Source: an uncultured Christensenella sp.
Lineage (GTDB): Bacteria > Bacillota > Clostridia > Christensenellales > UBA1242
Reading direction: 5' to 3'
DNA length: 64,000 nucleotides
Assembly (NCBI GenBank): GCA_910586385.1
Contig: CAJUGX010000001.1
Span: 78,408 to 142,407 of the forward strand
Shown here: piece by piece, positions 1-64,000 of the stretch
Numbering within the stretch: the first letter of the stretch is position 1
Layout of the letters: each line of letters starts with the position of its first letter
The notes under the pieces: generated by a model
Told to the model about the DNA's origin: nothing
The model's input: only the letters and a program-made list of their open reading frames with translations
Database searches by the model: none
Program-made: the position numbers and the translations under genes

Positions 1-3000
1 CAGTCTCCTGGTAGACAATCTTGACAACCACTCCACCATCTGTGCCCGTTTGTGGAAGAGCAATTCTTATTTTGTGAGTGAGTTCGTTTTGTTCGTTTGT
101 CACAAATTCAATTCCCCCAACTGCTTCTGCACGGACAACATTCACTGTGCCGATTGAAGAGAGGATGTCTGTGTCACTCAAAGCACAAACGCCAATTGTA
201 AGCGTTCCACCATCAGCGACTTTGCTGTTGTAATCTTCTGGGGCAAGTTCAAACTTATACTTGTCATCGCTGCGAGCAATTGTTTCTGTTTTGTAGAACT
301 GTCCATTGAGATAGATGTCAAACTTTCTTGATTGCCCATAATTTCCAACAAATTCAACTGTTATTGTTGGAAGGTCGGAATCTGACAGGCCTGTTGAATC
401 AAATTCAGCATTTGTGATATTTGGAGTTGCAAATTTATTTACACTTGCCTTCCCTGCGTAAACATAATAATTGCATTCTGTTTTGCCAGTAGGAAGAGCG
501 ACATCTTTTGCATAATAGATTGTCTTTCCAGCAGCGACCGTGTATGTTGCATCGCTTGACGCCTCACCACTTATTGGGAATGTCTCAAGATATGCAGATA
601 CAGAAATTTCAACTTCTCCAGACAACGATTCAAGTGTGCCAAAAAGTTCTTTATTTGTTGTCAAGTTTTCGCTTGTCGCTGAAGTTTTGTAAGTTGCAAT
701 GTTTCCGTTTTCGTCAACAAACATCAAAACATATCTCAAATTGTTCAAATTTTCTGTTGCGCCAAACGCATTCCAAGAGATTGTGTTGTTTTCGTAACTT
801 ACACTCTCATCCACTGGTTTGAGCGTGCTCATCTTTGCAAGAGTCCAAGTCGTCTCTTGACTGTCAATGTAATAAGTTTTTTTGCCGTCGCTCTCTATCG
901 CCTTCTTTCCGACAACCTTGAGCGAGAGATTTCCGTCTTCTGTGATGTCAATCTTTCCAGTCTTGTTGTTTTCAATGCTGCTTGCACTTGTCACTTTCAC
1001 ATATTCAACAAAGTCCTTTTGCACAGAACTGATGTCATAGCCAAGACTTCCATCCTGAAACAATTTGAGTGAAGAAACACTGTCAAGCTTGAAAATTCTT
1101 ACAATGTTTGATGTGGATGATTGAACATAGTATGGGTTTTCAACAACCACTGAGAATTCGTAATATGTAGCATCGTCAAAATCGCTTCTTGCAAAACTCT
1201 TTGAAAGTGCGGAAATGCTTTCGCCAATCGCTTCACCGTTTATCAAAACTTGATATTTGGTTTCACTTTCATAAGATGCATTTGCCAAGACAGGTGACCA
1301 ATTCAAAACAAAATCTGTTGCTGATACATCAAGGTCAAGCTCAAGTGCTGTTTCTGGCATCTTTTCAACAACGCAAACAATCTCGCTGTTGTCAAGATTT
1401 GTTGTTGCAAAGTCAGAGCAGATTGTCACATTTTTGCCATCAACTCTGTTTTGGTGTGCATAAACTGCGAATCCAACTTTTGCACTCTGATTGTAAACAT
1501 TTGCAAATGCTGGGATTTTTTGAAGTTCTGTAATTATCTTTTCAAAATCAATTGTCACAACATTTCCAACTGTGTCAACAAAATTGCCTTCTTCGCTTTC
1601 AATTGTTTCCAAGACATCTGCATATTGAGCGGTTGCAGTCTTTCCAAGTTTAACCACGATGTTTTCCGCTCTGCCATTGAGCCCAACACAAACGATTGTC
1701 AAAACATAATAGTCAGTTGTTGTCGTCGCTGTGTGGTCAAATCTGAGGTTTCCTTTGTAATAAGCAAGGTTTGTTGGTTTTTGAACACGAGTGAAAACAA
1801 AGTCAGGTGGCACAGCAGTCTCTTCGCTGTCCAAATAAACCTTTCCGTTTTCTTTCACGTAAACACCATTTTTAAGTTCGGAACCAAAGTATTTGAAGTT
1901 GAGTTCGAAGTTTGATTTTGCAGCAATAGGGATACGTGCAACTTTTTCAGTCTCGCTTCCGCCAGATGTGCCTTCCCCCCAAATCTTCACACCTCTCGCA
2001 CCAGTGATTGCATTCACACTCAGCTCTTGCTTTGTGCTTTGTGCTGACATGGTTGTTGGATTTACCTCAAGTGCGAAATCGCTTATATTGATGTCACTGC
2101 TTGAAACCTTTCTCAATCTCTCAACAGCAAGTTCATATGCAAGACTTGCGTTGTATATTTCTTCGTTTTCAGAATGTGCCACAACTGAAATTTTGTATTC
2201 TGAGCCAGGATTGTTGAGTGCATCAGAAATCAAAAATTCCGTTGTCTGTCCGCTTGCAATCGCTGGCCTTCCAATAGAAGTATCATTCAAAAGGACTTCA
2301 TAGGAGGTGACATTTTGTCCATTTTCGATTGAGATATAGAAACCATTGTCACCTTTGCCAAGTTCAACATTTTCAACCTCAAGTCTTTCACAAATGTAGA
2401 AAACTTCCTCAAGTGCTTCACTGGAAGAGATGTGAGAATCCTCGTCACCAGTCAAAGCAAAAACTTTCACATAATAATATCCAACTTCGTCAATGTCAAT
2501 CTGAAGACCATCTGTCACCTTTCCAAGATTTTCAAGGCCTGCAGTTTGGATGTTGATTTGTGAAGCATTTTTGTTTGCATCATAGATATTCTTGTCAATT
2601 TTGAAAAGTTGAACTTCATAACCCTCAGCCCCATTTGCACCAGTCCAAGAATAGACTTTGGAACTTGAGTTTCCTGCATTTGCTGTCTGTGGAGCGCTGA
2701 GCATTTCAATTTGTTTTTCAACAGTCTCGTTGATTGAATTTTCTTCAGTCTCGCCTTTGCAAACAATTTTCAAATCGAAGATGTTTTTGCCATTGCTGAA
2801 TACTGTCTCAAACAAATCTTCAAGTTTTCCATTCAGGACGATTTCAACATCATCTCTTCCAACTTCCACTTTGGAAATCTTGTTTGCCAAAACATCTTTG
2901 TATCCGCTTCCCTCATTAACTTGCAAAACATAGTTTTTTCCAAACCTTGTTTTTGCAAAAGTCAAAACAGAATATCCGTCCTTGTTGTAAGAATGCCTAA

Positions 3001-4510
3001 CTCCTCCAACAACCGCATCAACTTTTGTTGCAAGAAGTGGATCACTTTCATTTGAGTTGATTATGTAAACTTCCTCTCCGCCAATCAAGTTTTCAGCAGC
3101 AATTGGAATTTGTTTAAGCGAAATTGTATAGCCCCCGACATTTGAAAGCGACAATTCGAAGTTGAAATTGCTTTCGCCTTCTCCAAATCCCTCAACAACA
3201 GTCGCAGCACCAAGGCCATTTACCATAAGCAAAACATCAACTGGATTTGCTTGTGAGGTGAGGTTCACTCCAAAGCCTGTCCCACCGACAGCATTTCCAC
3301 CAGCACCTTCAATGCTTGCTGTTGGCAATTTATAAACCTTTCCAAGTTCAAGCTCGTCACTTTGGAAGAAGAATCCCCCTTGTCCATTTGTCTTTGCAAC
3401 AATCTTGACATTGTAGAGTCCGGCATCTAAATCATCAAAAGTTGAGACAATATCTTTTCCTTCGTTTCGAGAGAAAATCGTTTTTGATTTTGCAGTGTTG
3501 TTTGCAAAACTCGTCACCTTTTCAAAATCAACAGCAAACTCATAGACATTTTCTGCTGTAGCGATTTTTACCCTTCCGCCATTTTGCGCGTCATAAACAT
3601 ATTCAGCTTCTGGCAAAGCAAGTTTCGTGATCACAACCGTTTCACTTTCAACTGCAAGCAAAACGCCATTCGTGTCATAAGCAACAATGCTCACGGTATG
3701 GTCACCGGCAGAAGCAAGGCTCAAACGCTCTGAAAGATTGAGTGATTTTGCAGATTGTCTTTGTGCAAGTTCGATTCCGTCAAACTTGATTGCATATTCT
3801 GCATCTTCTTCCTCTGTGCCATCCCAAGTCAAAACGCCTGTCTCATGATTCCAAACAAAATTTTCTGCTGGCTGAATGTATCCAACCGAGAGAGTGATTT
3901 CTTCTGAAAGCGCCCCATCATCAAAGTATCCCGTTCCAAGAGCTGAGACTCTGAGATGATAAACACCATTTCTTGAAAGTTTTAGACTTGTCTCTGAAAC
4001 CATCTCCTTTATGCTTATCGTCTCAACGACAAGTGAAGGATCTGCTGGTGAGTAAACCGTGCAAGTACCTTCAACTTTGTACTGGATTGCTGGCACAACT
4101 TCATTGCCATAAAATGCTGACACTGGATTCCAACTGAACACCCCATCATTTGAGAGTGGATTGTCTGAGAAGGTTGGAGCCTTAAATTTGTCTTTGATGA
4201 CGATTTGCATTGAAGCGAGGATATTTTTTTTGTAGAGAGCATGGACATATGATTTGCCTGACTTGTCACCAGCGACCAGAGTTCTTCCGTCGAGACTAAG
4301 CAGATCTGGATTCTCAAGTTTGAAAGTCACATTTTTCTTTTCAACACCTTTGACTGACAAATATTCGTCAAGGCTTATCGACTCGTGGACAGAGACAACA
4401 ATCTCCTTTTTGTCGAATGTCACTTCAGGCTTCTTCAAATCACAAGCCACCAAAAATGTACCTAATGCCAACACAAAGATTGACATCATGAAAATCCTCA
4501 ACTTTTTCAT
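1..4510 (-). CDS. Very large cell-surface lipoprotein (more than 1500 aa). The N-terminus is present and the C-terminus is cut by the window edge. Built from repeated FN3/Ig-like modules.
   Basis: Not in the ORF track because it has no stop inside the window. My minus-strand translation from ATG 4510..4508 gives MKKLRIFMMSIFVLALGTFLVAC/DLKK (lipobox LVAC), preceded by a GAGGGGAG RBS. I checked the frame by hand at both ends (..AVGGIEFVTNEQNELTHKIRIALPQTG.. near nt 120-30). No broken in-frame fragments are listed on this strand. Motifs of the form ..SW(N/T)..A..Y.V.. recur. Confidence 0.75.
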   Translation of the reverse strand, partial: MKKLRIFMMSIFVLALGTFLVACDLKKPEVTFDKKEIVVSVHESISLDEYLSVKGVEKKNVTFKLENPDLLSLDGRTLVAGDKSGKSYVHALYKKNILASMQIVIKDKFKAPTFSDNPLSNDGVFSWNPVSAFYGNEVVPAIQYKVEGTCTVYSPADPSLVVETISIKEMVSETSLKLSRNGVYHLRVSALGTGYFDDGALSEEITLSVGYIQPAENFVWNHETGVLTWDGTEEEDAEYAIKFDGIELAQRQSAKSLNLSERLSLASAGDHTVSIVAYDTNGVLLAVESETVVITKLALPEAEYVYDAQNGGRVKIATAENVYEFAVDFEKVTSFANNTAKSKTIFSRNEGKDIVSTFDDLDAGLYNVKIVAKTNGQGGFFFQSDELELGKVYKLPTASIEGAGGNAVGGTGFGVNLTSQANPVDVLLMVNGLGAATVVEGFGEGESNFNFELSLSNVGGYTISLKQIPIAAENLIGGEEVYIINSNESDPLLATKVDAVVGGVRHSYNKDGYSVLTFAKTRFGKNYVLQVNEGSGYKDVLANKISKVEVGRDDVEIVLNGKLEDLFETVFSNGKNIFDLKIVCKGETEENSINETVEKQIEMLSAPQTANAGNSSSKVYSWTGANGAEGYEVQLFKIDKNIYDANKNASQINIQTAGLENLGKVTDGLQIDIDEVGYYYVKVFALTGDEDSHISSSEALEEVFYICERLEVENVELGKGDNGFYISIENGQNVTSYEVLLNDTSIGRPAIASGQTTEFLISDALNNPGSEYKISVVAHSENEEIYNASLAYELAVERLRKVSSSDINISDFALEVNPTTMSAQSTKQELSVNAITGARGVKIWGEGTSGGSETEKVARIPIAAKSNFELNFKYFGSELKNGVYVKENGKVYLDSEETAVPPDFVFTRVQKPTNLAYYKGNLRFDHTATTTTDYYVLTIVCVGLNGRAENIVVKLGKTATAQYADVLETIESEEGNFVDTVGNVVTIDFEKIITELQKIPAFANVYNQSAKVGFAVYAHQNRVDGKNVTICSDFATTNLDNSEIVCVVEKMPETALELDLDVSATDFVLNWSPVLANASYESETKYQVLINGEAIGESISALSKSFARSDFDDATYYEFSVVVENPYYVQSSTSNIVRIFKLDSVSSLKLFQDGSLGYDISSVQKDFVEYVKVTSASSIENNKTGKIDITEDGNLSLKVVGKKAIESDGKKTYYIDSQETTWTLAKMSTLKPVDESVSYENNTISWNAFGATENLNNLRYVLMFVDENGNIATYKTSATSENLTTNKELFGTLESLSGEVEISVSAYLETFPISGEASSDATYTVAAGKTIYYAKDVALPTGKTECNYYVYAGKASVNKFATPNITNAEFDSTGLSDSDLPTITVEFVGNYGQSRKFDIYLNGQFYKTETIARSDDKYKFELAPEDYNSKVADGGTLTIGVCALSDTDILSSIGTVNVVRAEAVGGIEFVTNEQNELTHKIRIALPQTGTDGGVVVKIVYQET

Positions 4511-4572
4511 AAGAAAATCTCCCCTCTTAAGTTTCTCTCTTGCAGCAAAATCGCCATAATATCCTTGAAAAT

Positions 4573-4602
4573 ATTCTACCACTCTTGGAGCAAATTTATC
4601 AA
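4573..4602 (-). promoter_or_regulatory. Sigma-70-type promoter for the giant lipoprotein gene (TTGATA-18-TAGAAT with TG extension)
   Basis: The minus strand reads TTGATAaatttgctccaagagTGgTAGAAT about 60 nt upstream of the start codon. Confidence 0.4.
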
Positions 4603-4691
4603 ACAAAAAACATAGAAAACTTTTGTATATATAAATATATATAAGGCTGACCAAATCGCTACATCGCCCTAGATATAAGGCGAAAAATTGC

Positions 4692-4727
4692 TAGAAAAAA
4701 CAAAAAACCGCAATGGCGTGCGGTTTT
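4692..4727 (-). terminator. Rho-independent terminator downstream of the 4730..5200 gene
   Basis: The minus strand reads AAAACCGCA-cgccat-TGCGGTTTT followed by TTGTTTTTT. Confidence 0.6.
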
Positions 4728-4729
4728 CG

Positions 4730-5200
4730 CTATTTTTTCAACATATTATTCTTGAAAAAAGTCTCTTTAAGCATTTTTAATTCGTTTTTTTTGTTCTCTA
4801 AAATTTTTTTCAATTCTTCTTTAATTTGCTTGTTTTCAATCTTTTGCAAAGCGTTTTTCACTTCGATAATCCCTATCTCAAGCATCTCCACATCGCATAC
4901 AAACATCTTTGATTGCGCCTTTGAATAGTCCACATTGAAGCCCGAAACGTACTTTCGAGAACTCGAATAGTACCGATTGTCACCGCCAATCATTATCAAA
5001 ATGTTGGACAGGATTTCACAGTTTTGCAGTTCCAACTGGTGCAAAAGCTTCAAACATTCAGCATTGTCTAGCGAAAACTCTTTTGCTTGGTTGTACTGAT
5101 AAAAGAACGTCATGAAGTTTACAAAGCAACCTTTTGAGCCTCCAAACAGATTTTGAATAAGCCCCTCATAATAGGAATTTACACTCAACAATTGACTCAT
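4730..5200 (-). CDS. Hypothetical protein, possibly a degenerate ferritin-like/CotJC-like four-helix bundle
   Basis: 156-aa ORF. The pattern ..LFGGSKGCFVNFMTFFYQ.. / ..LELQNCEIL.. / ..MIGGDNRYY.. echoes Mn-catalase/CotJC helices, but the usual Glu/His metal ligands appear to be replaced. Confidence 0.4.
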   Translation of the reverse strand: MSQLLSVNSYYEGLIQNLFGGSKGCFVNFMTFFYQYNQAKEFSLDNAECLKLLHQLELQNCEILSNILIMIGGDNRYYSSSRKYVSGFNVDYSKAQSKMFVCDVEMLEIGIIEVKNALQKIENKQIKEELKKILENKKNELKMLKETFFKNNMLKK

Positions 5201-5231
5201 AGGCTTTTATATGAATCAAAAAACAAAGTTG

Positions 5232-6050
5232 TTAAAAATCCAACCACTTAGGCTTTTTGACAAGAGTTTTGCCGTCAAGTCCTTTGATTTTGATATCCTC
5301 AAAAGTCATCTTGAAACACGCAAGTTTTTGCCTTGACATACCAAACTTTTTGTTGTCTTCATTTTTTCCATACTTGCCATCCCCAATGATTGGATGTCCA
5401 AGATATGCCAAGTGCGCTCTGATTTGGTGAGTCTTACCTGTCAAAAGTTCGATCTCGACGAGACTGCTCTCTTTTGCATGCTTGATTGTATTGACTTTTG
5501 TTTGGATTTTGACAGTCCCATCTTTTTTCTTATCAAATATCTTTACAAGCGATTTTTCATCATCCTTCGCTAGATATGCAGAGAAAATCTGCGACTTGAC
5601 ATCAAAATCACCCACAACCTCCGCCACATAAAACTTGTGCACACCTTTCCCCTTGAAAGCAGACAAGAGTTTTTTCTCCGCCTCGGTGTTTTTCGCAAAG
5701 ACGACAAGCCCCTCAGTGTTTCTGTCTAGCCTATGCACAGCAATGGCATTTGGCACAACACTTTCAAGCCCATTCTCGCCAGACGTCTCAATCCCCACTT
5801 TCTTGTAGACAATGACAACATCCGCATTCTCATAAACAACATCATACTTCTTGCCAAGCATATCATCAGAATAGAAAAATGTCACTTTGCTTCCACTCTC
5901 AATTACAACATTTTCTCTTTCAACATTGCCATCAACTTTGACATCTTTGCTTCTGAGCATCTTGTTTACATCCGCAAACGAAAAGCCATAGTCCTGCAAA
6001 ATCGTCACAAGTTTTTTGTTTTTTTCTACTATAATCTCTTTCTTGTTCAT
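5232..6050 (-). CDS. RluA-family pseudouridine synthase with an N-terminal S4-like domain
   Basis: Motifs HRLDRNTEGLVVFAK and KTHQIRAHLAYLGHPIIGDGKYG. I place the start at MNKKEII (6050), because the upstream part of the listed ORF contains the promoter TATAAT (6058-6063). Confidence 0.88.
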   Translation of the reverse strand: MNKKEIIVEKNKKLVTILQDYGFSFADVNKMLRSKDVKVDGNVERENVVIESGSKVTFFYSDDMLGKKYDVVYENADVVIVYKKVGIETSGENGLESVVPNAIAVHRLDRNTEGLVVFAKNTEAEKKLLSAFKGKGVHKFYVAEVVGDFDVKSQIFSAYLAKDDEKSLVKIFDKKKDGTVKIQTKVNTIKHAKESSLVEIELLTGKTHQIRAHLAYLGHPIIGDGKYGKNEDNKKFGMSRQKLACFKMTFEDIKIKGLDGKTLVKKPKWLDF

Positions 6051-6103
6051 ATTGTATATTATAACGAAACCAAAAGTTTTTTCAAACAAAAAGGAGACAA
6101 AGC

Positions 6104-6352
6104 ATGGAAAACATCACAATCGAAAACAGAAATCAAATGTCAATAACCGGCGCAACAAAAATGATTTCATCAACAGACAATCAATCTGTGGTGGAAGTTG
6201 GCGATTGCAATATTATTATTTCGGGACAAAATTTGGAAATTACAAAATTAGATTTAGAAAATAAACAAGTAAATATTAAGGGAATAATAAATTCCTTGAA
6301 ATATTCACAAAAAATAGAAAAAAATAATATTTTTAAGAGGTTATTCAAATAA
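6104..6352 (+). CDS. yabP: Sporulation protein YabP
   Basis: 82 aa. ITIENRNQMSITGATKMISSTDNQSVVEVGDCNIIISGQNLEITKLDLENKQVNIKGIINSLKY matches the YabP pattern (L.I.GV..V.SFD...I.L.T..G.L.I.G..L.I..L.LE...L.I.G.I..L.Y). RBS AAAGGAG. Confidence 0.75.
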   Translation: MENITIENRNQMSITGATKMISSTDNQSVVEVGDCNIIISGQNLEITKLDLENKQVNIKGIINSLKYSQKIEKNNIFKRLFK

Positions 6353-6356
6353 AAAT

Positions 6357-6716
6357 ATGCTTTATGAAACATTATCTCAACCCGCTACACTCCTTATATT
6401 ATCGAGCATTGGGCTATTTTCGGGAATTATTTTTGATATAAAAAATATTTTAATATATTTATTCAAAAAAAATAAAATAATAAATCAAATATTATTATTT
6501 TTTTCAATTTTAATTTTATTTTTTATTTATTATTTAATAAATTTGAAAATAAATTATGGTGAAATTAGATTTTTTTCAATATTTATTTTTTTCCTTGCTT
6601 TTTCCATTGAACGTTTTTTTGTACAAAATTTTCTTGCAAATAAAATATTAAGGTGCTACAATAATTCAAAGGAAAAACGAAATGCAAAAAGAAAAAAAAT
6701 GGTGGAAAAACTTTAG
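6357..6716 (+). CDS. yabQ: Spore cortex biosynthesis protein YabQ-like membrane protein
   Basis: 119-aa polytopic protein immediately after yabP. It has G..FD motifs and ..NYGEIRFFSIFIFFLAFSIE (compare the YabQ N.GE.R.Y motif). The coding sequence is very AT-rich. Confidence 0.55.
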   Translation: MLYETLSQPATLLILSSIGLFSGIIFDIKNILIYLFKKNKIINQILLFFSILILFFIYYLINLKINYGEIRFFSIFIFFLAFSIERFFVQNFLANKILRCYNNSKEKRNAKRKKMVEKL

Positions 6717-6927
6717 TACATTTCAAATTGTTGCTTTTATTTTGACAATCTTGTTTGTCATAGGCACAATTGTCACCATTGCAATTTTGATAAACTTGAA
6801 AAACAAAATCGATGATACAAAGGACAAAAATGATCAACTTGAAAATATCATGAAAGACAAGAACCAAGACACTGATGCTCAAAGTTGGATGGCTTTGTAT
6901 GAAAAACAAATAACCGATTTCATTTGA
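6682..6927 (+). CDS. DivIC/FtsB-like septum formation initiator (single TM plus short coiled coil)
   Basis: 81 aa with a basic N-terminus, one TM (FQIVAFILTILFVIGTIVTIAILI) and a charged helical tail. Its position after yabP-yabQ matches the Bacillus gene order. Confidence 0.4.
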   Translation: MQKEKKWWKNFSTFQIVAFILTILFVIGTIVTIAILINLKNKIDDTKDKNDQLENIMKDKNQDTDAQSWMALYEKQITDFI

Positions 6928-6946
6928 TGAGACCGGTTATTTTTTC
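6910..6946 (+). terminator. Terminator of the yabP-yabQ-divIC unit
   Basis: ATAACCG-(17 nt)-CGGTTAT followed by TTTTT. Confidence 0.5.
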
Positions 6947-7144
6947 TAGCACATTTTCATAAAACAATCCAGACACCTTTGTCTCTTTCAGAAAGTCAAC
7001 AACCATCTGACCAACATCTGTGTTTTTTAGGACAAGCAAAAGCACAAGAGTACCTGCCACCAAAAACAACATGGTGAGCAATAATCCCTTAAACCATCCA
7101 CGAAAACAACATACAACCAAAAGGACAAGAACAACATAATCCAT
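6920..7144 (-). CDS. Small membrane protein, CvpA-like N-terminal region
   Basis: 74 aa. MDYVVLVLLVVCCFRGWFKGLL resembles the start of CvpA. Two predicted TM helices. Confidence 0.35.
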   Translation of the reverse strand: MDYVVLVLLVVCCFRGWFKGLLLTMLFLVAGTLVLLLVLKNTDVGQMVVDFLKETKVSGLFYENVLEKITGLIK

Positions 7145-7189
7145 AAAAGAGTTTTTGCCCTATTGCAAATTTGTAAACAAAAAAGATTT

Positions 7190-7741
7190 CTAATCAGAAA
7201 TCTTTTCTTCCATATTCTCCGTTTTGAAAACTTCTTCGCTTTTTGTCATTTCTTCTGTCACGCTCTCACCCTCACTTGGCGCTTCAATAGGTGAAACCAT
7301 AGACGAGAGATAGTTATATAGTTCATCCATATTTCCATCAATGACAGACAAATAGACACACCTGCCATCGAAAACACCTTTGTTTCCTCTCATCAAGTTA
7401 AATCCATAAAAATCCTTGCCTACCCCAAAAACAAGTTCGTCAAATGGAAGTTCGTTCAGCATATATGTTTGATCAAACTTTATTGAAACATAAATCCCAT
7501 TCTTGGTTTGTTCTTGAAAGATTTCCGGCGTTACAACGCCAAATGCAGGCATTGTGTGACAATTTGCAAACAACTCCTCAACTTTGGTTTTGAGTTCTTC
7601 CTTTTGGTCGATTGTCATTTCAATTGTCTTTCCGTCAACCATAACATCGTAATTTGCCGAATATGGCAAAACATCAACTGCTTCAAAAAGTGACATTATC
7701 ATCATTGGTACTCCCATAAAAAAGAAAAGTATTCTCCACAT
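7190..7741 (-). CDS. Hypothetical membrane-anchored/secreted protein with an acidic C-terminus
   Basis: 183-aa ORF with a hydrophobic N-terminus (MWRILFFFMGVPMMIMSLF). I recognised no motif. Confidence 0.5.
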   Translation of the reverse strand: MWRILFFFMGVPMMIMSLFEAVDVLPYSANYDVMVDGKTIEMTIDQKEELKTKVEELFANCHTMPAFGVVTPEIFQEQTKNGIYVSIKFDQTYMLNELPFDELVFGVGKDFYGFNLMRGNKGVFDGRCVYLSVIDGNMDELYNYLSSMVSPIEAPSEGESVTEEMTKSEEVFKTENMEEKISD

Positions 7742-7798
7742 AACAAAACTCCTTTGTTTCTATTTTGCTTTAATACTCTTCTTTATATTCATATATTT

Positions 7799-9625
7799 TT
7801 ATGCGTCTTGAAATTGGCTGTTGTAAAGGTCGGCATAGAAACCACCCTTCTCCAAAAGCTGTTCGTGATTTCCACTTTCAACAATGTCTCCATTTTTCAA
7901 AACGAGAATTATGTCTGCGTTTTTGATTGTTGAAAGTCTGTGTGCAATAACAAACGAAGTTCTTCCAGCTGACACCTTATCCATAGCCTTTTGAATAAGT
8001 TCTTCTGTCCTGGTGTCGACCGAACTTGTCGCCTCATCCAAAATAAGCATTGGTGCATTGTTTACCATGGCTCTTGCAATGGTGAGGAGTTGTCTTTGCC
8101 CTTGGCTTATGTTTGCCTTTTCATCGATAACCATATCATATCCATTTGGAAGAGATCTGATAAAGTGGTCGATGTGAGCAAAACTGCAAGCCTTTTCAAT
8201 TTCTTCATTGGTAAGTCCATAAGTCCCATAACTTACATTTTCTCTGATTGTGCCTTCAAAAAGCCATGCGTCTTGCAAAACCATGCCAAAGTATCCACGC
8301 ACTTCCTCTCTTGGCATATCTTTGATTGAAACGCCGTCAATCAAGATGTCTCCACTGTTGAGTTCATAAAATCTCATCAAAAGGTTTACAAGCGTTGTTT
8401 TTCCCGCCCCAGTAGGCCCCACAATTGCCACCTTTTGACCAGCCTTAACTTTTGCGCTGAAATCATGGATGATCACTTTGTCTGGGTCATAGCCAAAACA
8501 AACATTTTTGAATTCAACATTTCCCACAACTTTTTGAAGCTTACGCTCTTTATGCTCTTCTTCTTGCTCTTCTGCATCAAGAAACTCAAAGAGTCTTTCG
8601 CTGGCAGCAGCAGTTTGTTGGAGAGTGCTTGAAATGTTTGCAACATTGCTTACTTGGTTGTTGAATGTTCTCATATAAGTTATAAAAGTTACGATCGTTG
8701 CAGCATAAATTGGATCATTGTTCTTGATTGCAATATATCCACCCAAAATACAAATCACGATATAAGATGCGTTTCCGATAAAGTTCATGATTGGGTGCAT
8801 AAGACCACTAAGCACATTCGCTCTATAAGCGGATTTGAAAAGCATGCTGTTTGTCTTGTCAAACTTCACCTGCTCTTTCTTTTCTCCACTGAAAACTTTC
8901 ACAACATTGTGCGCTGAATAGACCTCTTCAATCTGCCCATTGATTTCCCCAAGTTCACTCTGTTGTCTTACAAAGTATTTCTGAGAAAGTTTTACAATAA
9001 TAAGCACAAGCCCGATTGAAATTGGCATGATTGCTATCACGACAAGGGTCATAAGCCAACTGTTGACAAACATCATGATCACTGAGCCAATTATCATCGT
9101 CACGCTTGAAATAACACTGCTCAAGCTGTTGCTGAGGCTGTTTCCAAGTGTGTCAACATCATTTGTCACGCGACTCAAGGTGTCGCCAATTGAGTTGTCG
9201 TCAAAATATTTGAGAGGGAGTCTGTTTATCTTTTTGCTGATACCTTCTCTATACTTCTTGGTTATGACAGCTGTCACCTTTGCCATAATAAAACTCTGCA
9301 AAAAGTTTAAGATACTGCTGCCAACATACATGCAGATGAGGATTATCCCAAAGTATGCAACCTTTGCCATGTCTATTGCAACATTTTCAAAACCAGCCTT
9401 TACAATGACTTCTGCAAGTTTTTTGATAATTGTTGGCGAAACAATGTTGAGCGTCGTGCTGGCAATTGCAAATGCCAACGACATGATTATGAGCCATTTG
9501 AAGCCAGACAATGATTTTGCAAGTCTGACAATGCTCTTCTTGAAATTTTTTGCTTTTTCACCTGTTACTCCACCTCTTCCCATAGGGCCTCGCATTGGAG
9601 CAACTTTTCTATTTTTTTGTTCCAT
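7799..9625 (-). CDS. ABC exporter permease/ATPase subunit. It has the consensus Walker B but a degenerate signature motif.
   Basis: N-terminal 6-TM domain. Walker A GPTGAGKTT, Walker B LILDEATSSVD. The signature is ISQGQ instead of LSGGQ. Confidence 0.9.
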   Translation of the reverse strand: MEQKNRKVAPMRGPMGRGGVTGEKAKNFKKSIVRLAKSLSGFKWLIIMSLAFAIASTTLNIVSPTIIKKLAEVIVKAGFENVAIDMAKVAYFGIILICMYVGSSILNFLQSFIMAKVTAVITKKYREGISKKINRLPLKYFDDNSIGDTLSRVTNDVDTLGNSLSNSLSSVISSVTMIIGSVIMMFVNSWLMTLVVIAIMPISIGLVLIIVKLSQKYFVRQQSELGEINGQIEEVYSAHNVVKVFSGEKKEQVKFDKTNSMLFKSAYRANVLSGLMHPIMNFIGNASYIVICILGGYIAIKNNDPIYAATIVTFITYMRTFNNQVSNVANISSTLQQTAAASERLFEFLDAEEQEEEHKERKLQKVVGNVEFKNVCFGYDPDKVIIHDFSAKVKAGQKVAIVGPTGAGKTTLVNLLMRFYELNSGDILIDGVSIKDMPREEVRGYFGMVLQDAWLFEGTIRENVSYGTYGLTNEEIEKACSFAHIDHFIRSLPNGYDMVIDEKANISQGQRQLLTIARAMVNNAPMLILDEATSSVDTRTEELIQKAMDKVSAGRTSFVIAHRLSTIKNADIILVLKNGDIVESGNHEQLLEKGGFYADLYNSQFQDA

Positions 9626-11355
9626 TATTCAAGTTCCTCCTTTGACAATTGTGAAAGGGCAATCTCTTGATAAACGGCACATTCTTTCATAAGTTCTTGG
9701 TGGGTTCCGCATCCGACCATCTTTCCATTATCCAAAACGACAATCTTGTCAGCATCCATAATTGTGCCCACACGCTGAGCAACAATTACCTTTGTTGCAT
9801 CCTTTGTGTGTTTTGCAAGTGCTTTTCGGAGTTTTTTGTCTGTTTTGTAGTCAAGGGCAGAGAAACTGTCATCAAAAACATATATTTCTGGATTTTTTGC
9901 AATCGCCCTTGCAATGCACAATCTTTGTCTCTGTCCGCCTGAAACATTTGTTCCTCCTTGTGCGACTTGATATTGCAATCCGCCTTCAAGTTTTGAGACA
10001 AAGTCTGCTTGAGCGACCTTGAGTGCCTTTGTCATTTCTTCTTCAGAAATGTTTTCAGCACCGTATTTGATATTCTCTTCAACAGTCCCGCTGAACAAAA
10101 TACCTTTCTGTGGGACAAACCCCAATTTGCTGTTGAGAGCCTCATGAGAATATTCTTTTATATTCACCCCATCAATCAAAACTTCACCAAATGTTGCATC
10201 AAAGAACCTTGGTATAAGATTGACAAGTGTTGATTTGCCACTTCCTGTTGAGCCGATAAATGCAATTGTTTCTCCCTTGTTTGCCACAAAGTTGATGTCT
10301 TCAAGCACATTCATCTCTGAGTCTGGGTACCTGAACGAAACTTTTCTAAATTCAAGTTTTCCCTTTTCTTTTGTTTCGCCATCAAATTCTCCAAAAACTA
10401 TTTTGGACTTTGTTTTCAAAACTTCGTTTATTCTCTTTCCGCTGACAACCGCTCTTGGCATCAACATCACAACAACTGACAAAAACATAAAGCTCATCAA
10501 GATGTGCATACCGTACTGAGTAAATTCAACAATATGACTGAATTGCATTGTTCCCTTATTGATAAAGTGTGCACCGAGCCAGTAGATTGCCAAAGTCAAA
10601 CCATTGAAAATCAAATTCATAAATGGGCTCATCAAACTCATAACTCTTCCAACATAAAGGTTGAGTTTTGTGACATCTTTGTTTACTTCGTCAAATTTTT
10701 CTTCTTGATATTTTTCTGTGTTGTATGCTCTCACAACCCTGAGCCCTGTCAAGTTTTCTCTTGTGACAGAGTTAAGTTTGTCAGTTTTCTTCTGAATCTT
10801 TGTAAACATAGGCATAACGAAAGCGAACAAAAATCCAAGGATGACAAACATTGCAACAACTGCGATTGCTGAGACCCAACTGAAAGTTGCACTTGTCTTA
10901 ACCATGTTGACAATTGAGAATACTGCCATTGTTGGAGCCATAACACCCATACGCAAAGCCATCTGCATAATGTTTTGGATTTGAGTAACATCGTTTGTGC
11001 TTCTCGTGATCAAGCTTGCAGTAGAAAATTTGTTGATTTCTTCTTGTGAGAAACCGTTGACAGTTTTGAATATGTCTGCCCTAAGTCTCTTTGCAAAAAT
11101 GGCTGCAACATAAGTCACCAAACATTGGTTGACAACTGAACACGCCACAATCACTGCTGTATAGATAAGCATCCACTTTCCCGATGCCCAAATTGATGCA
11201 ACAGGCGCGACAATTTGGACTTTGTCAATAAGCTCTGCCATCTTGTCAATCAATTCCATTTCAAAATAAACTTGAGTGACTGTCACTGCCATGCTTATCA
11301 AAGCAAGGATGTATTCATACCACTTCAAATTTCTAAAAATTTTCAACTTTTCCAC
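9625..11355 (-). CDS. ABC exporter permease/ATPase subunit. It has a degenerate Walker B and a consensus signature motif.
   Basis: Walker A GSTGSGKST, signature VSGGQRQRL. Walker B is IYVFDDSFSALD, with the catalytic Glu replaced by Asp. There is a 1-nt overlap with the downstream subunit. Confidence 0.9.
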   Translation of the reverse strand: MEKLKIFRNLKWYEYILALISMAVTVTQVYFEMELIDKMAELIDKVQIVAPVASIWASGKWMLIYTAVIVACSVVNQCLVTYVAAIFAKRLRADIFKTVNGFSQEEINKFSTASLITRSTNDVTQIQNIMQMALRMGVMAPTMAVFSIVNMVKTSATFSWVSAIAVVAMFVILGFLFAFVMPMFTKIQKKTDKLNSVTRENLTGLRVVRAYNTEKYQEEKFDEVNKDVTKLNLYVGRVMSLMSPFMNLIFNGLTLAIYWLGAHFINKGTMQFSHIVEFTQYGMHILMSFMFLSVVVMLMPRAVVSGKRINEVLKTKSKIVFGEFDGETKEKGKLEFRKVSFRYPDSEMNVLEDINFVANKGETIAFIGSTGSGKSTLVNLIPRFFDATFGEVLIDGVNIKEYSHEALNSKLGFVPQKGILFSGTVEENIKYGAENISEEEMTKALKVAQADFVSKLEGGLQYQVAQGGTNVSGGQRQRLCIARAIAKNPEIYVFDDSFSALDYKTDKKLRKALAKHTKDATKVIVAQRVGTIMDADKIVVLDNGKMVGCGTHQELMKECAVYQEIALSQLSKEELE

Positions 11356-11376
11356 CCCCTAAAAATTCCCGATCTC

Positions 11377-11392
11377 TTTGTGAAATCACAAA
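11377..11392. promoter_or_regulatory. Perfect 7-2-7 palindrome in the ABC-operon leader (candidate operator)
   Basis: TTTGTGA-AA-TCACAAA lies between the predicted promoter and the RBS. Confidence 0.35.
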
Positions 11393-11424
11393 AATAAAAA
11401 CCTAGCAATTTGCTGGATGCCATA

Positions 11425-11456
11425 ATATTACCAAATAACCCGTTGACTTGTCAACG
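11425..11456 (-). promoter_or_regulatory. Promoter of the ABC exporter operon, with an overlapping palindromic operator
   Basis: The minus strand reads TTGACA-18-TGgTAATAT. The -35 element sits inside the perfect palindrome CGTTGAC-TT-GTCAACG (11441-11456). Confidence 0.45.
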
Positions 11457-11494
11457 ATTTCAGGAAACATCTTAGACTAAATATGCTTGCAAAA

Positions 11495-11521
11495 TAAAAA
11501 AAGTTCATAACAGAACTTTTC
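11495..11521 (-). terminator. Terminator of the ESCRT-like operon
   Basis: The minus strand reads AAAAGTTC-tgttat-GAACTTTTTTT directly after the stop of the 1280-aa gene. Confidence 0.65.
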
Positions 11522-14500
11522 TTATTTCAAAGTAGGATAAATCCCAGAAATATCCCAAATTTTTGTGTCAAAGCCAAAGACATTCTGATTGAAGACTCTC
11601 ACATCTCTCTGCACTGCCGTGCTGTAGTTTGCAAGAGAAGTCAAGAATGGCTCAGGAGCAATAACTTTTTCAGTGCTGGTGAAAGAGTATGCTATCTTTC
11701 CACCCAAGCTTCCAACAAGCGAGCCCACTTTCATGCCATTTTCACAAGATATAGTCACCGTTGAATAGCTGTGGTTGATTGACTCCCCAACATTGCTGTT
11801 TAGGTATTTTCCATACAATCCCCCAACTGCTCCGTTTCTGCCAACAGCCATGACGTCGAGATTTCCAACACTGTAGTTGTTTTTACTTTCACTTCTTCCA
11901 TCTCCAACAAGCCCGCCGACATACATTTCATATGCGTTTCCGCTGACAGAATAATGAACTGTCGCTTTGTTTCTGCTGAGATCGAGATTACCTCCATCCA
12001 TACCTTCAAGAAGTCCAACCAGTCCTCCAATGTTCACGTCATCCGCATTTTTGGCTTCAAACTGGAATGATGTCTCAGCCTCATTTTTTATAAGCTTCGA
12101 ACTTCCACCGCTTCTTACAATACCAACAATTCCACCAAAGTTGAGTCCTGCACTTGTTGAGACAGCCTTTCCATTGAGCCCAACACTGCATCCTGAAATA
12201 GTCCCATCTTTCACCTTTGATGCAACTCCACCAAAAGTGAAGTTTTTGTTTGTCCTTACAATCAGGTCTCCTTCACAGCGCACGACACAATCTTTGATTG
12301 TTCCAGTGTTGCTCACTGCAATGCCTCCAAAATTGGAAACATTTTTATAAGTTGCTCCTGCGTAGTATATTCGAATATTTTCAATCGTTCCAGTGTTTGA
12401 ATAGAACAATGTGATGTTTTTATTTGACTTGACAGTTAAATTGGTTACGGATTTCCCATTTCCATCAAGTTTGCCCATAAATGCTGTTGGTTTCCATCTC
12501 CACCCGCTCATGTCGATGTTTTTTTCAAGACGCAACTCGGCATATGGAGCGTTGTGAATCAAACGATTAAACTCTTTTGCATTGTTGATTGTCACAACTG
12601 TTGGCATAAGGTAGAAACCAATGCACATCAGTGCGACATTCAAAAAACCAAATGTCATAAGAACGATGTTTGCAATCTTCCACCTCTGATGCATTTTTTT
12701 CTTTTTGAAAAGATAATATGACATGTGCACGATGGAAAAGAGTGCCCCAAGACAAACAAGAGCAATCACAAAGTTTTGGTTGAAGTACATATACACTTCC
12801 TTTGGAATCGCAATGATAACAATCAACAGTAATGTCGCAAACAGAACTGGGAAGATTTCCAAGAAACCAAACAAATATCTTCTGATAAACTTTTTTCGTC
12901 TTTCGGTCTCTTCGTCAACAACCACTGGTTCTGCATTTGTCTCTTTGGTCTTTCTGCGAGCATTTTTCGCTGAGAGTTTTTCTGCCTTTGCTGCTCTGAG
13001 CCCAGCTTCTCTTCCCTCAAGGTTTGTGACATTGATTGACATATCAAGTGTAAGATCAAGAAGGTCGAGTCTAGTTGCAATCTTCTTTGCAACGTCATTG
13101 TACTCTTCAAGTGTCAAATGCCCCTTAAGCCGAGTTACATAATTCTCAAAAGGTTCGAGTTGCAATTTGAAATAATTGGCCCCGCGAAGAACTCCTTTTC
13201 CTTCCTCTTTTGCCATCTCAAGCAAAATCTTGTTGTTTCTGATAAGGAAGTCGTTCAGCTTCTCAGCCAAATTTTTCTTGTCAAGCCACTCTGGAGCAAG
13301 TCCAGTCTTTTCCCCAGAATAAAGATTTGATTTGCTTATGATTGCCCCGTACTTTTCTGCTTGTGACTCATCAGCACATGCGAGCAGACTCTCCCACTCT
13401 GGCATCTGTGAAACCTTGACATTTGTTTTGACAAGTTTCGCTTCTGAGTTGCAGTGACACTTTATCTGAATCAAAATCCAATAAAGCTCTGCATCGGTTT
13501 TGTTTTTTGAAATTGCAATGGCAATATATTTTTCTGCTGCAACATAGAATCTCATTTGTTGGAAGTGCAATGCAACAGTCTTCAATATCTGTGAGAGTTT
13601 GATATCGTCCTCAACATAAGCGAGGTAAAAATCCAACTGCTCTTGCGTTTTCTTCATATCAACATAACAAATCGGCAAAATCATGTTTATCACAGCAGAG
13701 ATAAGTTGTGCGCGCTTGTCCGCATTGAGATACTTGAGAGTATTTTCAACAACATCCTTTTTTCTGAATGACAATTTTGACTCAACATCTTTGAAGTTTT
13801 TCAAAAGGATTGCGATGTTGCTCTGCTCATGACCTGCGTCAATGTCCAACACTTTCTTATAATAGTTGTCGTCTCCGCTCTTTTGAGCAAGCAAGAAATA
13901 GAAATTTACAAATCTGTCAACATCATTATTTTGGAAACACTTAAGCACTTTCTCTATCAACGATTGATCAAGAGTGTCCAGTGCTTTGTTTTCTGCTGCA
14001 GTGACAAGTTTGTCTCTGTTTGGCGTGTTGTATTGTGCCAAATATAATAGGAAAGAATTGTAATATTCTTCGCTGTCAAGACTGATGATAAGATTGCTCC
14101 AGTTGTCAACAATCATCTCGGCAAAGTCTTTTGGGGCATACTTAAGAATGTTGTCAAGCCTATCCTTCTCTTTGAAGTTTGCAATGTCTGAGAAGAATTC
14201 CCCTGCCGTCCTTACCTTATAATCACACAACAAATCAGCAAACAACAATTCGGCGTTGTTTGGATCTTTTTCGAGTTCTTTTTTTGCGAGATCTTTGGCA
14301 GACTCAAAGTCGCCATTTTTCAAACTGATGAAAATCCATCTGTTTCGGTTTGCCCCAGTCAGCTCGATGTTTTCAACTTTATAATTCCCAAGTTCGGTTG
14401 TAGAGACACTTTCAACGTCAACCTTGGCTTTCTTGACTGAAGAAACTTTGTCAAGTTTGACTTTTTCAATCTTTGCAACTTGACTGACAGACTTTTCTTT

Positions 14501-15364
14501 CTCTGTCTTGATTTTGAGCATCAACTCATCAACAACGCCAACTTCAGACAAATCAACAACACTCTTGATTCCCGCAAATTCTTTAGGGAGATTTTGCATT
14601 GTCACGCCATTGTCAAAAGCAACAACAAAACTTGTCGCGGTCTTTTCTTTTTGAGAAATGAAATATCTGTATCTGTCAAAAAGGTTTTTGATTTCTGGGT
14701 CATTGTATCCAGTCGTCTTGTTTGCGTACAAAACAAAGACTTTGGCTGTTTTGAGTGCATTGAAAGACTCTGATTCGTTTTCTTTGCTGAGCCCTTGCAC
14801 AAAATAAGTTGAGATATCTTTCTCCTTAAGCGAATCGATGAGATTTGTTATCTTTTCGTTTGGATTTGCCTTATCATAGCCCGTCGCACACAACACGACA
14901 TCAAAACTTTCTTTTCCAACCACGTTTTGATATCCATCAACCATTTTGTCAACCATGCGAGATATCTCATTGTAAGTCTTTGCAGTGTCCTCTGGTGCAT
15001 TTTCAACCGCACTTTTGAAATCATCATCTTCACTGATTTTTACAATTTTATCGCCAAAAAAACGAGGCTTCTTGACCGAAGTCCCTCGTCTTGAATATAA
15101 AACTATTTTATGTTTTGCCAAGACTTTTCCAAGGTAAGCTTCAAATGACAAAGGATACATTGACAAGATTTTGTCAAAATCATCCATCGCATCAGCAAAC
15201 TTGAATTGCCTCAGTTTCTCGTAAGCCCAAACTGTGAGAGCATCTTCTTCTTTTGAACCGTGTTCGTCGACATAGAGAGTACCACAAAACTGGCATTTAA
15301 CCATGTTTTGCCCAACAACGACATATTGTCTTCCTCCACAGTTTTTACAAACACGCTCTCTCAA
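11522..15364 (-). CDS. 1280-aa multidomain membrane protein: Zn-ribbon, TIR-like (flavodoxin-fold) domain, TPR-like helical region, 3-4 TM helices and an extracytoplasmic GLUG-repeat beta-helix
   Basis: TTG start with a GAGGG RBS. The Zn-ribbon is CKNCGG..x13..CQFCG. Residues about 163-260 (FDVVLCATGYD..KVFVLYANKT) look TIR-like. The hydrophobic block maps to about nt 12590-12890. The C-terminus has 7 repeats of the type FGGIAVSNTGTIKDC / IGGLVGLLEG / VGGLVGDG. Confidence 0.7.
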   Translation of the reverse strand: MRERVCKNCGGRQYVVVGQNMVKCQFCGTLYVDEHGSKEEDALTVWAYEKLRQFKFADAMDDFDKILSMYPLSFEAYLGKVLAKHKIVLYSRRGTSVKKPRFFGDKIVKISEDDDFKSAVENAPEDTAKTYNEISRMVDKMVDGYQNVVGKESFDVVLCATGYDKANPNEKITNLIDSLKEKDISTYFVQGLSKENESESFNALKTAKVFVLYANKTTGYNDPEIKNLFDRYRYFISQKEKTATSFVVAFDNGVTMQNLPKEFAGIKSVVDLSEVGVVDELMLKIKTEKEKSVSQVAKIEKVKLDKVSSVKKAKVDVESVSTTELGNYKVENIELTGANRNRWIFISLKNGDFESAKDLAKKELEKDPNNAELLFADLLCDYKVRTAGEFFSDIANFKEKDRLDNILKYAPKDFAEMIVDNWSNLIISLDSEEYYNSFLLYLAQYNTPNRDKLVTAAENKALDTLDQSLIEKVLKCFQNNDVDRFVNFYFLLAQKSGDDNYYKKVLDIDAGHEQSNIAILLKNFKDVESKLSFRKKDVVENTLKYLNADKRAQLISAVINMILPICYVDMKKTQEQLDFYLAYVEDDIKLSQILKTVALHFQQMRFYVAAEKYIAIAISKNKTDAELYWILIQIKCHCNSEAKLVKTNVKVSQMPEWESLLACADESQAEKYGAIISKSNLYSGEKTGLAPEWLDKKNLAEKLNDFLIRNNKILLEMAKEEGKGVLRGANYFKLQLEPFENYVTRLKGHLTLEEYNDVAKKIATRLDLLDLTLDMSINVTNLEGREAGLRAAKAEKLSAKNARRKTKETNAEPVVVDEETERRKKFIRRYLFGFLEIFPVLFATLLLIVIIAIPKEVYMYFNQNFVIALVCLGALFSIVHMSYYLFKKKKMHQRWKIANIVLMTFGFLNVALMCIGFYLMPTVVTINNAKEFNRLIHNAPYAELRLEKNIDMSGWRWKPTAFMGKLDGNGKSVTNLTVKSNKNITLFYSNTGTIENIRIYYAGATYKNVSNFGGIAVSNTGTIKDCVVRCEGDLIVRTNKNFTFGGVASKVKDGTISGCSVGLNGKAVSTSAGLNFGGIVGIVRSGGSSKLIKNEAETSFQFEAKNADDVNIGGLVGLLEGMDGGNLDLSRNKATVHYSVSGNAYEMYVGGLVGDGRSESKNNYSVGNLDVMAVGRNGAVGGLYGKYLNSNVGESINHSYSTVTISCENGMKVGSLVGSLGGKIAYSFTSTEKVIAPEPFLTSLANYSTAVQRDVRVFNQNVFGFDTKIWDISGIYPTLK

Positions 15365-15367
15365 CTT

Positions 15368-16516
15368 TTAACCCTCGTTTTTGTTCTTTTTTATGTAACC
15401 GCTGACCTCATTGTTGTAATCATCAAAGAGTTTGATTTCTTTTGGAGTCACGCTTGGTGGCATAACCCCCAAAACCCTGTCAAAGTCAGCATTTGTAACT
15501 TTGATGATGGAATCTGTTGCGATTGCTTCAAGAAGAGGCTCATCCTTTGCTCTATCACAAAGTTCTTCAATGTCCGCACCGCTATAATTTTCTGTCTGCT
15601 CAACGATCTTGTCAATGTCAAAGTCGTCAGAAACAGGCACATTTTTCATGTTTTTCTCAAGCATAAACTTTCTTGCAGGAGCATCAGGAAGAGGCAAATA
15701 AATCTTTTGCGAAAACCTTCCAGAACGCATTGCAGCACTGTCAATGTCCCATGGTCTGTTTGTTGCACCCAAGAGAAGAAGGTTTTGATTTCGTCCAGCA
15801 AAACCATCAATCTGTTGCAAAAACTCGTTTACACGCTTGTTGTTGTGAGTGTCATCACCACGCTTCCCCAAAAGGTTGTCCATCTCATCAATAAAGATGA
15901 TTGCACGGTCTTGTTTATTTGCTTCTTCAAAAAGCGAATTGATGTTTTTCTCACTGTCACCAACCCACTTGCTGACAATGTCAGAGCCTTTGACTGCATA
16001 AAACTTTGCTCCAACTTCGTTTGCAATCGCTTTTGCAATCATTGTTTTTCCCGTCCCCGGAGGTCCATACAAAAGCACACCGCCTCCGCTCTTTTTTCCA
16101 TACATCTTGTATTTGTCCGGATATTTGACAGGATTGATCATCCTGATTGTGATTGACTTCTTGACATCTTCAAGTCCAGCGACATCAGAAAACTTTATGT
16201 CAGGCACTTTTGCTGCCTGCCATTTTTTTACGTCATCATCTTCGCCCTCTGACGACTTGCCATCACCTTTCTTTTCCACCTTGATAGGTTTCTTTCCGAG
16301 ATTTTCTGACAAATCAACAAGCGTCCTCGCTCTTTCCATTCTTGCTTCTTTGAGTTTGCCTTGGCTTTGTTTTGCCATCTGCATCATTGTCTCGCCAGCA
16401 AGAAGAAAGTTCCTTTTTGCCAAAGTAAAGTTTCCCTTATCTTTTGCTTCCTTGCCCTTTCTCATATAAAGGTCAAATGTGTCAGACAAAACAGTCATGT
16501 TTGGTTGTTCTTTCAC
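15368..16516 (-). CDS. Vps4/CdvC-like AAA+ ATPase with an N-terminal MIT-like three-helix domain
   Basis: Walker A GPPGTGKT, Walker B IIFIDEMD, pore loop VSKWVGDSEK (compare Vps4 SKWMGESEK), ATNRPWDIDSAAMRSGRFSQKIYLPLPD. The N-terminal 75 aa (KGKEAKDKGNFTLAKRNFLLAGETMMQMAK..) are MIT-like. There are no TM helices and no protease domain. Confidence 0.8.
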   Translation of the reverse strand: MKEQPNMTVLSDTFDLYMRKGKEAKDKGNFTLAKRNFLLAGETMMQMAKQSQGKLKEARMERARTLVDLSENLGKKPIKVEKKGDGKSSEGEDDDVKKWQAAKVPDIKFSDVAGLEDVKKSITIRMINPVKYPDKYKMYGKKSGGGVLLYGPPGTGKTMIAKAIANEVGAKFYAVKGSDIVSKWVGDSEKNINSLFEEANKQDRAIIFIDEMDNLLGKRGDDTHNNKRVNEFLQQIDGFAGRNQNLLLLGATNRPWDIDSAAMRSGRFSQKIYLPLPDAPARKFMLEKNMKNVPVSDDFDIDKIVEQTENYSGADIEELCDRAKDEPLLEAIATDSIIKVTNADFDRVLGVMPPSVTPKEIKLFDDYNNEVSGYIKKNKNEG

Positions 16517-16565
16517 CTTAAATCTCCTGTCATACTTCTAAATAAGTTTCAATTTGAAAAAGTTG

Positions 16566-17162
16566 TTAGTTTGAAGCAGAGTCAATCTTCTTTCTGAGTT
16601 CTTCCATTTCCTTGTCAATGCTTTCGCTTGAAAGGCTATCAAGGCTTGCTTGTTCTTCAATAAACTTTGCAAATTCTGCATCTGTCATCTCTGCACCTTT
16701 CTTGTCTTTCCCAGCATTGTAGAACACCTCTTGGCTCATGTCCATGAAGTTGTCCATTTGATCTGTTTGAGTCTCAACTGCAGACATTGCAGCCTCAAAT
16801 TGAGCTTGAATCTTTGCAAATTCTTTTGCATCAGCAAGTTTTGTCATCTCTTTGCTGATGTCGCTCATCCCTCTAAGGAAATCAGAAGTCATCATTGTGA
16901 CATCTTTCATCTGAGCAGTGATTTCAAAGTTGAGAAGCATCTCTTGTGCTCTTCTTTGTTGTTGAACAGTCATCTTATAACCACTGAGTGCAAGTTTGTA
17001 TTGTGCGTCAAGAGACTTTTCTTTCGCTCTTTTTGCAGCATCAATAAACACTTGTTTTTGATCCTCAAGTTTGTTGATTTGTTTGTTCATAGTGTTGATA
17101 GTTCTTTTTACCAACATCTTCTTTTCAATTTCTTTTTGTTGTTTAGTTTTGAACAATCCCAT
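16566..17162 (-). CDS. ESCRT-III superfamily protein, Vps2/Vps24/CHMP1-3-like
   Basis: 198 aa. The N-terminus MGLFKTKQQKE is followed by a basic helical hairpin, then ..MKDVTMMTSDFLRGMSDISKEMTKLADAKEFAKIQAQFEAAMSAVETQTDQMDNFMDMS.. (compare CHMP1/2 ..KSM..MN...I...M..FE.Q.E..D...E.M.D..). It has an acidic tail and a C-terminal amphipathic helix DKEMEELRKKI. Confidence 0.75.
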   Translation of the reverse strand: MGLFKTKQQKEIEKKMLVKRTINTMNKQINKLEDQKQVFIDAAKRAKEKSLDAQYKLALSGYKMTVQQQRRAQEMLLNFEITAQMKDVTMMTSDFLRGMSDISKEMTKLADAKEFAKIQAQFEAAMSAVETQTDQMDNFMDMSQEVFYNAGKDKKGAEMTDAEFAKFIEEQASLDSLSSESIDKEMEELRKKIDSASN

Positions 17163-17163
17163 T

Positions 17164-17778
17164 TTATTCCTCCATCATCATTTTTTTCTTTTTGTTTGCA
17201 GAACTTTCTTTTTCTCTTTCTGAGAAAAGTTCTTGCTCATCAGCCAATTGATTTTCCTTTTCAAAAATTGTCAAGATATCCTCTTCACTTTTGTTTACGC
17301 CATAGATTGGTTGATTGAGATCATACGCTGATTGCACTTCTGAGAAAACCTCATCCGCACTGGTAAGCACATCTTCACTTGAAATTCTTGTTTCAAGCGC
17401 TTTATTCAAAAACTTTGCAAGTCCAAGTTGATCTTTCAAAAGTTCTGAAAGAGGCACTTTCGTTTGAGTTTTGAAGAAAGTATTGCTGTCAAATGCATCC
17501 TTAAGCTTTGTCATAAGCCTTATGTTGTAAAGCAAATACATTCCTCTTTCCATGCAAGTTTTCTTTTCCTCATTGAGGTGAGCAATCTTCTTTGCATAGA
17601 AAAGTTGCAAGTCTTTGTTTTTTTCATTTTTCCCTTTTTCCATAAGTGCATCGATCTCTTTGATCTTCTGGAAAACTTCCGCTTCAACAGTTCGCTCTTG
17701 CCTTTCGAGTTCGCAAATGGAATTGACCAAATCTTCTCTGTTGAGTTTTTTGAATTTGTTTCTCTTAAATAACCACAC
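17164..17778 (-). CDS. ESCRT-III superfamily protein, Snf7/Vps20/CHMP4-like
   Basis: 204 aa. MWLFKRNKFKK..EKGKNEKNKDLQLFYAKKIAHLNEEKKTCMERGMYLLYNI.. parallels Snf7 ..G.KNKR.AL..LKRKK..E.QL..I.G....IE... It has an acidic C-terminal half. Confidence 0.65.
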   Translation of the reverse strand: MWLFKRNKFKKLNREDLVNSICELERQERTVEAEVFQKIKEIDALMEKGKNEKNKDLQLFYAKKIAHLNEEKKTCMERGMYLLYNIRLMTKLKDAFDSNTFFKTQTKVPLSELLKDQLGLAKFLNKALETRISSEDVLTSADEVFSEVQSAYDLNQPIYGVNKSEEDILTIFEKENQLADEQELFSEREKESSANKKKKMMMEE

Positions 17779-17792
17779 CGCTTCTGCTCCTC

Positions 17793-18155
17793 CTAATAGT
17801 CATTGCCCATCACGATTTTGTTTACGCCTTCCAAAAGATCTTCATAGATTTTCTTTTGACCATCGTCTCCAAAGGTGAATGCGTTTTGGCACTCCGCCAT
17901 TGTCATAATGTCTTTGTAAGCCATTGGATCCTTGAGAAGTTCGCCCTCGTCTTTGATTTTGAGTTTGTACAACATCAATCCCCAATAGGCATCTGCACAC
18001 TTGCTGTCATACTGAAGAGCCAACAAAAAGTTTAACCTCGCTTGCTCAAACATACCTTCACTCAAATTGAGATAACCGAGTCGAAGTTCTTTCAACACCC
18101 TTGGTTGTCTCTCTGGCTTCACAGAGTCAGATGCTTGATACATTCTTACACTCAT
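17793..18155 (-). CDS. Small TPR-like helical protein
   Basis: 120 aa. ..GMFEQARLNFLLALQYDSKCADAYWGLMLYKL.. resembles the TPR segment near the N-terminus of the 1280-aa protein. ATGA overlap with the upstream gene. Confidence 0.5.
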   Translation of the reverse strand: MSVRMYQASDSVKPERQPRVLKELRLGYLNLSEGMFEQARLNFLLALQYDSKCADAYWGLMLYKLKIKDEGELLKDPMAYKDIMTMAECQNAFTFGDDGQKKIYEDLLEGVNKIVMGNDY

Positions 18156-18574
18156 GCTTGCTCTTCCTTCTTTCTTTGCACGATGTATGCTTCAACTTCT
18201 TCAAGCATTCTCATGCAAGTCTCTTGTGTGTTGTCTTTTGCAACGAGGATTTTCAAGTCATCAAGTTTGTTTGAAAGTTTTGCATCCACTGCCAAAACTT
18301 TTTGATTTGTTGTTGGATTGAAAAATCTTACATTGTCTTTCACTTCCACCAATCTTCTGCAAAGTTCGTCATTTCCATCCGCATAAACAATAATTGATTC
18401 AACATTTGCGACCATGTTTTCGATTGACTTTTTGTTTTTAAGCACTCCACGGCTTCCAACATCTTCTTTTTCGCCGCCAGCTGATTTGCTACCTTTTCTG
18501 CCGTATTCTCTCCACATAAAGAAACCGGCAAGACCAAGGACAGCAACCGCAACGATAACATAAACTACCCACAT
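18152..18574 (-). CDS. N-terminally anchored membrane protein with a cytoplasmic helical domain
   Basis: 140 aa. TM helix MWVVYVIVAVAVLGLAGFFMW, then a charged linker and a helical domain. Confidence 0.5.
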   Translation of the reverse strand: MWVVYVIVAVAVLGLAGFFMWREYGRKGSKSAGGEKEDVGSRGVLKNKKSIENMVANVESIIVYADGNDELCRRLVEVKDNVRFFNPTTNQKVLAVDAKLSNKLDDLKILVAKDNTQETCMRMLEEVEAYIVQRKKEEQA

Positions 18575-18583
18575 ATTTCCTCC

Positions 18584-19432
18584 TTATATCTTCTTTCCGC
18601 AATTCTGACAGAACTTGGCAGTTGCACTGTTTTCAGTGTTGCAATCTGGACAAATCTTTGTCCCACCAACTTTTCTTCCGCAGTTGTTGCAGAACTTTGC
18701 ATTCGCATTCAACTCTTCTCCACAGTCTGGACAATAAACCGCCCCCACACTTTTTGGAGCAGCAGGCTTTGCCCCGCCCTTGAAGTTTCCTGAGAGTTTT
18801 GCGTAATCAGCATCGTCAATGATAATATTTGCAATATTGAAAGAATAAACAGCGATTCCGTATTCTCCCATAAGTTTTTGATTGAGTTTTGTCAAAACCT
18901 TGGCAGAAATCTCTCTCTTCTTGACTGTGACTTGATTGAACAAAATTTCTTGAGCACTCACATACTCCACAACAACATTTTCAACGACAGACACAACTGT
19001 TGTTTGAAGTCTGTCTTGAAGATCCGCGGTTGTCAAATCGTTGTCCGCTCCAATCAGATAAAGATAACACTTTCTTGGATCACCAATCTGCACATCATAA
19101 TCGCCACTCATGCCAACTCGATAGTTTTCTTGCAGATTTGCATCATACATCAAAAACTTTTGAGCTGTCCCCCACAAGAGGTTGAGTTTTGCAGTCTTTG
19201 ACATAAACAAAACTTCCAAATTGCTGTCCATCTCGCTCTTGATGTCCACAAACTTGCTGACAAGATACTTGCCAGAAGACAATGTTTGAAGCATCTGCCC
19301 ATCTTTAATCAAAATAGCATTGTGCGTTTCTGGGACAAGCAGAGTTAGTTTTGGAGTCAATGTCTCAATTTTATGACGGTTGAAAAGCTGTTTGTTGTCA
19401 CCGGAAAATGTAATTACATTTTGTTCCATCAT
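18584..19432 (-). CDS. YdjI-type SPFH-domain protein (COG4260 'virion core protein'-like) with two C-terminal zinc ribbons
   Basis: 282 aa. ..LLVPETHNAILIKDGQMLQTLSSGKY..LWGTAQKFLMYD..YRVGMSGDYDVQIGDP.. follows the YdjI pattern. The C-terminus has CPDCGEEL..CNNCG and CPDCNTEN..CQNCG. The second ATG (19429) may be the true start. Confidence 0.7.
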   Translation of the reverse strand: MMEQNVITFSGDNKQLFNRHKIETLTPKLTLLVPETHNAILIKDGQMLQTLSSGKYLVSKFVDIKSEMDSNLEVLFMSKTAKLNLLWGTAQKFLMYDANLQENYRVGMSGDYDVQIGDPRKCYLYLIGADNDLTTADLQDRLQTTVVSVVENVVVEYVSAQEILFNQVTVKKREISAKVLTKLNQKLMGEYGIAVYSFNIANIIIDDADYAKLSGNFKGGAKPAAPKSVGAVYCPDCGEELNANAKFCNNCGRKVGGTKICPDCNTENSATAKFCQNCGKKI

Positions 19433-19473
19433 TACCCCTTCGTTTTGCAGAAGATATTCTCCTTCATATTGAT

Positions 19474-19501
19474 ATTATCACAAACATTTTTCAAAAGTCA
19501 A
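19474..19501 (-). promoter_or_regulatory. Promoter of the ESCRT-like operon (TTGACT-16-TGtGATAAT)
   Basis: The minus strand reads TTGACTtttgaaaaatgtttgTGATAAT about 35-40 nt upstream of the SPFH start. Confidence 0.5.
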
Positions 19502-19762
19502 AGAGAAAGCAAAACAAACACAAAAATCCGGCAAATTATTTGCATTTTGCCAAGAAAATCTCGCCGTGTCATCCACAATAAAGGATGTCGCCGACTAGAC
19601 ATTCTTTTTCTCTAATTCTCTGCTCCACACACCGCGTCAAATTTCAGAAAAAAGATATTTTTTGAAATCATTCACACTTGGATGAAAATTTTAATACATT
19701 GTTAATGTGTAGATGTTTTACACATAAAAGTCGTACATAAGAAAATCTTTTAGGAGGCACAA

Positions 19763-19960
19763 ATGAACTTTTTCGGAGGCTCAAATTGTGGAGATGTAAG
19801 AGATAACTGCAACTGCGGTAATGACTGCTGCTCACTTATCTTCTTGCTTTTGCTCTTACAAAACTGTGGCTGTGGGTTTATGAAAGGTGGCATCAACGTT
19901 GACTGTGGAACAATCATGTTCTTGCTTCTTCTTTCAACCTGCGGATGTGGCAATAAATAA
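19763..19960 (+). CDS. Cysteine-rich hydrophobic small protein (65 aa, 10 Cys) with two internal modules
   Basis: Strong RBS (TAGGAGGcacaaATG) and a strong terminator. The sequence is MNFFGGSNCGDVRDNCNCGNDCCSLIFLLLLLQNCGCG / FMKGGINVDCGTIMFLLLLSTCGCGNK. Confidence 0.65.
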   Translation: MNFFGGSNCGDVRDNCNCGNDCCSLIFLLLLLQNCGCGFMKGGINVDCGTIMFLLLLSTCGCGNK

Positions 19961-19992
19961 TCGCCCGCAAACAAAAACTCAAAACCTGAAAA

Positions 19993-20026
19993 TAAAGTCC
20001 CAACTGACTATGGGACTTTATTTTTT
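19993..20026 (+). terminator. Rho-independent terminator
   Basis: TAAAGTCCCA-(8 nt)-TGGGACTTTA followed by TTTTTT. Confidence 0.8.
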
Positions 20027-20143
20027 ATATCCGTTTACATAAAAATTGCTAAAAAAAACGATTTTTCAAAAAAATATCTTGTCAAATTATTTACTTTTTG
20101 TTTGTTTTATTGTAAAATATTTTGGTATAAAGGAGAAAGACCT

Positions 20144-20542
20144 ATGAACATTGAGAAAAAATATGGAGAAGGAGCAGAGCTTATTTGGTCTGACAGAAAA
20201 AGATTTTGGGGAATGCCACTTTCTTTCACAAGATACAGATTGATCAGAAAACCTGGCTCATGGTTTAAGTTGTTTTCAGACATCGGATTCACATACTCTG
20301 AAGTTGAAGAACTCAACCTCTATCGTGTGTGCGATATCTCATTCAGACAATCACTCTTTGGAAAGCTGTTTGACACAGGATCAGTTATTTTGAGAAGCAA
20401 TGATTCTTCAATGCCAACACTCACTTTGAGAAACATCAAAAATCCTTTCAAAGTAAGGGATATGCTTTCTGAATATATCGAACAAGAAAGAAAAGTCCAT
20501 GGTGTTCGCCTTACAGAACAACATAGACATGGCGGAAGCTAA
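20144..20542 (+). CDS. Bacterial PH-domain (bPH_2/YdbS-like) protein
   Basis: Start at MNIEKK, with RBS AAAGGAGAAAG. ..YRLIRKPGSWFKLFSDIGFTYSEVEELNLYRVCDISFRQSLFGKLFDTGSVIL.. fits the bPH_2 pattern. Confidence 0.55.
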   Translation: MNIEKKYGEGAELIWSDRKRFWGMPLSFTRYRLIRKPGSWFKLFSDIGFTYSEVEELNLYRVCDISFRQSLFGKLFDTGSVILRSNDSSMPTLTLRNIKNPFKVRDMLSEYIEQERKVHGVRLTEQHRHGGS

Positions 20543-20550
20543 CAGAACAA

Positions 20551-20585
20551 AAATGCTTGCGATATGCAAGCATTTTTCTTTTTCA
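20551..20585 (+). terminator. Rho-independent terminator
   Basis: ATGCTTGC-gatat-GCAAGCAT followed by TTTTCTTTTT. Confidence 0.8.
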
Positions 20586-20604
20586 AATTTTTTTTGAAAA
20601 ATTC

Positions 20605-20633
20605 TTGACATACTCCCCTCAAAATGGTAATAT
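20605..20633 (+). promoter_or_regulatory. Near-consensus promoter for tRNA-Ala (TTGACA-17-TGgTAATAT)
   Basis: TTGACA lies at 20605-20610 and TAATAT at 20628-20633, with TG at 20625-20626. Confidence 0.6.
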
Positions 20634-20645
20634 TTAAGAGCATAT

Positions 20646-20722
20646 GGGGGTATGGCTCAGTTGGCTAGAGCACCTGCCTTGCAAGCAGGGGGTCATCGGT
20701 TCGAATCCGATTATCTCCACCA
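20646..20722 (+). tRNA. tRNA-Ala (anticodon UGC), with CCA encoded
   Basis: I folded the cloverleaf by hand: acceptor GGGGGTA/TATCTCC with the G3:U70 alanine identity pair, D-arm GCTC..GAGC, anticodon loop CTTGCAA, T-arm ATCGG-TTCGAAT-CCGAT, then A-CCA. Confidence 0.95.
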
Positions 20723-20725
20723 GAC

Positions 20726-20772
20726 AAACCTAAGGTAAATTCGTTTTGAGAAAATCGCCTTAGGTTTTTTTC
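20726..20772 (+). terminator. Terminator after tRNA-Ala
   Basis: AAACCTAAGG-(22 nt)-CCTTAGGTTT followed by TTTT. Confidence 0.65.
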
Positions 20773-20849
20773 TTTTGTCACATTTTGTTTTGCTTGGTTT
20801 GAAATTTTGTTTATGTTATAATGTTATATAAAGTATGGAGAAAAACTGG

Positions 20850-21794
20850 ATGAAATCACCTCGTAATAAAACAATTGATTTTTCTATGGATAAAGGACAA
20901 CAATACCTCAACAGATGTATTGATGTTTCATCTGATGTTTCATTGCCAGAAATCTTGGACAAGACAATTTATGGAGATACTTTCGAAGTGTTGAAACACC
21001 TTCCTAAAAAGTGTGTAGATTTGCTGATAGTTGACCCCTGCTACAATCTTGACAAAAATTTCCATGGATTGAAGTTTTCAAAACTCAACGATACCGAATA
21101 TGTCAAATATACTTGCCGTTGGATTGAAGCCGTTTTGCCTCTTTTGAAAGACAATGCTTCAATATATGTTTGTTGTGATTGGCAATCCAGTCTGTTGATT
21201 GGAAATGTTTTGAATCAATATTTCAACATTGTAAATCGCATAACTTGGCAACGAGAAAAAGGAAGGGGCGCTCAAACCAACTGGAAAAATGCAATGGAAG
21301 ACATTTGGTTTGCAACCGTTTCAAAAAAATACACTTTCAATGTCGAATCTGTAAAATCAAGAAGAAAAGTTATTGCGCCTTATAAAACGAATGGAAAACC
21401 AAAAGACTGGGAAGAAACCGAGGGGGGAAATTATAGAAACACATACCCTTCAAATTTTTGGGATGATATTTCAATCCCATATTGGTCAATGCCTGAAAAC
21501 ACCGCACATCCAACTCAAAAACCCGAGAAATTGTTTGCAAAATTGATTTTAGCAAGCAGCAACAAAGGGGATGTCGTTTTGGATCCATTCTTAGGCTCTG
21601 GTACGTCATCAGTGGTTGCAAAAAAACTTGGAAGACACTTCATTGGTATTGAACAGAATCCCCTCTACTGCTCTTGGGCTGAGTATAGATTGGAATTGGC
21701 AGACACCGACAAAACAATACAAGGATATACAAACGGTGTTTTCTGGGAAAGAAATACTTTGTCGCAACAACATAAGGAGAAAAAAGATGATTGA
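20850..21794 (+). CDS. Beta-class DNA amino-methyltransferase (N6-A or N4-C), part of a type II R-M locus
   Basis: Motif IV comes first (LLIVDPCYNL, a DPPY variant). Motif I follows (VLDPFLGSGTSSVVAKKLGRHFIGIE). The start at 20850 has GGAG 9 nt upstream. The alternative start is 20835. Confidence 0.85.
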   Translation: MKSPRNKTIDFSMDKGQQYLNRCIDVSSDVSLPEILDKTIYGDTFEVLKHLPKKCVDLLIVDPCYNLDKNFHGLKFSKLNDTEYVKYTCRWIEAVLPLLKDNASIYVCCDWQSSLLIGNVLNQYFNIVNRITWQREKGRGAQTNWKNAMEDIWFATVSKKYTFNVESVKSRRKVIAPYKTNGKPKDWEETEGGNYRNTYPSNFWDDISIPYWSMPENTAHPTQKPEKLFAKLILASSNKGDVVLDPFLGSGTSSVVAKKLGRHFIGIEQNPLYCSWAEYRLELADTDKTIQGYTNGVFWERNTLSQQHKEKKDD

Positions 21795-22445
21795 TTCACC
21801 AATTTTTGAAGAAAATAATTTGAAACAAATAGAATTCAACATATTGAATCTGCTTAAAAACTGCACAGAACTCAACAATCCTCACATTGCAAACAGTCCC
21901 CGTGCTGTCGGCGACAGTGTGCAAGAAGTTTTGGGAGAACGAATGAGTGAATGTTTCCCAAGTGGCACAATAAAGGATTTTAGTGATAGTTTTGCAAGAA
22001 GGGCAATGGCAGATGTAGCCTTTATAGATTCGCAAGACAACTATTTCGCTGTTGACATAAAAACCCACAATAGGTGCACTGACTTCAATATGCCAAACTT
22101 AACATCAGTGGAACGCCTTTCAAAGTTTTATGAAAAAATAAAAACTTCTTTATTATACTACTGGCAGAATACAAAGTCACCGATGGCACAATAGAATTTG
22201 ATGCCGTAAGGCTTGTCCCAATTGAACATCTAAAATGGGATTGTTTAACAATCGGAGCATTAGGTTGGGGACAAATTCAAATTGCAAATGCAAGCTTTGT
22301 AAACATTGATCGTACACAAAAACGAAAAGACTGGATGTTGCAATTGTGCAATAAGATGGGCATTTTCTATCCAAAAGAAATTGCAAAGATACAGAAAAGA
22401 ATCAATCGCTTTGAAGAAATACGAAAGTTCTGGAATCAAAAATAA
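21787..22445 (+). pseudogene. Type II restriction endonuclease (PD-(D/E)XK-like), disrupted by a -1 frameshift at a poly-A tract
   Basis: The start overlaps the MTase stop by 8 nt. The candidate active site is ..ADVAFIDSQDNYFAVDIKTH... Frame 1 stops at TAG 22192-22194. The +1 frame continues ..KNKNFFIILLAEYKVTDGTIEFDAVRLVPIEHLKWD..RKFWNQK* to 22445. The A6 run lies at 22133-22138. Confidence 0.65.
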
Positions 22446-22467
22446 ATCATCAAAAGGAGATTGAATA

Positions 22468-23136
22468 ATGCTAGAAACATTGGACAAGATTTTGTTGAGC
22501 GAACAGCCAGTGGCTGCCTTCTATAAAGCCTACGAGCAAGAAGCTTTCAAAACATGGCTTTTGGAAATTTTGCCAGAAGTGCAAAGATGCAAAGAGTTGA
22601 GGCAAGACAACCCTTGGCACATCTACAACTGCCTTGACCACATTCTCCATTCTGTTGAAGAAATCAACAAATTGACAACCGCTCTCCCACATGAAATTCG
22701 CAGAATGCTTGCCCACACAATGTTTCTGCACGACATCGGCAAACCCGCTTGCTTCTTGAGAAGATATTCAAAACTCTATGGCAGAGAAGTTGACAGCTTC
22801 TTCAATCACAACTTGGAGAGCAAAAAGGTCGGAAGCAGAGTTTTATCCACTTTCGGATTTTCTGAAAAGGAAAAAGCTGAAATGGAAATGCTTATTGAAA
22901 TGCATGACATCTTCATGTTTGTCAGATTGAAAGATGACGGCAACAGATTTCATCATGTCCTCACCCCAGAATATCTAGGCAGCGAGATTGAAAAACTTGA
23001 CAAAGTGGGGGATGGAAAAGTTTTGATGAAATATCTCATCATGGTTGGAATAGCTGACAACAAAGCACAAAACCCACAGATGACAAAAGAATCTTTGCAT
23101 CTTTTGGATGTGATGAACGATATGTTGGAAAAATAA
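22468..23136 (+). CDS. HD-domain phosphohydrolase
   Basis: Contains ..HILHSVEE.. and ..HTMFLHDIGKP.. (H..HD signature). RBS AAAGGAG. Confidence 0.75.
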   Translation: MLETLDKILLSEQPVAAFYKAYEQEAFKTWLLEILPEVQRCKELRQDNPWHIYNCLDHILHSVEEINKLTTALPHEIRRMLAHTMFLHDIGKPACFLRRYSKLYGREVDSFFNHNLESKKVGSRVLSTFGFSEKEKAEMEMLIEMHDIFMFVRLKDDGNRFHHVLTPEYLGSEIEKLDKVGDGKVLMKYLIMVGIADNKAQNPQMTKESLHLLDVMNDMLEK

Positions 23137-23146
23137 AACAACAAAC

Positions 23147-23178
23147 AAAAGACCGTGCAAAGTTACACGGCCTTTTTT
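23147..23178. terminator. Bidirectional terminator between convergent genes
   Basis: CCGTG-(8 nt)-CACGG, flanked by an A-run upstream and a T-run downstream. Confidence 0.55.
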
Positions 23179-23182
23179 ATTT

Positions 23183-24055
23183 TCATGTTTTTCCCTGATT
23201 GTTTTTTATATCAAATTCCTCTTTTATTCTTTTTACTTTCTCTCTCAAACTTTCAATATCAACAATTGATGCCCTTCGACCCCTCTTCACAGAAATCACA
23301 ACAATTTCATTTTTTTCAAGACAGTTTTCTGAATAAGCAACATAATCCTTCCCATCAGCAGAGACAATCACTTTGCATTTCTCTTTCTTTGTTGTGGAAT
23401 TTCTTCTTGTCTTTCTGCCGTCCCCAGCATTTGAAATCCGACATTCCTTCACCTGTCCGGTCAGCAATTTCAATTTGTCCAATTTTCTTACTTGAAATTT
23501 TATTGAGCAGTTTTGAAAGACAACGGCCACCAGAAAACACGTAAGTATTGTTCCAACAAACAAGCAAAAGCACACGAGTGCCCCAATATAAATCTGAAAA
23601 AAAGCAAAGACTGGAATAAGGAAGAAATCAGTCATCAAAAAACCAAAGAAGAGCCAACCAAGGATTTTCTCCTTATCAGTTGAATTCTTATATCTCTTCC
23701 CTGCACGCTTGGAAAAATCCTTTATTTCTTCTTCCCTGCTCGGTCTTTCGTCCTCGTCAGAATCAGAATCCTCTTCCTCTCTTTTGCGCCTTTCTTCCTT
23801 TTTCTTCTCACTTTTGTCATCTTCCAACTTGCCAGTCATCACCAAAATCAAACAAATCACAACCAAAATAAACATGGTGACAAAAGTGCCTGCTGATAGA
23901 ATAAGTTGTCCCGCTGAAAAAACAGGCTTGTTCTTGGTGTAGTTTCCAACAATCAGCAAAATCACACCAACAATAATTGGTATCAAAACAATCAAACTAA
24001 TCTTTTTCAATTTTTTCATCGCAAGTACTTTATCATATTTCAAATGAAATTGCAA
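23183..24055 (-). CDS. Polytopic membrane protein with an acidic low-complexity loop
   Basis: 290 aa with several TM helices. The loop reads KKKEERRKREEEDSDSDEDERPSREEE. I recognised no motif. Confidence 0.5.
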   Translation of the reverse strand: MQFHLKYDKVLAMKKLKKISLIVLIPIIVGVILLIVGNYTKNKPVFSAGQLILSAGTFVTMFILVVICLILVMTGKLEDDKSEKKKEERRKREEEDSDSDEDERPSREEEIKDFSKRAGKRYKNSTDKEKILGWLFFGFLMTDFFLIPVFAFFQIYIGALVCFCLFVGTILTCFLVAVVFQNCSIKFQVRKLDKLKLLTGQVKECRISNAGDGRKTRRNSTTKKEKCKVIVSADGKDYVAYSENCLEKNEIVVISVKRGRRASIVDIESLREKVKRIKEEFDIKNNQGKT

Positions 24056-24100
24056 TCAAGCCTCAAAAAAAAGACTGCATCAAATTGCAGCCTTTCTTAT

Positions 24101-24769
24101 TTATTTTGTTTCAGTTTTTTTCTGTCTTTTTGGTTTTTCAGGTTTTGCCTCTGTTGGAGTCTCCACAACCACTGGAGCAACCTCAACCTTGGCTTCGTTT
24201 TGTTTTTTCAATTCTTCCAATATACTTGCAAGAAGTTCTTCTTGTGTTGGCTTTGGAGGAACTGGTGCAGGCTTGTTTGCTTCACGAAGTTCTGCAGTTG
24301 CAGCGACAACTGCCTTATAATCCTTCATGTTTACGCCTTGCTCTTTCAAAATTTTCTTTTCTGCCTTTGTTGGTCTTGCTTTTTGAGCATCTCTCAAATA
24401 TCCAGATGTGCTCATAGCAATTTTCAAAACGAGGAACAATGTGAATGCAATGATGAGGAAGTCGAGCACTGCAGTGATGAATGCACCCCAATCAATGTAA
24501 ATAACAGCATCCCAATTGATTTGATTTGTCCCTTCAACAAAAATTTTCTTGCCAATGATTGTTCTTGCGCCCTCGAGCCCATCTCCACCAGTAATCAATG
24601 CAAGAAGAGCATTGATAAGTGGCATAATGATTTTGTTGGTGAATGCAGTAACTATTGCAGAGAAGGCACCCCCAACGATAACGCCGACAGCCATATCAAG
24701 GATATTTCCACGGCTTATGAATTTTTTGAAATCACTGAAAAAACCTTTTACTTTCCCCTTTTTCTTCAT
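24101..24769 (-). CDS. mscL: Large-conductance mechanosensitive channel MscL with an extended C-terminal tail
   Basis: FKKFISRGNILDMAVGVIVGGAFSAIVTAFTNKIIMPLI is the MscL signature. The start at MKKKGK has RBS AAAGGAGAATAAA. A Pro/Glu/Lys-rich tail of about 80 aa is unusual. Confidence 0.85.
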   Translation of the reverse strand: MKKKGKVKGFFSDFKKFISRGNILDMAVGVIVGGAFSAIVTAFTNKIIMPLINALLALITGGDGLEGARTIIGKKIFVEGTNQINWDAVIYIDWGAFITAVLDFLIIAFTLFLVLKIAMSTSGYLRDAQKARPTKAEKKILKEQGVNMKDYKAVVAATAELREANKPAPVPPKPTQEELLASILEELKKQNEAKVEVAPVVVETPTEAKPEKPKRQKKTETK

Positions 24770-24888
24770 TTTATTCTCCTTTGCTAACTCTAGACATATC
24801 ATAAAACATTTTGATTTTTTAGGCAAGCAAAAACGGACGGTTTCTCTCCATCAAAAAGAAAAATTTTCACTCAACGCAACCAATCTGT

Positions 24889-24917
24889 TTGACAAGCGAA
24901 AATTTTTGTAGTAAGAT
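24889..24917 (+). promoter_or_regulatory. Promoter of the metK leader (TTGACA-17-TAAGAT)
   Basis: TTGACA lies at 24889-24894 and TAAGAT at 24912-24917. Confidence 0.6.
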
Positions 24918-24921
24918 GAAA

Positions 24922-25163
24922 TCAACCATAAAGAGTGTGCGAGAGACCAAACTCAATGACCACACAGCAACCTACATATCCCTCATGGGGTCCCTGAAAG
25001 TGCTTGTCACTTTTGGGGAAAGGCGCAAACAACAGATGGTTGAGATTTCAAGGATTCTTAAAATCGAAATTGTAAGTTGAATTGCCCCGTCGCAAGGTGC
25101 TCCAGTTTGGAAACGATGGACAATATCTGCCTTTTGTATCCATCGTTTACGATGGATTTTTTT
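24922..25163 (+). promoter_or_regulatory. Putative SAM-I (S-box) riboswitch with a terminator/antiterminator expression platform
   Basis: P1 is TCAACCAT (24922-29) paired with ATGGTTGA (25036-43). Inside are AAGAG, GAGAGA..AATGA (K-turn-like) and CAGCAACC, which are S-box-like blocks. Downstream, AACGATGGA (25112-20) competes with the terminator ATCCATCG-ttta-CGATGGAT+T6 (25138-63). It sits upstream of metK. Confidence 0.55.
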
Positions 25164-25193
25164 ATGGAATAAACTTGAAGGAGAAAGGAAAAT

Positions 25194-26282
25194 ATGAAAA
25201 AAATTGTTACAAGTGAAAGTGTCAACATGGGTCATCCAGACAAAACCTGCGACCTAATTGCAGATGGATTCTTGGACGAAGCACTTTCACAAGATCCAAA
25301 CAGCCAAATGGCAGTTGAGTGCGCCATCAAGGACAATCGACTCTTCATTTATGGAGAAGCAACCACAAAAGCCAAAATTGACTATGAAAAAATTGCCATG
25401 GACATTTTGAAAGATGTTGGCTACAAAAACAAATTCAAAATCATCAAGCAGATTTCTTGTCAAAGTCCAGACATCCATCAGTCTGTCGTAAAGAAGAAAC
25501 TTTGTGCAAATGATCAAGGGATTGTTTTCGGTTATGCAACAAATGAGACAAAAGAATTTATGCCACTGCCAATTTTGGTTGCACACAAGCTTATGAAAAA
25601 GTATGACGAATTTCGCAGAACGACCCCTGACTTTTTCGCCGATGCCAAAAGCCAAGTTTCTGTTTGCTATGAAGATGAGCGACCAGTCTCTTTTGACATC
25701 ATTCTTTTGAGCGCAAGCCACAGCGAAAACTGCAAGGATTTGCAAGAAAGAATCAAAGAAAAAGTCATCAACCCCGTTTTGGCGGAATTCAAATCATTTG
25801 TCAAAAAATCAACAAAATATATCGTCAACCCAAGTGGGAAATTCACAATTTGGGGAAGTTTTGGCGATAGTGGTTGCGTTGGAAGAAAAATTGTTGTAGA
25901 CACTTATGGCGGAGCCTCAAAAGTCGGTGGCGGATGTTTCAGCTCCAAAAACGCAACAAAAGTTGACCGGAGCGGGGCGTACTATGCTCGCTATGTCGCA
26001 AAAACTCTGGTCGCAAACAATCTCTGTGACAGATGCGAAATTGAAGTTTCCTATGGCATCGGCCTTGAAAAACCACTCTCGCTCAACATAAATTGTTTCG
26101 GCACGGAAAAAGTGCCCCTCACAAAAATATATAAAATTGTCGACAAAAACTTCGACTTCTCCCCTGACAACATAATCAAAGAACTCGGACTGCTGCGTCC
26201 AATCTACAAACAAACTGCTTGCTTTGGACATTTCGGGAGAGAAGAGTTTCCTTGGGAGATGGCACGCCATCTTTCAAAATAA
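25194..26282 (+). CDS. metK: S-adenosylmethionine synthetase
   Basis: TSESVNMGHPDKTCDLIAD, GDSGCVGRKIVVDTYGG and other MetK blocks. RBS GAAGGAGAAAGG. Confidence 0.9.
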   Translation: MKKIVTSESVNMGHPDKTCDLIADGFLDEALSQDPNSQMAVECAIKDNRLFIYGEATTKAKIDYEKIAMDILKDVGYKNKFKIIKQISCQSPDIHQSVVKKKLCANDQGIVFGYATNETKEFMPLPILVAHKLMKKYDEFRRTTPDFFADAKSQVSVCYEDERPVSFDIILLSASHSENCKDLQERIKEKVINPVLAEFKSFVKKSTKYIVNPSGKFTIWGSFGDSGCVGRKIVVDTYGGASKVGGGCFSSKNATKVDRSGAYYARYVAKTLVANNLCDRCEIEVSYGIGLEKPLSLNINCFGTEKVPLTKIYKIVDKNFDFSPDNIIKELGLLRPIYKQTACFGHFGREEFPWEMARHLSK

Positions 26283-26305
26283 CCCCATACCCCCCCCACA
26301 CATAC

Positions 26306-26345
26306 AAAAAAAACGATTTGTATTTTCACAAATCGTTTTTATTTT
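26306..26345. terminator. Bidirectional terminator
   Basis: AACGATTTGT-(6 nt)-ACAAATCGTT with an A-run upstream and a T-run downstream. It lies between the convergent metK and 26371..27333 genes. Confidence 0.8.
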
Positions 26346-26370
26346 CTGTATATAAATAGCTCGTTACAAA

Positions 26371-27333
26371 CTATTCAACTTCATATGGATAGAATATATC
26401 GCAAGCGTTGGCACCAAACTTTTCGATGTTGTCCAAAATCACAACTGCTTTTATATAATCAAGTTTTTCAGCCCAATACCCTTTTGTTATCATGTCAGTT
26501 GAATATTCTCCATAAACAAGATTTTTCGTCTCCCCCGTCCTAAGATACTTTACAACGGCATCAAAATATTCATTCTTCATGTTGTAGATGATAGGCACAT
26601 AAATTGAAATGTCAGAATGGTTTGTCATTTGACTGTATTGCATAAACAAACAATTGAAATCAACAAATCCCATTCTTGCTTCACTTTCTTCAACCAAATG
26701 GTCGGCAGAGTCTTTGCTGTCAATGAGCTTCTTCTCAAAATCAACAATATTTTTCAAAGCGATATAATCTTCCGTCATTTTGTATTCGTAGTCAAGTTTG
26801 AACATTTCATATCTAATTTTGTTCAACACTTCTTCCGCTTTGTCAAACTCTTTGTTTTTTCTAAACAAGTCGATGCACTGAATATAGATGTCACCATTGT
26901 CTTCCGCCTCAGCAATTTGCATCAAATTTTTGCAAGCAAGTTTGCGATATTTGGTGGCATTCTTGGAGTCTTTGTTGTCCTCGAAACACCATGTGGCATT
27001 GAGGTACAATTGCGCAGCACATGCCTCTTCGTCTTTTTCATTGACGAGAGCCGCTTTCAAATAATTCTTGATTTTTTCGTCAAAATTTGAGTTTAAGATT
27101 TCTTGATATTTTGCGCTTTGATAAACCGTTTTTGCACTTTTGCTTGGACGAGAAATGTCAATGTTTGCATAATGGCAGTGTGGGCATTCTTGAATAGGCG
27201 CATCAACTTGTCCATTGTCGCATCTTGTGTCCAAGTGTTGTTTCGCACCAAATGTACTGCTGCTGACAACAACTTCTTGCTCACTTTCTTTTCCACAGTT
27301 TACACATTTCAAACTCAATGTTTTTGTTTTCAT
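26371..27333 (-). CDS. Zinc-ribbon plus TPR-like helical protein (DUF2225-like N-terminus) with an unknown C-terminal domain
   Basis: CVNCG..(35 aa)..CPHCHY zinc ribbon, then helical repeats. 320 aa. Confidence 0.45.
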   Translation of the reverse strand: MKTKTLSLKCVNCGKESEQEVVVSSSTFGAKQHLDTRCDNGQVDAPIQECPHCHYANIDISRPSKSAKTVYQSAKYQEILNSNFDEKIKNYLKAALVNEKDEEACAAQLYLNATWCFEDNKDSKNATKYRKLACKNLMQIAEAEDNGDIYIQCIDLFRKNKEFDKAEEVLNKIRYEMFKLDYEYKMTEDYIALKNIVDFEKKLIDSKDSADHLVEESEARMGFVDFNCLFMQYSQMTNHSDISIYVPIIYNMKNEYFDAVVKYLRTGETKNLVYGEYSTDMITKGYWAEKLDYIKAVVILDNIEKFGANACDIFYPYEVE

Positions 27334-27344
27334 TCCACTTCTCC

Positions 27345-28160
27345 TTAGATTTCTTTATTTTCAAATTTTTCAAGCACTGTTTCGTAAATTGGAGCCACGT
27401 TGGCATACATATCAATTTCTTTTATCTTTTCAAACATCTCTTTCACTGAAAATTTCCCACTTTCAGCAAACTGAATCAATTGATTTGGCCAGTCCGCTCT
27501 CAGTCTGTCAAGTTCGACTTGATACTTTTCTTTCTTTTCCACCAACTCCCTCATCATCTTGTCAAATTTGACAGTTGGGTGAAACGGAACGAGGATGTCA
27601 ACATTTTTATAAGAATCACAATCCTTGCCAGTTATGAGAATAATCTTGATTTTCACACCTTTTTCTTTAACAATATCATATCCAAATGACAAAACAATTT
27701 TTGTGTCTGAAGTGAGGAACACCAGTGATTGGAATTCAGAATTGTTCTGTTTTGCTCTTTCAACCGCTGCTGGCAAGTCGCCCTTGAAGAACAACATAAT
27801 CCCAGGATATTGCTGCTCAATCTCATTTGTCTCGAAATTGAAAAGACAAGTATCTCCAATCTTCTTCTCTTCGCTGGCATTGAAGTTGTAGCAAATGTAT
27901 CTATCTTCATCGGCTTTGAAAAGTGGCAAAAGTTTTGCGTCCGCAAAAACTTTGTTTGGTTTCAAAATTTCATCAAGCGTGAGAAGAATGTATCTGTTTA
28001 TCTCGCCGTCAACGACAAGCGTCCTTTCTCTCATGCAACTTACAATCAAAGCGACGGTGCTTTCTTGAATTTTTCCACCATAAATCTTTTCAACCGCTTC
28101 AATTTTCTTTTCATTAAGCCCATATGCAAAAACATTTTCAAAAAAAGTTTTTATTTTCAT
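27345..28160 (-). CDS. SMI1/KNR4 (SUKH)-like protein
   Basis: The N-terminal ..LNEKKIEAVEKIYGGKIQESTVALIVS.. / ..LLPLFKADEDRYICYNF.. resembles SUKH-1 immunity-type domains. 271 aa. Confidence 0.4.
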   Translation of the reverse strand: MKIKTFFENVFAYGLNEKKIEAVEKIYGGKIQESTVALIVSCMRERTLVVDGEINRYILLTLDEILKPNKVFADAKLLPLFKADEDRYICYNFNASEEKKIGDTCLFNFETNEIEQQYPGIMLFFKGDLPAAVERAKQNNSEFQSLVFLTSDTKIVLSFGYDIVKEKGVKIKIILITGKDCDSYKNVDILVPFHPTVKFDKMMRELVEKKEKYQVELDRLRADWPNQLIQFAESGKFSVKEMFEKIKEIDMYANVAPIYETVLEKFENKEI

Positions 28161-28174
28161 CCTCTATCCCCCTC

Positions 28175-28642
28175 TTACAAATCATAGTCCATTTTTCTTG
28201 TAGAAACTTCAAAGCCATTTTTCTCATAGAAGTTGATTGCAGCTTTATTAAACTCCCACACATTGAGTTGAATTTTGGGAAAACCTTGCTTTTTCAGTTC
28301 TTTCTTCAAAAATTCAAAGATTTCTGTGCCGACACCTTTCCCTCTAATCTTTGCAGTCACACCGAGGTCACCTATCTCACACCATCTTCTTGCTTTGCTG
28401 TAGGTGCTTTCTGGCTTCTCTCTTTTCTCAACCATTGCATAACCAAGGATTTTTCCATCTCTTTCGCACACATACAAAAGGAGGTTTTCGTCTGAAAGAT
28501 ATGTGGTCAAATATTCCATTTGGCTCTTCTCTGCCCAGTTTGGATTGAAGATGTCTGGTCTTGCTTTTGCATGCAAGTCATAAACTTCTTTTCTGATTTT
28601 GTTTACCGTTTTCAAATCTTCTTTCTTTGCAAGTCTAACCAT
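28175..28642 (-). CDS. GNAT family N-acetyltransferase
   Basis: Motif A RGKGVGTEIFEFLKKELKKQG, and ..AINFYEKNGF. Confidence 0.8.
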   Translation of the reverse strand: MVRLAKKEDLKTVNKIRKEVYDLHAKARPDIFNPNWAEKSQMEYLTTYLSDENLLLYVCERDGKILGYAMVEKREKPESTYSKARRWCEIGDLGVTAKIRGKGVGTEIFEFLKKELKKQGFPKIQLNVWEFNKAAINFYEKNGFEVSTRKMDYDL

Positions 28643-28652
28643 TTTCTTCTCC

Positions 28653-28997
28653 TTACAGCATCAAATCGTTGAGCGGATTGTTGTCAACCTCTGGATTCCA
28701 AAGGTATTTTTTCAAATCCACACAACCATCTTTGTCGACCTTCACCCCTTCTTTTTCGAGGAGTTCTCTTTGTGCCTTCTCTCCACCAAAGGCAAAGCCT
28801 GTGCAAATTTTCCCTTCACGATTGACAACTCTGTGACAAGGTATTGTTGCGGTGTCAGGGTTTGAGTGAAGAGCAAAACCCACAATCTGAGAAAAGCGAG
28901 GGGCATTGAGCATTTTTGCAATTTGCCCATAGGTGGCGACTTTGCCCTTTGGGATTTCACTCACAACTGAATATACTTTCTTAAAAAATCCTTCCAT
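28653..28997 (-). CDS. MGMT-family protein (O6-alkylguanine-DNA alkyltransferase DNA-binding domain with the active-site Cys)
   Basis: VYSVVSEIPKGKVATYGQIA.. and IPCHRVVN (PCHR motif). 114 aa, single domain. Confidence 0.8.
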   Translation of the reverse strand: MEGFFKKVYSVVSEIPKGKVATYGQIAKMLNAPRFSQIVGFALHSNPDTATIPCHRVVNREGKICTGFAFGGEKAQRELLEKEGVKVDKDGCVDLKKYLWNPEVDNNPLNDLML

Positions 28998-28999
28998 CT

Positions 29000-31000
29000 C
29001 TAACCATCCACAGAAACAAGTTTTACACCTTGAACATTTGAAAATTGGTGATTTGAAACAACAAATGCAAACTCAGTATAGTAAACGCCTTCGATGTTGT
29101 ACGAAGAAACTTCAACTTCTCCAAGCAATGCCGTTTTGTTTTCGATTGAATATTTGGCAGCATCAACAAAAGCTGTGCCACCAAGTCTGAAGATGATTTG
29201 TTGCCCAGCCTCAACACTTATAGATTGAGCCTCATTTCGATCAAGCATCACCCATCCCTCATCAGAATCCAAAAGCCCATATTCAACACTTGAAACTTTT
29301 TCATCTTCAAAGTCAAATGAGATATTGATGTCTTGAGCAAAGTTTTTGAAGTTTCCAAAACTTATTTCTTTGTCGTTTTCGCAAGAGAACTCAAGTTTCA
29401 TCTCAGCAAACCCGTCTTTTTTCTCATCATAATATGCAGTAAGCATATAGCCATCTGCAATTTCAACAATTTGAGTTTCTTTGAATGTCCAGTCAATCTT
29501 TCCGCCAAGAGAAAGTGTTGTCACCTCAATTTGATATTTTGGTATTTCTGGCTCTTCCGGTTGTTCTGGATTTGGATCTGGATTTTTTTCCTCTTCTTTC
29601 TCTGGATCTTTCTTTTCCTCCTCATCAGAAAGCGCTTCAACATCAGCGTCTCCTTCAATCAAAACAACATCACCCATCAAAACATCAAAATCAAACAAAT
29701 CATATTTTGAGACAAAGCTATTTGTTTCCTCATCATACCTATATTGCCAGAAAAGCGCAATCCTCTCGCCTTTTACGACTGTGTATGCTCCCCCATCCAA
29801 AGGTATCTCACCAATTCTATCTCCATAGTCATCAAGCAAAAACAGTTTTGCCTCCATCATTTCTTCTTGATCTTTGTCAAAACTTTCAATAAGTTTCACT
29901 GAATACGCTTCATCGATGTAAGAGATGCCTTCAACTCTGATTGTGTATGCTGGCTCTCTATACAAAGAAGTTGAAAAAGGTGTAATTTTGTCTGGCACAA
30001 CAAATCTCAAAACAGCGTCATTTTGCACGTCACAATCTTCGTGAAGTTCGAGCTCCAACTCATTTATATAAACTCTCATATCATCATAAACGAGAGTGTC
30101 ACGCAAGGTGCTCTTGGAGATTGTAATCAAGTCGCTCCTATCATAACTGAAAAACTCTGGCGCTGCAGCAGAATAGTTTATGTTGTCTTCTGGAAGAAAA
30201 ACAGCATATTGTTTGTAAGCCAAATCTTTGAAATCAACAACGATTGTATATTTTTCCTTTTCAACATTCGGAAATGTCACCACATAATATCCAGCACTGG
30301 TATAAAACTGATAAGTCGCATTGTGTTCTTCTCCATCATCCGCACGCACTCTGAAAGCATTTGAATTGTATATTTCAAAAATGTCATCCCCACTTTCAGG
30401 ATTTCCAAATCTTAGATTGAAAGAATTGAAGTTTTGTTCAGTGAAAATTTTATTTATTTCAATTTGTGGCCCTGACAAAAACTCATATAAGTTGATATAA
30501 TCCCCACTTCCGTCAAGGTCAATGAAAGCGTTCTTCATATTTGCAATTGCAGTTTCATCATCTGCATTTTCAACATCAAAGTTGTATGTCACAGACATTG
30601 CTCTTGCACCAGAAATTGAAACATCAACATCTTCTTCAACTGATGGCAAAGTAAATGTCCCATAAACCAAATTTTCACTTCCATAGGCACAACTATAATC
30701 TTTGTTTTTGATGATTGACTTTTCTGCACCATTCGCCTTGACAACAAGTTCAGAAAAATCCACTCCATATTCTTTTGCAACAACTTCAACGCGGAGATTG
30801 AGCCCTTTCTCAAGGTTATAATTGTTTCCTCTTCCCTCAACTATGGTTTCCCCATGCTTAACCACGACTTGAACAAGAGATTCACTCTCTTCCTCTATTG
30901 AAAAATGAAGTTTTACCATATTAGAGCCGCATGCAGAAAGAGTAATCCCCGCTGCAAACATCACAACAACCATTGCCAAACAAACAAAAAGTTTTTTCAT
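29000..31000 (-). CDS. Surface lipoprotein with an acidic Pro/Glu linker
   Basis: Start at MKKLFVCLAMVVVMFAAGITLSAC/GS (lipobox LSAC). The listed N-terminal extension MCYTIH.. covers the promoter TGTTATACT (31031-31039). The linker reads EEEKKDPEKEEEKNPDPNPEQPEEPEIP. Confidence 0.65.
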   Translation of the reverse strand: MKKLFVCLAMVVVMFAAGITLSACGSNMVKLHFSIEEESESLVQVVVKHGETIVEGRGNNYNLEKGLNLRVEVVAKEYGVDFSELVVKANGAEKSIIKNKDYSCAYGSENLVYGTFTLPSVEEDVDVSISGARAMSVTYNFDVENADDETAIANMKNAFIDLDGSGDYINLYEFLSGPQIEINKIFTEQNFNSFNLRFGNPESGDDIFEIYNSNAFRVRADDGEEHNATYQFYTSAGYYVVTFPNVEKEKYTIVVDFKDLAYKQYAVFLPEDNINYSAAAPEFFSYDRSDLITISKSTLRDTLVYDDMRVYINELELELHEDCDVQNDAVLRFVVPDKITPFSTSLYREPAYTIRVEGISYIDEAYSVKLIESFDKDQEEMMEAKLFLLDDYGDRIGEIPLDGGAYTVVKGERIALFWQYRYDEETNSFVSKYDLFDFDVLMGDVVLIEGDADVEALSDEEEKKDPEKEEEKNPDPNPEQPEEPEIPKYQIEVTTLSLGGKIDWTFKETQIVEIADGYMLTAYYDEKKDGFAEMKLEFSCENDKEISFGNFKNFAQDINISFDFEDEKVSSVEYGLLDSDEGWVMLDRNEAQSISVEAGQQIIFRLGGTAFVDAAKYSIENKTALLGEVEVSSYNIEGVYYTEFAFVVSNHQFSNVQGVKLVSVDG

Positions 31001-31084
31001 GTGTTTTCTCCCAACCCTTTTGATGTGTATAGTATAACACAAAGCAAAAAAATCTTCCTAGCAAAAGCAACAAAAAAGATAAAG

Positions 31085-31111
31085 TCAAAAAGAAAAGCAG
31101 GCAAGCCTGCT
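31085..31111 (-). terminator. Terminator after the Rrf2 gene
   Basis: The minus strand reads AGCAGG-cttg-CCTGCT followed by TTTCTTTTT. Confidence 0.55.
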
Positions 31112-31529
31112 ATTTGAATATTTTTCTCTCACATGTCTGCTCAACCAAATCTTTGAGAGACACGCTTTCAAGATAACTTGTGATAAGCCCATTCAATGTG
31201 TTCCACACACCGACCGTGTCACACTTGTCTGCTTTTGGACACTCTTCACCAACAGTGCAAGTCGCAACTTTGATGCTGTCACCAGTCGCATCCAAAATTT
31301 GTTTGACGCTTATCTGGCTCATATCTTTTGAAAGCCTATAACCCCCATTTGCACCACGCATGCTTTCCACCAACTTTGCTTTTGAAAGCATCGCAATGAT
31401 TTTTTCAAGATACTTGATAGAAATTTGTTGCCTTTCTGCAATCTCGCTGAGCGAAACAAACTCTTGGTTGTTTCTCGCTATGTCCGCCATAATCCTCACG
31501 GCGTATCGTCCTTTTGTTGTTATTTCCAC
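31110..31529 (-). CDS. Rrf2-family transcriptional regulator with a Cx5Cx5C cluster-binding motif
   Basis: (M)EITTKGRYAVRIMADIA.. from a GTG start (AGGAGA RBS 6 nt upstream). The cluster motif is CTVGEECPKADKC. Confidence 0.8.
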   Translation of the reverse strand: MEITTKGRYAVRIMADIARNNQEFVSLSEIAERQQISIKYLEKIIAMLSKAKLVESMRGANGGYRLSKDMSQISVKQILDATGDSIKVATCTVGEECPKADKCDTVGVWNTLNGLITSYLESVSLKDLVEQTCERKIFK

Positions 31530-31539
31530 ACATTTTCTC

Positions 31540-32436
31540 CTAATCATTGTAAAAAGCAACAATGTCATCATAGACTTTTTGCCTGTCTTTCTCATTCAAA
31601 ATCTCATGTCTCATCCCAACATAAGTTGTTTGTTTGATATTCTTAAATCCCGCTTTCTCAAGTGTTCTGCGAGAACTTTCTCTGCCCTTCTCACCCTTTG
31701 TGCAAGGGTCATCTTTGCCTGCAAGCAACAAAATCGGCATGCCTGCATTTACATCAACAAATTCCTTCACCTTGTTCATCTTCTCAACAAGCGTAAAAAG
31801 CGCATTGAAAGCCGAAATAGTGAAGCCAACTCCGCAAAGTGGGTCTTCTATATATTGGTCAACAGTGTTCTCATTTGCGCAAACCCAGTCAACCGCTGTC
31901 CTTGGATTTTTGATGTCATTGTTAAATGCTCCCACTCCAAGTTTTTCGATGATTTTTGATTTGTATTTTGCCCCTCTAAAAATTTGGATGATATCTGTCA
32001 AGAAAACCCCAAAGCCTGCTCCAGTTTGGTATGCAGGATAACCACTCAAAACAACCTTGCTATATTGTTTTGAATAAGTTTGAAGCACAACACGTGAGAT
32101 GATTGTTCCCATTGAATGTGCAAAGAGGAAAACTGGAAGTCCAACAAAACGCTTTTTCACAAAATCGCAAATTTGTTTTTGATCAGAAATCAAAAGTTTG
32201 TCGCCATCCTTGTCGGCAAAGTAGCCGAGCGTCTCAGCATTTTCACCATGACCTCTCATGTCAGCTGACACGACGGAAAAACCATTTGCATTCAAAAATT
32301 TGACAAAATCTTCGTATCTCTCCTGGTGTTCTTCCATGCCATGTGCAATCTGCACAACTGCCTTTGCATTCTTTACTTCAAAAATGTGTAAATCAAGTTT
32401 GTATCCGTCTTTTGCATCCAAAAAAATTTCTTCCAT
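31540..32436 (-). CDS. Alpha/beta hydrolase (lysophospholipase/monoacylglycerol-lipase-like)
   Basis: HGMEEH.., nucleophile elbow FAHSMGT, and C-terminal ..GMRHEIL. Confidence 0.8.
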   Translation of the reverse strand: MEEIFLDAKDGYKLDLHIFEVKNAKAVVQIAHGMEEHQERYEDFVKFLNANGFSVVSADMRGHGENAETLGYFADKDGDKLLISDQKQICDFVKKRFVGLPVFLFAHSMGTIISRVVLQTYSKQYSKVVLSGYPAYQTGAGFGVFLTDIIQIFRGAKYKSKIIEKLGVGAFNNDIKNPRTAVDWVCANENTVDQYIEDPLCGVGFTISAFNALFTLVEKMNKVKEFVDVNAGMPILLLAGKDDPCTKGEKGRESSRRTLEKAGFKNIKQTTYVGMRHEILNEKDRQKVYDDIVAFYND

Positions 32437-32671
32437 AAATCCTCCAAACTGTTTATATTGTATATAATAACCAAATCAAAAGCAAATATATATCCCAACA
32501 TTTCTCACAATGATTTTTGAAGAAAAACAATTCTTTTGTCACTTTTTTCGCAAACCTCAACAAAGCCCACCTTTTTGTGAATATGAATTGCATCCCTTCT
32601 GTCTTTTGGAATCATGTTGCAAATTTTCTTGATACGGAAACCCAACTCATAAAACTTGGGTACATGAAACT

Positions 32672-33199
32672 CTATTTTTGAAGTGCTTTTTTCAACATCT
32701 CTTTTGACCAATCCTTAAACTCCTTTTGGTGCGGACAAAAATCATCTGAGTAAAGAAGTTTCACAAACTCATCATACTTAAGCCACTTCACTTCTCCAAC
32801 TTTTCCTTCTTCAAGCGTAAATGAAGCCGTTGAAGCATCGAGGTTAAGCAAATAGACCTGCGCAAACTCCCAGCCAATCGCAAATTTCCACTCTGTCAAA
32901 AACACAAAATCTTCCTTTCTTACATCGATGCCAAGCTCTTCTTTGGTTTCTCTTACGCAAGCATCAACGGGTTTTTCGCCAGCATGCACATGACCTGCCG
33001 AAGGGATGTCATACTTGTTTGGAAAGTTCTTTTTTTCAGCGTCATGCCTCTGTACCAAAATCTCTCCCCCACGTTTGTCTACGACCCAAATCCAAACTGG
33101 CTTGTGCCAAACGCCGGCATTTTCTCTGTGACAAAACGATTTGCTTTTTACACCAAGATAATTCCCCTCTTCGTCATAAACATCAAACATCTCTTCCAT
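32672..33199 (-). CDS. NUDIX hydrolase (G.WH subfamily)
   Basis: Nudix box GHVHAGEKPVDACVRETKEELGI. Upstream motif NAGVWHKPVWIWV. Confidence 0.85.
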   Translation of the reverse strand: MEEMFDVYDEEGNYLGVKSKSFCHRENAGVWHKPVWIWVVDKRGGEILVQRHDAEKKNFPNKYDIPSAGHVHAGEKPVDACVRETKEELGIDVRKEDFVFLTEWKFAIGWEFAQVYLLNLDASTASFTLEEGKVGEVKWLKYDEFVKLLYSDDFCPHQKEFKDWSKEMLKKALQK

Positions 33200-33200
33200 G

Positions 33201-34007
33201 TCACTTGCTCTCCTTAAGTCTTTCAGTCAACTTTTCAAGCACTTTTGCAGAGCCTTCTCTTCTGACATGCTCAGCAATCACATCCGCAACGTGCTTCACT
33301 TGCTCAGAGCCATTTGCCATGGCGACACTCACTTTTGCAGCCGAAAACATTGGGGTGTCATTCAATCCATCACCCATGGCAATTGCATCGTCATAACTTG
33401 CCCCAAGGTGTTGCAAAAGTTTCTTTACACCAATCCCTTTGTCACAAGAAGCAGAAGCATAGTCAAGATAGTTTTCATTCCCATTTTTTCCTTCATTTGG
33501 GAAACCTACTTCCTTGATTTTGAGAGCCTCAAGTTTGAGCGCGGGTCTGTCTTTGTCTGAGAATCCAGAAAAATATCCACCAACCACTTTGTATTTTCCA
33601 TAAACTTCATCAAATGATTTGAAAACTTTTTCGATATAATGCGAGTCATCTTCTCTTTTTGCAGTGACAAATCTGAAATCGGCAGCAATGTTGACAACAA
33701 GCCTTGCTCCAAATTTTTTTGCAATTGCAAGAAGTTTTTCCATTGACTCTCTTGAAATATCTGCAGAGAAAATAATTTTTCTTTTTTCGCAATCAAAGAC
33801 CTCTCCGCCATTGGCATCAATGATATAACGGCTTCCACCATAGACTTTTGCAAACTCCTCTGCCTTCTGCCTGTTTCTTCCAGTGGTCATGACAAACTCT
33901 CCGCCATTGGCTTTGAAAGCTTTTATGGCGTCAATACATCTCTGCGAAATATCTCCATCCTTTGGTCTGAGTGTCCCGTCCAAATCACTAAATACTATAT
34001 ATTTCAT
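33201..34007 (-). CDS. HAD-superfamily Cof-type phosphatase
   Basis: MKYIVFSDLDGTL (motif I), ..MTTGR.., ..AMGDGLNDTPMF (motif IV). Confidence 0.85.
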   Translation of the reverse strand: MKYIVFSDLDGTLRPKDGDISQRCIDAIKAFKANGGEFVMTTGRNRQKAEEFAKVYGGSRYIIDANGGEVFDCEKRKIIFSADISRESMEKLLAIAKKFGARLVVNIAADFRFVTAKREDDSHYIEKVFKSFDEVYGKYKVVGGYFSGFSDKDRPALKLEALKIKEVGFPNEGKNGNENYLDYASASCDKGIGVKKLLQHLGASYDDAIAMGDGLNDTPMFSAAKVSVAMANGSEQVKHVADVIAEHVRREGSAKVLEKLTERLKESK

Positions 34008-34036
34008 CATTTCTCCTCTTTTGGCAAATCGCCAAA

Positions 34037-34765
34037 TCACAAATCCGAAAAATTGATAACTTCCACTCCGTCAAACAAGCCTTGCTTTTTGGCTTCTCTC
34101 AACACGTGCAATTCTTTCTCTCTTCCAAGGTAACTGGTGATCTTACACGTTTCCTCATCCACATAACCGCTGTGAGTGCAAAGTTCAATTGTCAAATCTG
34201 TATTTTTGTATTTTTCAATTATTTCTCTTATCTTTTCCAAATTAACATTTTCAATCGTGAAATCAAAACAAAAAACATCTGGACTTTTCAAACCTCGGCA
34301 GTATCCTTCATGTCTTGTTGGCAAATTCAACTCTTTTGCAATGTCTCCGATTGCCTTGCATATGATTTTGTTGTCCTGCAAAATGTGATGAGTGTCCAAG
34401 TGGTCGAGCCTCAACTGCCCTTTGCCATATTCTTCAATCTTCGCGATCTGTGCTTTGATTTCGTTGTATACATCCTCATAAGTCAGATTTTGGTTGTCGT
34501 CAATTTGTTTTCTGTTATACAGAAATCCCCCCCCCTCATCAGTCAAATGCGGATTTGGGATGATCGGTTTGCCAACTGTAAAATTTGTGTGCAATCCAAC
34601 GCAAGTTATGCCATTTGCAAGCGCCTGTTCGACCGCATACTTTGCATAATCCATGTTTGCCATGATTGATGTCGAGGTCAAAACGCCTTCCTTGATTCCA
34701 TCAACAATCCCATCTGTGATGCTCTTGCTGAGCCCAAAGTCGTCCGAATTTATAATAAGTTTCAT
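34037..34765 (-). CDS. ChbG/YdjC-family carbohydrate deacetylase
   Basis: MKLIINSDDFGLSKSITDGI.. and HLDTHH. 242 aa. Confidence 0.8.
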   Translation of the reverse strand: MKLIINSDDFGLSKSITDGIVDGIKEGVLTSTSIMANMDYAKYAVEQALANGITCVGLHTNFTVGKPIIPNPHLTDEGGGFLYNRKQIDDNQNLTYEDVYNEIKAQIAKIEEYGKGQLRLDHLDTHHILQDNKIICKAIGDIAKELNLPTRHEGYCRGLKSPDVFCFDFTIENVNLEKIREIIEKYKNTDLTIELCTHSGYVDEETCKITSYLGREKELHVLREAKKQGLFDGVEVINFSDL

Positions 34766-34780
34766 GCTCCCTCCGAGACC

Positions 34781-35347
34781 TTATTTACTCTTGCCTAAAG
34801 TTTTGACAATATTGTCCGCCTTGTCCAAATATCTTGGCATTGAATCTGGCGGAACAAGTGCCTTTGCCTTTGAAATTGGCATCCACACAATCTCTTTGCT
34901 TTCGTCTGAGATTTTGAAATCTTTCTTGTCCACAACAAACACAAATCTTATGTCATAATGCAAATGCTCTGGCTCATTTTTCTTTGCGTTCTCTGGAATG
35001 GTGTGCACATCCACATCAACAATCCTTCCACCCAGATCATCATACTCGGTGATTCCACTTTCTTCTTCCACTTCTCTTTTGGCAACATTAAGCGAATCTG
35101 CTTCTCCGTCACTGTGACCACCAAAGTGAAGCCACTTGTCAAGCACCTTGTGGTGATTCAAAAGGACATTTCCTTTTCTGTCAACAACCAACGCTCCTGC
35201 AACAATATGTCCCGCAAGCCTTGTCCTGCTGAAAATATCCTCCTTGTCACTCAACGACAAAAGATAGCGTATCTTTTCAAGACTCTCTTTCTCTCTTTTG
35301 TCGGCAGGCTGAAATCCTTCCAACGCTTTTCTCAAATCAAATGCCAT
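34781..35347 (-). CDS. NUDIX hydrolase
   Basis: Nudix box GGHSDGEADSLNVAKREVEEESGI. Confidence 0.85.
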   Translation of the reverse strand: MAFDLRKALEGFQPADKREKESLEKIRYLLSLSDKEDIFSRTRLAGHIVAGALVVDRKGNVLLNHHKVLDKWLHFGGHSDGEADSLNVAKREVEEESGITEYDDLGGRIVDVDVHTIPENAKKNEPEHLHYDIRFVFVVDKKDFKISDESKEIVWMPISKAKALVPPDSMPRYLDKADNIVKTLGKSK

Positions 35348-35359
35348 GCTCTATCCTCC

Positions 35360-36133
35360 TCAAACTTCAACAACAAACCCATTTCTGCTCCAAAGCCAAA
35401 ATGGTGTATGAATATCAATAGGCTCAAATTCTGTGTCTGACAAAATCTTCTCCCACCTCTCGCTCACAATCACTCTTATGTTTGATTTTTTAAGCTCTTC
35501 ATCAGAAACAACTCCAAGTTTTGCACTTGCTTGCAAAACATGTGTGTCTGGTGCAACAGAAATCTCTTTTCTGTTTTTGAAATTGAATCCGCTCTGCTGT
35601 GTCATCACATAAAGCCAATAGTTCAAAATCTTTGTCCCAGAAAGATATGGAAAAGATTTCTTGTTTTGCAAAATATGTTGCTTAATCAATTTTACATCAA
35701 AATCAAACTTTTCGAAAAACTTTTTCACACTTCCACCAAAATTTTGTTGAAAAGTTTGGCACAGCATCCTCCAAATTTGTGGCTGTTTGTTTGGTTGCAA
35801 AGCGACTTTATATTTGGTCAATTTTTCACTTAAAGTGTTGTCGTCCATTTTCAAAACTGTCTCTGGACAAAACACATCTTTTGTCTTTGCATCTTTCCAA
35901 GTCAAAAGTGCCGCTTCCCAAAGTTTGTAAGAATTTCTCTGATAGTTCAGCGCCATAGGCAAAGTGAAATAAATCAAGTTTTCATCAGAATTTTTTCTCA
36001 GATGCGGATTTGAGTCTTCCGGCATTTTCTCTCCACCCAAAGCACCCGCCTTATAAAGTCTCACAAGACTTCTCACCTTTTGCAAAATAACATCTCGATT
36101 TTTCAAATAATCCACGCTTTCTCCTAAAAACAA
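35360..36133 (-). CDS. Hypothetical protein, possibly an HhH-GPD/endonuclease-III-like DNA glycosylase fold
   Basis: ..FPYLSGTKILNYWLYVM.. and ..ISVAPDTHVLQASAKLGVV.. resemble the HhH and 'vpvDtHv.R' segments. This call is weak. Confidence 0.3.
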   Translation of the reverse strand: MFLGESVDYLKNRDVILQKVRSLVRLYKAGALGGEKMPEDSNPHLRKNSDENLIYFTLPMALNYQRNSYKLWEAALLTWKDAKTKDVFCPETVLKMDDNTLSEKLTKYKVALQPNKQPQIWRMLCQTFQQNFGGSVKKFFEKFDFDVKLIKQHILQNKKSFPYLSGTKILNYWLYVMTQQSGFNFKNRKEISVAPDTHVLQASAKLGVVSDEELKKSNIRVIVSERWEKILSDTEFEPIDIHTPFWLWSRNGFVVEV

Positions 36134-36462
36134 TCCTCATCTATCAGAGGCACAATGTCAATGGCTGGCTCTTCGTATGGGTGAGCCTTGCGCAAAGCAA
36201 CCAACACCTTTTTAACTTTTTCCACATCGCAAACAAACTCCAACTTCTCCTCTTCAACAAACTCAAGAGTTTCTTTCTTTCCAATGTATGGATTTGCTTT
36301 TTCGTTTGGCACGAAAGTCCCTACGCTTTTGGTTGAACTGGTGCAAAATGAATAATTTCCAATCACGCCACCACCTGCCTTACAAGCAGAGGTCCTGACC
36401 CGCTCCACATTTTCCAGTGGAACGGTCACAAAAATCTTAACTCTTTTCACATCAAACTTCAT
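36124..36462 (-). CDS. Stand-alone NIF3/YqfO PII-like insertion-domain protein
   Basis: VKIFVTVPLENVERVRTSACKAGGGVIGNYSFCTSSTKSVGTFVPNEKANPYIG..HPYEEPAIDIVPL matches the YqfO C-domain pattern. Start at MKFDVK with a GGAGAG RBS. Confidence 0.5.
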   Translation of the reverse strand: MKFDVKRVKIFVTVPLENVERVRTSACKAGGGVIGNYSFCTSSTKSVGTFVPNEKANPYIGKKETLEFVEEEKLEFVCDVEKVKKVLVALRKAHPYEEPAIDIVPLIDEDCF

Positions 36463-36475
36463 TTCTACTCTCCAA

Positions 36476-37012
36476 TCAAAAATCAAGTCCAAATTTTCTC
36501 AAAATCTCTTCAAGATATTCGTCTTTGCCAAACTCATACTTGCACACAACTCTTTCATCCTTTGAGTTGCTCTCAAAGAAAGCTTCAAACATGTCATAAT
36601 TCTCGTCCACAAACTTTTGAGTATTCCCTCTCTCAACATGTCGACGTCGGATTTCCTCTTTCATGTCAGCCTTCGGATACACAAAACACGCCTTGATTTT
36701 TTTCTCTTGAAAATAATCAAATATCTCAGCATGTGGCGCAGAAATCAAAATCTTCCCTTCTTCTCTTTCCTTTTCCAAAATTGGGACTATCGCCTTAAAA
36801 CATTCTGCAGTATGCATTCTTCGAGGAAAAGGCCTCTCACCCTTTGTGCTTTCCAACTCCTGTCTTGTTATGTTTCCTGGCACAAAATATTTGAGCCTCA
36901 ATCTTACTTCATCAACGTCTACAAAACGCTCCGGATATTTGTCACACAAATACGATTTGCCGCACCCAGGAGTTGCGATGACCGCTTCAAACTCTACTCC
37001 GTTCCATTTCAT
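36476..37012 (-). CDS. P-loop NTPase/kinase-like protein
   Basis: Start at MKWNG (AAGGAGA RBS). The P-loop is ATPGCGKS. 178 aa. Confidence 0.5.
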   Translation of the reverse strand: MKWNGVEFEAVIATPGCGKSYLCDKYPERFVDVDEVRLRLKYFVPGNITRQELESTKGERPFPRRMHTAECFKAIVPILEKEREEGKILISAPHAEIFDYFQEKKIKACFVYPKADMKEEIRRRHVERGNTQKFVDENYDMFEAFFESNSKDERVVCKYEFGKDEYLEEILRKFGLDF

Positions 37013-37126
37013 AAGATTTCTCCTTGACACTTCGATTATACCACACCCTCGCAAATCTTCCACGCAAATTCAGCAAAAAAACAACCGCTCTAAGCATTTT
37101 CTTAAAGCGGTTGTCAAATTGAAACT

Positions 37127-38446
37127 TTATTCTTTTCTGTCCAAAAATTCTTTCACTTGTTGCATCATCTCGACAAACCAACCTTCCTCTATTCTGGACT
37201 TGTACGCTTTTTCACTCTTAAAAAATTCCATAAGAATATCGTATTTCACCCACTTTGGCTCATCAATCTCAAACTCAGAAAATTTGAAATCTTTGAGAGC
37301 CAAGTTACATCTGCAAGCATAATAATTTGTAAAGCAACGGTTTGTGACTTTTGAAACACTCACCTTTTTGACTTGTCGCAAAAATTCAAACTTTTCTGGG
37401 ACAAAACCAATTTCTTCCTTAAGCTCTCTTGCCATGCCGTCATCATAACTCTCACCAGAAAGCACATGCCCACCAAAGAATGGAACAATAAGACCTGGGT
37501 TTACTTTTGTGGTCATGACACGCCTATAAGTCAAAATCTCATCTTTGTCGTTGCAAACAAAACAAATCGCTTCCCTATGCCAAAGCCCCTTTTGATGAAC
37601 TTCACTCTTCTCTTCAACAACACCAGTCAAATTGTTGTCCTCATCCACGACATCAATAAGGTCAATGTTGAGCCCCTCTGCGAGCATATTCAAATCATAC
37701 TCTTTTGAGAAAACAGTTGTGCCAGTTTTGATGAGATCTTTGATATCATCAATAGTGAAAAATTTGATTTCGCTGATTTCTTTCTTGTTGAATTTTACCT
37801 CTTCAGCAGAAATGTCCAAAAACAATATGTATGAGGTTTGAAACCTTTTGTTTGTCTTTGCTCCAGCATTTGTAATCTTGTTGTTTGCCTTGAAATACTT
37901 AAATTTCACTCCACTTTGCTTTTGTTTCTTTGTAATGAGTTTTTTGAAAGAATAATCTTGCTTTGACAAATTCAGCTCTCTGTTGAGGATTCTTTCAACA
38001 GCAACCAAATTATCTTCGCCCGCTCTGACATGCCCAGTCACGATTGCCCATTTGTCAGGATTGAAGTCTTTGTCTTTTGCTCTTTTTGTAAGCAGATATT
38101 GACCTTTTCTGTTTGCAATCCAAACAGAAACTTCATTGTGCCAAAAACCCTTCTCGTGTACGGCTTCCTTTGTTGCAAAAAAACCAGTCTTTCTCCCATC
38201 CTCTTGCAGGATGTCCAAAAGTTCCTCACCATCTTCTGTTGAGTAGGCAAAGTTTTCATTTAAGATATTTTCAATAGGCTCTCCAAAAACGCTTGCCAGT
38301 TGATAAGCAACTTTTGCATTTGGGATGCTCAAGTCCTTTTCCCATTTGCTCACAACGCGGAAATTGTAACCAATAATTTTGCCAAGTCCTTGTTGAGTAA
38401 GCCCTGAGCGCTCTCTCAAAAACTTCAACTTTTCTCCAAGTGTCAT
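37127..38446 (-). CDS. XRE-HTH fused to two NUDIX domains (the first degenerate, the second canonical)
   Basis: The HTH is MTLGEKLKFLRERSGLTQQGLGKIIG... Box 1 is GHVRAGEDNLVAVERILNRELNL and lacks the RE..EE acids. Box 2 is GGHVLSGESYDDGMARELKEEIGF. Confidence 0.8.
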   Translation of the reverse strand: MTLGEKLKFLRERSGLTQQGLGKIIGYNFRVVSKWEKDLSIPNAKVAYQLASVFGEPIENILNENFAYSTEDGEELLDILQEDGRKTGFFATKEAVHEKGFWHNEVSVWIANRKGQYLLTKRAKDKDFNPDKWAIVTGHVRAGEDNLVAVERILNRELNLSKQDYSFKKLITKKQKQSGVKFKYFKANNKITNAGAKTNKRFQTSYILFLDISAEEVKFNKKEISEIKFFTIDDIKDLIKTGTTVFSKEYDLNMLAEGLNIDLIDVVDEDNNLTGVVEEKSEVHQKGLWHREAICFVCNDKDEILTYRRVMTTKVNPGLIVPFFGGHVLSGESYDDGMARELKEEIGFVPEKFEFLRQVKKVSVSKVTNRCFTNYYACRCNLALKDFKFSEFEIDEPKWVKYDILMEFFKSEKAYKSRIEEGWFVEMMQQVKEFLDRKE

Positions 38447-38538
38447 CCTCTTTTCTCCCTTTCATACGCATTATAACACACAACTTTCAAATCTCTATAC
38501 AAAAAACAAAAATTCCACAAATCGTGGAATTTTTTACA

Positions 38539-38967
38539 TCAATTAAATCCTTTTGACTTTAGCCTGTCGACAATTGGTTTGCTGTCAAGTTCGTTGATTG
38601 GGACACTGTATCGCTCTGACAACTCTTCAAGTCTTCCGTCGAGAGAGACGTATTTGCCTACACTGTCAATGTGCATGTCAGCCCACTCCAAGATATCGAG
38701 TAAATGACTTGAATACTCGGGAGTGACCTCTCCATGGTAATAAACCTCTTTCCAGTGTTTATAACCAAGTTTTTTCAAAATCCCCCCCCCGATAACATTG
38801 TGCCTCTGATAATCTTTTTGTTCTGCAAATTCATAACCGATATCATGCAGAAGTCCAAGCATATAATATTCTTCAACTTCATCACTTGACAAATTGTGTT
38901 CTTCCGCATACTTTTTCATCAGTTCTGCGACACCCCAAATATGCCCTTTTCTATCTTGAGAAATCAT
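38539..38967 (-). CDS. HD-domain protein
   Basis: ..GHIWGVAEL.. and ..LGLLHDIGY.. 142 aa. Confidence 0.75.
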   Translation of the reverse strand: MISQDRKGHIWGVAELMKKYAEEHNLSSDEVEEYYMLGLLHDIGYEFAEQKDYQRHNVIGGGILKKLGYKHWKEVYYHGEVTPEYSSHLLDILEWADMHIDSVGKYVSLDGRLEELSERYSVPINELDSKPIVDRLKSKGFN

Positions 38968-38996
38968 AATTCGCTCCTATTCAAATCTGTCTTCTT

Positions 38997-39503
38997 TTAT
39001 ATTTCGTAAACTTCTTCAACGGTCAAAGTTCCTACAAAAAGATATTCATCTTCACTTTTCCCGCCCTTCTTCATGCTTTTGTAAAAGTTTCTTGCATGCT
39101 GTTTGTATTCATTATAACTCGCACGAGCCTTTGGGAAAAGTTTTGCATTGACGGCGTATGGCTCCTCACTCAAACTGATTTTGATGATTTGCGTCACACC
39201 AACATTAAGCCCTTGAAACTTTTTGACCCGCTTTTGACAATTTTCAATATTGTCACAAATGTACAGACACTTAAGTCTTGATGGAAGATTTGGAAACTCT
39301 TCTTTCCTCACTTCCTCGGCAGCCAGTTCCCTAAGAATAAAGTCATATTCTTCGATTATCCTGTCTTTGTCCGTCAACTCTTTCATTTGGTTTGATTCAT
39401 AAATGTCAAACCACATTCCATTCCCACGAGTACCAATCTCAAGTTTGTCTCCAACCTTAAACTTGTTGTGCGACACCAAGTGGTAATAATATTTCTTTTC
39501 CAT
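38997..39503 (-). CDS. Hypothetical protein (DUF2441-like?)
   Basis: 168-aa ORF. ..RELAAEEVRKEEFPNLPSRLKCLYICD.. is the only motif I recognise, and the recognition is weak. Confidence 0.4.
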   Translation of the reverse strand: MEKKYYYHLVSHNKFKVGDKLEIGTRGNGMWFDIYESNQMKELTDKDRIIEEYDFILRELAAEEVRKEEFPNLPSRLKCLYICDNIENCQKRVKKFQGLNVGVTQIIKISLSEEPYAVNAKLFPKARASYNEYKQHARNFYKSMKKGGKSEDEYLFVGTLTVEEVYEI

Positions 39504-39519
39504 AAAACCTCTTTCAAAT

Positions 39520-40332
39520 TTATGAATTGTACAAATCTTGCAACTTCTCCAATCTTTCTTTTTGAAGTTTGAAGAATTTCAGCGGAGAAATATCTTTATA
39601 ACACTCATGGCGAACTGCTTCACTTGTGAAATCCCCTTCAAAGTTTACTTCTTTCAAGTGTGTGAGCAAACCATCCCAATCAATCGTTCCGTCAAATGGA
39701 AGTTTGTGCTGATCTGCGCTTGCATCATTATCATGCAAATGAAGGCATGCAATTTTGTTTTTGAATGCATCAAAATTGTACTCGTCTTTGAAATGGAAAT
39801 GAGCATGACCGCTGTCATAACATACAGCCAAATTGTCGCTCTTGATATTGCCAACAATAAACTCCAAATATCCTGGCCAAACCGTGTTTTCGAGCGCAAC
39901 GACAATCCCCAACTTTTCAGCATGTCGAACAATTTTTTCCCATCTTTTCAGCCCAATTTGAGACATTGGCGACTCTTTGTTGCTTTTTGTGACATGCATG
40001 CACACCATTTTGATGCCATCTTCCGCAACCATATCAAGGTCTTTCAAATAGTCCGCGACCAACTCATCACCGGCTTCACCCTCTTCCCAAATGGTTGCAA
40101 TGCCACTGTTGACTCTGTATCCCAAATGGACGAAATTGACTTCCAGACCAGAATTCCTTATGAGTTTAAGATACTTGCGATACCCCCCCCCACTAAGGTG
40201 TTCATTCTGGAAAGACATAAAGACTTTTTTAAAGCCTGCTTGTGCAATAAACTTCACCGCTTCCTCATTTGAAAAGCCATAATTCATTGCGCCATCTTCG
40301 CATCTGACAACAGATGCCACTTCTTTCTTCAT
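39520..40332 (-). CDS. Sugar-phosphate isomerase/epimerase (xylose-isomerase-like TIM barrel)
   Basis: ..MVCMHVT.., ..IVVALENT.., ..YDSGHAHF.., ..CLHLHDND.. metal-ligand pattern. Start at MKKEVA (AAGGAG RBS). Confidence 0.7.
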   Translation of the reverse strand: MKKEVASVVRCEDGAMNYGFSNEEAVKFIAQAGFKKVFMSFQNEHLSGGGYRKYLKLIRNSGLEVNFVHLGYRVNSGIATIWEEGEAGDELVADYLKDLDMVAEDGIKMVCMHVTKSNKESPMSQIGLKRWEKIVRHAEKLGIVVALENTVWPGYLEFIVGNIKSDNLAVCYDSGHAHFHFKDEYNFDAFKNKIACLHLHDNDASADQHKLPFDGTIDWDGLLTHLKEVNFEGDFTSEAVRHECYKDISPLKFFKLQKERLEKLQDLYNS

Positions 40333-40435
40333 AAACACTCCTTACATAAAAATTATATCATAGAAATCCGCCGAGCGCCAATTTTTTTTAACAAAAAAAT
40401 CCGACAAGCATTTTCTCTTGTCAGATAATTTCATG

Positions 40436-41662
40436 TTATACGATTTCTTCTTTCTTTGAAAACTTTTTTATTCCAAGTTCGACCTTTGCAACTTCGACCG
40501 CCTTTTTGATGATTGCCTCGCCAATCTCTTTCCAATCCAAAAGTTCGATTGCTCGCTCTGGGCTCACCAAAAGCCTTTTGTATGTTTTTCCGTTGTCAGG
40601 GTCAGGCTTCTTTTCTCCAATCTTGTCAATGAGTGCCGTCGTCCTTACTTGAGCATATATCGGTCTCCCATTGTCTCCTTCGACGCTTTGATATCCAAGG
40701 TGGCACACCTTTTCTTTGAGAGTTGTGTTGACTTCTTCAACAAATTCTCTTCGCAGAGTTTCTTCCAAATTTTCATCACTCTTCTCTGGAGTCCCTCCTG
40801 GCAGTGAATAAAACAACCCTCTCTTTGTTTCTTCTGCTTTGAGCAGAACCCTTCCATCTTTTGAAAATGCAACTGCATACACTTGACCAATCGGCATTTC
40901 CTTTGGCACAACCTCTTCGTGCCATCCCAATTTGATTGATGAACTACCCCAAGGGACAACTCTTTCGATAATCACTTTTCCATTTTGAAGTTTTTTGTCA
41001 TTCTTCCCAATCATATACATCATGTCGCCATTTACAACAAGTCCTCCAATGTATTCAAGGGCGAAACATGGATAATTCTGATGTTTGCTTTCTTCTATAA
41101 TAAGATCAAGTGCATTTTCAGGAACATACTTTCCCTCAATGTCTCGATAGACATGTGGGTAAATACAAACGTCCACAATCCCCAAATAATCTTTTATCTC
41201 AGGCAAGAAGATATCGTCCGGATAGAGCGCTGCTTGGGTCTTTTGTCTTCCTTCTCTTCCAACTGCACACGCTCCAGCACTTGACCCAACCCACACTTTG
41301 TTCTTCAAGAATTTTGGAAGCATCTTTGCAAATCCGCTTTTCTTAAAAACCGTCATCAAAAAGTCTACGCTTCCGCCACAGCACCAGATGACATCCACTT
41401 TATCCACAACCTTTTCAATTTGCTTTTTCGAAAAGGCCATCAAATTCAGAAAGTACACTTTCTTGGGAAATGTGTCAGAAAGACATTTCAAATGCTCGAT
41501 AAGCCAATATTGACTTGCATCATCAATCATTCCAGCGTCAGGAATAATTGCAACTTTAATTTCTTCTCGGCTTTTGCCGACAAGTTTTTCAAGTTCAGCC
41601 AAAACACTTTCTCTAACTTTTCCACCTCTCACTTCTGGTGAGGATGCAAGAATACATTTCAT
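40436..41662 (-). CDS. Peptidase S51 (dipeptidase E/cyanophycinase-like) fused to a C-terminal NUDIX domain
   Basis: The N-terminal half has ..VWVGSSAGACAV.. (Ser nucleophile). The C-terminal Nudix box is LPGGTPEKSDENLEETLRREFVEEVN. Start at MKCILASS, with an ATGA overlap with the upstream gene. Confidence 0.75.
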   Translation of the reverse strand: MKCILASSPEVRGGKVRESVLAELEKLVGKSREEIKVAIIPDAGMIDDASQYWLIEHLKCLSDTFPKKVYFLNLMAFSKKQIEKVVDKVDVIWCCGGSVDFLMTVFKKSGFAKMLPKFLKNKVWVGSSAGACAVGREGRQKTQAALYPDDIFLPEIKDYLGIVDVCIYPHVYRDIEGKYVPENALDLIIEESKHQNYPCFALEYIGGLVVNGDMMYMIGKNDKKLQNGKVIIERVVPWGSSSIKLGWHEEVVPKEMPIGQVYAVAFSKDGRVLLKAEETKRGLFYSLPGGTPEKSDENLEETLRREFVEEVNTTLKEKVCHLGYQSVEGDNGRPIYAQVRTTALIDKIGEKKPDPDNGKTYKRLLVSPERAIELLDWKEIGEAIIKKAVEVAKVELGIKKFSKKEEIV

Positions 41663-42063
41663 ATTTTCTTCTCTCCCCACCATGGATCCATGGTGTCTTT
41701 GAGTTTGACAGACTTTTTGGTCTCTAAATCAAGCAGGATTTCCATAGCTTCAATTCCGTTTCCATATTGCATAAAAAATTCACGGCAAGCCCCACAAGGC
41801 AAACTTACCTTACCTCTATAAAAACAAACACAGCGAACAACTTTTTCATTTTTGTTCGCTTCAAACACTTTGTAAAGTGCATATCTTTCCGAGCACTGCG
41901 TAAGTCCACACTTAGCCTCAAAGTTGACAGCCGTATAAATGTTTCCTTTGTCTGTTTGCAACGCCGTTGAAACATATCCGCCTTTCATAAATGGCGAAAC
42001 AATACGTTCTCCTTGTATTGCTGATTCCGCAGCATCGATAAGTTTGCCCCAATCCTCTTTCAT
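41659..42063 (-). CDS. cdd: Cytidine deaminase (homotetrameric type)
   Basis: ..QCSERYAL.. and ..LPCGACREF.. zinc-ligand motifs. Start at MKEDWGK (AGGAGG RBS). 134 aa. Confidence 0.8.
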   Translation of the reverse strand: MKEDWGKLIDAAESAIQGERIVSPFMKGGYVSTALQTDKGNIYTAVNFEAKCGLTQCSERYALYKVFEANKNEKVVRCVCFYRGKVSLPCGACREFFMQYGNGIEAMEILLDLETKKSVKLKDTMDPWWGEKKI

Positions 42064-42166
42064 TCTCAAACCTCCTGAAAAAACACTTTTTTTGTGTATT
42101 AATGTCAATACTAAACGAAGTCTCTTTTTTGGTTTCACTTCTTTGATTTTGTGACACTTTTGTTTT

Positions 42167-42811
42167 TTATCGTTTCTGGGTTATATTTTTCAATTCTTTG
42201 TTTAAGGATTCCAAAAATAAATGAATGTCATAACCATCCGCTAAAGCATGATTTAACGTAATGGCCATATTAATAGTAGCCTTTCCCCTTTTTAATTCTA
42301 CCTTATCCCATGTCATTTCTGGCTCTGACTCATACTTGTTTAAGCTAGATTCGCTTACCGAACTAAATTTAAACCACTTAATACATGATAAAGCAATATA
42401 GTTTCCATCATTATTTCCTTCTACACGCTTGCCAGACGTATAGATTTCTTCTTTCACCCTTTCGTACTCTTTAATAAAATCCTCAAGCGGAAGATTAATA
42501 TCAATCATTCCAAATCTAATTTGATTTTCTGCGGTCATGAATATATTGGCAGGATGAACATAGTCGTATCTATAAATACTGCCATCCTCATAAGCAAAGT
42601 AATGGAAATTTTCCACACTATTACATGCTTTACCAATGGCATAGATCATGCAAGCATTAAAGTGTTTGTGGACTTTACAATATTTATACAATTTTGTCAC
42701 ATCCACCTGTGTAGTTATCGTGAACCTTGTGCAATTAAAGGTCATCATGAAGTCAAAAATACCCTTCCTCACATATTTTTCTTTGTCAATTTTTATTTTT
42801 TTAACATCCAT
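42167..42811 (-). CDS. Chloramphenicol-acetyltransferase-family (type A CAT-like) acyltransferase
   Basis: 214 aa. The C-terminal ..AITLNHALADGYDIHLF.. corresponds to the CAT HHAvcDGyH catalytic-His block. Confidence 0.65.
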   Translation of the reverse strand: MDVKKIKIDKEKYVRKGIFDFMMTFNCTRFTITTQVDVTKLYKYCKVHKHFNACMIYAIGKACNSVENFHYFAYEDGSIYRYDYVHPANIFMTAENQIRFGMIDINLPLEDFIKEYERVKEEIYTSGKRVEGNNDGNYIALSCIKWFKFSSVSESSLNKYESEPEMTWDKVELKRGKATINMAITLNHALADGYDIHLFLESLNKELKNITQKR

Positions 42812-42993
42812 TGTTTTTCACACTCCTTCAAAAAAAGACTTTTTGTAAAGTATATTTATGTCAACTGACAACAAAGTCTTTTTTTTGATGAACAAGTGAA
42901 CGAACCAAAGTTGCACTTGTGCAAGACTTTGCGTAAGTGAACGCAGTTTATATGGTTAGATATTTTTCAATTTTGATTTTGCGACGGGCTATT

Positions 42994-43668
42994 TCATTTT
43001 TTGATTTTAATATTTACTTCAATTACCTCAAGACTTTTTGGAAGATTTATAATTTGCCACATAAATGCAGCCATATCAGCAGGATTTGCCCATTTTTGCT
43101 TCTGCAAATCTTCAACTGCTGTCCCATTAAATCTCCTCCAAATGTCAGTCGCCATTGCTCCAGGATTAAAATGAATGACTCTGCAATTTGTATTTATAAG
43201 TTCCAGCCTTTGTTGAACACTAACACCTCTATTTGCCCATTTGCTAGCCCCATAAACTGACATGTCACTATAACCACCTAGTATGACTGTAGAACCAACA
43301 TTTATTATGTCTGCTTCGTTTTCTCTTACCAAATCCAACAATTTGGAAGTGAGATAAATAGGAGCAAAGGCATTTACTCTCATAACCCTTTCAATTTCTT
43401 CGTATTTTATTGAATTTTGTGATTGTTCAGACACGACACCCGCATTGTTTATAAGCACATCAAATTTAGAATGTTTCGCAATGATTTCTTTAACTGCTTT
43501 GTCTATTTGTTTTTCGTCAGTCAAATCACAAAAGATATTAATTATGCCTTCTAAATCACATTTTTCATTGGAAATACATATAACTTTGCACCCGTTTTCC
43601 AAAGCAATTCTTGCAATCTCTTTTCCAAGTCCACTACTTGCTCCTGTAATAATAATTGATTTTACCAT
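42994..43668 (-). CDS. Short-chain dehydrogenase/reductase
   Basis: Start at MVKSIIITGASSGLGKE (AGGAGGGG RBS). Contains YGASKWA (YxxxK). Confidence 0.8.
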   Translation of the reverse strand: MVKSIIITGASSGLGKEIARIALENGCKVICISNEKCDLEGIINIFCDLTDEKQIDKAVKEIIAKHSKFDVLINNAGVVSEQSQNSIKYEEIERVMRVNAFAPIYLTSKLLDLVRENEADIINVGSTVILGGYSDMSVYGASKWANRGVSVQQRLELINTNCRVIHFNPGAMATDIWRRFNGTAVEDLQKQKWANPADMAAFMWQIINLPKSLEVIEVNIKIKK

Positions 43669-43705
43669 TTCCCCTCCTATTTTTGATATTATGGAATAAT
43701 CAAAA

Positions 43706-44128
43706 TTAATCAGAATCAACCCCATCCCTTAATCTATAGTCACATTCTGATTCTGTCTCTGGATTTAAATGCAAAGCTTTCACCATGGTAACATAAGCCT
43801 TATTAAACCAAACTCGTATGCCATCATCCGGATGCTTATAGCCAATTATTTCACAAGCATGCATTGCATGGGTATAATAATGCATTGGATATTTATCTGC
43901 ATTTTTCGATAACAGAGCAATTTCATCTAATGTCATAGTTTCTTTCATAAAATTGCTTGTTGGAGTCGCAGCATTATAAAGAATTGCACTTCTCAGCATT
44001 CTAGTTAATTTCTTTGACAAATCTTCTTTAGGCTGACCATCACATCCTCGCAGGGCTGACAGAACAACCGTTTGTTGTTTCAATGAAATATTATCTTGAA
44101 AAAGCCACTCTTTAACAACTGATTTCAT
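43706..44128 (-). CDS. Hypothetical protein
   Basis: 140-aa ORF with a strong RBS (TAGGAGGGAAATT). I recognised no motif. Confidence 0.45.
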   Translation of the reverse strand: MKSVVKEWLFQDNISLKQQTVVLSALRGCDGQPKEDLSKKLTRMLRSAILYNAATPTSNFMKETMTLDEIALLSKNADKYPMHYYTHAMHACEIIGYKHPDDGIRVWFNKAYVTMVKALHLNPETESECDYRLRDGVDSD

Positions 44129-44165
44129 AATTTCCCTCCTAAAAAGACTTTTTGTTGCAAATATT

Positions 44166-44233
44166 TGGTGCTCCCGTCAGGATTCGAACCCGAACAAATG
44201 GTTCCGAAGTTGTATAAATACAATATCGGGAGT
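44166..44233 (-). other. tRNA-like fragment (T-arm, acceptor 3' strand and CCA). Possibly an att-site remnant or pseudo-tRNA.
   Basis: The minus strand reads ACTCCCG-(33 nt)-TCGGG-TTCGAAT-CCTGA-CGGGAGC-A-CCA. The T-arm and acceptor are tRNA-like. The 33-nt middle cannot form D and anticodon arms. Confidence 0.4.
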
Positions 44234-44377
44234 TCGTTTTTCATGCCGTTTTGCACCATATTTTATCGTATCGTAAAGTGCCTAAATCCCTTTATTTATC
44301 GAATGTTTAGCAATTTCACTTTAACAAAAAGTATTATACAACATTTTGCCAAGAAAACATAGCACAAAACGGCACTT

Positions 44378-44410
44378 TTGCAAAAATTTTGCATTTTTCT
44401 TGCAAAAATT
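44378..44410. repeat. Three tandem 11-bp units starting with TTGCA
   Basis: TTGCAAAAATT / TTGCATTTTTC / TTGCAAAAATT. The first unit is part of the palindrome TTTTGCAAAA. Confidence 0.7.
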
Positions 44411-44474
44411 CGTCACAAGTAAGCAATTTTGCTTATTTTTTTATTTTTCAAATTTTAAATAAGGAAGTATAACA

Positions 44475-45872
44475 ATGAAAAAATTTTGGATAACCTTTGG
44501 TGCCATAGCCTTTGCGCTTATTCTTGGCACTGGTATTATTTTATTGTGCTGCCTACCAAAAGCAGCCCCATATAATGATAAAAACGACCCCGCAATTGAA
44601 ATTCCGGTGGATCCAGAAACTCCACCAGAAAACCCAGACAATAAAGACAAAGATAAAGAAGAAGAAAAAGATCCAAACGAACAGCCAGATGATCCTAAGC
44701 CAGAGCAACCAGAGGATCCAAAACCAGAACAACCGGAAGATCATAATGAAGAAGAAATTGTTGGAACTGTTATCCCATTTTCTTTTAATGACGGTGCCAT
44801 TGTTGGATATAGCGGAAATGACAAAGAAATCACAATCCCAACATCTTACTCTTTTGGTGGATATAAGACAGAAGAAACAACCTTTGAAAACATTTGGGAT
44901 TTTTATGATTGGTATCATAGAAATCAATTTGAATGGAAAGGAAAAGAAATAACTATCAAACTTGCGGATGGCGAAGATTATGTTATTTATAACTCATCAA
45001 ATATCTTGCCAGAACTTGAAAATATTGAGGACGCCTTTCCTATTATATATATAGATAAGAAAGAAATCTTTGTTGAAGGCAACGATTTTCAAGTAGATAC
45101 AATTGGTGCAAGTGCTTTTAGTGGAAAACAATTTTCAAAAGTTGAAATCCCTTATGGAATTATTAAAATTGAAAACTATGCTTTTTCTGGTTGTTCTTCA
45201 ATGACTGAACTAAGTTTGCCAAACTCTCTTATAGAAATAGAACAAGCAGGATTTTATAAATGCACAGCTTTGGAATCTCTCACAATCCCAGACAGCGTGA
45301 CAACTCTTGGATATTTAGCATTTTCAGAGTGCACAAGTATTACAAGCGTTGTTCTTCCAAAAAATGCAGTCAATCTTGGAATGTGTATTTTTGAAAATTG
45401 TTATGGATTGGTCTATGCAAGAGTTGAAAGTGAAATCACAAGACTTTCAAATGAAAACTTTGCCCACTGCACAAGTTTGAAAACTGTCGAATTGCCAGAC
45501 AATCTTGTCGAAATTGGCGGTTGCCAATTCTTTGGCTGCACAAGTTTGGAATATATCAAAATCCCAGACACAGTAAAAGTTATTGGTGAAAGATCTTTCA
45601 ACAATTGCACATCACTTGTTGAATTGGATTTGCCAGCAAGCCTGACAGAACTTGAAATTTCAAGTGATTACTACAAAATCGGTTTGGTTTACAATTGCCC
45701 TGCACTTGAAAGAATTATTATCCGTTCCGAAATTCAAATCGACTTAACGGAATTAAACAAATCTTATCAATATGGAACAAGATGTGATATTTATATTGCT
45801 GATGAACTTTTAACAAGTTATCAACAAACATATCCAAATATGAGATTTTTCGCTTTAAGCAATCTGATGTAA
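44475..45872 (+). CDS. BspA-type leucine-rich-repeat surface protein with an N-terminal TM anchor and a Pro/Glu-rich linker
   Basis: TM helix FWITFGAIAFALILGTGIILLCC. The linker has PDDPKPEQPEDPKPEQPED repeats. At least 8 LRR_5-like units are present (..IPDSVTTLGYLAFSECTSL..). Confidence 0.8.
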   Translation: MKKFWITFGAIAFALILGTGIILLCCLPKAAPYNDKNDPAIEIPVDPETPPENPDNKDKDKEEEKDPNEQPDDPKPEQPEDPKPEQPEDHNEEEIVGTVIPFSFNDGAIVGYSGNDKEITIPTSYSFGGYKTEETTFENIWDFYDWYHRNQFEWKGKEITIKLADGEDYVIYNSSNILPELENIEDAFPIIYIDKKEIFVEGNDFQVDTIGASAFSGKQFSKVEIPYGIIKIENYAFSGCSSMTELSLPNSLIEIEQAGFYKCTALESLTIPDSVTTLGYLAFSECTSITSVVLPKNAVNLGMCIFENCYGLVYARVESEITRLSNENFAHCTSLKTVELPDNLVEIGGCQFFGCTSLEYIKIPDTVKVIGERSFNNCTSLVELDLPASLTELEISSDYYKIGLVYNCPALERIIIRSEIQIDLTELNKSYQYGTRCDIYIADELLTSYQQTYPNMRFFALSNLM

Positions 45873-45877
45873 AAATT

Positions 45878-45905
45878 AGGCACAGAAAATCTGTGCCTTT
45901 TTTTA
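45878..45905 (+). terminator. Rho-independent terminator
   Basis: AGGCACAG-aaaat-CTGTGCCT followed by TTTTTTT. Confidence 0.85.
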
Positions 45906-45942
45906 TAAAAATCCGACAAAAAACCAACAAAAAACAACAAAT

Positions 45943-48777
45943 ATGTGCTATAATAGACGCGTGGTAAAAGTTGATATAGTAAAAGTAAAAAGTTTGAACA
46001 ATTTGAAGTTAGAAAATATTGAACACAAATCTAACGAACTTTTTATCACTGCAACTCGTAGTCTTGCTTATCAATTAAACAAAGATAAGAAAGAAAATGT
46101 TATTGACTATACCCAACTATACAACTTTATAAAATCAAAAGCAAAAGAAAAGGGTTGCCTTTATGAAAGCGAGATGAGATACATCTTGCACAAAACTATT
46201 AAAAGTTTGCCCGATGACGATTTATGTAAACAAGCGTTTTTAAACAGTCAAAGTCTTTTGTATGATTTATACAACAACCTTTTAATGAACAATATATATG
46301 AACAAGTTGATTTATCTCAAATTGAACAAACACAACTTTCATCAAATTATAAACTCTTTAAACTCTACAAATCTTATGTGGAAGAATTAAATAAACAAAA
46401 GAAGCCAACATTCCAAGAGACTTTCAAATTATGTTTGGAAGAATATTTCATGACCTTTGCCAAAGTCTCTTTTGTAGGTTTTACTTTCTTTAATGATATT
46501 CAAAATTGCATTTTTGATAACTTGTGGAAATTTTACAACAAAGTAAATAAATTTATTGTTGATGACGACTTTATTGTCAATGATTTTCTCGTGACATTCT
46601 TAAATAAGAAACACATCTCGTATGATATTAAAGAAATTGACAATAGTAAGCAAAACAATGATATAAATTTAAAGTTTGAAATGTATAATCCATTTTCGAC
46701 AAGAGAAATGGAATTTGAGTTTATCATCACAAAGATCGTGCAGGCCTTAAAACAATATGATAGCAAAGAGAAGATACAAGCTGCTTGCGAAGATTTTGCA
46801 ATTGTTATCACAAATCAATTTTCAAAACAAACTCAAATCTTCAATGATTTGTTTAAAAGACATGGAGTATTTATTTCCCCCGACAATCAAATCTTTTTCT
46901 CACAAGACGAATTTTTGCAAAGTAAATACAAGACCTATTTAAGCAAAAAAGAAAGATTGGCAGAATTTTACACTTTCCCAAGACTTGAAGTCTATGAGCC
47001 ACCAAAGGCAAAACTATTCAACACAAATATTGGAAGATTTATAAGTGAGATTTATAAAATCTCTGCAAACGGAATGAAATTAGACAATTTCATCACTCTC
47101 TTAAAAATCAATTGGCTTTTCAAAGAAACTGCTATTGATGACATTATAAGCGAATTCAATGCTGTAAAAGATTTCTTTGAAAACTTGGAAGAATTGGAAG
47201 ATTGGAAAGCACAAATTGCGAAACTCATTTCTTTAAAGAAGTCTCTTGTTTTTGACGCGCCAATCCATTTGCACCCATTAAAAGCAATTCGATTGGACTC
47301 TCTTGAATTTATACAAAAATATATTTTATTCTTGGATAGCACAATAAGAAAAATAAGACAAGTCAAAGGAAGTGCTCAAAGACATATCAAAGTGCTTGTT
47401 GAACTCCTTAAATCGCAAGTAAACGATATAGATTTAGCAATGCAGCTTCTAAACTTATTTGCCGAAATCTTACGCAGTAAAGACAATGGCGTTGAGATTG
47501 ATTTTGATTATTTCGCAAAAAACTTTCAACTTTTAATGAGTGAGTTTCTTTCTTCACAGAAAGGGGAATCAACCAATATAAGAGTGAACGCAATCAACTT
47601 GGAAAGCGTTGGCAAATACAAAACTGTCTTTGTGCCTATGTTTGAAGAAAACAAATACCCTATGGGCTTTTCTTACTCATTCCCTTACAGCAAAGAAGTT
47701 GTTGACATTCTTCAAGACGACAAGCTGATAAAAAACTATAATTTGCCATTGAACTTGACAATGGACTATAATTTAAAATTATCAAATTATGTTTTCAATA
47801 ACTTGTTTAATATCGCACAAGAAAAAGTTATTTTCACGCGCATTGAAAGTGAACAGGGAAGGCCTTTGGATTGGTCCGTATTTGCCTATGATATTTATGG
47901 TAAAATGGACTTGCAAACTTTGAAAGTTGACAATACAAAAGACATCAAAATATCAAAAGATTTTGGCTTAATCTTCAAAGATTTAAAACTCAAAGATATG
48001 AACTTGAACGAAATGTTGGAATATTTTGTTTGCCCAAAAATGTTTAATTACATGATCCAATATCCAGACAAAAATAGCTATACAGATAAGTTTTTGTTGA
48101 ATTTCTATTGTAGAGCACTGATCGTCAATAAGACACTCACAAATCTGGCGAATGGCACAACCTATACAGAACAAACAATAAAGCCAGCACTTAATGAAAG
48201 TTTAAAACAAGCGGCAAAAGAAGTGTTTGAAATTTTGCCTATGTTTGACAGCAACAACAGAAATGATATTTTGCTTGCCACAAGAAAACAAGTAAATACT
48301 TTTGTTGATGAGAAAATTCTTACAGGAAGATATAAGCCTAAAAATGATTTTATATTGACGCTTGGTGATGAGAAAGTCATTGAACATAAAGGAATTAAAG
48401 TCAACACCCATAAAACATTGGTTGTCAAAGATATTGCACGCAAGAAAGACTATGTTTTTGACATAAGCAAGAATTTGGACTATTTGACATCTTCTTCCGG
48501 TGGAAAACAAACAGAGAAAAAGCATTTCGATGAGATAATAACAGAGTTAGAAATCAATAAAAAATATATTGATCGTGGATATAGCTTGAACTTTTTAGGC
48601 TTTAAACTTAATACTCAACTTAATACGCCAAAATTTGAAAATGATGGAATTGAAAGAACAAAAAAAGTTATCAATTCTCTTTCTGATATAGAAATTGGAA
48701 ACAAAGCATTTGTGCAATCTTCCTATTGCTCTTATTGCAAGTTTAAAAATATTTGTAAAGGAGGAATGGGCAGATGA
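45943..48777 (+). CDS. AddB/RexB-like helicase-nuclease subunit: inactive helicase-like N-terminal part and a C-terminal PD-(D/E)XK nuclease with a Cas4/AddB-type Fe-S cluster
   Basis: The C-terminus is ..SSYCSYCKFKNICKG (Cx2Cx5C), with an upstream Cys (FVCPKMF), as in AddB. I saw no Walker A. The real start is probably at or after GTG 45961. ATGA overlap with the downstream helicase. Confidence 0.65.
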   Translation: MCYNRRVVKVDIVKVKSLNNLKLENIEHKSNELFITATRSLAYQLNKDKKENVIDYTQLYNFIKSKAKEKGCLYESEMRYILHKTIKSLPDDDLCKQAFLNSQSLLYDLYNNLLMNNIYEQVDLSQIEQTQLSSNYKLFKLYKSYVEELNKQKKPTFQETFKLCLEEYFMTFAKVSFVGFTFFNDIQNCIFDNLWKFYNKVNKFIVDDDFIVNDFLVTFLNKKHISYDIKEIDNSKQNNDINLKFEMYNPFSTREMEFEFIITKIVQALKQYDSKEKIQAACEDFAIVITNQFSKQTQIFNDLFKRHGVFISPDNQIFFSQDEFLQSKYKTYLSKKERLAEFYTFPRLEVYEPPKAKLFNTNIGRFISEIYKISANGMKLDNFITLLKINWLFKETAIDDIISEFNAVKDFFENLEELEDWKAQIAKLISLKKSLVFDAPIHLHPLKAIRLDSLEFIQKYILFLDSTIRKIRQVKGSAQRHIKVLVELLKSQVNDIDLAMQLLNLFAEILRSKDNGVEIDFDYFAKNFQLLMSEFLSSQKGESTNIRVNAINLESVGKYKTVFVPMFEENKYPMGFSYSFPYSKEVVDILQDDKLIKNYNLPLNLTMDYNLKLSNYVFNNLFNIAQEKVIFTRIESEQGRPLDWSVFAYDIYGKMDLQTLKVDNTKDIKISKDFGLIFKDLKLKDMNLNEMLEYFVCPKMFNYMIQYPDKNSYTDKFLLNFYCRALIVNKTLTNLANGTTYTEQTIKPALNESLKQAAKEVFEILPMFDSNNRNDILLATRKQVNTFVDEKILTGRYKPKNDFILTLGDEKVIEHKGIKVNTHKTLVVKDIARKKDYVFDISKNLDYLTSSSGGKQTEKKHFDEIITELEINKKYIDRGYSLNFLGFKLNTQLNTPKFENDGIERTKKVINSLSDIEIGNKAFVQSSYCSYCKFKNICKGGMGR
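45946..45954 (+). promoter_or_regulatory. Extended -10 element TGCTATAAT
   Basis: It lies inside the first codons of the listed ORF (ATGTGCTATAAT), which implies the true start codon is downstream. Confidence 0.45.
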
Positions 48778-50774
48778 ATAATGATGAAATAATAAAGAAC
48801 TCTCACTACCCCGCTTATGTTGTCGCCAGCGCAGGCACAGGGAAAACAGAACTTATTGCAAGAAAAGTTGAACATTTACTCATTGAAGAAAATGTTGATA
48901 TTGACAAAATTGCGTTAATAACCTTTACAAACAAAGCAACAGCAGAAACAATTGAAAGAATAAAAGGCAAACTTTATCAAGCATGGCTGAATGGCAATAA
49001 GTCTTTGCGTAAACAAATTGATAAAATCAACTTGGCAAAGATTTCTACAATCCATGTATTTTGCGACAACATTGTTCGAGAGTTTGCTATGGAAGTTGGA
49101 CTTTGCCCAAACTATGCAATATCCAATCTTACTTTGGAAAAAGAAAAGATTGCAAATGACATCATCAAAGACAACTATGTTGAGAAGATCTTTGAAACTA
49201 TCCCTATGTATAAAGCCACAAAAATGCTTGTAGAAATCGAAGAAAAGGCCAGCGACAAAGGAATCGATGTCATCATTGATGATTGCCCTAAAAACACCTT
49301 TTGGGACAGTTTGAGAGCATATTTTGGCAAGATTTATCCTATTTATGCTGAACGACTTGAACAATGCAAGTTGGAACTTGGAAAGATCACTTTGAACGAT
49401 CTCATTAAATACGCAGTTAAACTTTTGCGAAATAAACAAATTGCACCATATATCAAAAACTCTTTGGAATATGTTTTCTTGGACGAAGCACAAGACATAA
49501 ACTATCTGCAAGCAGAACTTATGAAATTGTTGATTGATTATAGAATAAAAGTTTTTGTTGTTGGTGACGAAAAACAATCAATTTACGCTTTTCGTGGAAG
49601 TGATAAAAAAGCCTTTAATCAACTTATCAACTATATCAATGACAATAGTGGCACAAAATTTGAATTGACAACAAATTATAGATCGGATAAGTTTATAATT
49701 GACAAAGTCAACAACCTATTCTCTCGTCAATTTAGATATAAGTTGCAAAACCTTAATTTCAACAATCAAGAACTTGTTGCTGCTGACAATGCAACCTACA
49801 CAGACAAAGCCATTGAAATCAAATTTGCAGGCGAATTGGCAGAAATTGTGGAAAATGTGGCAGTAAATCTTGAAAGTGGAAAATCGCCATGTTATAATAA
49901 AATTGCAATCTTATGTAGGACCAATAGAGAAGTTTTGAGAACTTATCAAGAACTCTTAAACTATGACATTCCCGCGCAGATTTACATCAGCAAAAGCATT
50001 TATCAGTCAAAAGCAATTATTGACTTGTGCAAATTGCTTAATTGTATTTCTGGTGGGGGCGTTTTAGAAAAAGCTGAACTTTTCTACACAGACCTTTATC
50101 TTTCTGCCAATGCAAATGGCATTACAGAAAAACAATTTAATGAGATTGTTGATAACTCTACAATAACCTTTAAGGAAAATGGAATCATCTCTGCTTTGCA
50201 TGAAAATTTTGAAAACTGCAATCTGCTTAATTATTATTTAAAAACAGACAACAAACAAGCTCTTGCAAACATTCAAAGATTTGTCGAAATATTGAGAGAT
50301 CTTAGTGACGACAACATGACAGATATGGAAATCATAAATTATCTTAATGTTATGATTGCCACAGGCAAAGATGAAAATCAACCACAAGTGGATATTGGAA
50401 ACGCAGTTATCGTCAGCACAATTCATACTTTCAAAGGGCTTGCAAGTGATGTTGTCATCATCAATGAAATTGACAGCAACTTAATCAAAGGACAATATGC
50501 TGATTTCTATTATGACACGCAGAATGGATTGTCTTTCAATAAAAACACTCTTATCCCTAACTTAAACATAGAAAATGACAGCAGATTTGAAAGCATGAAG
50601 AACAAGATTATAATTGACAATCTTGAAGAAGAACTCAACATTATGTATGTGATGATGACACGTGCAAAGAAAAAGTTAATCTTACGATCAAGAAAAGAAC
50701 TTGACAAAGTGAAATTTCATATTTCACAAACTGAAAACTATGCTTCATATTTACGGTGGATTTACAAGATCTAA
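48774..50774 (+). CDS. UvrD/PcrA/AddA-family SF1 helicase without a nuclease domain
   Basis: Motif I VASAGTGKT, motif II VFLDEAQDIN, motif III VVGDEKQSIYAFRG, motif IV LTTNYRS, motif V VSTIHTFKGLASDVV, motif VI YVMMTRAKKKL. Only 666 aa. Confidence 0.85.
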   Translation: MNNDEIIKNSHYPAYVVASAGTGKTELIARKVEHLLIEENVDIDKIALITFTNKATAETIERIKGKLYQAWLNGNKSLRKQIDKINLAKISTIHVFCDNIVREFAMEVGLCPNYAISNLTLEKEKIANDIIKDNYVEKIFETIPMYKATKMLVEIEEKASDKGIDVIIDDCPKNTFWDSLRAYFGKIYPIYAERLEQCKLELGKITLNDLIKYAVKLLRNKQIAPYIKNSLEYVFLDEAQDINYLQAELMKLLIDYRIKVFVVGDEKQSIYAFRGSDKKAFNQLINYINDNSGTKFELTTNYRSDKFIIDKVNNLFSRQFRYKLQNLNFNNQELVAADNATYTDKAIEIKFAGELAEIVENVAVNLESGKSPCYNKIAILCRTNREVLRTYQELLNYDIPAQIYISKSIYQSKAIIDLCKLLNCISGGGVLEKAELFYTDLYLSANANGITEKQFNEIVDNSTITFKENGIISALHENFENCNLLNYYLKTDNKQALANIQRFVEILRDLSDDNMTDMEIINYLNVMIATGKDENQPQVDIGNAVIVSTIHTFKGLASDVVIINEIDSNLIKGQYADFYYDTQNGLSFNKNTLIPNLNIENDSRFESMKNKIIIDNLEEELNIMYVMMTRAKKKLILRSRKELDKVKFHISQTENYASYLRWIYKI

Positions 50775-50785
50775 ATTAAGAAGCC

Positions 50786-50826
50786 AAAAAGCACTTAAAC
50801 AAAATGATGTTTACGTGCTTTTTTAT
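50786..50826 (+). terminator. Probable terminator after the helicase gene
   Basis: GCACTTAAAC-(8 nt)-GTTTACGTGC (one mismatch) followed by TTTTTT. Confidence 0.5.
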
Positions 50827-50847
50827 TCAAACAATTAAGGAGTGTTT

Positions 50848-52482
50848 ATGTGGATTAAAGAAGAAAATCGAGAAGTTAAGACTGTTGCCTATTGGTGCTC
50901 TCATTGTAAAATTCCTGTGATAAGAGAAAAGTCAAAACAAGAGTTTTGCCCAATCTGCAATCACAAAATGAAATTCTTGTCAAACACTTTAAGACCGGTG
51001 TTTCCAGCAGAAGAAAAACTTGTGGAGCTTATGACTGGACTTGATTTGAAAGATAAAATTGTGTGGAAAGGAAAGAGCACTTACTTTGTAAATGGCAAAA
51101 GTTTGCGAATAACAAACAAAGAAAAAGTTGACGCTGATGACGCTTTTTTAAGGAAAAACCTATTAAAAAACGCAAAAAATAGCGAAAAATTCGATAAAAA
51201 TATGGATTTTTTCATAAAAGCGAACAAAAACCACTTAAATTATATAACACAAGAAGCTATTGAGTTTATACAAGAAGAAAGCCGAAAATACGATATAAAA
51301 AACACAATGGTGTCTTTTAGTGGTGGTAAAGATAGCACTGTCGTTTCGGACTTAGTTTGTCGTGCTTTGCCAGATAAAAAGATAATTCATATTTTCAGCG
51401 ACACAACACTTGAAATCGACAGCACTTATCAATATGTGGAAAGGCTTAAACAAAACAAACAAATTGAAATGCACATAGCACGCAACAATGATAACAACTT
51501 TTTTGAAATGGCAAAAAAGATTGGACCACCTACAATGGCAGGACGTTGGTGTTGCTATATGTTTAAAACTGGTGCATTAAATCGAAAGATGAACGAAATC
51601 TTTGACGGTAGAGTTTTGACATTCTATGGCGTAAGAAGAAGTGAAAGTGCTACAAGAGCAAATTACAATCGCGTTGAAGAAAAAACAGAATCTGTTAAAA
51701 TCTCAAATCAAAGAAGCAGCGCCCCTATTCTTTATTGGACCGATCTGGAAGTTTGGCTTTATATCTTGGCAAATAAAATTGATTTCAACGAAGCCTACAC
51801 AAAAGGCTATAATCGTGTTGGCTGTTATTGTTGCCCAAATGCGTCCATATCATCTGAGCTTATGGAACGAATTTACAATCACAAGAAATATTCTAAATGG
51901 ACCAAACAATTGGAAGAATTTGGAAAACAATGCAATAAGAGTGATTTAGATGACTATGTGAAAAATGGACGCTGGAAAATGAGAAATGGTGGTGTTGGAG
52001 TTAAAGCAGCACAAAGTGTTAAATTGAAATCAACAGCTTGCACTGCCGAAGAACATGGAAAAATTTACGAACTGCAAAAGGATATAAACAAATCGTTCTT
52101 CAACTTATTTTTGCCTTTTGGCTATTTACAAGAAGGACGCAAAGAGATAAATGAAATGCTCGTTTTGCAGCCTGCCACAATGATCCCAATTATTTCAATA
52201 CAACCTTTAAGCGAAAGGAAAGTTAAGATTGTCACGATCAACGCACAAAATCCACGATCATTGCACTCTCGTCTTGCTTATCAAATCGTCAAATACAATG
52301 CTTGCAACCAATGTTTGAAATGTGAAAGCCTTTGTCGTTTTGGCGCGATAACTTGCAAACCAGACAAATATGAAATTGATGATAAGAAATGCAAAAGATG
52401 TCAGGCTTGTGTAAATCCAAAATATTTGGCTGGTGGCTGTTTGATGTGCAGATATTTACGAACAAAGAAGGACGCACAATGA
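50848..52482 (+). CDS. PP-loop ATP pyrophosphatase (PAPS-reductase/DndC/SspD-like) with an N-terminal zinc ribbon and a C-terminal 2x[4Fe-4S] ferredoxin domain
   Basis: Zn-ribbon CSHCK..CPICN. PP-loop SFSGGKDS. ..GRWCCYMFK.., ..GCYCCPN... The C-terminus has CNQCLKCESLC (Cx2Cx2Cx3C) and CKRCQAC. Start at MWIKEE (AAGGAG RBS). Confidence 0.8.
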   Translation: MWIKEENREVKTVAYWCSHCKIPVIREKSKQEFCPICNHKMKFLSNTLRPVFPAEEKLVELMTGLDLKDKIVWKGKSTYFVNGKSLRITNKEKVDADDAFLRKNLLKNAKNSEKFDKNMDFFIKANKNHLNYITQEAIEFIQEESRKYDIKNTMVSFSGGKDSTVVSDLVCRALPDKKIIHIFSDTTLEIDSTYQYVERLKQNKQIEMHIARNNDNNFFEMAKKIGPPTMAGRWCCYMFKTGALNRKMNEIFDGRVLTFYGVRRSESATRANYNRVEEKTESVKISNQRSSAPILYWTDLEVWLYILANKIDFNEAYTKGYNRVGCYCCPNASISSELMERIYNHKKYSKWTKQLEEFGKQCNKSDLDDYVKNGRWKMRNGGVGVKAAQSVKLKSTACTAEEHGKIYELQKDINKSFFNLFLPFGYLQEGRKEINEMLVLQPATMIPIISIQPLSERKVKIVTINAQNPRSLHSRLAYQIVKYNACNQCLKCESLCRFGAITCKPDKYEIDDKKCKRCQACVNPKYLAGGCLMCRYLRTKKDAQ

Positions 52483-53600
52483 CAGCTTATTTTGACTATG
52501 CTTCCACATCTTATCGCAAGCCAAGATGTGTTTATAAAGCCATAAAATCCTACAAGAAATATGGAGTAAACATAGGACGAGGAAGCAATAAATATTCTTC
52601 AAAATGCACAGAGATTATTGAAGAAACACGACAAATGTTGAAGTCTTTGGTAAAGGCCGATGACAATTATCAAACTGTTTTCCAACCGTCTGCAACCTAT
52701 GCTTTAAACTTGTTGATTAAAGGACTTGACTATACAAAGATCCACAATGTTTATATCTCAAAATATGAACACAACTCTGTTGTAAGACCGCTTTTCAATA
52801 TGCAAAAGAAACATAACTTTGATATTGTTTATATCGAAGATTATGAAGAACAATTTAAACACAAAATACCAGACGTTGTTATCATCTCACATTTGACAAA
52901 TACATTTGGAATCATACAAGATTTTGAGAACATTTTTAAAGCAGCAAAGAAATACAAAGCAATAACAATCTTGGATATGGCACAATCCTTTGGACTTATC
53001 GAAACAAACATTGTTTCTGGGAAAGTTGATGCCGCTGTTTTCGCCGGACACAAAACCCTTTATGGATTTAGTGGAATTGGCGGAATCATACTCAATAACA
53101 GCCTAAAACTAAACGAAACTATACATGGCGGAACAGGAATTAAATCTGCTGATATTGAAATGCCAAATGAAAGGCCAATAAGATTTGAAGCAGGCACACA
53201 AAACATTCTTGGAATATTTAGTCTTTATTATTCTTGCAAATATTTGCTGAAACTTGGCTTTCGCAAAATAAACGAAATCGAAACAAAGAATTTCAACAAA
53301 CTGAAAACTATATTAAAAAGATATTCTTGCTTGGAAGTTATAGATCCACAAGTGCCATGCTCAACAATCGTTGCGTGCAGAATAAAGAACTATAATCCAG
53401 AAAACTTTGCCGACTTTTTCAGCAAGCATGGTGTTGCTTTAAGAACAGGACTACAATGCAGCCCAAACGCCCATAAATGCTTTGGAACTTTCCCAAGCGG
53501 AACTTTGCGATTTAGTGTTGGATTGTTTATCAAAAATCGTGAGTTTAAAACTCTTGAAAGAACATTGAAGAAACTACACAACAAACTCAACAAAAAATAA
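52479..53600 (+). CDS. Class-V PLP aminotransferase-fold cysteine desulfurase-like enzyme
   Basis: MTAYFDYASTS.., PLP-Lys block FAGHKTLYG, and a Cys loop RTGLQCSPNAH (group-II desulfurase-like). ATGA overlap with the PP-loop gene. Confidence 0.75.
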   Translation: MTAYFDYASTSYRKPRCVYKAIKSYKKYGVNIGRGSNKYSSKCTEIIEETRQMLKSLVKADDNYQTVFQPSATYALNLLIKGLDYTKIHNVYISKYEHNSVVRPLFNMQKKHNFDIVYIEDYEEQFKHKIPDVVIISHLTNTFGIIQDFENIFKAAKKYKAITILDMAQSFGLIETNIVSGKVDAAVFAGHKTLYGFSGIGGIILNNSLKLNETIHGGTGIKSADIEMPNERPIRFEAGTQNILGIFSLYYSCKYLLKLGFRKINEIETKNFNKLKTILKRYSCLEVIDPQVPCSTIVACRIKNYNPENFADFFSKHGVALRTGLQCSPNAHKCFGTFPSGTLRFSVGLFIKNREFKTLERTLKKLHNKLNKK

Positions 53601-53630
53601 AAGGTTGTCATTATCGACAACCTTTTTTCT
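53598..53630. terminator. Bidirectional terminator
   Basis: AAGGTTGTC-(6 nt)-GACAACCTT flanked by an A-run and a T-run. It lies between convergent genes. Confidence 0.8.
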
Positions 53631-55487
53631 TTAATAAATTCTTTCTGGCAAATCGTCAACAGGATCTCTTTCCAAAAGCATATCTGCAAAGGGATCTTTC
53701 TTTCGTTCTAACTCGTCACGAGTGTCATAGAAATAGCGTCTATTTTCAAGCTCAATTTCCCCATAAACTTGTCTGACATATTCTTCACGTGCTGGGCCTT
53801 TAAGCAAATATCTTTCTCTATCTTGACAATGCCCAAATCTATAAACATCAGGACTTGGTGCGTTGCCATTTCGCATTTGCACAACTTTTTCATATCCCAA
53901 AAGTTCAAGCGAGTATTCACAATCAACCAACAGCCCAATTTCTTTTTCCGAGAAACCTTTGTCTGCATATCTTTTGCAAATATCTGATCTACATTCATCA
54001 AAATCAGAATATTGGTCAATAGGTGGATATGCCAATCCAGAAGTATATTTTATTGTGTTTATCAATTGCAACATTTCATCAACTTTGTCATAAGAAACAT
54101 CTAAATTTTGTTTATTTAATTCATTGACTTTGTCTTTAATAAGTGGAAGGAGTTTCTTCGTATAACAATCTCTTACTTCAAGATCTACACTGCTAATTGC
54201 GGCACCAACATATCTTATTTGATCTCTATCAAGTAAAGTTTTAAAAATCTTTTCGGCTTCTTTAATGCTTAACACGTTGCCAAAATTTTCAAATGAATTT
54301 GAACAAACTGGTTTGCCTTCTTCAATCAATTCTGTCAGAAGTTTAGTGTATGTGCCTTCTTCTGTAAATTGGTCCATAACATTGAAAGTATATGAAATCC
54401 CATTTTGGATATAGTGTTTATAAATACTCTCATAATACGATTTACAAGCATTTTTATATTCTTTATCATCTTTAATCTCTCTACTCAAAGTTTTTAATTG
54501 AATGTCAAGCAGATGTTCAAGAACATCTTGTTTGAGTTTTAATCTTTGTGCAAACTTTGGGGCATTTGCAAAATAATATTCCATTTTGTCCTTTTCAAGC
54601 TCTTGGTGTTCAACTTTAATAACGTCTGCAAAAAATTTCTCATCATTTATTTTATCTAACAATTGTTCCAAAGCTAAATAAAACATTGTGGCTTCGTGTC
54701 GATTTACAGATTCCATTTCTTTCTCGGCATCATAAAAAATTCCCAAATCAGCAACAAATCTGTTCTTTCTTAAAACATCAATTTCATGTGAACAATCCCA
54801 AAGCTCTTTCAAACAAGAAAGTGCAAATTGTCTTGCGTCAATTTCGTATGATTGTGATAAATAGAGAGGAAAATCAAAATCTTCTTTATCCCCAATCAAT
54901 GAGTGTGCAAAGCGAAACTCTGCATTATCAATACGAGAAGCCATATTATACAATGCTTCGACATCATGAGGTTTAATTTTTAACGTGTCTGATACAAGAG
55001 AATCTTCGGCAACATGTTGTGAATAGTCCTTTATAAATCGGGCATATTCTTTGCTTTCATTTTTTGAAAAATCCAATTTCTTGTTATAAATTGCAACATT
55101 TGTTTGAACAAAATGGCGATATTCATGTGATAGTGTTTGAATAAGTGAAAGTATTTTTGACCTGTCAAACACTCCACCTGTTTCTTCTTCCTTATAAAAA
55201 AATATTTCTTCGTCACTAAGTGAATATTCTTCATTAGGAAGTTTACTTATTGCTCTTGTATAACCACCCTTAGTTTTAGTTTTATTTATAAACTCATTCA
55301 GCATTTGTTCTGCGTCTTTCTCAACAAAAGAGAAGGATATATTCCTTAATTTAAGCTCTTTAAATTTAGGCTTAACAAAAGCGTCAAGATATTCGTTTAA
55401 GAAATCTTGCATATTATCATAGCCAACAATGACATCATTTTTGGCAAGTTTTTCGAGAAATTTCTTTTGTTTTCTGTCAAGTTTCAT
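53631..55487 (-). CDS. 618-aa hypothetical protein with an HExxH zincin-like motif
   Basis: Start at MKLDRKQKK (AAAGGTGG RBS). ..LIQTLSHEYRHFVQ.. is followed by ..SYEIDARQFA... The rest is helical. Confidence 0.5.
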   Translation of the reverse strand: MKLDRKQKKFLEKLAKNDVIVGYDNMQDFLNEYLDAFVKPKFKELKLRNISFSFVEKDAEQMLNEFINKTKTKGGYTRAISKLPNEEYSLSDEEIFFYKEEETGGVFDRSKILSLIQTLSHEYRHFVQTNVAIYNKKLDFSKNESKEYARFIKDYSQHVAEDSLVSDTLKIKPHDVEALYNMASRIDNAEFRFAHSLIGDKEDFDFPLYLSQSYEIDARQFALSCLKELWDCSHEIDVLRKNRFVADLGIFYDAEKEMESVNRHEATMFYLALEQLLDKINDEKFFADVIKVEHQELEKDKMEYYFANAPKFAQRLKLKQDVLEHLLDIQLKTLSREIKDDKEYKNACKSYYESIYKHYIQNGISYTFNVMDQFTEEGTYTKLLTELIEEGKPVCSNSFENFGNVLSIKEAEKIFKTLLDRDQIRYVGAAISSVDLEVRDCYTKKLLPLIKDKVNELNKQNLDVSYDKVDEMLQLINTIKYTSGLAYPPIDQYSDFDECRSDICKRYADKGFSEKEIGLLVDCEYSLELLGYEKVVQMRNGNAPSPDVYRFGHCQDRERYLLKGPAREEYVRQVYGEIELENRRYFYDTRDELERKKDPFADMLLERDPVDDLPERIY

Positions 55488-55505
55488 AACTACCACCTTT
55501 CTACA

Positions 55506-55514
55506 ATTATAACA
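55506..55514 (-). promoter_or_regulatory. Extended -10 element TGTTATAAT for the HExxH gene
   Basis: It explains the spurious MCYNCRKVVV N-terminal extension in the ORF track. Confidence 0.5.
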
Positions 55515-55618
55515 CAATTATAAATTTTTGTAAATATCTAAGTAAAGTTTTTTATAAATATGGAAAAGTTTAATGCTACACTTTTTTATCAAAAACATAT
55601 ACAAACTTATGGAAAGTA

Positions 55619-55627
55619 TGCTATAAT
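55619..55627 (+). promoter_or_regulatory. Extended -10 element TGCTATAAT for the decarboxylase-pnuC unit
   Basis: About 34 nt upstream of ATG 55661. The RBS AAAGGA lies in between. Confidence 0.5.
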
Positions 55628-55660
55628 ATCCATAATGAAAAAACAAATAAAGGACACTCG

Positions 55661-56755
55661 ATGACAACTTATAAAATCAACACAACAAAATTGAAAGAAA
55701 ACTATGAAATGTTTGCGGGCTTTGGACCTGTTTATTTTCCTATTAAAACAAATCACAATCCAATTATTTTGAAAAGACTCAAAGAACTTGGTTGTGGATT
55801 TGAAACTGACAGCATTGAGCATATTAAAAAAGTTTATTCAAAAAACATTGCTGATAAAATTATGTTTTCAAATGTTGCCAAATCCTATGATGATGTTGTG
55901 TGGGCAATCAAACATAAGATTTCTTACTATACAATTGATGATGAAAACTCACTTAAACAAATTATTGACTTAGCAATTAAACACAAATTGCCAAAACTGA
56001 AAATCAATGTAAGACTTAATGTGTATGAGTGCTTTAAGGAAGAATTTGACAAGAAAGGCACATCAGACTCTCGTCTTGGCGCTATTGTAAAAACAGCAAC
56101 AAAACTTTTGAAAATTATCAATGAAGAAAAGTGCATTGAAATAGAAAAAGGAATAAGTTTTTATATTCAAGCTGAAATCCACAATGACGAAGATTGCTTG
56201 ATAAAAATGTTGGAACACATAACAAAGTCTTTCAACAAAAAGATTAGCATTGATTTCATCAATATCGGTGGTGGTGCAAATAAAGAACGCTTGCTTTACA
56301 CGATGCCAACAATCGAAAAAACTCTTAAACATTTTGGTGCAAAGTATATTGTTTTAGAGCCCGGAAGATATATGGTTGGTGATGTGGAAGATGTTTATAT
56401 CCCATGCGTTAGAGTTGTTGATAATTTGGCACTTAAAAACGAAGTTGTAGCTTCGCTTGAACTTGGAATCTATAACGGTTTGATAGATATGCAGCTTCAC
56501 AAAAGACAATTTGAGATTTTTGCCTACAATGGCGAAAAATTGATAAAACTTGAAAAAGCAAACAACAAGCAAAAACTCGTTTTGCGTGGACCAACCGCCG
56601 ACTCTCTTGATATTATTGGCGTTTATTCTTTGCCAGATTGCAAGATTGACAGCAAAACAATCTTTGTCATAAAGAATGTTGGTGCTTATGTTGAAGTTTT
56701 CAACTCTGCTTTTTCTGGCGAAATTAAAACTTGTTTTGTTGAGGTGCTCCAATGA
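55661..56755 (+). CDS. Fold-type III PLP enzyme of the Orn/DAP/Arg decarboxylase family, with the usual active-site Cys replaced by Ala
   Basis: PLP-Lys block YFPIKTNHNP, GCGFETDS, INIGGGA, LEPGRYMVG. It has RGPTADSLD where the family normally has GP(T/I)C(E/D)S.D. Confidence 0.7.
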   Translation: MTTYKINTTKLKENYEMFAGFGPVYFPIKTNHNPIILKRLKELGCGFETDSIEHIKKVYSKNIADKIMFSNVAKSYDDVVWAIKHKISYYTIDDENSLKQIIDLAIKHKLPKLKINVRLNVYECFKEEFDKKGTSDSRLGAIVKTATKLLKIINEEKCIEIEKGISFYIQAEIHNDEDCLIKMLEHITKSFNKKISIDFINIGGGANKERLLYTMPTIEKTLKHFGAKYIVLEPGRYMVGDVEDVYIPCVRVVDNLALKNEVVASLELGIYNGLIDMQLHKRQFEIFAYNGEKLIKLEKANNKQKLVLRGPTADSLDIIGVYSLPDCKIDSKTIFVIKNVGAYVEVFNSAFSGEIKTCFVEVLQ

Positions 56756-57495
56756 AAAAACTTAAAACTTGGAAGGGTTATAATTGGCTTGATTTGGTTT
56801 TAATACTTTCTGGCATTATCGCAGTGACCGTCACAGGAATTTTGTTTAAATCGGAATGGTTTATTATTGCAAATACTCTTTTAGGATTGTTGTGCGTTTT
56901 TACACAAGCCAAAGGAAAAATTGCCACACAATTTATCGGCGTTGCTTACTTTTGTTTTTACATCTATATTTGCTACACACAAAAGTTTTATGGCGAAGCA
57001 CTCTTATATTTGATAATCATGTTGCCTATGTATATTTACGGTGTTATCCATTGGCTTGCACATAGAGATAAACAAGACAACGTTGTTATCGTGCGCAGCA
57101 ATCTCTCAAAGAAAGAATGGTTGTTTTCATCTCTCGCTTTTGTTGGTGTGGGTGTTGCAGTTTTCTTTATTTTAAGAGCGCTGCAAACAAATCAGCTTGT
57201 GACAAACACATTTTCGTTTTTGTCAATGCTGCCCGCTGTTTATCTTTTGATAAGAAGATGTAAGTGGAATCAAGTTGCGTTTTTGATAAACGATTTTATC
57301 GTGCCTATTCTTTGGATATTTCTTGTTGTGCAGGGAGATTTATCTTTCATTCCAATGTGTATATATCATGTTTTCCAAATTGCCTATGATGTATATGGTT
57401 TATTTGAATGGATTAAACTTGAAAAGAAACAAAAGCAAGAAATTGTCCTTAATCCACCTACTGATGAAGAAAACAATGAAAATCCGTCTGTTTAG
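56752..57495 (+). CDS. pnuC: PnuC-family (nicotinamide riboside-type) transporter
   Basis: About 7 TM helices. ..ANTLLGLLCVFTQAKGKIATQFIGVAY..YGEALLYLIIMLPMYIYGVIHW.. fits the PnuC pattern. ATGA overlap with the decarboxylase. Confidence 0.7.
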   Translation: MKKLKTWKGYNWLDLVLILSGIIAVTVTGILFKSEWFIIANTLLGLLCVFTQAKGKIATQFIGVAYFCFYIYICYTQKFYGEALLYLIIMLPMYIYGVIHWLAHRDKQDNVVIVRSNLSKKEWLFSSLAFVGVGVAVFFILRALQTNQLVTNTFSFLSMLPAVYLLIRRCKWNQVAFLINDFIVPILWIFLVVQGDLSFIPMCIYHVFQIAYDVYGLFEWIKLEKKQKQEIVLNPPTDEENNENPSV

Positions 57496-57508
57496 ACGGA
57501 TTTTTTAT
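57482..57508 (+). terminator. Rho-independent terminator overlapping the pnuC stop
   Basis: ATCCGTCT-gttt-AGACGGAT followed by TTTTTT. Confidence 0.85.
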
Positions 57509-57537
57509 TTTAAAATGGTGCAAAATCGGAAGTTTTA

Positions 57538-57546
57538 TGTTATAAT
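57538..57546 (+). promoter_or_regulatory. Extended -10 element TGTTATAAT for the 57562-64000 operon
   Basis: 15 nt upstream of ATG 57562. The RBS GAGG lies in between. Confidence 0.5.
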
Positions 57547-57561
57547 AAAAATGAGGTATAT

Positions 57562-58605
57562 ATGGATCTTCAAGTTTTGGTTAATGAATATATAAACAAC
57601 CAACTTTTAAAAGTTGACAATTTGCCAACGGAATTAAACGGAAATATGATTGACAGATTGTTTGCCAAGAAGTTTAGAAAATACTCTATTGATCCACAAG
57701 TGAGAATTGATGTCGAAACAAAATTAAACAACATCATTGACAAAAAATTGCCTTTGACCTTTGTTCCAAGTTTTGGTGGATATAAGCATTGGTGGGCACC
57801 AACCTATCCAACAATTGATTGGGCAGAAATCTTCAACATGAAATTTATGCTTGAATATCTTGCACCTATTTGTGCCAACTATCATGACAACAAAAGCACA
57901 ATCGAATATGAAAGTGAAGAAATCATTTTAAGCGAACTCAACAATGTGCCACAATCTGGACTTGACGAATACACAAACACTTTCAGAAAGGCTTTGGAGT
58001 TTTTCAACAAAAATCAAAAAGTTGTTGAAATGAAATTAAGTCTTGCAAGAGAACAATACAAAGACTATGACTTTGATAAACAAAAATTGCTTAAACGAAT
58101 TGAAGAAATGATGTCGGATTACACTGATCGTTTCAACAGCTATGATCCAGAAGATCAAGCAAGAAGAATACAAAAAGCAAGAACAAATTTTAAGTTGAAT
58201 GGTGTTGTTGATTATTCTCATTTGAGTGAACAAGAACAAGAAGAACTTTATAAGAAATCCCGCATATTAAACGAGGCTTTCTTGGATGCCGATTATGAAG
58301 TGCGTGGAAACGATTTCTTTGAAAAAGAAAACAACATTCCTTTGTTGTTCTCGTTTGGGCTTGGTCCCGGCGGAGAAGCATGGCTACACATTGGATCGAG
58401 CAAATCTTCAATGACAGACTTCTGGGCAGGCACAGGCATTTTGGAAGTGAGAGAAAACGGACAAATCATTGAAAGAATTTTAAGCAGAACGCAGTTTGAA
58501 AATGTTAAAGCCAAACTTGTGAAAGTCGCTGTTGAAAGCCCTATTTCAAACATCTGCACCCCACTTTCTTACATCTATGTTTATGAAGGACAATTGAATT
58601 TTTAG
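57562..58605 (+). CDS. Hypothetical protein (347 aa), first gene of the operon
   Basis: Long ORF with a good RBS. I recognised no family motif. Confidence 0.5.
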   Translation: MDLQVLVNEYINNQLLKVDNLPTELNGNMIDRLFAKKFRKYSIDPQVRIDVETKLNNIIDKKLPLTFVPSFGGYKHWWAPTYPTIDWAEIFNMKFMLEYLAPICANYHDNKSTIEYESEEIILSELNNVPQSGLDEYTNTFRKALEFFNKNQKVVEMKLSLAREQYKDYDFDKQKLLKRIEEMMSDYTDRFNSYDPEDQARRIQKARTNFKLNGVVDYSHLSEQEQEELYKKSRILNEAFLDADYEVRGNDFFEKENNIPLLFSFGLGPGGEAWLHIGSSKSSMTDFWAGTGILEVRENGQIIERILSRTQFENVKAKLVKVAVESPISNICTPLSYIYVYEGQLNF

Positions 58606-58622
58606 TTAAAAGGTATTTTATA

Positions 58623-59732
58623 ATGGCAATAAACTATAAAGATATAAACAAACGCATTTGCGATAGAACTGAAAGTTGGTGTTGGCAAACGGACAGAAAA
58701 ATTTCACAAGAAGAAGTTAGAGAGATTTGGCAAGATAAACATCGTGGCATTTCAAGCAAAGAATTGATTGAAAAAGTAAATAACGAACTGAAAGGCAATA
58801 AATTGATTTCAATCAATGAAGTTGACAAAAACGCACAAGAGAATTTGGGTTTCATCAATTCTGTGAGGGTTGGGACTTTGGATAATGGCAAGAAAGTGAT
58901 TATTCGCTGTCACCCAAAAGGAATTAAAAACGGATATTTTCATGTTGAGAGTTTGGTGGCAAAAGAACTCAAAAATATGGGGTTGCCTACCTATTCAACA
59001 TATTGTATTCATGATTTGGAAGATGAAAACGATTGTGCATTTCAAGTTATTGAAAAAATCGAAGGAATTGCTGTCAAAAATTGGCTTGAAGCACACCCAG
59101 AAGATACAATGAAGTTGACTTATGAAACTGGCAAAATGATGAGAAAAATGCACGCTTTGAAAGTGAAAGGTTTCGGCAGTTTTGATAATGAAAAAGCAAA
59201 GCTTGGAAAACTTGAATGTTTGCACAATTCATTGGCAAACTTTGTAAATTGTGGATTGAAAAATAATTTGGAGACGCTTGTTAAATATAAAACTATTACA
59301 CAAGAACAATCTGCAAAGATTTTGAATTTGTTTTCAAAAGACAATCCATTGTTAGATTGCAAGCAATCTGTTTTAATTCATAACGATTTTGTGGACTGGA
59401 ACTTATTGACTGACGGAAATACAATCACTGGCATTTTGGATTTGGACGAATGTGCTGGCGGTGCAGCTGTTTGTGATATTGCTTCTTGGAGTGGCATGAG
59501 TTCACTTGAAAGAGTTGAAGAATTTTTGAAGGGATATTTTGAAGATGAAAAGCCAAGCCAAGATTTTGACAGAAAATTAAAGTTGATTTCATTTAGGTGG
59601 ATCATCTCAAATATGTCTTTGAGAAATAGCAGACTTGAATATATGCCAGACGATAAATTTTTGCAAAGTCTGATTGCTGATGGAAAGGAACAAATGAAGT
59701 TTTATATGAATTATTTTAATTTAGGAGAATAG
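58623..59732 (+). CDS. APH/choline-kinase-fold phosphotransferase (paralogue 1)
   Basis: ..KVIIRCHPKGIKNGYFHVE.., catalytic loop LIHNDFVDWNLL, and GILDLDECAGG (DxD). Confidence 0.75.
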   Translation: MAINYKDINKRICDRTESWCWQTDRKISQEEVREIWQDKHRGISSKELIEKVNNELKGNKLISINEVDKNAQENLGFINSVRVGTLDNGKKVIIRCHPKGIKNGYFHVESLVAKELKNMGLPTYSTYCIHDLEDENDCAFQVIEKIEGIAVKNWLEAHPEDTMKLTYETGKMMRKMHALKVKGFGSFDNEKAKLGKLECLHNSLANFVNCGLKNNLETLVKYKTITQEQSAKILNLFSKDNPLLDCKQSVLIHNDFVDWNLLTDGNTITGILDLDECAGGAAVCDIASWSGMSSLERVEEFLKGYFEDEKPSQDFDRKLKLISFRWIISNMSLRNSRLEYMPDDKFLQSLIADGKEQMKFYMNYFNLGE

Positions 59733-59734
59733 AA

Positions 59735-60475
59735 ATGAGAGTTATTTTAATTACAGGTGCAACATCTGGTGTTGGCTTTGAAGCGGCAAAACTTTTCTCG
59801 AAAGACAAAAACACAAAAGTTGTAAGTTTATCTATTGGCTTAGATAACATTGAGAAGGCAAAGAAGAAATTGCCAAATGCAGATTTTTTGCAATGTGATG
59901 TTTCAGATTACAATGCACTGGTGAAAATTGCAGAACAAGTTGAACAGAAATATGGCAAAATTGATGTATTAGTAAACAACGCAGGGACTATTATTCCGGG
60001 CAACATTGAAACTCTCGCAGTTGATGATTGGGATAAAGTGATAAAGAACAACTTTTCAAGTTATTTCTATGTTTCAAAAGCATTTTTGCCTTTACTTAAA
60101 AAAGGAACAAATCCTAACATTGTGTGCATTTCTTCAATCTCTGCAACCGCAGGTGGAAGTTCAATCGCCTACTCTTGTGCAAAAGCAGGCGTGAACATGA
60201 TTGCACAAACACTTGCAAAAGATTTGGCACAATATAATATTCGTGTGAACACAATCTCGCCAGGTATGCTTAATTCTGGTTTTCAAATTCACAACAATGT
60301 GATGAACGAAGAACAATACAAAGAGATGTTAGAAAAACAAAGCGCAAGTTATCCTTTTGGAATTGGCACAGCTTTGGATATTGCAAATGCAATTATCTTC
60401 CTTTCAAGTGAAAAAGCAAGTTGGATTTCTGGTGCTGATTTACTTGTTGACGGTGGAAAACTTGCAAGCAGATAA
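59735..60475 (+). CDS. Short-chain dehydrogenase/reductase
   Basis: ITGATSGVGFE, NNAG, YSCAKAG. Confidence 0.85.
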   Translation: MRVILITGATSGVGFEAAKLFSKDKNTKVVSLSIGLDNIEKAKKKLPNADFLQCDVSDYNALVKIAEQVEQKYGKIDVLVNNAGTIIPGNIETLAVDDWDKVIKNNFSSYFYVSKAFLPLLKKGTNPNIVCISSISATAGGSSIAYSCAKAGVNMIAQTLAKDLAQYNIRVNTISPGMLNSGFQIHNNVMNEEQYKEMLEKQSASYPFGIGTALDIANAIIFLSSEKASWISGADLLVDGGKLASR

Positions 60476-60485
60476 GGAGTAAAAC

Positions 60486-61214
60486 ATGAAAAAAGTTGCA
60501 TTAGTCACAGGCAGCACAATGGGAATTGGACTTGCCACTGCCAAAAAATTGGCAAAGAAAAATATCGTTATCATCAATAGCAATAAAGCAGTTGACAAAG
60601 GTTTTATTGAAAAAGAGTTTGGTAAAAATGCAGAAGTTTATTTCTACAAAGCTGACATTTCGAACAAAGAAGATTTGATTGCTATGCGTGATTGGATTAA
60701 AAAGAAGTTTGGAAGGCTTGATTATTTATCCGCACACGCAGGCATTATTCCGCTTCCATGTGGGATTGATGACATAACAGATGAGAATATGCACAAAACA
60801 ATCGACACCAACCTTATTGGCACTTTCAACACTGTCAAATTGTTTGGCAATCTTATCAAAGAAACTGCCAAGAAAGGTGCGATTTGCTGCACAACATCTG
60901 TTGACGGAATTATTGGCGAGCCATACGCAGTTATTTACTCAACAACAAAAGCAGGTATAATTTCACTCACAAAATCTTATGCAAGATATTTTGGCAAGGA
61001 TATTCGTGTAAATGCAGTTGCACCCGGACTTATTGACACCCCACTCACAGCAAACTCTGGTGAAGATCCGGCTGCCACAACTGATTTTTCAATCATTAAA
61101 AGAATGGGCAAGCCAGAAGAAATTGCAAATGCAATCGCCTTTCTATTGTCAGACGAGGCAAGTTTTATAACAGGACAAATTCTTGCTGTTGACGGTGGAT
61201 TTACATTAAAGTAA
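60486..61214 (+). CDS. Short-chain dehydrogenase/reductase
   Basis: VTGSTMGIGLA, YSTTKAG, PGLIDTP. Confidence 0.85.
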   Translation: MKKVALVTGSTMGIGLATAKKLAKKNIVIINSNKAVDKGFIEKEFGKNAEVYFYKADISNKEDLIAMRDWIKKKFGRLDYLSAHAGIIPLPCGIDDITDENMHKTIDTNLIGTFNTVKLFGNLIKETAKKGAICCTTSVDGIIGEPYAVIYSTTKAGIISLTKSYARYFGKDIRVNAVAPGLIDTPLTANSGEDPAATTDFSIIKRMGKPEEIANAIAFLLSDEASFITGQILAVDGGFTLK

Positions 61215-61228
61215 AAAGGAGAAAAGAG

Positions 61229-62332
61229 ATGAAAAAGGTTAAAATAGGCATTATTGGAACAGGTGTTGGAATAAGGACTCATTTGAAAGGGTTTAGAACA
61301 CTTGAAACGGCGGAAGTTGTTGCGATTTCTGGAAGCAATCCAAAAAGGAGCCAAGAATTTGCTGAAAAGTATGACATTCCTTTTGCTTGCGCTGACTATA
61401 AAGAACTATGTGATCGTGAAGATCTTGACCTTATTTGCATTACAACGCCAAATAGACTGCACTTTGACATGGTAAAATATGCACTTAAAACTGGCAAACA
61501 TATCCTTTGTGAAAAACCATTATCTGACGATAGCAAAGAAGTTAAGGAGTTGATAAAACTAACTAAGGATTACAATAACCTTACTCTTGTTGATCACCAA
61601 CTTAGATTTAATCCGTATATTCAAAAAATAAAGAGTTTAATTGATAAAGGCACTCTTGGAAAAGTATATTTAGTCAAAATCAATCAACAGGGATCTGGTT
61701 TTGCAAATGAAAATGCTGCTTGGTGTTGGAGTTTTGACGCCACACAAGGCGGTGGTGTTCGTTTGGCTATGGCTTCACATCTAACTGATTTGATACAATA
61801 TTGGTTTAATTCCCCAAAGCCAACAAGTGTTATGGGCTATCTTAATCCAATCACAAAAGAAAGAAAAGACGCAAAAGATAAAGTGAAAAAAGTGTCTGCA
61901 AGCACCGTTTGCAACGCAACAATAAACTTTGCTGATGAAATGCAAGCGATATTTACAATCAACGCGGGCTCTTATATGGAATCTCGTTTTGACATCCATA
62001 TCTTCGGTGATAAAGGCGAACTTACATTCTCGCTTCAAGACAAACTGAGTTTATTTTTGCGTTCCAATGTTGGCACAAAACAACAAGTGGAAGTATGCGG
62101 GGTTTTTGATGATGAAAAAGCAAATAAAGCTTCAATCTTTTCGGGCTCATTTAGATACTTCGCACCAAAACTTGTAAATTCAATCTTAAAGAAAAAATAT
62201 GACGCGATTAAAGAATGTGCAACATTCTCTGACGCTGAATACAACTTGAAGATTTTGGACGCTATCAAAGAGTCCGCAAATACAGGTCTATCAGTCCAAT
62301 TAAACAAGCCTAAAACAAATAAAAATATTTAA
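61229..62332 (+). CDS. Gfo/Idh/MocA-family NAD(P)-dependent oxidoreductase
   Basis: KIGIIGTGVGIRTH.., ..HILCEKPL.. (EKP motif). Confidence 0.85.
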   Translation: MKKVKIGIIGTGVGIRTHLKGFRTLETAEVVAISGSNPKRSQEFAEKYDIPFACADYKELCDREDLDLICITTPNRLHFDMVKYALKTGKHILCEKPLSDDSKEVKELIKLTKDYNNLTLVDHQLRFNPYIQKIKSLIDKGTLGKVYLVKINQQGSGFANENAAWCWSFDATQGGGVRLAMASHLTDLIQYWFNSPKPTSVMGYLNPITKERKDAKDKVKKVSASTVCNATINFADEMQAIFTINAGSYMESRFDIHIFGDKGELTFSLQDKLSLFLRSNVGTKQQVEVCGVFDDEKANKASIFSGSFRYFAPKLVNSILKKKYDAIKECATFSDAEYNLKILDAIKESANTGLSVQLNKPKTNKNI

Positions 62333-62350
62333 TTTGGAGTTTTAATAGCA

Positions 62351-63274
62351 TTGAAACAAGGGATTCAAAAAAGAATTGATGAACGATTTAAAGATGTAAA
62401 AGGTATAAGCCCAGAATGGTTTATAAGATTTTTTGATATGCTTGATAAATGTGGAGTTGCCCAAGAGACAATCTCAAAGGCGTTGGACTTTGCATTGAGT
62501 GAAGAAAATCTCAACTCAACTGCAAAAAGTAGCAATCGTGACGGTTTTAATAAAGATCCCCGCCATACACCCGCTATGCTTGACGAATTCTTTACATATT
62601 TGACAAATATATCAAATGAAATAGGGATTGACCGCTTCCGCGAATTTTTGGAAGATACCCTTTCACAAATGGAAATTGACTTTGATGATCTCTCAAAACA
62701 AGATCATACAAAAAACACTTGCTTTAAAAATTTATTCTTAAAATACTTAGTCAAATCGCACCCAAAAGATGTGCAGCTTATCAATAGCAAAACACCAATC
62801 GAAGAATTGTCGCCAGAAACTGATATAAGCACAATTGATTTGAAAATTGGCGGAATGTCAATCGGTGACATTCATTTTGAAGAAGTTGCAGGCAACCCAC
62901 CAATGATAACTTTCACAGATTTGAGAACTTTGCCCGGATTGGAAAGAATGGGCTTGGGAAGTTATGTTTTCAGAGAATTTTGCAAACAAGTCAACGAACA
63001 TAAACATGGCTACTCTGTTTTGGCTTGGAATGTTGTAAAAGACAAAGACGGAAGCAAAGTATATCCAAAATGGGGCGCCTACCCTGTAAAAGCCTATGTT
63101 GAGAACGATTTTTGGGAAATTGACACCACCCCACTCACAGACAAAGAAATGGACGAATGGTATGGTGCCCATGGCAGAGCATATTATTTCTCGCCAGAGA
63201 AGATTGAAGAAATAAGCAAACAACCTAACAATCGCTATGGCAAACAAGAAAAAGTTGAAGAACTTGCATTGTAA
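62351..63274 (+). CDS. Hypothetical protein with a GNAT-like C-terminal half
   Basis: TTG start, so the start is uncertain. The C-terminal ..LERMGLGSYVFREFCKQ.. resembles GNAT motif A. Confidence 0.45.
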   Translation: MKQGIQKRIDERFKDVKGISPEWFIRFFDMLDKCGVAQETISKALDFALSEENLNSTAKSSNRDGFNKDPRHTPAMLDEFFTYLTNISNEIGIDRFREFLEDTLSQMEIDFDDLSKQDHTKNTCFKNLFLKYLVKSHPKDVQLINSKTPIEELSPETDISTIDLKIGGMSIGDIHFEEVAGNPPMITFTDLRTLPGLERMGLGSYVFREFCKQVNEHKHGYSVLAWNVVKDKDGSKVYPKWGAYPVKAYVENDFWEIDTTPLTDKEMDEWYGAHGRAYYFSPEKIEEISKQPNNRYGKQEKVEELAL

Positions 63275-63289
63275 ATTTAAGGAGCGAAT

Positions 63290-64000
63290 ATGAATTTAGC
63301 AGAAGTTAATAAAAAGATTGTTGATAGAAGTGATTTGTTCTATTGGCAAGCTGAAAGACGTGTGACTGAACAGGAAGCAGCTGAAATATGGAAAGACAGA
63401 CACGCCGCGATCAAAAATGACGAATTGTTGAAAGCTGTAAATAAAGCACTTGTTGGAGAGAAGTGTGTTTCTATTGATGAAGTAGATCCCGAAAAACAAG
63501 AAGCAAATGGAAGTGTAAATTCAAATCGCATTGGATATTTGGCAAATGGGAAAAAAGTGATTATTCGTTGCCACCCACGCGGAGTTAAAAACGGATACTT
63601 CCATGTGGAATCTCTTGCTGCCAATTTGTTGGCGGAACATGGGCTGCCAACTTATCACACTTATGCAATCCATGATTGCGAAAATGAAAACGATTGTGCA
63701 TTTCAAGTTATTGAAAGAATTGACGGAATAAACATTGAAAACTTTTTACAAGCACACCCAGAGAAAGAACAAAAACTTGTTTTTGAAATGGGAAAAACAA
63801 TGGCGAATATCCACAAAATCAAAGTTGAAGGATTTGGACCTTTTGATAATGAACTTGCAAAAAAAGGAATTTTGAAAGGCGTTCACAACACTCTTTACGA
63901 GTCTGTTCTTGCAGGACTTGATTTTGATTTGGAAACGCTTGTCAGACACAATGTTTTGACAGCAGAAAAAGCAAAACAACATAAAGACTTATTTGTTGCA
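63290..64000 (+). CDS. APH/choline-kinase-fold phosphotransferase (paralogue 2), truncated by the window edge
   Basis: Not in the ORF track because it runs off the right edge. My translation from ATG 63290 (AAGGAG RBS) gives MNLAEVNKKIVDRSDLFYWQAERRVTEQEAAEIWKDRH..KVIIRCHPRGVKNGYFHVESL..NDCAFQVIERIDGI... This aligns along its whole length with the 58623 product. Confidence 0.75.
   Translation, partial: MNLAEVNKKIVDRSDLFYWQAERRVTEQEAAEIWKDRHAAIKNDELLKAVNKALVGEKCVSIDEVDPEKQEANGSVNSNRIGYLANGKKVIIRCHPRGVKNGYFHVESLAANLLAEHGLPTYHTYAIHDCENENDCAFQVIERIDGINIENFLQAHPEKEQKLVFEMGKTMANIHKIKVEGFGPFDNELAKKGILKGVHNTLYESVLAGLDFDLETLVRHNVLTAEKAKQHKDLFVA

Follow-up and report, generated by a model that had tools for sequence, protein, structure and literature searches.

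Background

In recent reviews, the partnership between ESCRT-III polymers and the ATPase Vps4 is limited to archaea and eukaryotes. Ravi et al. 2024 (PMC11237479) recorded sporadic bacterial Snf7 homologues with AAA ATPases as well as Vps4-like ATPases, and because of this record the view that bacteria have only the PspA/Vipp1 branch, from which the original prediction for the present locus had started, is slightly overstated. In Bacillus subtilis, the protein YdjI together with YdjG and YdjH brings PspA to the membrane (PMC8581546). No description of the operon treated here was found in the searchable literature. In the present work we have analysed this operon, which lies in a window of 64,000 nt (the whole stretch of DNA under analysis) from an uncultured gut Clostridia bacterium, and we propose that it probably, though by no means certainly, specifies a bacterial machine for membrane remodelling that is ESCRT-III/Vps4-like and has an SPFH protein as its scaffold.

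Results

Organization of the operon

Seven co-directional minus-strand ORFs, g1 to g7, were present where they had been predicted (Table 1), and the gaps computed from the ORF coordinates (9, -4, 14, 1, 49 and 3 nt in order from g1 to g7) bear out the expected range of -4 to +49 nt. The site proposed as the shared promoter, which we regard as putative, received the top score of the region in the consensus scan, with 10 of 12 positions matched plus an extended -10 element; promoter-like sites as a class were not enriched in the region (27 versus 19.3 +/- 4.5 in shuffles). Directly 3' of the g7 stop codon, the predicted terminator was seen as a hairpin with a stem of 8 bp (AAAAGTTC-tgttat-GAACTTTT), after which comes a T run; the scan missed this hairpin because it contains fewer than three G-C pairs. 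The GC content of the operon (0.38-0.40) is the same as that of its flanks, as earlier hand-counted samples had suggested, and no division genes linked to the operon were found within the window.

Table 1. Features of the operon, with positions in the window
Feature	Position (nt)	Residues (aa)	Strand	Basis
Promoter-like site, sigma-70-type, TTGACT-16 nt-TG-n-GATAAT, upstream of g1	19474-19501		-	consensus scan
g1, 282 aa, soluble YdjI-type SPFH protein	18584-19432		-	Pfam, hydropathy
g2, 140 aa, one N-terminal TM segment and cytoplasmic helical part	18152-18574	TM 1-24	-	hydropathy
g3, 120 aa, helical, possibly TPR-like	17793-18155		-	sub-threshold Pfam
g4, 204 aa, probable divergent ESCRT-III-like subunit	17164-17778		-	hhalign, AF2 + Foldseek
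g5, 198 aa, Snf7/ESCRT-III family, closest to Vps2/Vps24/CHMP1-3 type	16566-17162		-	profile, fold
g5 MIM1-like C-terminal helix	16593-16646	~173-190	-	
g6, 382 aa, single-domain classical AAA ATPase	15368-16516		-	Pfam, motifs
g6 MIT-like N-domain	16292-16495	~8-75	-	borderline profile matches
g6 lid and Vps4_C-like helix		298-372	-	Vps4_C PF09336
g7, 1280 aa, membrane protein	11522-15364		-	Pfam, hydropathy, homologues
g7 zinc ribbon		1-40	-	
g7 TPR-like		41-95	-	
g7 degenerate TIR-like	14495-14917	150-290	-	homologues
g7 long helical/TPR region		291-825	-	
g7 three TM segments	12590-12889	829-926	-	hydropathy
g7 extracellular GLUG-type beta-helix	11525-12589	926-1280	-	
Intrinsic-terminator-like hairpin, AT-rich, with T run	11495-11521		-	read from sequence

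The Snf7-like proteins g5 and g4

A g5-family profile, built from 97 diverse homologues, matched CHMP2A in the PDB with an E-value of 1.8e-6 (positions 7-150 versus 4-143, 144 collinear residues), followed by CHMP1B (0.013) and then by CHMP3 and Vps24. The protein begins with the motif MGLFK, and its AF2 model (pLDDT 83.7) contains five helices (7-48, 52-107, 112-152, 161-178 and 180-197); the best six Foldseek matches of this model were CdvB, CHMP2A-CHMP3 and CHMP1B (prob 0.51-0.99), with E about 0.09-0.24, the Foldseek E-values for g4 and g5 all being weak (at least 0.09). Pfam Snf7 (PF03357) is matched by the g5 relatives P0255, P0391, P0392 and P0412; the window protein alone falls below Pfam detection, and single-sequence searches with g4 and g5 gave no match. 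Judged by its sequence family, g5 is thus a genuine Snf7/ESCRT-III member, and the predicted likeness to Vps2/Vps24/CHMP1-3 agrees with both the profile and the fold search.

The MIM1 consensus is reportedly (D/E)xxLxxRLxxL(K/R), as given in 2007 by Obita and by Stuchell-Brereton. Of the 100 g5-family representatives, 22 show a loose form of this pattern in their final 30 residues, compared with a mean of 0.96 and a maximum of 6 for shuffled tails and with 0-1 for other parts of the proteins; in the window copy, the MIM1-like motif is shifted by one residue (DKEMEELRKKI).

A PspA/Vipp1 identity was rejected for both proteins, neither of which matches PspA_IM30. For g5, such chains are missing from the PDB profile matches, and in the fold search they rank 21st or lower, after Snf7-type proteins.

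The evidence for g4 is weaker than that for g5. The protein begins with MWLFK and has a helical hairpin (aa 14-51 and 55-97), which the low-confidence AF2 model (overall pLDDT 64.8) predicts with a pLDDT of 71-88; the best Foldseek match of the model was a CdvB2 filament (prob 0.97, TM 0.41-0.45). When aligned to the g5 family by hhalign, g4 gave E=2.6e-4 (prob 42%) with collinearity over 161 columns, and at the control settings the real score was 26.9 versus 21.7 for the best of 32 reversed or shuffled controls. Furthermore, positional equivalents of g4 occur in the loci L061, L067 and L069, and in L061 the position is occupied by a clear g5-family paralogue. Searches of PDB and Pfam yielded no sequence match for g4, including no significant one to any solved ESCRT-III. 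What speaks for the predicted Snf7-like g4 is thus weak profile-profile and fold evidence and not direct sequence matches; we take g4 as a probable second subunit of ESCRT-III type, of divergent sequence.

The AAA ATPase g6

The Pfam matches of g6 (AAA, 1.4e-42; AAA_lid_3, 2.3e-10) place its AAA core at aa 147-276, with Walker A (GPPGTGKT, aa 151), the pore loop (SKWVG, aa 182), Walker B (IIFIDE, aa 206), ATNRPW (aa 251) and RSGRF (aa 264); a single classical AAA domain is intact, including both Walker motifs, pore loop 1 and the arginine fingers, and KWVG corresponds to the Vps4-type pore loop that had been foreseen. At the C-terminus, Vps4_C (PF09336) scores 18 bits in g6 against a gathering score of 21.3, and 24 bits in the L055 orthologue. 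Among the family C-termini, 41 of 43 match it at E<=0.01 (best 1.1e-6), over model positions 28-59, i.e. the helix half, only. We conclude that g6 is a classical AAA ATPase, intact in its motifs, whose C-terminal helix is of the Vps4_C type.

In comparisons with NCBIfam models, g6 scored 218 bits with CDC48, 208.6 with CdvC and about 198 with PAN and FtsH, all far under the equivalog cut-offs; its best PDB match was p97 D2 (198.8 bits), and its R-S-G-R-F motif is of Cdc48 type. As the core resembles Cdc48 D2 no less than CdvC, g6 is described here as Vps4-like and not as a demonstrated Vps4 orthologue.

The N-domain, which is shared in type by all the distant ATPases, appears MIT-like at a borderline level. 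A Pfam MIT search of g6 detected nothing, so that this part of the original prediction leans on PDB MIT domains matched at E~0.004-0.01: the E-value of the N-domain profile against 2mpk fell from 0.34 to 0.011 and then 0.0037 as diversity was added, and 2w2u, which we take to be the MIT domain of Sulfolobus CdvC, was matched at 0.0044-0.0097, TPR-like matches scoring about equally.

The proteins g1, g2 and g3

The first gene encodes a YdjI-type SPFH/zinc-ribbon protein, as had been proposed: it carries a Band_7_1 domain (aa 30-206, Pfam E=4.1e-15) and two C-terminal zinc ribbons (aa 231-281; Zn_Ribbon_1 3.3e-14, DZR 2.8e-10), shows no hydrophobic segment in the hydropathy profile, and has ESCRT-III-superfamily genes alongside. 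The likeness is one of architecture, YdjI having been described in PMC11237479 and PMC8581546. The product of g2, expected to be membrane-anchored, indeed has a single N-terminal TM segment by hydropathy and is a candidate membrane anchor; it matched no family in domain and family profile searches, and was found in 55 of the 59 loci with a median identity of 69%. The ORF of g3 has the predicted 120 aa, its TPR-like character resting on a sub-threshold best match (TPR_11, E=0.1); it is missing from the L055, L056 and L058 variants, and is outside the conserved core.

The membrane protein g7

The last gene encodes a protein with three TM segments, a GLUG beta-helix outside the cell and zinc-ribbon, TPR (TPR_14, 4.6e-5) and TIR-like modules inside. 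Glug (PF07581) was detected in 18 of 24 homologous C-terminal domains (best 3.8e-11), in agreement with the predicted GLUG repeats; the window copy has no Glug match at E=0.1, and four xGG[LIV][VY]G motifs are present in it. For aa 150-290, the sole match of the window copy was a sub-threshold one to Flavodoxin_3 (4e-4), TIR being unmatched. The claim of a TIR-like module is borne by the L055 homologues, which align over this segment and match TIR_2 at 4e-10 and 2.6e-8, and it is tempered by the loss, in the window clade, of the Glu of the RNEW motif of TIR relatives, a presumed catalytic residue, which is replaced by L, F, Y or V (alignment A6). Within the operon, g7 evolves fastest, with a median identity of 42.5%.

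Conservation and related loci

The core, comprising the SPFH protein, the Snf7-like proteins and the MIT-like AAA protein, was found with conserved synteny in 59 Clostridia species, and the seven-gene order is retained in nearly all of these species-level genomes; it is departed from in a few cases only, namely on truncated contigs and in a divergent clade into which genes have been inserted. Such retention of gene order is far beyond chance. Synteny extends over both flanks in more than 40 species, and searches of the phage and plasmid collections turned up no copy. The operon's genes are co-inherited, with g4 to g6 far more conserved than their neighbours, median identities being 82% for g5, 80% for g4 and 79% for g6 versus 51-53% for the flanking ABC transporters. 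Within lineages, the distribution of the operon is patchy and not universal.

The same core also occurs in distant loci, including ones in Planctomycetales, so that co-occurrence, on which the prediction had been staked, holds in these as well as in the 59 species. Of the distant loci examined, most have a gene of the Band_7 or Band_7_1 kind beside the Snf7-like and AAA genes; none was seen in L061. The accessories vary and include TIR, protease, kinase and FtsK/RuvB fusions. Those of the TIR, protease, BrxL-like and NERD kinds speak for a role in conflict rather than in repair of a housekeeping kind. In PADLOC-DB v2, g1 to g5 and g7 had no meaningful match, and g6 matched generic AAA models only (IetA, 5e-41; TRIP13).

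Discussion

Proposed function and alternatives

The most likely role of the proposed machine is the ATP-driven, ESCRT-like repair and remodelling of a damaged envelope or membrane. We infer polymerisation, membrane binding and a MIT-MIM interaction, which could be combined as follows. The divergent B-type-like g4 and the A-type-like g5 would form a joint polymer on the cytoplasmic side of the membrane, contacting it via their basic N-terminal M-x-LFK motifs, and the soluble SPFH protein g1, held by the TM proteins g2 and/or g7, would recruit and confine the polymer, a step parallel to the recruitment of PspA by YdjI with YdjG/YdjH in B. subtilis (PMC8581546). The MIT-like domain of g6 may bind the MIM1-like C-terminal helix of g5, upon which hexameric g6 would thread subunits through its KW pore loop, leading to turnover or disassembly of the polymer and thereby driving membrane sealing, constriction or scission. 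Finally, g7 might link the machine to an extracellular cue, for example damage to the envelope or the presence of a ligand or phage on the surface of the cell.

Some members of the family, if not all, may have a role linked to defence. That conflict or defence against phages is the main task of the operon, with g7 sensing surface attack and the ESCRT-III-like/AAA/SPFH module as the effector or regulator, seems to us rather unlikely. Such a module could act, for example, by membrane sealing, exclusion or abortive membrane disruption and, in relatives, with TIR NADase, protease or nuclease effectors; in keeping with this, related loci contain genuine TIR_2 proteins, trypsin-like proteases, a BrxL-like Lon ATPase, Snf7-RuvB proteins with a fused NERD nuclease domain, and an SNF2 helicase adjoining LRR giants; one such locus adjoins a TerD cluster, and g7 evolves fast in its extracellular part. 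However, the two-sided synteny is unlike that of mobile defence islands, the composition is native, the phage and plasmid collections yielded no copies, and the PADLOC matches are limited to the generic AAA match of g6 to IetA. The TIR-like domain of the window clade also lacks the Glu kept by Pfam-detectable TIR relatives, and purifying selection on the polymer and ATPase genes is unusually strong.

This strong conservation would suit a Cdv-analogous module for cell division, or for a membrane fission of the sporulation type that goes together with the handling of DNA, as would the presence of the system in Planctomycetales, which are not known to use FtsZ in division. The fusion of a g5-type Snf7 domain to FtsK/SpoIIIE and to RuvB ATPase domains in related loci would also speak for such a function. 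We consider it improbable: this operon has no FtsK fusion, no link to division genes appears in the window, the distribution is patchy, and the SPFH, TM-sensor and TIR context better suits stress sensing. There is, in our estimate, a very slight chance that no ESCRT system exists here at all, g4 and g5 being unrelated coiled-coil adaptors and g6 a Cdc48-like unfoldase active in the quality control or extraction of those membrane proteins that the SPFH protein organises. Against the CHMP2A match of the g5-family profile over collinear residues, with further ESCRT-III chains behind it, the Snf7 matches of relatives, the ESCRT-III chains that top the fold searches of both g4 and g5, and the MIM1-like tail and Vps4_C helix of the g5 and g6 families, this reading can set the proximity of the g6 AAA core to Cdc48 D2, the empty single-sequence searches with g4 and g5, and the weak E-values in the fold searches.

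Comparison with known systems

The machine that we favour resembles the archaeal Cdv and Asgard/eukaryotic ESCRT-III/Vps4 systems in that one or two Snf7-family genes adjoin a single-domain AAA gene, the ESCRT-III gene lying upstream of the ATPase as in archaea (Makarova et al. 2024, PMC10936438). The Vps4_C-type C-terminal helix of g6 is a further likeness, as are the helix pattern and the M-x-LFK N-terminus of g5; the putative three-helix MIT-like domain at the N-terminus of g6 and the candidate MIM1-like C-terminal helix of g5 may be others. On the other hand, the host is a bacterium, the operon is coupled to an SPFH protein and a TIR-like/TM/GLUG protein, and CdvA, ESCRT-I/II and winged-helix partners are absent from it. 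The stretch after the lid of g6 is too short for the Vps4 beta-domain, and the AAA core, with R-S-G-R-F, is not demonstrably nearer to CdvC than to Cdc48 D2.

With pspA-ydjGHI of B. subtilis, the operon shares a soluble SPFH protein of the Band_7_1 type, with zinc ribbons at its C-terminus, that accompanies an ESCRT-III-superfamily polymer, and membrane-anchoring TM or zinc-ribbon proteins encoded alongside; however, its polymer is of the Snf7 and not the PspA_IM30 type, it has a dedicated AAA ATPase, and it lacks a TPM-domain YdjH. In the 'MIT+Vps4-AAA -> TPR+TM(s)' operons of Ravi et al. 2024 (PMC11237479), a large TPR multi-TM protein likewise directly follows a MIT-type AAA, but snf7 is reportedly displaced there, or membrane-anchored with a double-AAA protein, whereas two cytosolic Snf7-like genes are joined here to SPFH and TIR-like/GLUG genes in Clostridia; it is by their description that those operons (including ACB74714.1) are set apart from ours. 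Another close system is the methanogen 'Meth_adaptin' ESCRT with its SPFH/zinc-ribbon component (Makarova et al. 2024), which differs in its host and in its adaptin-appendage, GOLD and ProX components, all absent from the present bacterial operon. Archaeal ESCRT loci also include FHA, kinase and phosphatase accessories, which are found again in the related locus L069.

Operon layout and genomic context

The seven head-to-tail ORFs on the minus strand, here called g1 (most upstream) to g7, have the same coordinates as in the original prediction, and are separated from g1 to g7 by gaps of 9, -4, 14, 1, 49 and 3 nt. The promoter-like site proposed for them (TTGACT-16-TG-n-GATAAT, 19501-19474) turned out to be the top-scoring one of the region, and the stop codon of g7 is immediately followed by an AT-rich 8-bp hairpin and a T run.

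Coordinates of the seven operon genes in the window
Gene	Position	Strand	Product length
g1	18584-19432	minus	282 aa
g2	18152-18574	minus	140 aa
g3	17793-18155	minus	120 aa
g4	17164-17778	minus	204 aa
g5	16566-17162	minus	198 aa
g6	15368-16516	minus	382 aa
g7	11522-15364	minus	1280 aa

Between the operon terminator and the downstream ABC-transporter gene there is a second good promoter-like site (TTGACA-18-TG-n-TAATAT, 11425-11454, minus strand), the upstream end of which overlaps a short inverted repeat; it is consistent with the transporter forming a separate transcription unit. Two antisense ORFs on the plus strand, 15260-16156 (298 aa) and 16650-17318 (222 aa), overlap g6, g7, g5 and g4; they were rejected as genes, since their apparent tblastn conservation in all loci just mirrors that of the conserved genes on the opposite strand. 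The GC content of the operon (0.38-0.40) equals that of its flanks. Downstream of the ABC-transporter genes, at 6001-8000, it drops to 0.306 versus ~0.39 around.

All close homologues come from metagenome-assembled genomes (MAGs) of uncultured gut Clostridia, several of which are named Candidatus Caccovivens. Scanning one genome per species recovered 59 loci, and the seven-gene order is identical in nearly all of them. The flanks are syntenic on both sides as well, with the two downstream ABC-transporter genes found in 43 loci and a small upstream PH-like gene in 45; the operon is therefore a stable chromosomal locus, and this conserved synteny together with the native composition rules out a mobile defence island. 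No match to g5 was found in phage and plasmid collections by tblastn. Median identities reach 82% for g5, 80% for g4 and 79% for g6, versus 51-53% for the adjoining ABC transporters, while g7 evolves fastest in the operon (42.5%).

The ESCRT-III-like proteins

The product of g5 is an ESCRT-III/Snf7 protein. Single-sequence searches of Pfam, NCBIfam, the anti-phage defence-system models of PADLOC and the PDB returned nothing for it, and PADLOC recognised only a generic AAA domain among the operon genes. An exhaustive profile search gathered 351 cluster representatives of the g5 family at E<=0.001, several members of which reach Pfam Snf7, and a diverse 97-member profile matched CHMP2A in the PDB (E=1.8e-6, 144 collinear residues), with CHMP1B, CHMP3 and Vps24 ranking below it. 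The AlphaFold model (pLDDT 83.7) has the five helices expected. In the fold search it comes closest to CdvB of S. islandicus, CHMP2A-CHMP3 and CHMP1B, with PspA and Vipp1 lower, all at weak E-values, the usual outcome for helical proteins that are flexible. A PspA/Vipp1-type system was rejected, as there was no PspA_IM30 signal and Snf7-type proteins were closer. Conserved in the family, too, is a helix at the C-terminus that loosely fits the consensus of MIM1, the C-terminal MIT-interacting motif of ESCRT-III proteins (e.g. DEDIERRLQEIRGRR), and the MIM1-like pattern is strongly enriched at this end versus shuffled tails. The N-terminus of g5, MGLFKTKQQKE, resembles the insertion motif with which CHMP3 and CHMP2B begin.

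On indirect evidence, the adjacent gene, g4, probably encodes a second, ESCRT-III-like subunit. As a single sequence it matched no solved structure or Pfam family and nothing in NCBIfam or PADLOC, its profiles found no ESCRT-III match in the PDB, and BLASTP against g5 gave nothing. When its profile was compared with that of the g5 family by hhalign, the two aligned end to end (E=2.6e-4, prob 42%). At the settings used for the controls, which were 32 in number and either reversed or block-shuffled, the real score was 26.9 and the highest control score 21.7. The g4 model is of low confidence (pLDDT 64.8) with a well-predicted hairpin inside it, and the CdvB2 filament heads its fold matches. Among related loci in distant genomes, L061 has an evident g5-family paralogue at the g4 position; the gene found there in L067 and L069 starts MGLF or FFGKLF, and its matches are collinear and weak.

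The AAA ATPase

A single classical AAA domain, with every catalytic motif present and a KWVG pore loop, is found in g6. Its C-terminal helix scores below the threshold of Vps4_C (Pfam PF09336) in the window and above it in the related locus L055, and 41 of the 43 g6-family members match this model at E<=0.01. An N-terminal domain of ~75 residues is kept in every ATPase of the family, distant ones included. Pfam MIT was undetected in this domain, both alone and across 23 orthologues; profiles of increasing diversity reached the MIT domains 2mpk (0.0037) and 2w2u (0.0044-0.0097), the latter that of Sulfolobus CdvC, which are borderline values, TPR-like matches scoring similarly. The AAA core scores higher with CDC48 (218 bits) than with CdvC (208.6), and its top PDB match is p97 D2; by these scores the core appears not to be specifically Vps4-like, and it is the architecture of g6 that earns the label. 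Identity with IetAS was rejected, nothing but the AAA domain being in common.

The remaining operon genes

The g1 product is soluble and combines a Band_7_1 SPFH domain with two zinc ribbons, the same architecture as that of B. subtilis YdjI. The g2 product has one TM helix; g3 is only marginally TPR-like and is missing from divergent variants of the operon. The large g7 protein begins with a zinc ribbon followed by TPR-like repeats; next come a TIR-like region and a long helical stretch, then three TM segments, and the C-terminal domain is predicted to be extracellular. In 18 of 24 homologues this last domain is a GLUG repeat. In fragments of the window's own g7 neither Pfam TIR nor GLUG was detected, both being recovered through its homologues only, and a profile of the extracellular domain found nothing in the PDB. 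The TIR-like call made earlier is borne out by the L055 homologues, which match TIR_2 at 4e-10. In the window's clade another residue stands in place of the Glu of their RNEW motif, and the TIR-like domain of g7 is therefore probably non-catalytic.

Related loci in distant genomes

The neighbourhoods of distant g5 relatives have a core common to nearly all, i.e. an SPFH gene of the Band_7 or Band_7_1 kind, between one and three small helical proteins, at least one Snf7-like gene and a MIT-like AAA ATPase; L061 has Snf7-like genes and the ATPase without the SPFH gene. Accessory genes vary. TIR proteins are encoded in L055, L064 and L069; trypsin-like proteases and a BrxL-like ATPase occur as well, and L063 and L071 encode giant LRR-bearing proteins and a SNF2 helicase. 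In L069 (11981-16163) the AAA ATPase is directly followed by a TIR_2+FHA protein, a PP2C phosphatase and a 700-aa Ser/Thr kinase, a set comparable to the FHA, kinase and phosphatase genes that are given as accessories of archaeal ESCRT loci.

The g5-type domain also serves as the N-terminal module of longer fusion proteins. Some are of the FtsK/SpoIIIE type (FtsK_alpha and FtsK_SpoIIIE; P0177, P0179, P0182, P0187 and P0193) and others of the RuvB type (RuvB_N and RuvB_C; P0180, P0186, P0192 and P0259), some with a C-terminal NERD nuclease domain. Such fusion genes reside within SPFH, Snf7 and AAA operons (L063:8001-9863, L071:8101-9930 and L064:8001-9812).

Two different MIT-like AAA ATPases stand in tandem in L064 (4356-6725), one, like g6 of the window, combining R-P-G-R-F of the Cdc48 type with a KWFG pore loop, and the other combining S-R-F-E-K of the Vps4 type with a KYVG pore loop. 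Only the latter type is present in L061 and L063, and the family therefore has two ATPase subtypes. Adjoining the variant system of L064 is a tellurite-resistance-type stress cluster (12608-17812), with a cation P-type ATPase, four TerD genes, and the Ter-associated genes C-C_Bond_Lyase, ATPgrasp_Ter and PRTase_2.

A compact version occurs in two Planctomycetales MAGs (L067:6119-12824, and L068), with a GntR regulator, Band_7, three proteins without assignment, the last of which starts with MGLF, a Snf7-like protein, the MIT-like AAA ATPase and a Memo-family protein. Planctomycetes are not known to possess FtsZ; a possible division or endomembrane role there is therefore of interest.

Discussion

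We regard the operon as a bacterial version of an ESCRT-III/Vps4-type system. The original prediction had read it in these terms; its observation stands, and so, largely, does its interpretation, with the ATPase a possible relative of Vps4 by descent and g4 a probable ESCRT-III-like protein. An ESCRT-like machine is the best-supported reading, in which the family assignments and the genomic association are observed and we infer every interaction. In such a machine, polymerisation of g4 and g5 would take place on the inner membrane face, and their polymer would be recruited or confined by g1, itself anchored by g2 and/or g7, in parallel with the recruitment of PspA by YdjI together with YdjG and YdjH (PMC8581546). 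The MIT-like domain of g6 would bind the MIM1-like tail, and the ATPase would remodel or recycle the polymer by ATP-driven threading, while g7 may provide a link to the cell surface.

As to what the machine is for, the strong conservation and synteny of the operon point to a role in cell biology, i.e. the repair or remodelling of membranes. A less likely role, in defence or conflict, is suggested by the accessory genes of the related loci, and the FtsK and RuvB fusions hint at a link to DNA handling or division. The recurrent TIR, protease and kinase accessories and the Snf7-FtsK/RuvB fusions suggest uncharted links among membrane remodelling, immunity and DNA handling.

The full proposal, i.e. 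a vertically inherited, two-subunit bacterial ESCRT-III and Vps4-type machine with MIT-MIM recognition and ATP-driven turnover, scaffolded by an SPFH protein and wired to TIR or TM sensors, in at least Bacillota and Planctomycetota, is one that we advance tentatively, at somewhat less than even chances. If it is true, the ESCRT-III and Vps4 partnership is no archaeal invention, and either predates the archaeal-bacterial split or was exchanged between the domains; its bacterial use would be membrane scission or repair, possibly within immunity. The operon would bear on the origin of the pairing, and would tie the known SPFH-PspA connection to Snf7-type polymers.

A 2025 review regards a Vps4-like ATPase as apparently absent from bacteria, thus leaving open how bacterial ESCRT-III-superfamily polymers are regulated (PMC7619361); a conserved bacterial operon of Snf7-type subunits with a MIM1-like tail and a MIT-like AAA ATPase would be a directly testable bacterial counterpart. 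In the literature searched, which was incomplete, so that an earlier description may exist elsewhere, we found no described bacterial Snf7, Vps4 and SPFH system or related defence system. Ravi et al. (2024) reported the transfer of Vps4-like ATPases into certain bacteria, where a TPR and 6TM protein has 'displaced' snf7, as well as sporadic divergent bacterial Snf7 adjoining double-AAA ATPases, and the PspA-YdjI link (PMC11237479). The operon described here unites these threads, in a form for which the searches gave no precedent, by combining two cytosolic Snf7-type genes (g4 being the probable one), a MIT-like single-AAA ATPase, an SPFH protein and a TIR-like/TM protein.

What the first reader, a model, noticed from the sequence alone, without database searches (positions are those of the whole stretch)
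15368..16516. MIT-like + AAA+ ATPase with Vps4-type signatures in a bacterium
The single AAA module shows GPPGTGKT, IIFIDEMD and the pore-loop context VSKWVGDSEKNINSLF (Vps4: VSKWMGESEKLVKQLF). It also shows ATNRPWDIDSA....IYLPLPD, which is characteristic of the Vps4/katanin ('meiotic') clade. The N-terminal 75 aa or so (..YMRKGKEAKDKGNFTLAKRNFLLAGETMMQMAKQSQGKLKEARMERARTLVDLSENL) have the three-helix, Ala/Leu-zippered look of a MIT domain. An acidic/Lys-rich linker follows, as in Vps4. One caveat: the arginine-finger stretch reads MRSGRF, which is closer to the RPGRF of classical-clade AAA proteins than to the Vps4 RRRF. Clade placement therefore needs a real phylogeny. There is no TM segment, protease domain or second AAA ring.
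Basis: partly seen in the sequence, partly recalled or inferred. Interest (0 to 1): 0.85.

Follow-up and report, generated by a model that had tools for sequence, protein, structure and literature searches.

The report
Bacterial Vps4-like ATPase with ESCRT-III partner
A gut Clostridia bacterium encodes a Vps4-style ATPase (MIT domain plus one AAA motor) directly after an ESCRT-III-like protein in a conserved seven-gene operon, a pairing that recent reviews say is confined to archaea and eukaryotes.

Summary

The N-terminal 71 residues model confidently (pLDDT 91) as a three-helix bundle. Its seven best PDB matches are all Vps4 MIT domains, and its family profile matches MIT in register (hhalign E 4e-6).

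The gene directly upstream (p198) has an ESCRT-III fold: 19 of the top 20 Foldseek hits are ESCRT-III superfamily. It also has a full-length collinear profile match to the Snf7 family (E 2.7e-4), basic-N/acidic-C charge asymmetry and a conserved C-terminal amphipathic helix.

The cluster SPFH-Zn-ribbon / TM protein / TPR-like protein / p204 / p198 / MIT-AAA / 1280-aa TPR+TM giant is syntenic in 40 species of gut Clostridia. Its core recurs in more divergent Firmicutes.

The ATPase is not an orthologue of Vps4/CdvC. It keeps the classical R-x-G-R arginine-finger spacing and fails the CdvC model cutoff. It forms its own 100%-supported bacterial clade, which usually, but weakly, joins the Vps4/katanin/spastin clade.

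Best reading: a bacterial ESCRT-III/Vps4-like membrane-remodelling module. Function is inferred, not shown. p204 is untested at fold level.

The parts
15368..16516 (-). MIT-AAA ATPase, 382 aa (the finding)
   Evidence: ORF; Pfam AAA + AAA_lid_3; family alignment A1
16304..16498 (-). MIT-like three-helix bundle, res 7-71 (H7-26, H30-49, H53-71)
   Evidence: AF2 pLDDT 91.1, pTM 0.78; Foldseek top 7 are Vps4 MIT domains; hhalign vs MIT E 4.3e-6; no Pfam MIT hit
16208..16303 (-). Variable charged linker, res 72-103 (net charge +2)
   Evidence: Mean column identity 0.22, against 0.71 in the AAA large domain
15647..16207 (-). AAA large domain, res 104-290: Walker A 16043-16066, pore loop KWVG 15959-15970, Walker B 15878-15901, Arg fingers R264/R267 15716-15727
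   Evidence: Invariant residues in A1; Pfam AAA 147-276
15401..15646 (-). Lid domain (res 291-340) and C-terminal helix region (res 341-372); no beta-domain insertion
   Evidence: AAA_lid_3; Vps4_C 17.8 bits here, which is below the cutoff; 12 of 21 family members hit Vps4_C, best E 4.8e-7; p97 D2 also hits it
16566..17162 (-). p198: ESCRT-III (Snf7)-like protein with N-terminal MGLFK basic motif and C-terminal amphipathic helix IDKEMEELRKKI
   Evidence: Foldseek: 19 of top 20 hits are ESCRT-III superfamily (model pLDDT only 58.5); hhalign vs Snf7 family E 2.7e-4 over 156 columns; charge +9/-11; always adjacent to the AAA gene
17164..17778 (-). p204: helical protein with basic N-terminus (MWLFKRNKFKK); candidate second ESCRT-III-like subunit, unproven
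   Evidence: Syntenic in 40 loci at 47-92% identity; charge +5/-8; hhalign vs Snf7 and vs p198 not above controls; not modelled
17793..18155 (-). p120: small soluble protein with one TPR-like motif
   Evidence: ORF; conserved in 36 loci, missing in L036-L039; no significant family hit
18152..18574 (-). TM140: protein with one N-terminal TM helix
   Evidence: Hydropathy segment at res 1-24; conserved; homologue in divergent locus L047, E 3.9e-8
18584..19432 (-). SPFH (Band_7_1) protein with C-terminal double zinc ribbon
   Evidence: Pfam Band_7_1 4.1e-15, Zn_Ribbon_1 3.3e-14, DZR 2.8e-10; SPFH also present in L046 and L047
11522..15364 (-). 1280-aa giant: N-terminal Zn ribbon, TPR, about 3-4 TM helices (res 829-926), C-terminal GG[IL][VA]G-repeat domain (extracellular placement inferred)
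   Evidence: CxxC pairs at res 6 and 24, hydropathy, sequence; TPR_14 E 4.6e-5; syntenic
19474..19501 (-). Promoter-like site about 40 nt upstream of the SPFH gene (putative operon start)
   Evidence: 10 of 12 consensus match with TG extension; consensus match only, and the scan is not enriched over shuffles

Best explanation
The ORF encodes the ATPase of a bacterial ESCRT-III/Vps4-like membrane-remodelling module. It has a MIT domain, a flexible linker, one catalytically intact AAA cassette and a C-terminal helix. It is the sixth gene of a conserved operon: SPFH-Zn-ribbon, single-pass TM protein, TPR-like protein, p204, p198, MIT-AAA, 1280-aa TPR+TM giant. Proposed mechanism (inferred): p198, possibly together with p204, polymerises on the cytoplasmic face of the membrane through its basic N-terminal half and MGLFK motif. 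The SPFH protein and the TM proteins recruit or scaffold the polymer. The MIT domain docks on the conserved C-terminal amphipathic helix of p198. The hexameric AAA ring then threads the subunit through its K-W pore loops and extracts it, driving polymer turnover or constriction. By descent it is not an orthologue of Vps4/CdvC. It belongs to a separate Firmicutes clade of classical AAA ATPases that lies nearest the Vps4/katanin/spastin clade and Cdc48 D2, and it keeps the ancestral R-x-G-R arginine fingers. Shown here: domain folds, motif integrity, synteny and clade separateness. Inferred: the MIT-p198 interaction, polymerisation, membrane activity and cellular role.
For: MIT fold: pLDDT 91; ranks 1-7 are Vps4 MIT; spartin, MITD1, calpain-7, NRBF2 and katanin MIT rank lower. 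MIT at sequence-profile level: (E 4.3e-6; 3.5e-5 over 60 columns vs CdvC MIT; controls 0.0014 or worse). Intact AAA motor. p198 is ESCRT-III-like: CHMP1B, CHMP2A/3, Asgard CHMP4-7 and ESCRT-IIIB, Snf7, Vipp1, PspA, CdvB; full-length collinear hhalign to Snf7 family, E 2.7e-4, reversed controls 0.14-0.42; the true remote pair PspA-Snf7 scores only 0.14; charge asymmetry +9/-11; terminal-helix conservation 0.75 vs linker 0.53-0.63. Linkage: seven-gene synteny in 40 species, with p204, p198 and AAA the most conserved genes. A p198 orthologue sits directly upstream of the AAA in divergent systems L046 and L047 (E 1e-49, 5e-39), which also carry SPFH. Clade: bacterial clade 100% bootstrap; meiotic-clade members join it first in 141 of 200 replicates, Cdc48 D2 in about 19; never nested in FtsH, PAN or D1 groups. 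The SPFH + ESCRT-III pairing has precedent in B. subtilis YdjI-PspA and in archaeal Meth_adaptin ESCRT loci with SPFH + Zn ribbon (PMC10936438).
Against: No Pfam MIT or Snf7 hit, and the family profiles find no ESCRT-III chain among PDB sequences. The Foldseek E-values are weak (0.013-0.4), and the p198 model is low confidence (pLDDT 58.5). The SRH is R-S-G-R-F, not the RRRF of Vps4. The CdvC equivalog scores 209 against a cutoff of 650, and CDC48 scores slightly higher at 218. The family HMM scores Cdc48 D2 (243-271 bits) above Vps4/CdvC (227-244). The tree is neighbour-joining only, with few archaeal references, and the {bacterial + meiotic + Msp1} split has only 44.5% support. p204 shows nothing above controls. 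There are no experimental or expression data.
Confidence: 0.72

Rival explanations
1. It is a generic classical-clade AAA unfoldase derived from a Cdc48 D2-like module. Its three-helix N-domain is a TPR/MIT-like adaptor for some other client, such as the 1280-aa membrane giant or the SPFH assembly, by analogy with FtsH inside HflK/C cages. The neighbouring coiled-coil proteins would be scaffolds rather than ESCRT-III-type polymers.
For: Best per-domain PDB and HMM similarity is to p97/Cdc48 D2. Classical R-x-G-R arginine fingers. The Vps4_C-like helix is shared with p97 D2. The SKWVGDSEK pore loop also occurs in a Cdc48-like D1. An SPFH gene is in the operon. Two-AAA variants with the same N-domain exist (P0153, P0402).
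Against: The N-domain's closest structures are specifically Vps4 MIT domains, not generic TPRs, and the profile match to MIT equals that of CdvC. p198's top structural matches are almost exclusively ESCRT-III, with a collinear Snf7 profile match. The ATPase has no TM anchor or protease. {Bacterial + D2} grouping has 2.5% bootstrap support.
Confidence: 0.15
2. It is an anti-phage or abortive-infection system built around an IetA/IteA-like AAA ATPase, with the membrane proteins acting as effectors.
For: PADLOC IetA 139 bits and NCBIfam IteA 118 bits. PHROG AAA families hit. One divergent locus has a trypsin-like protease after the AAA gene (L046). The window carries defence islands elsewhere.
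Against: The IteA score of 118 is far below its cutoff of 510 and is no better than generic AAA similarity. No IetS-type protease is present in this operon or in the 40 syntenic loci. None of the six partner proteins gives a credible hit to a PADLOC defence-system component; only SPFH-Zn has two marginal hits at E about 1e-3 to 1e-2. The locus sits in a stable chromosomal position across 40 species, unlike a mobile defence island.
Confidence: 0.06
3. It is simply the Firmicutes branch of the already reported bacterial 'MIT+Vps4-AAA -> TPR+TM(s)' dyad, acquired from archaea. In that reading the TPR+TM protein is the functional partner and the upstream coiled-coil genes are incidental.
For: Ravi et al. 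[quoted passage not shown] Here too the MIT-AAA gene is followed immediately by a TPR+TM giant.
Against: p198 is more conserved than the giant (70-98% vs 37-69% identity across the 36 close species loci; in L036-L039 p198 is 58% and the giant about 22% over a partial match) and is retained next to the AAA in divergent systems, one of which (L046) lacks a giant. The clade does not nest with CdvC in the tree ({bacterial + CdvC} 1.5%). Sequence relatedness to the Opitutus protein could not be tested.
Confidence: 0.07

Closest known systems
Archaeal CdvC / Vps4 with CdvB (ESCRT-III), e.g. Sulfolobus
   Same: MIT - linker - single AAA - C-terminal helix, with no beta-domain. K-W pore loop. PW motif before the SRH. 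Encoded next to an ESCRT-III-fold gene. The best structural match of the N-domain is the Sulfolobus MIT/CdvB complex 2w2u.
   Different: Bacterial host. R-S-G-R-F rather than RRF arginine fingers. CdvC model score 209, far below the cutoff of 650. Separate clade. No CdvA. The partner has a MIM1-like amphipathic helix (inferred) rather than the proline-rich MIM2 plus winged helix of CdvB. Operon partners are SPFH-Zn ribbon, a TM protein and a TPR+TM giant.
Eukaryotic Vps4 / ESCRT-III (CHMP2/3, CHMP1B)
   Same: Overall architecture. p198's best fold hits are CHMP1B and CHMP2A-CHMP3. The MGLF N-terminus resembles CHMP3. Same charge asymmetry and a C-terminal helix after an acidic linker.
   Different: No beta-domain or Vta1. 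No ESCRT-0, -I or -II. About 37-39% identity in the AAA module. Pfam Snf7 and MIT HMMs do not detect the proteins.
Bacterial PspA/Vipp1 systems, especially B. subtilis PspA-YdjGHI
   Same: A bacterial ESCRT-III-superfamily protein in an operon with a Band_7_1 SPFH protein, a zinc-ribbon element and a membrane protein. Vipp1 and PspA also appear among p198's fold hits.
   Different: PspA systems have no Vps4-like MIT-AAA (PMC7619361). PspF is an unrelated bEBP AAA+. p198 aligns better to Snf7 (E 2.7e-4, full length) than to PspA (0.04, 20 columns) and has no PspA_IM30 hit.
Bacterial 'MIT+Vps4-AAA -> TPR+TM(s)' dyad (Ravi et al. 2024; Opitutus ACB74714.1)
   Same: A MIT-AAA ATPase in a bacterium followed by a large TPR + multi-TM protein.
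   Different: That dyad is reported in other phyla and with snf7 'displaced'. Here Snf7-like genes lie immediately upstream, and SPFH is part of the cluster. The Firmicutes clade is not mentioned in that paper.
Cdc48/p97 D2 module
   Same: Highest raw sequence similarity. R-x-G-R fingers. IY(I/L)PLPD motif. C-terminal helix hitting Vps4_C.
   Different: Single cassette. No double-psi barrel N-domain. MIT instead. TIGR01243 scores 218, far below the cutoff of 803.

Membership tests
Vps4/CdvC (ESCRT-IV), meiotic-clade AAA | N-terminal MIT three-helix bundle | tested here: met
   AF2 pLDDT 91; Foldseek ranks 1-7 are Vps4 MIT; hhalign E 4.3e-6. The Pfam MIT HMM itself does not hit.
Vps4/CdvC (ESCRT-IV), meiotic-clade AAA | Single AAA cassette with intact Walker A/B, sensor 1 and aromatic pore loop 1 (K-W/Y-x-G) | tested here: met
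   GPPGTGKT, DE at 210-211, N253, KWVG at 183-186.
Vps4/CdvC (ESCRT-IV), meiotic-clade AAA | SRH with adjacent arginine fingers (RRR[FL], lacking the P-G insertion of classical AAA) | tested here: not met
   MRSGRF; R264 and R267 are invariant with R-x-G-R spacing in all 21 family members. That RRF-type SRH is clade-defining comes from my own knowledge of the typed Vps4, CdvC, katanin, spastin and Msp1 sequences.
Vps4/CdvC (ESCRT-IV), meiotic-clade AAA | C-terminal helix after the lid (Pfam Vps4_C) | tested here: inconclusive
   17.8 bits here, below the 21.3 cutoff. 12 of 21 relatives hit, best E 4.8e-7, similar to spastin, katanin and CdvC. But p97 D2 also hits at E 5.3e-6, so the feature is not specific.
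Vps4/CdvC (ESCRT-IV), meiotic-clade AAA | Phylogenetic placement inside the clade, or passing the CdvC equivalog threshold | tested here: not met
   NF041006 scores 208.6, cutoff 650. NJ tree: a separate bacterial clade with 100% support, adjacent to the meiotic clade in about 70% of replicates but never nested in it. An ML tree with broad archaeal sampling was not possible.
Vps4/CdvC (ESCRT-IV), meiotic-clade AAA | Genomic or functional coupling to ESCRT-III subunits carrying MIT-interacting motifs | tested here: inconclusive
   Adjacency to ESCRT-III-like p198 is met. The MIM-MIT interaction itself was not testable. The C-terminal helix is conserved, but its binding is inferred.
ESCRT-III / Snf7 family (for partner p198) | Sequence match to Pfam Snf7 (PF03357) | tested here: not met
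   No hit at E<=0.1. The profile vs PDB sequences finds no ESCRT-III chain.
ESCRT-III / Snf7 family (for partner p198) | Alpha1-alpha2 hairpin plus alpha3-5 fold, basic-N/acidic-C halves, N-terminal membrane motif, C-terminal helix | tested here: met
   Helices 7-48, 52-108, 112-151, 161-176, 180-197 (low pLDDT). Foldseek top hits are ESCRT-III. hhalign to the Snf7 family E 2.7e-4 over 156 columns. Charge +9/-11.
PspA/IM30 family (for partner p198) | Pfam PspA_IM30 match | tested here: not met
   No hit. hhalign to E. coli PspA gives only 20 columns at E 0.04, within control range.
Cdc48/p97 | Double-psi barrel N-domain and tandem D1-D2 AAA cassettes; TIGR01243 threshold | tested here: not met
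   Single cassette with MIT N-domain. 218 bits, cutoff 802.65.
FtsH | N-terminal TM helices and C-terminal M41 zinc protease | tested here: not met
   No TM segment, no Peptidase_M41 hit. TIGR01241 scores 198, cutoff 600.
IetA/IteA anti-phage ATPase | IteA equivalog threshold and a partner IetS protease gene | tested here: not met
   NF042959 scores 118, cutoff 510. No protease in the operon.
Bacterial MIT+Vps4-AAA -> TPR+TM dyad (Ravi 2024) | MIT-AAA gene followed by a TPR + multi-TM protein gene | tested here: met
   The 1280-aa downstream protein has TPR_14 and TM helices at res 829-926.

The most novel reading that the evidence does not exclude
This is a complete, vertically maintained bacterial ESCRT-III/Vps4-type machine: two Snf7-like subunits playing nucleator and executor roles, a MIT-AAA disassemblase, and an SPFH/TM recruitment platform. 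Its ATPase lineage would be sister to the whole archaeal-eukaryotic Vps4/katanin/spastin clade and would retain the ancestral arginine-finger spacing. That would mean the ESCRT-III-plus-dedicated-MIT-AAA partnership predates, or arose independently of, the archaeal system. It would overturn the view that bacteria regulate ESCRT-III-like polymers without a Vps4.
Probability: 0.3. Interest if true: 0.9.

Novelty: new variant of a known kind. Interest (0 to 1): 0.78.

Why it matters
[quoted passage not shown] The one report of bacterial MIT-Vps4-like ATPases says snf7 has been displaced (PMC11237479).

Here a MIT-AAA ATPase is tightly and widely linked to an ESCRT-III-fold protein that standard HMMs miss, in abundant gut Clostridia. 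If the inference is right, three things follow. It gives a bacterial model for ATP-driven ESCRT-III turnover. It bears on when the ESCRT-III/Vps4 partnership arose: an ancient origin, an inter-domain transfer, or convergence from a Cdc48-like ancestor. It also suggests that Snf7-like proteins are under-counted in bacteria because their sequences have diverged beyond Pfam detection. The SPFH + zinc-ribbon partner mirrors both B. subtilis YdjI-PspA and archaeal Meth_adaptin ESCRT loci, hinting at a deeply conserved recruitment module.

Tried and rejected
- **Direct HMM tests.** Pfam and NCBIfam scans of the N-domain, p198 and p204 gave no MIT, Snf7 or PspA hits. hmmsearch of the p198 and p204 family profiles against PDB sequences gave no ESCRT-III hit.
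- **p198-p204 paralogy.** hhalign was collinear but not significant (E 0.095). p204 vs Snf7, PspA or p198 was no better than reversed-sequence controls. I therefore do not claim p204 is ESCRT-III.
- **Vps4_C as a clade marker.** Rejected after the p97-D2 control also hit it.
- **Pore-loop SKWVGDSEK as Vps4-specific.** Rejected, because it also occurs in D1 of a Cdc48-like protein.
- **Wider bacterial clade as the Opitutus-type family.** I tested this by searching with P0177. All named hits are Firmicutes/Clostridia/Eubacteriales, so the link to the published dyad stays untested.
- **ABC exporter pair as part of the system.** It is syntenic in close species but absent from L036-L039, L046 and L047, and is preceded by a hairpin plus a promoter-like site, so I treat it as a neighbour.
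- **Defence-system reading.** PADLOC and IteA scores are generic AAA similarity only.
- **Limits reached.** Both structure-prediction slots went on the N-domain and p198, so the full-length ATPase, p204 and any MIT-MIM complex could not be modelled.
Full report
**1. Observation**

The ORF at 15368..16516 on the minus strand encodes 382 aa. Gene callers on four public contigs carrying the identical protein call the same ORF. Pfam finds one AAA domain (res 147-276, E 1.4e-42) and AAA_lid_3 (E 2.3e-10), and no TM segment, protease or second cassette. All quoted motifs are present. In an alignment of 21 relatives at 42-62% identity, the catalytic residues are invariant: K157, T158, D210, N253, R264 and R267.

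**2. The N-domain is a MIT domain**

Pfam's MIT model does not hit residues 1-109, even at E<=10. The evidence comes from fold and profile comparisons instead.
- AlphaFold2 models residues 1-82 with pLDDT 91.1 and pTM 0.78 as three helices: 7-26, 30-49 and 53-71.
- In Foldseek against 350,542 PDB chains, ranks 1-7 are all Vps4 MIT domains. Ranks 1-2 are the Sulfolobus Vps4-like MIT bound to a CdvB peptide (2w2u), followed by VPS4B, VPS4A and S. solfataricus MIT. Spartin, MITD1, calpain-7, NRBF2 and katanin-p60 MIT domains rank lower.
- The Foldseek E-values are weak (0.046-0.3), as expected for a 70-residue helical bundle, so I added a sequence-profile test.
- hhalign of the N-domain family against an alignment of Vps4, VPS4A, VPS4B and CdvC MIT domains gives E 4.3e-6 in register. 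Against CdvC MIT alone it gives E 3.5e-5 over 60 columns.
- Controls: reversed query 0.021; thirty column-shuffled queries with median 0.4 and minimum 0.0014. The genuine CdvC-MIT vs eukaryotic-MIT match scores 3.4e-6.
Vps4, VPS4B and CdvC were validated by Pfam MIT hits.
- A variable, charged linker (res 72-103, column identity 0.22, net charge +2) follows the domain.

**3. Which AAA clade?**

Raw similarity does not discriminate.
- NCBIfam scores: CDC48 218 bits, CdvC 208.6, PAN 198, FtsH 198, all far below their cutoffs.
- The best per-domain PDB match is p97 D2 at 198.8 bits.
- A family HMM scores Cdc48 D2 modules at 243-271 bits, Vps4/katanin/CdvC/FIGL1/spastin at 213-244, and D1/PAN/FtsH/Msp1/Rpt6/ATAD2 at 181-212.

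The C-terminal region hits Pfam Vps4_C weakly here (17.8 bits) and clearly in 12 of 21 relatives (best E 4.8e-7). That is the range seen for spastin, katanin and CdvC. My control shows that p97 D2 hits Vps4_C too (E 5.3e-6), while PAN and FtsH do not. The helix therefore groups this protein with Vps4 and Cdc48 D2 but does not separate those two.

The SKWVGDSEK pore loop also occurs in D1 of a Cdc48-like protein. The SRH has the classical R-x-G-R spacing, invariant in the family, and not the RR(R)F of Vps4, CdvC, katanin, spastin and Msp1. There is no beta-domain insertion.

I built a neighbour-joining tree of 48 AAA modules (271 columns, 200 bootstraps).
- The references were validated against curated models: CdvC 699 bits (cutoff 650), FtsH 1080 (cutoff 1008), PAN 642 (cutoff 500).
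- A bacterial clade, made of the core family plus P0153, P0157, P0177, P0208 and the second module of P0121, has 100% support.
- The first group to join it consists of meiotic-clade members, with or without Msp1, in 141 of 200 replicates, and Cdc48 D2 sequences in about 19.
- It is never nested in the FtsH, proteasomal or D1 groups.
- The {bacterial + meiotic + Msp1} split has only 44.5% support.

Conclusion: this is a distinct bacterial lineage of classical AAA ATPases, nearest the Vps4/katanin clade and Cdc48 D2. It is not an orthologue of Vps4/CdvC.

**4. Genomic context**

The gene is sixth in a tightly packed minus-strand cluster:

| Gene | Coordinates | Description |
|---|---|---|
| SPFH-Zn | 18584-19432 | Band_7_1 plus two zinc ribbons |
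| TM140 | 18152-18574 | 140 aa, one N-terminal TM helix |
| p120 | 17793-18155 | 120 aa, TPR-like |
| p204 | 17164-17778 | helical, basic N-terminus |
| p198 | 16566-17162 | ESCRT-III-like |
| MIT-AAA | 15368-16516 | the finding |
| Giant | 11522-15364 | 1280 aa: Zn ribbon, TPR, TM helices at res 829-926, C-terminal GG-repeat domain |

- A scan of species-representative genomes found 40 loci, all gut Clostridia MAGs labelled Ca. Caccovivens, Christensenellaceae, Catabacter and similar.
- The seven-gene order is kept in the 36 close species. The four distant loci L036-L039 lack p120, and in two of them (L037, L038) the giant's weak homologue lies upstream.
- p204, p198 and the AAA are the most conserved genes, at 70-98% identity in the 36 close species and 51-59% in L036-L039.
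- More divergent Firmicutes relatives, about 45-50% identical in the ATPase, keep the core. L046 has SPFH, a 97-aa gene, a 203-aa gene, a p198 orthologue (E 1e-49) and the AAA. L047 has a TM140 homologue, a 320-aa gene, a p198 orthologue (E 5e-39), the AAA, a 1405-aa giant and SPFH.

**5. p198 is ESCRT-III-like**

- Pfam, NCBIfam, PADLOC and PHROGs find nothing, and a family profile finds no ESCRT-III chain among PDB sequences.
- The AF2 model is low confidence (pLDDT 58.5). It predicts helices 7-48, 52-108, 112-151, 161-176 and 180-197, an ESCRT-III-like pattern.
- In Foldseek, 19 of the top 20 PDB hits are ESCRT-III-superfamily polymers, at E 0.013-0.4 with probability up to 1.00: CHMP1B, CHMP2A-CHMP3, Loki CHMP4-7, Asgard ESCRT-IIIB, Snf7, Vipp1 and PspA. 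CdvB follows lower down.
- hhalign of the p198 family, deepened with the L046 and L047 orthologues, against six Pfam-validated Snf7-family sequences gives E 2.7e-4 over 156 collinear columns (p198 1-171 to CHMP3 1-168). The MGLFK start aligns to the MGLFG start.
- Reversed controls give 0.14-0.42, and E. coli PspA gives only a 20-column local match at E 0.04. The true remote pair PspA-Snf7 scores just 0.14 in this set-up, so the test is conservative.
- p198 has the ESCRT-III charge asymmetry: N-half +9 (pI 9.9), C-half -11 (pI 4.3).
- Conservation rebounds in the terminal helix IDKEMEELRKKI (0.75) after a variable acidic linker (0.53-0.63). An equivalent amphipathic C-terminal helix is present in L046 and L047. 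This is what a MIM-type docking motif would look like, but binding is inferred.

**6. p204**

p204 has a similar basic N-terminus (MWLFKRNKFKK), a +5/-8 charge split and strict synteny. hhalign to Snf7, to PspA and to p198 is no better than controls, and I had no prediction slot left to model it. The second gene of the L047 system does give a collinear Snf7 match (E 0.004, 117 columns). p204 is a candidate second subunit only.

**7. Mechanism (inferred)**

- The SPFH-Zn-ribbon protein and the TM proteins provide a membrane platform.
- p198, with or without p204, polymerises on the membrane.
- The MIT domain binds the p198 C-terminal helix.
- The AAA hexamer threads and extracts subunits, driving polymer turnover or constriction.

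The SPFH link has precedent. [quoted passage not shown] The cellular role is unknown; candidates are envelope repair, division, sporulation and vesiculation.

**8. What is known**

- Makarova et al. [quoted passage not shown]
- A 2025 review states that a Vps4-like ATPase appears absent in bacteria.
- Ravi et al. [quoted passage not shown] These are followed by a TPR+TM protein, with snf7 'displaced'. They also report a separate two-AAA protein next to PspA in some bacteria, including a Clostridium.
- The present operon shares the MIT-AAA then TPR+TM dyad, but it is in Firmicutes and retains a Snf7-like gene that HMMs miss.
- Five literature searches found no description of this system. The held library is incomplete, so prior description elsewhere cannot be excluded.

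**9. Verdict**

Membership in the Vps4/CdvC family proper is not supported. I class this as a new variant of a known kind, with high interest because it contradicts a current generalisation and is directly testable.

Noticed in passing
window 44475-55517 (GC 0.30-0.35, against about 0.39 elsewhere): Low-GC island that looks like a defence locus, possibly BREX type 4 or phosphorothioation-related. It encodes a BspA-type LRR protein, a 944-aa protein with no family hit, a UvrD/GajB-like helicase (PADLOC GajB 150 bits), a PAPS-reductase-domain protein (BrxP 272 bits; weaker SspD/DndC), a class-V aminotransferase (SspA 94 bits, DndA 87 bits) and a 628-aa unknown on the opposite strand.
   Followed up: partly
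window 20646-22194; compare L001 vs L002 at about 2.6-5.5 kb: tRNA-Ala (20646-20722) is followed by a Type II N6/N4 DNA methyltransferase (20835-21794, PADLOC MTase_II 228 bits) and an overlapping 192-aa ORF with no family hit, possibly the cognate nuclease. In an otherwise identical strain (L002), Fic and SocA_Panacea genes are inserted beside this methyltransferase, so this is a variable hotspot.
   Followed up: partly
window 7799-11355 (-): A pair of ABC_membrane+ABC_tran half-transporter genes (a heterodimeric exporter type) lies directly downstream of the operon. It is syntenic in most of the 40 close species (33 of the 40 genome-scan loci) but absent from the distant loci L036-L039, L046 and L047. 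It is preceded by a hairpin and a promoter-like site at 11425-11457. Ravi et al. mention ABC ATPase/permease genes extending some Snf7/AAA+ operons, so a functional link is not excluded.
   Followed up: partly
alignment A1 (P0126, P0131, P0133, P0138, P0140-P0142, P0154, P0165, P0176, P0181, P0185, P0254): Many family members carry an extra C-terminal extension of about 100-190 aa (about 80-280 aa including a low-complexity linker) after the AAA module. The extension is beta-rich in appearance, has a conserved Cys and ends in G(I/L)xExD(L/F)G. This window's protein lacks it. Its nature is unknown.
   Followed up: no
P0153, P0396-P0403, P0121; locus L048: Variants exist with the same MIT-like N-domain followed by two AAA cassettes. 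P0121 is a fusion of a core-family module with a second, divergent module. The L048 two-AAA variant sits among small TM and helical genes that have no detectable p198 homologue.
   Followed up: partly
locus L046, 9573-10598: In one divergent system, a trypsin-like serine protease gene with an N-terminal Sel1/TPR-like region directly follows the MIT-AAA gene, in the position the 1280-aa giant occupies here.
   Followed up: no
window 20102-20542 (+): A bacterial PH-domain (bPH_2) protein is encoded just upstream of the operon on the opposite strand. It is conserved at that position in the closely related contigs L001-L004.
   Followed up: no
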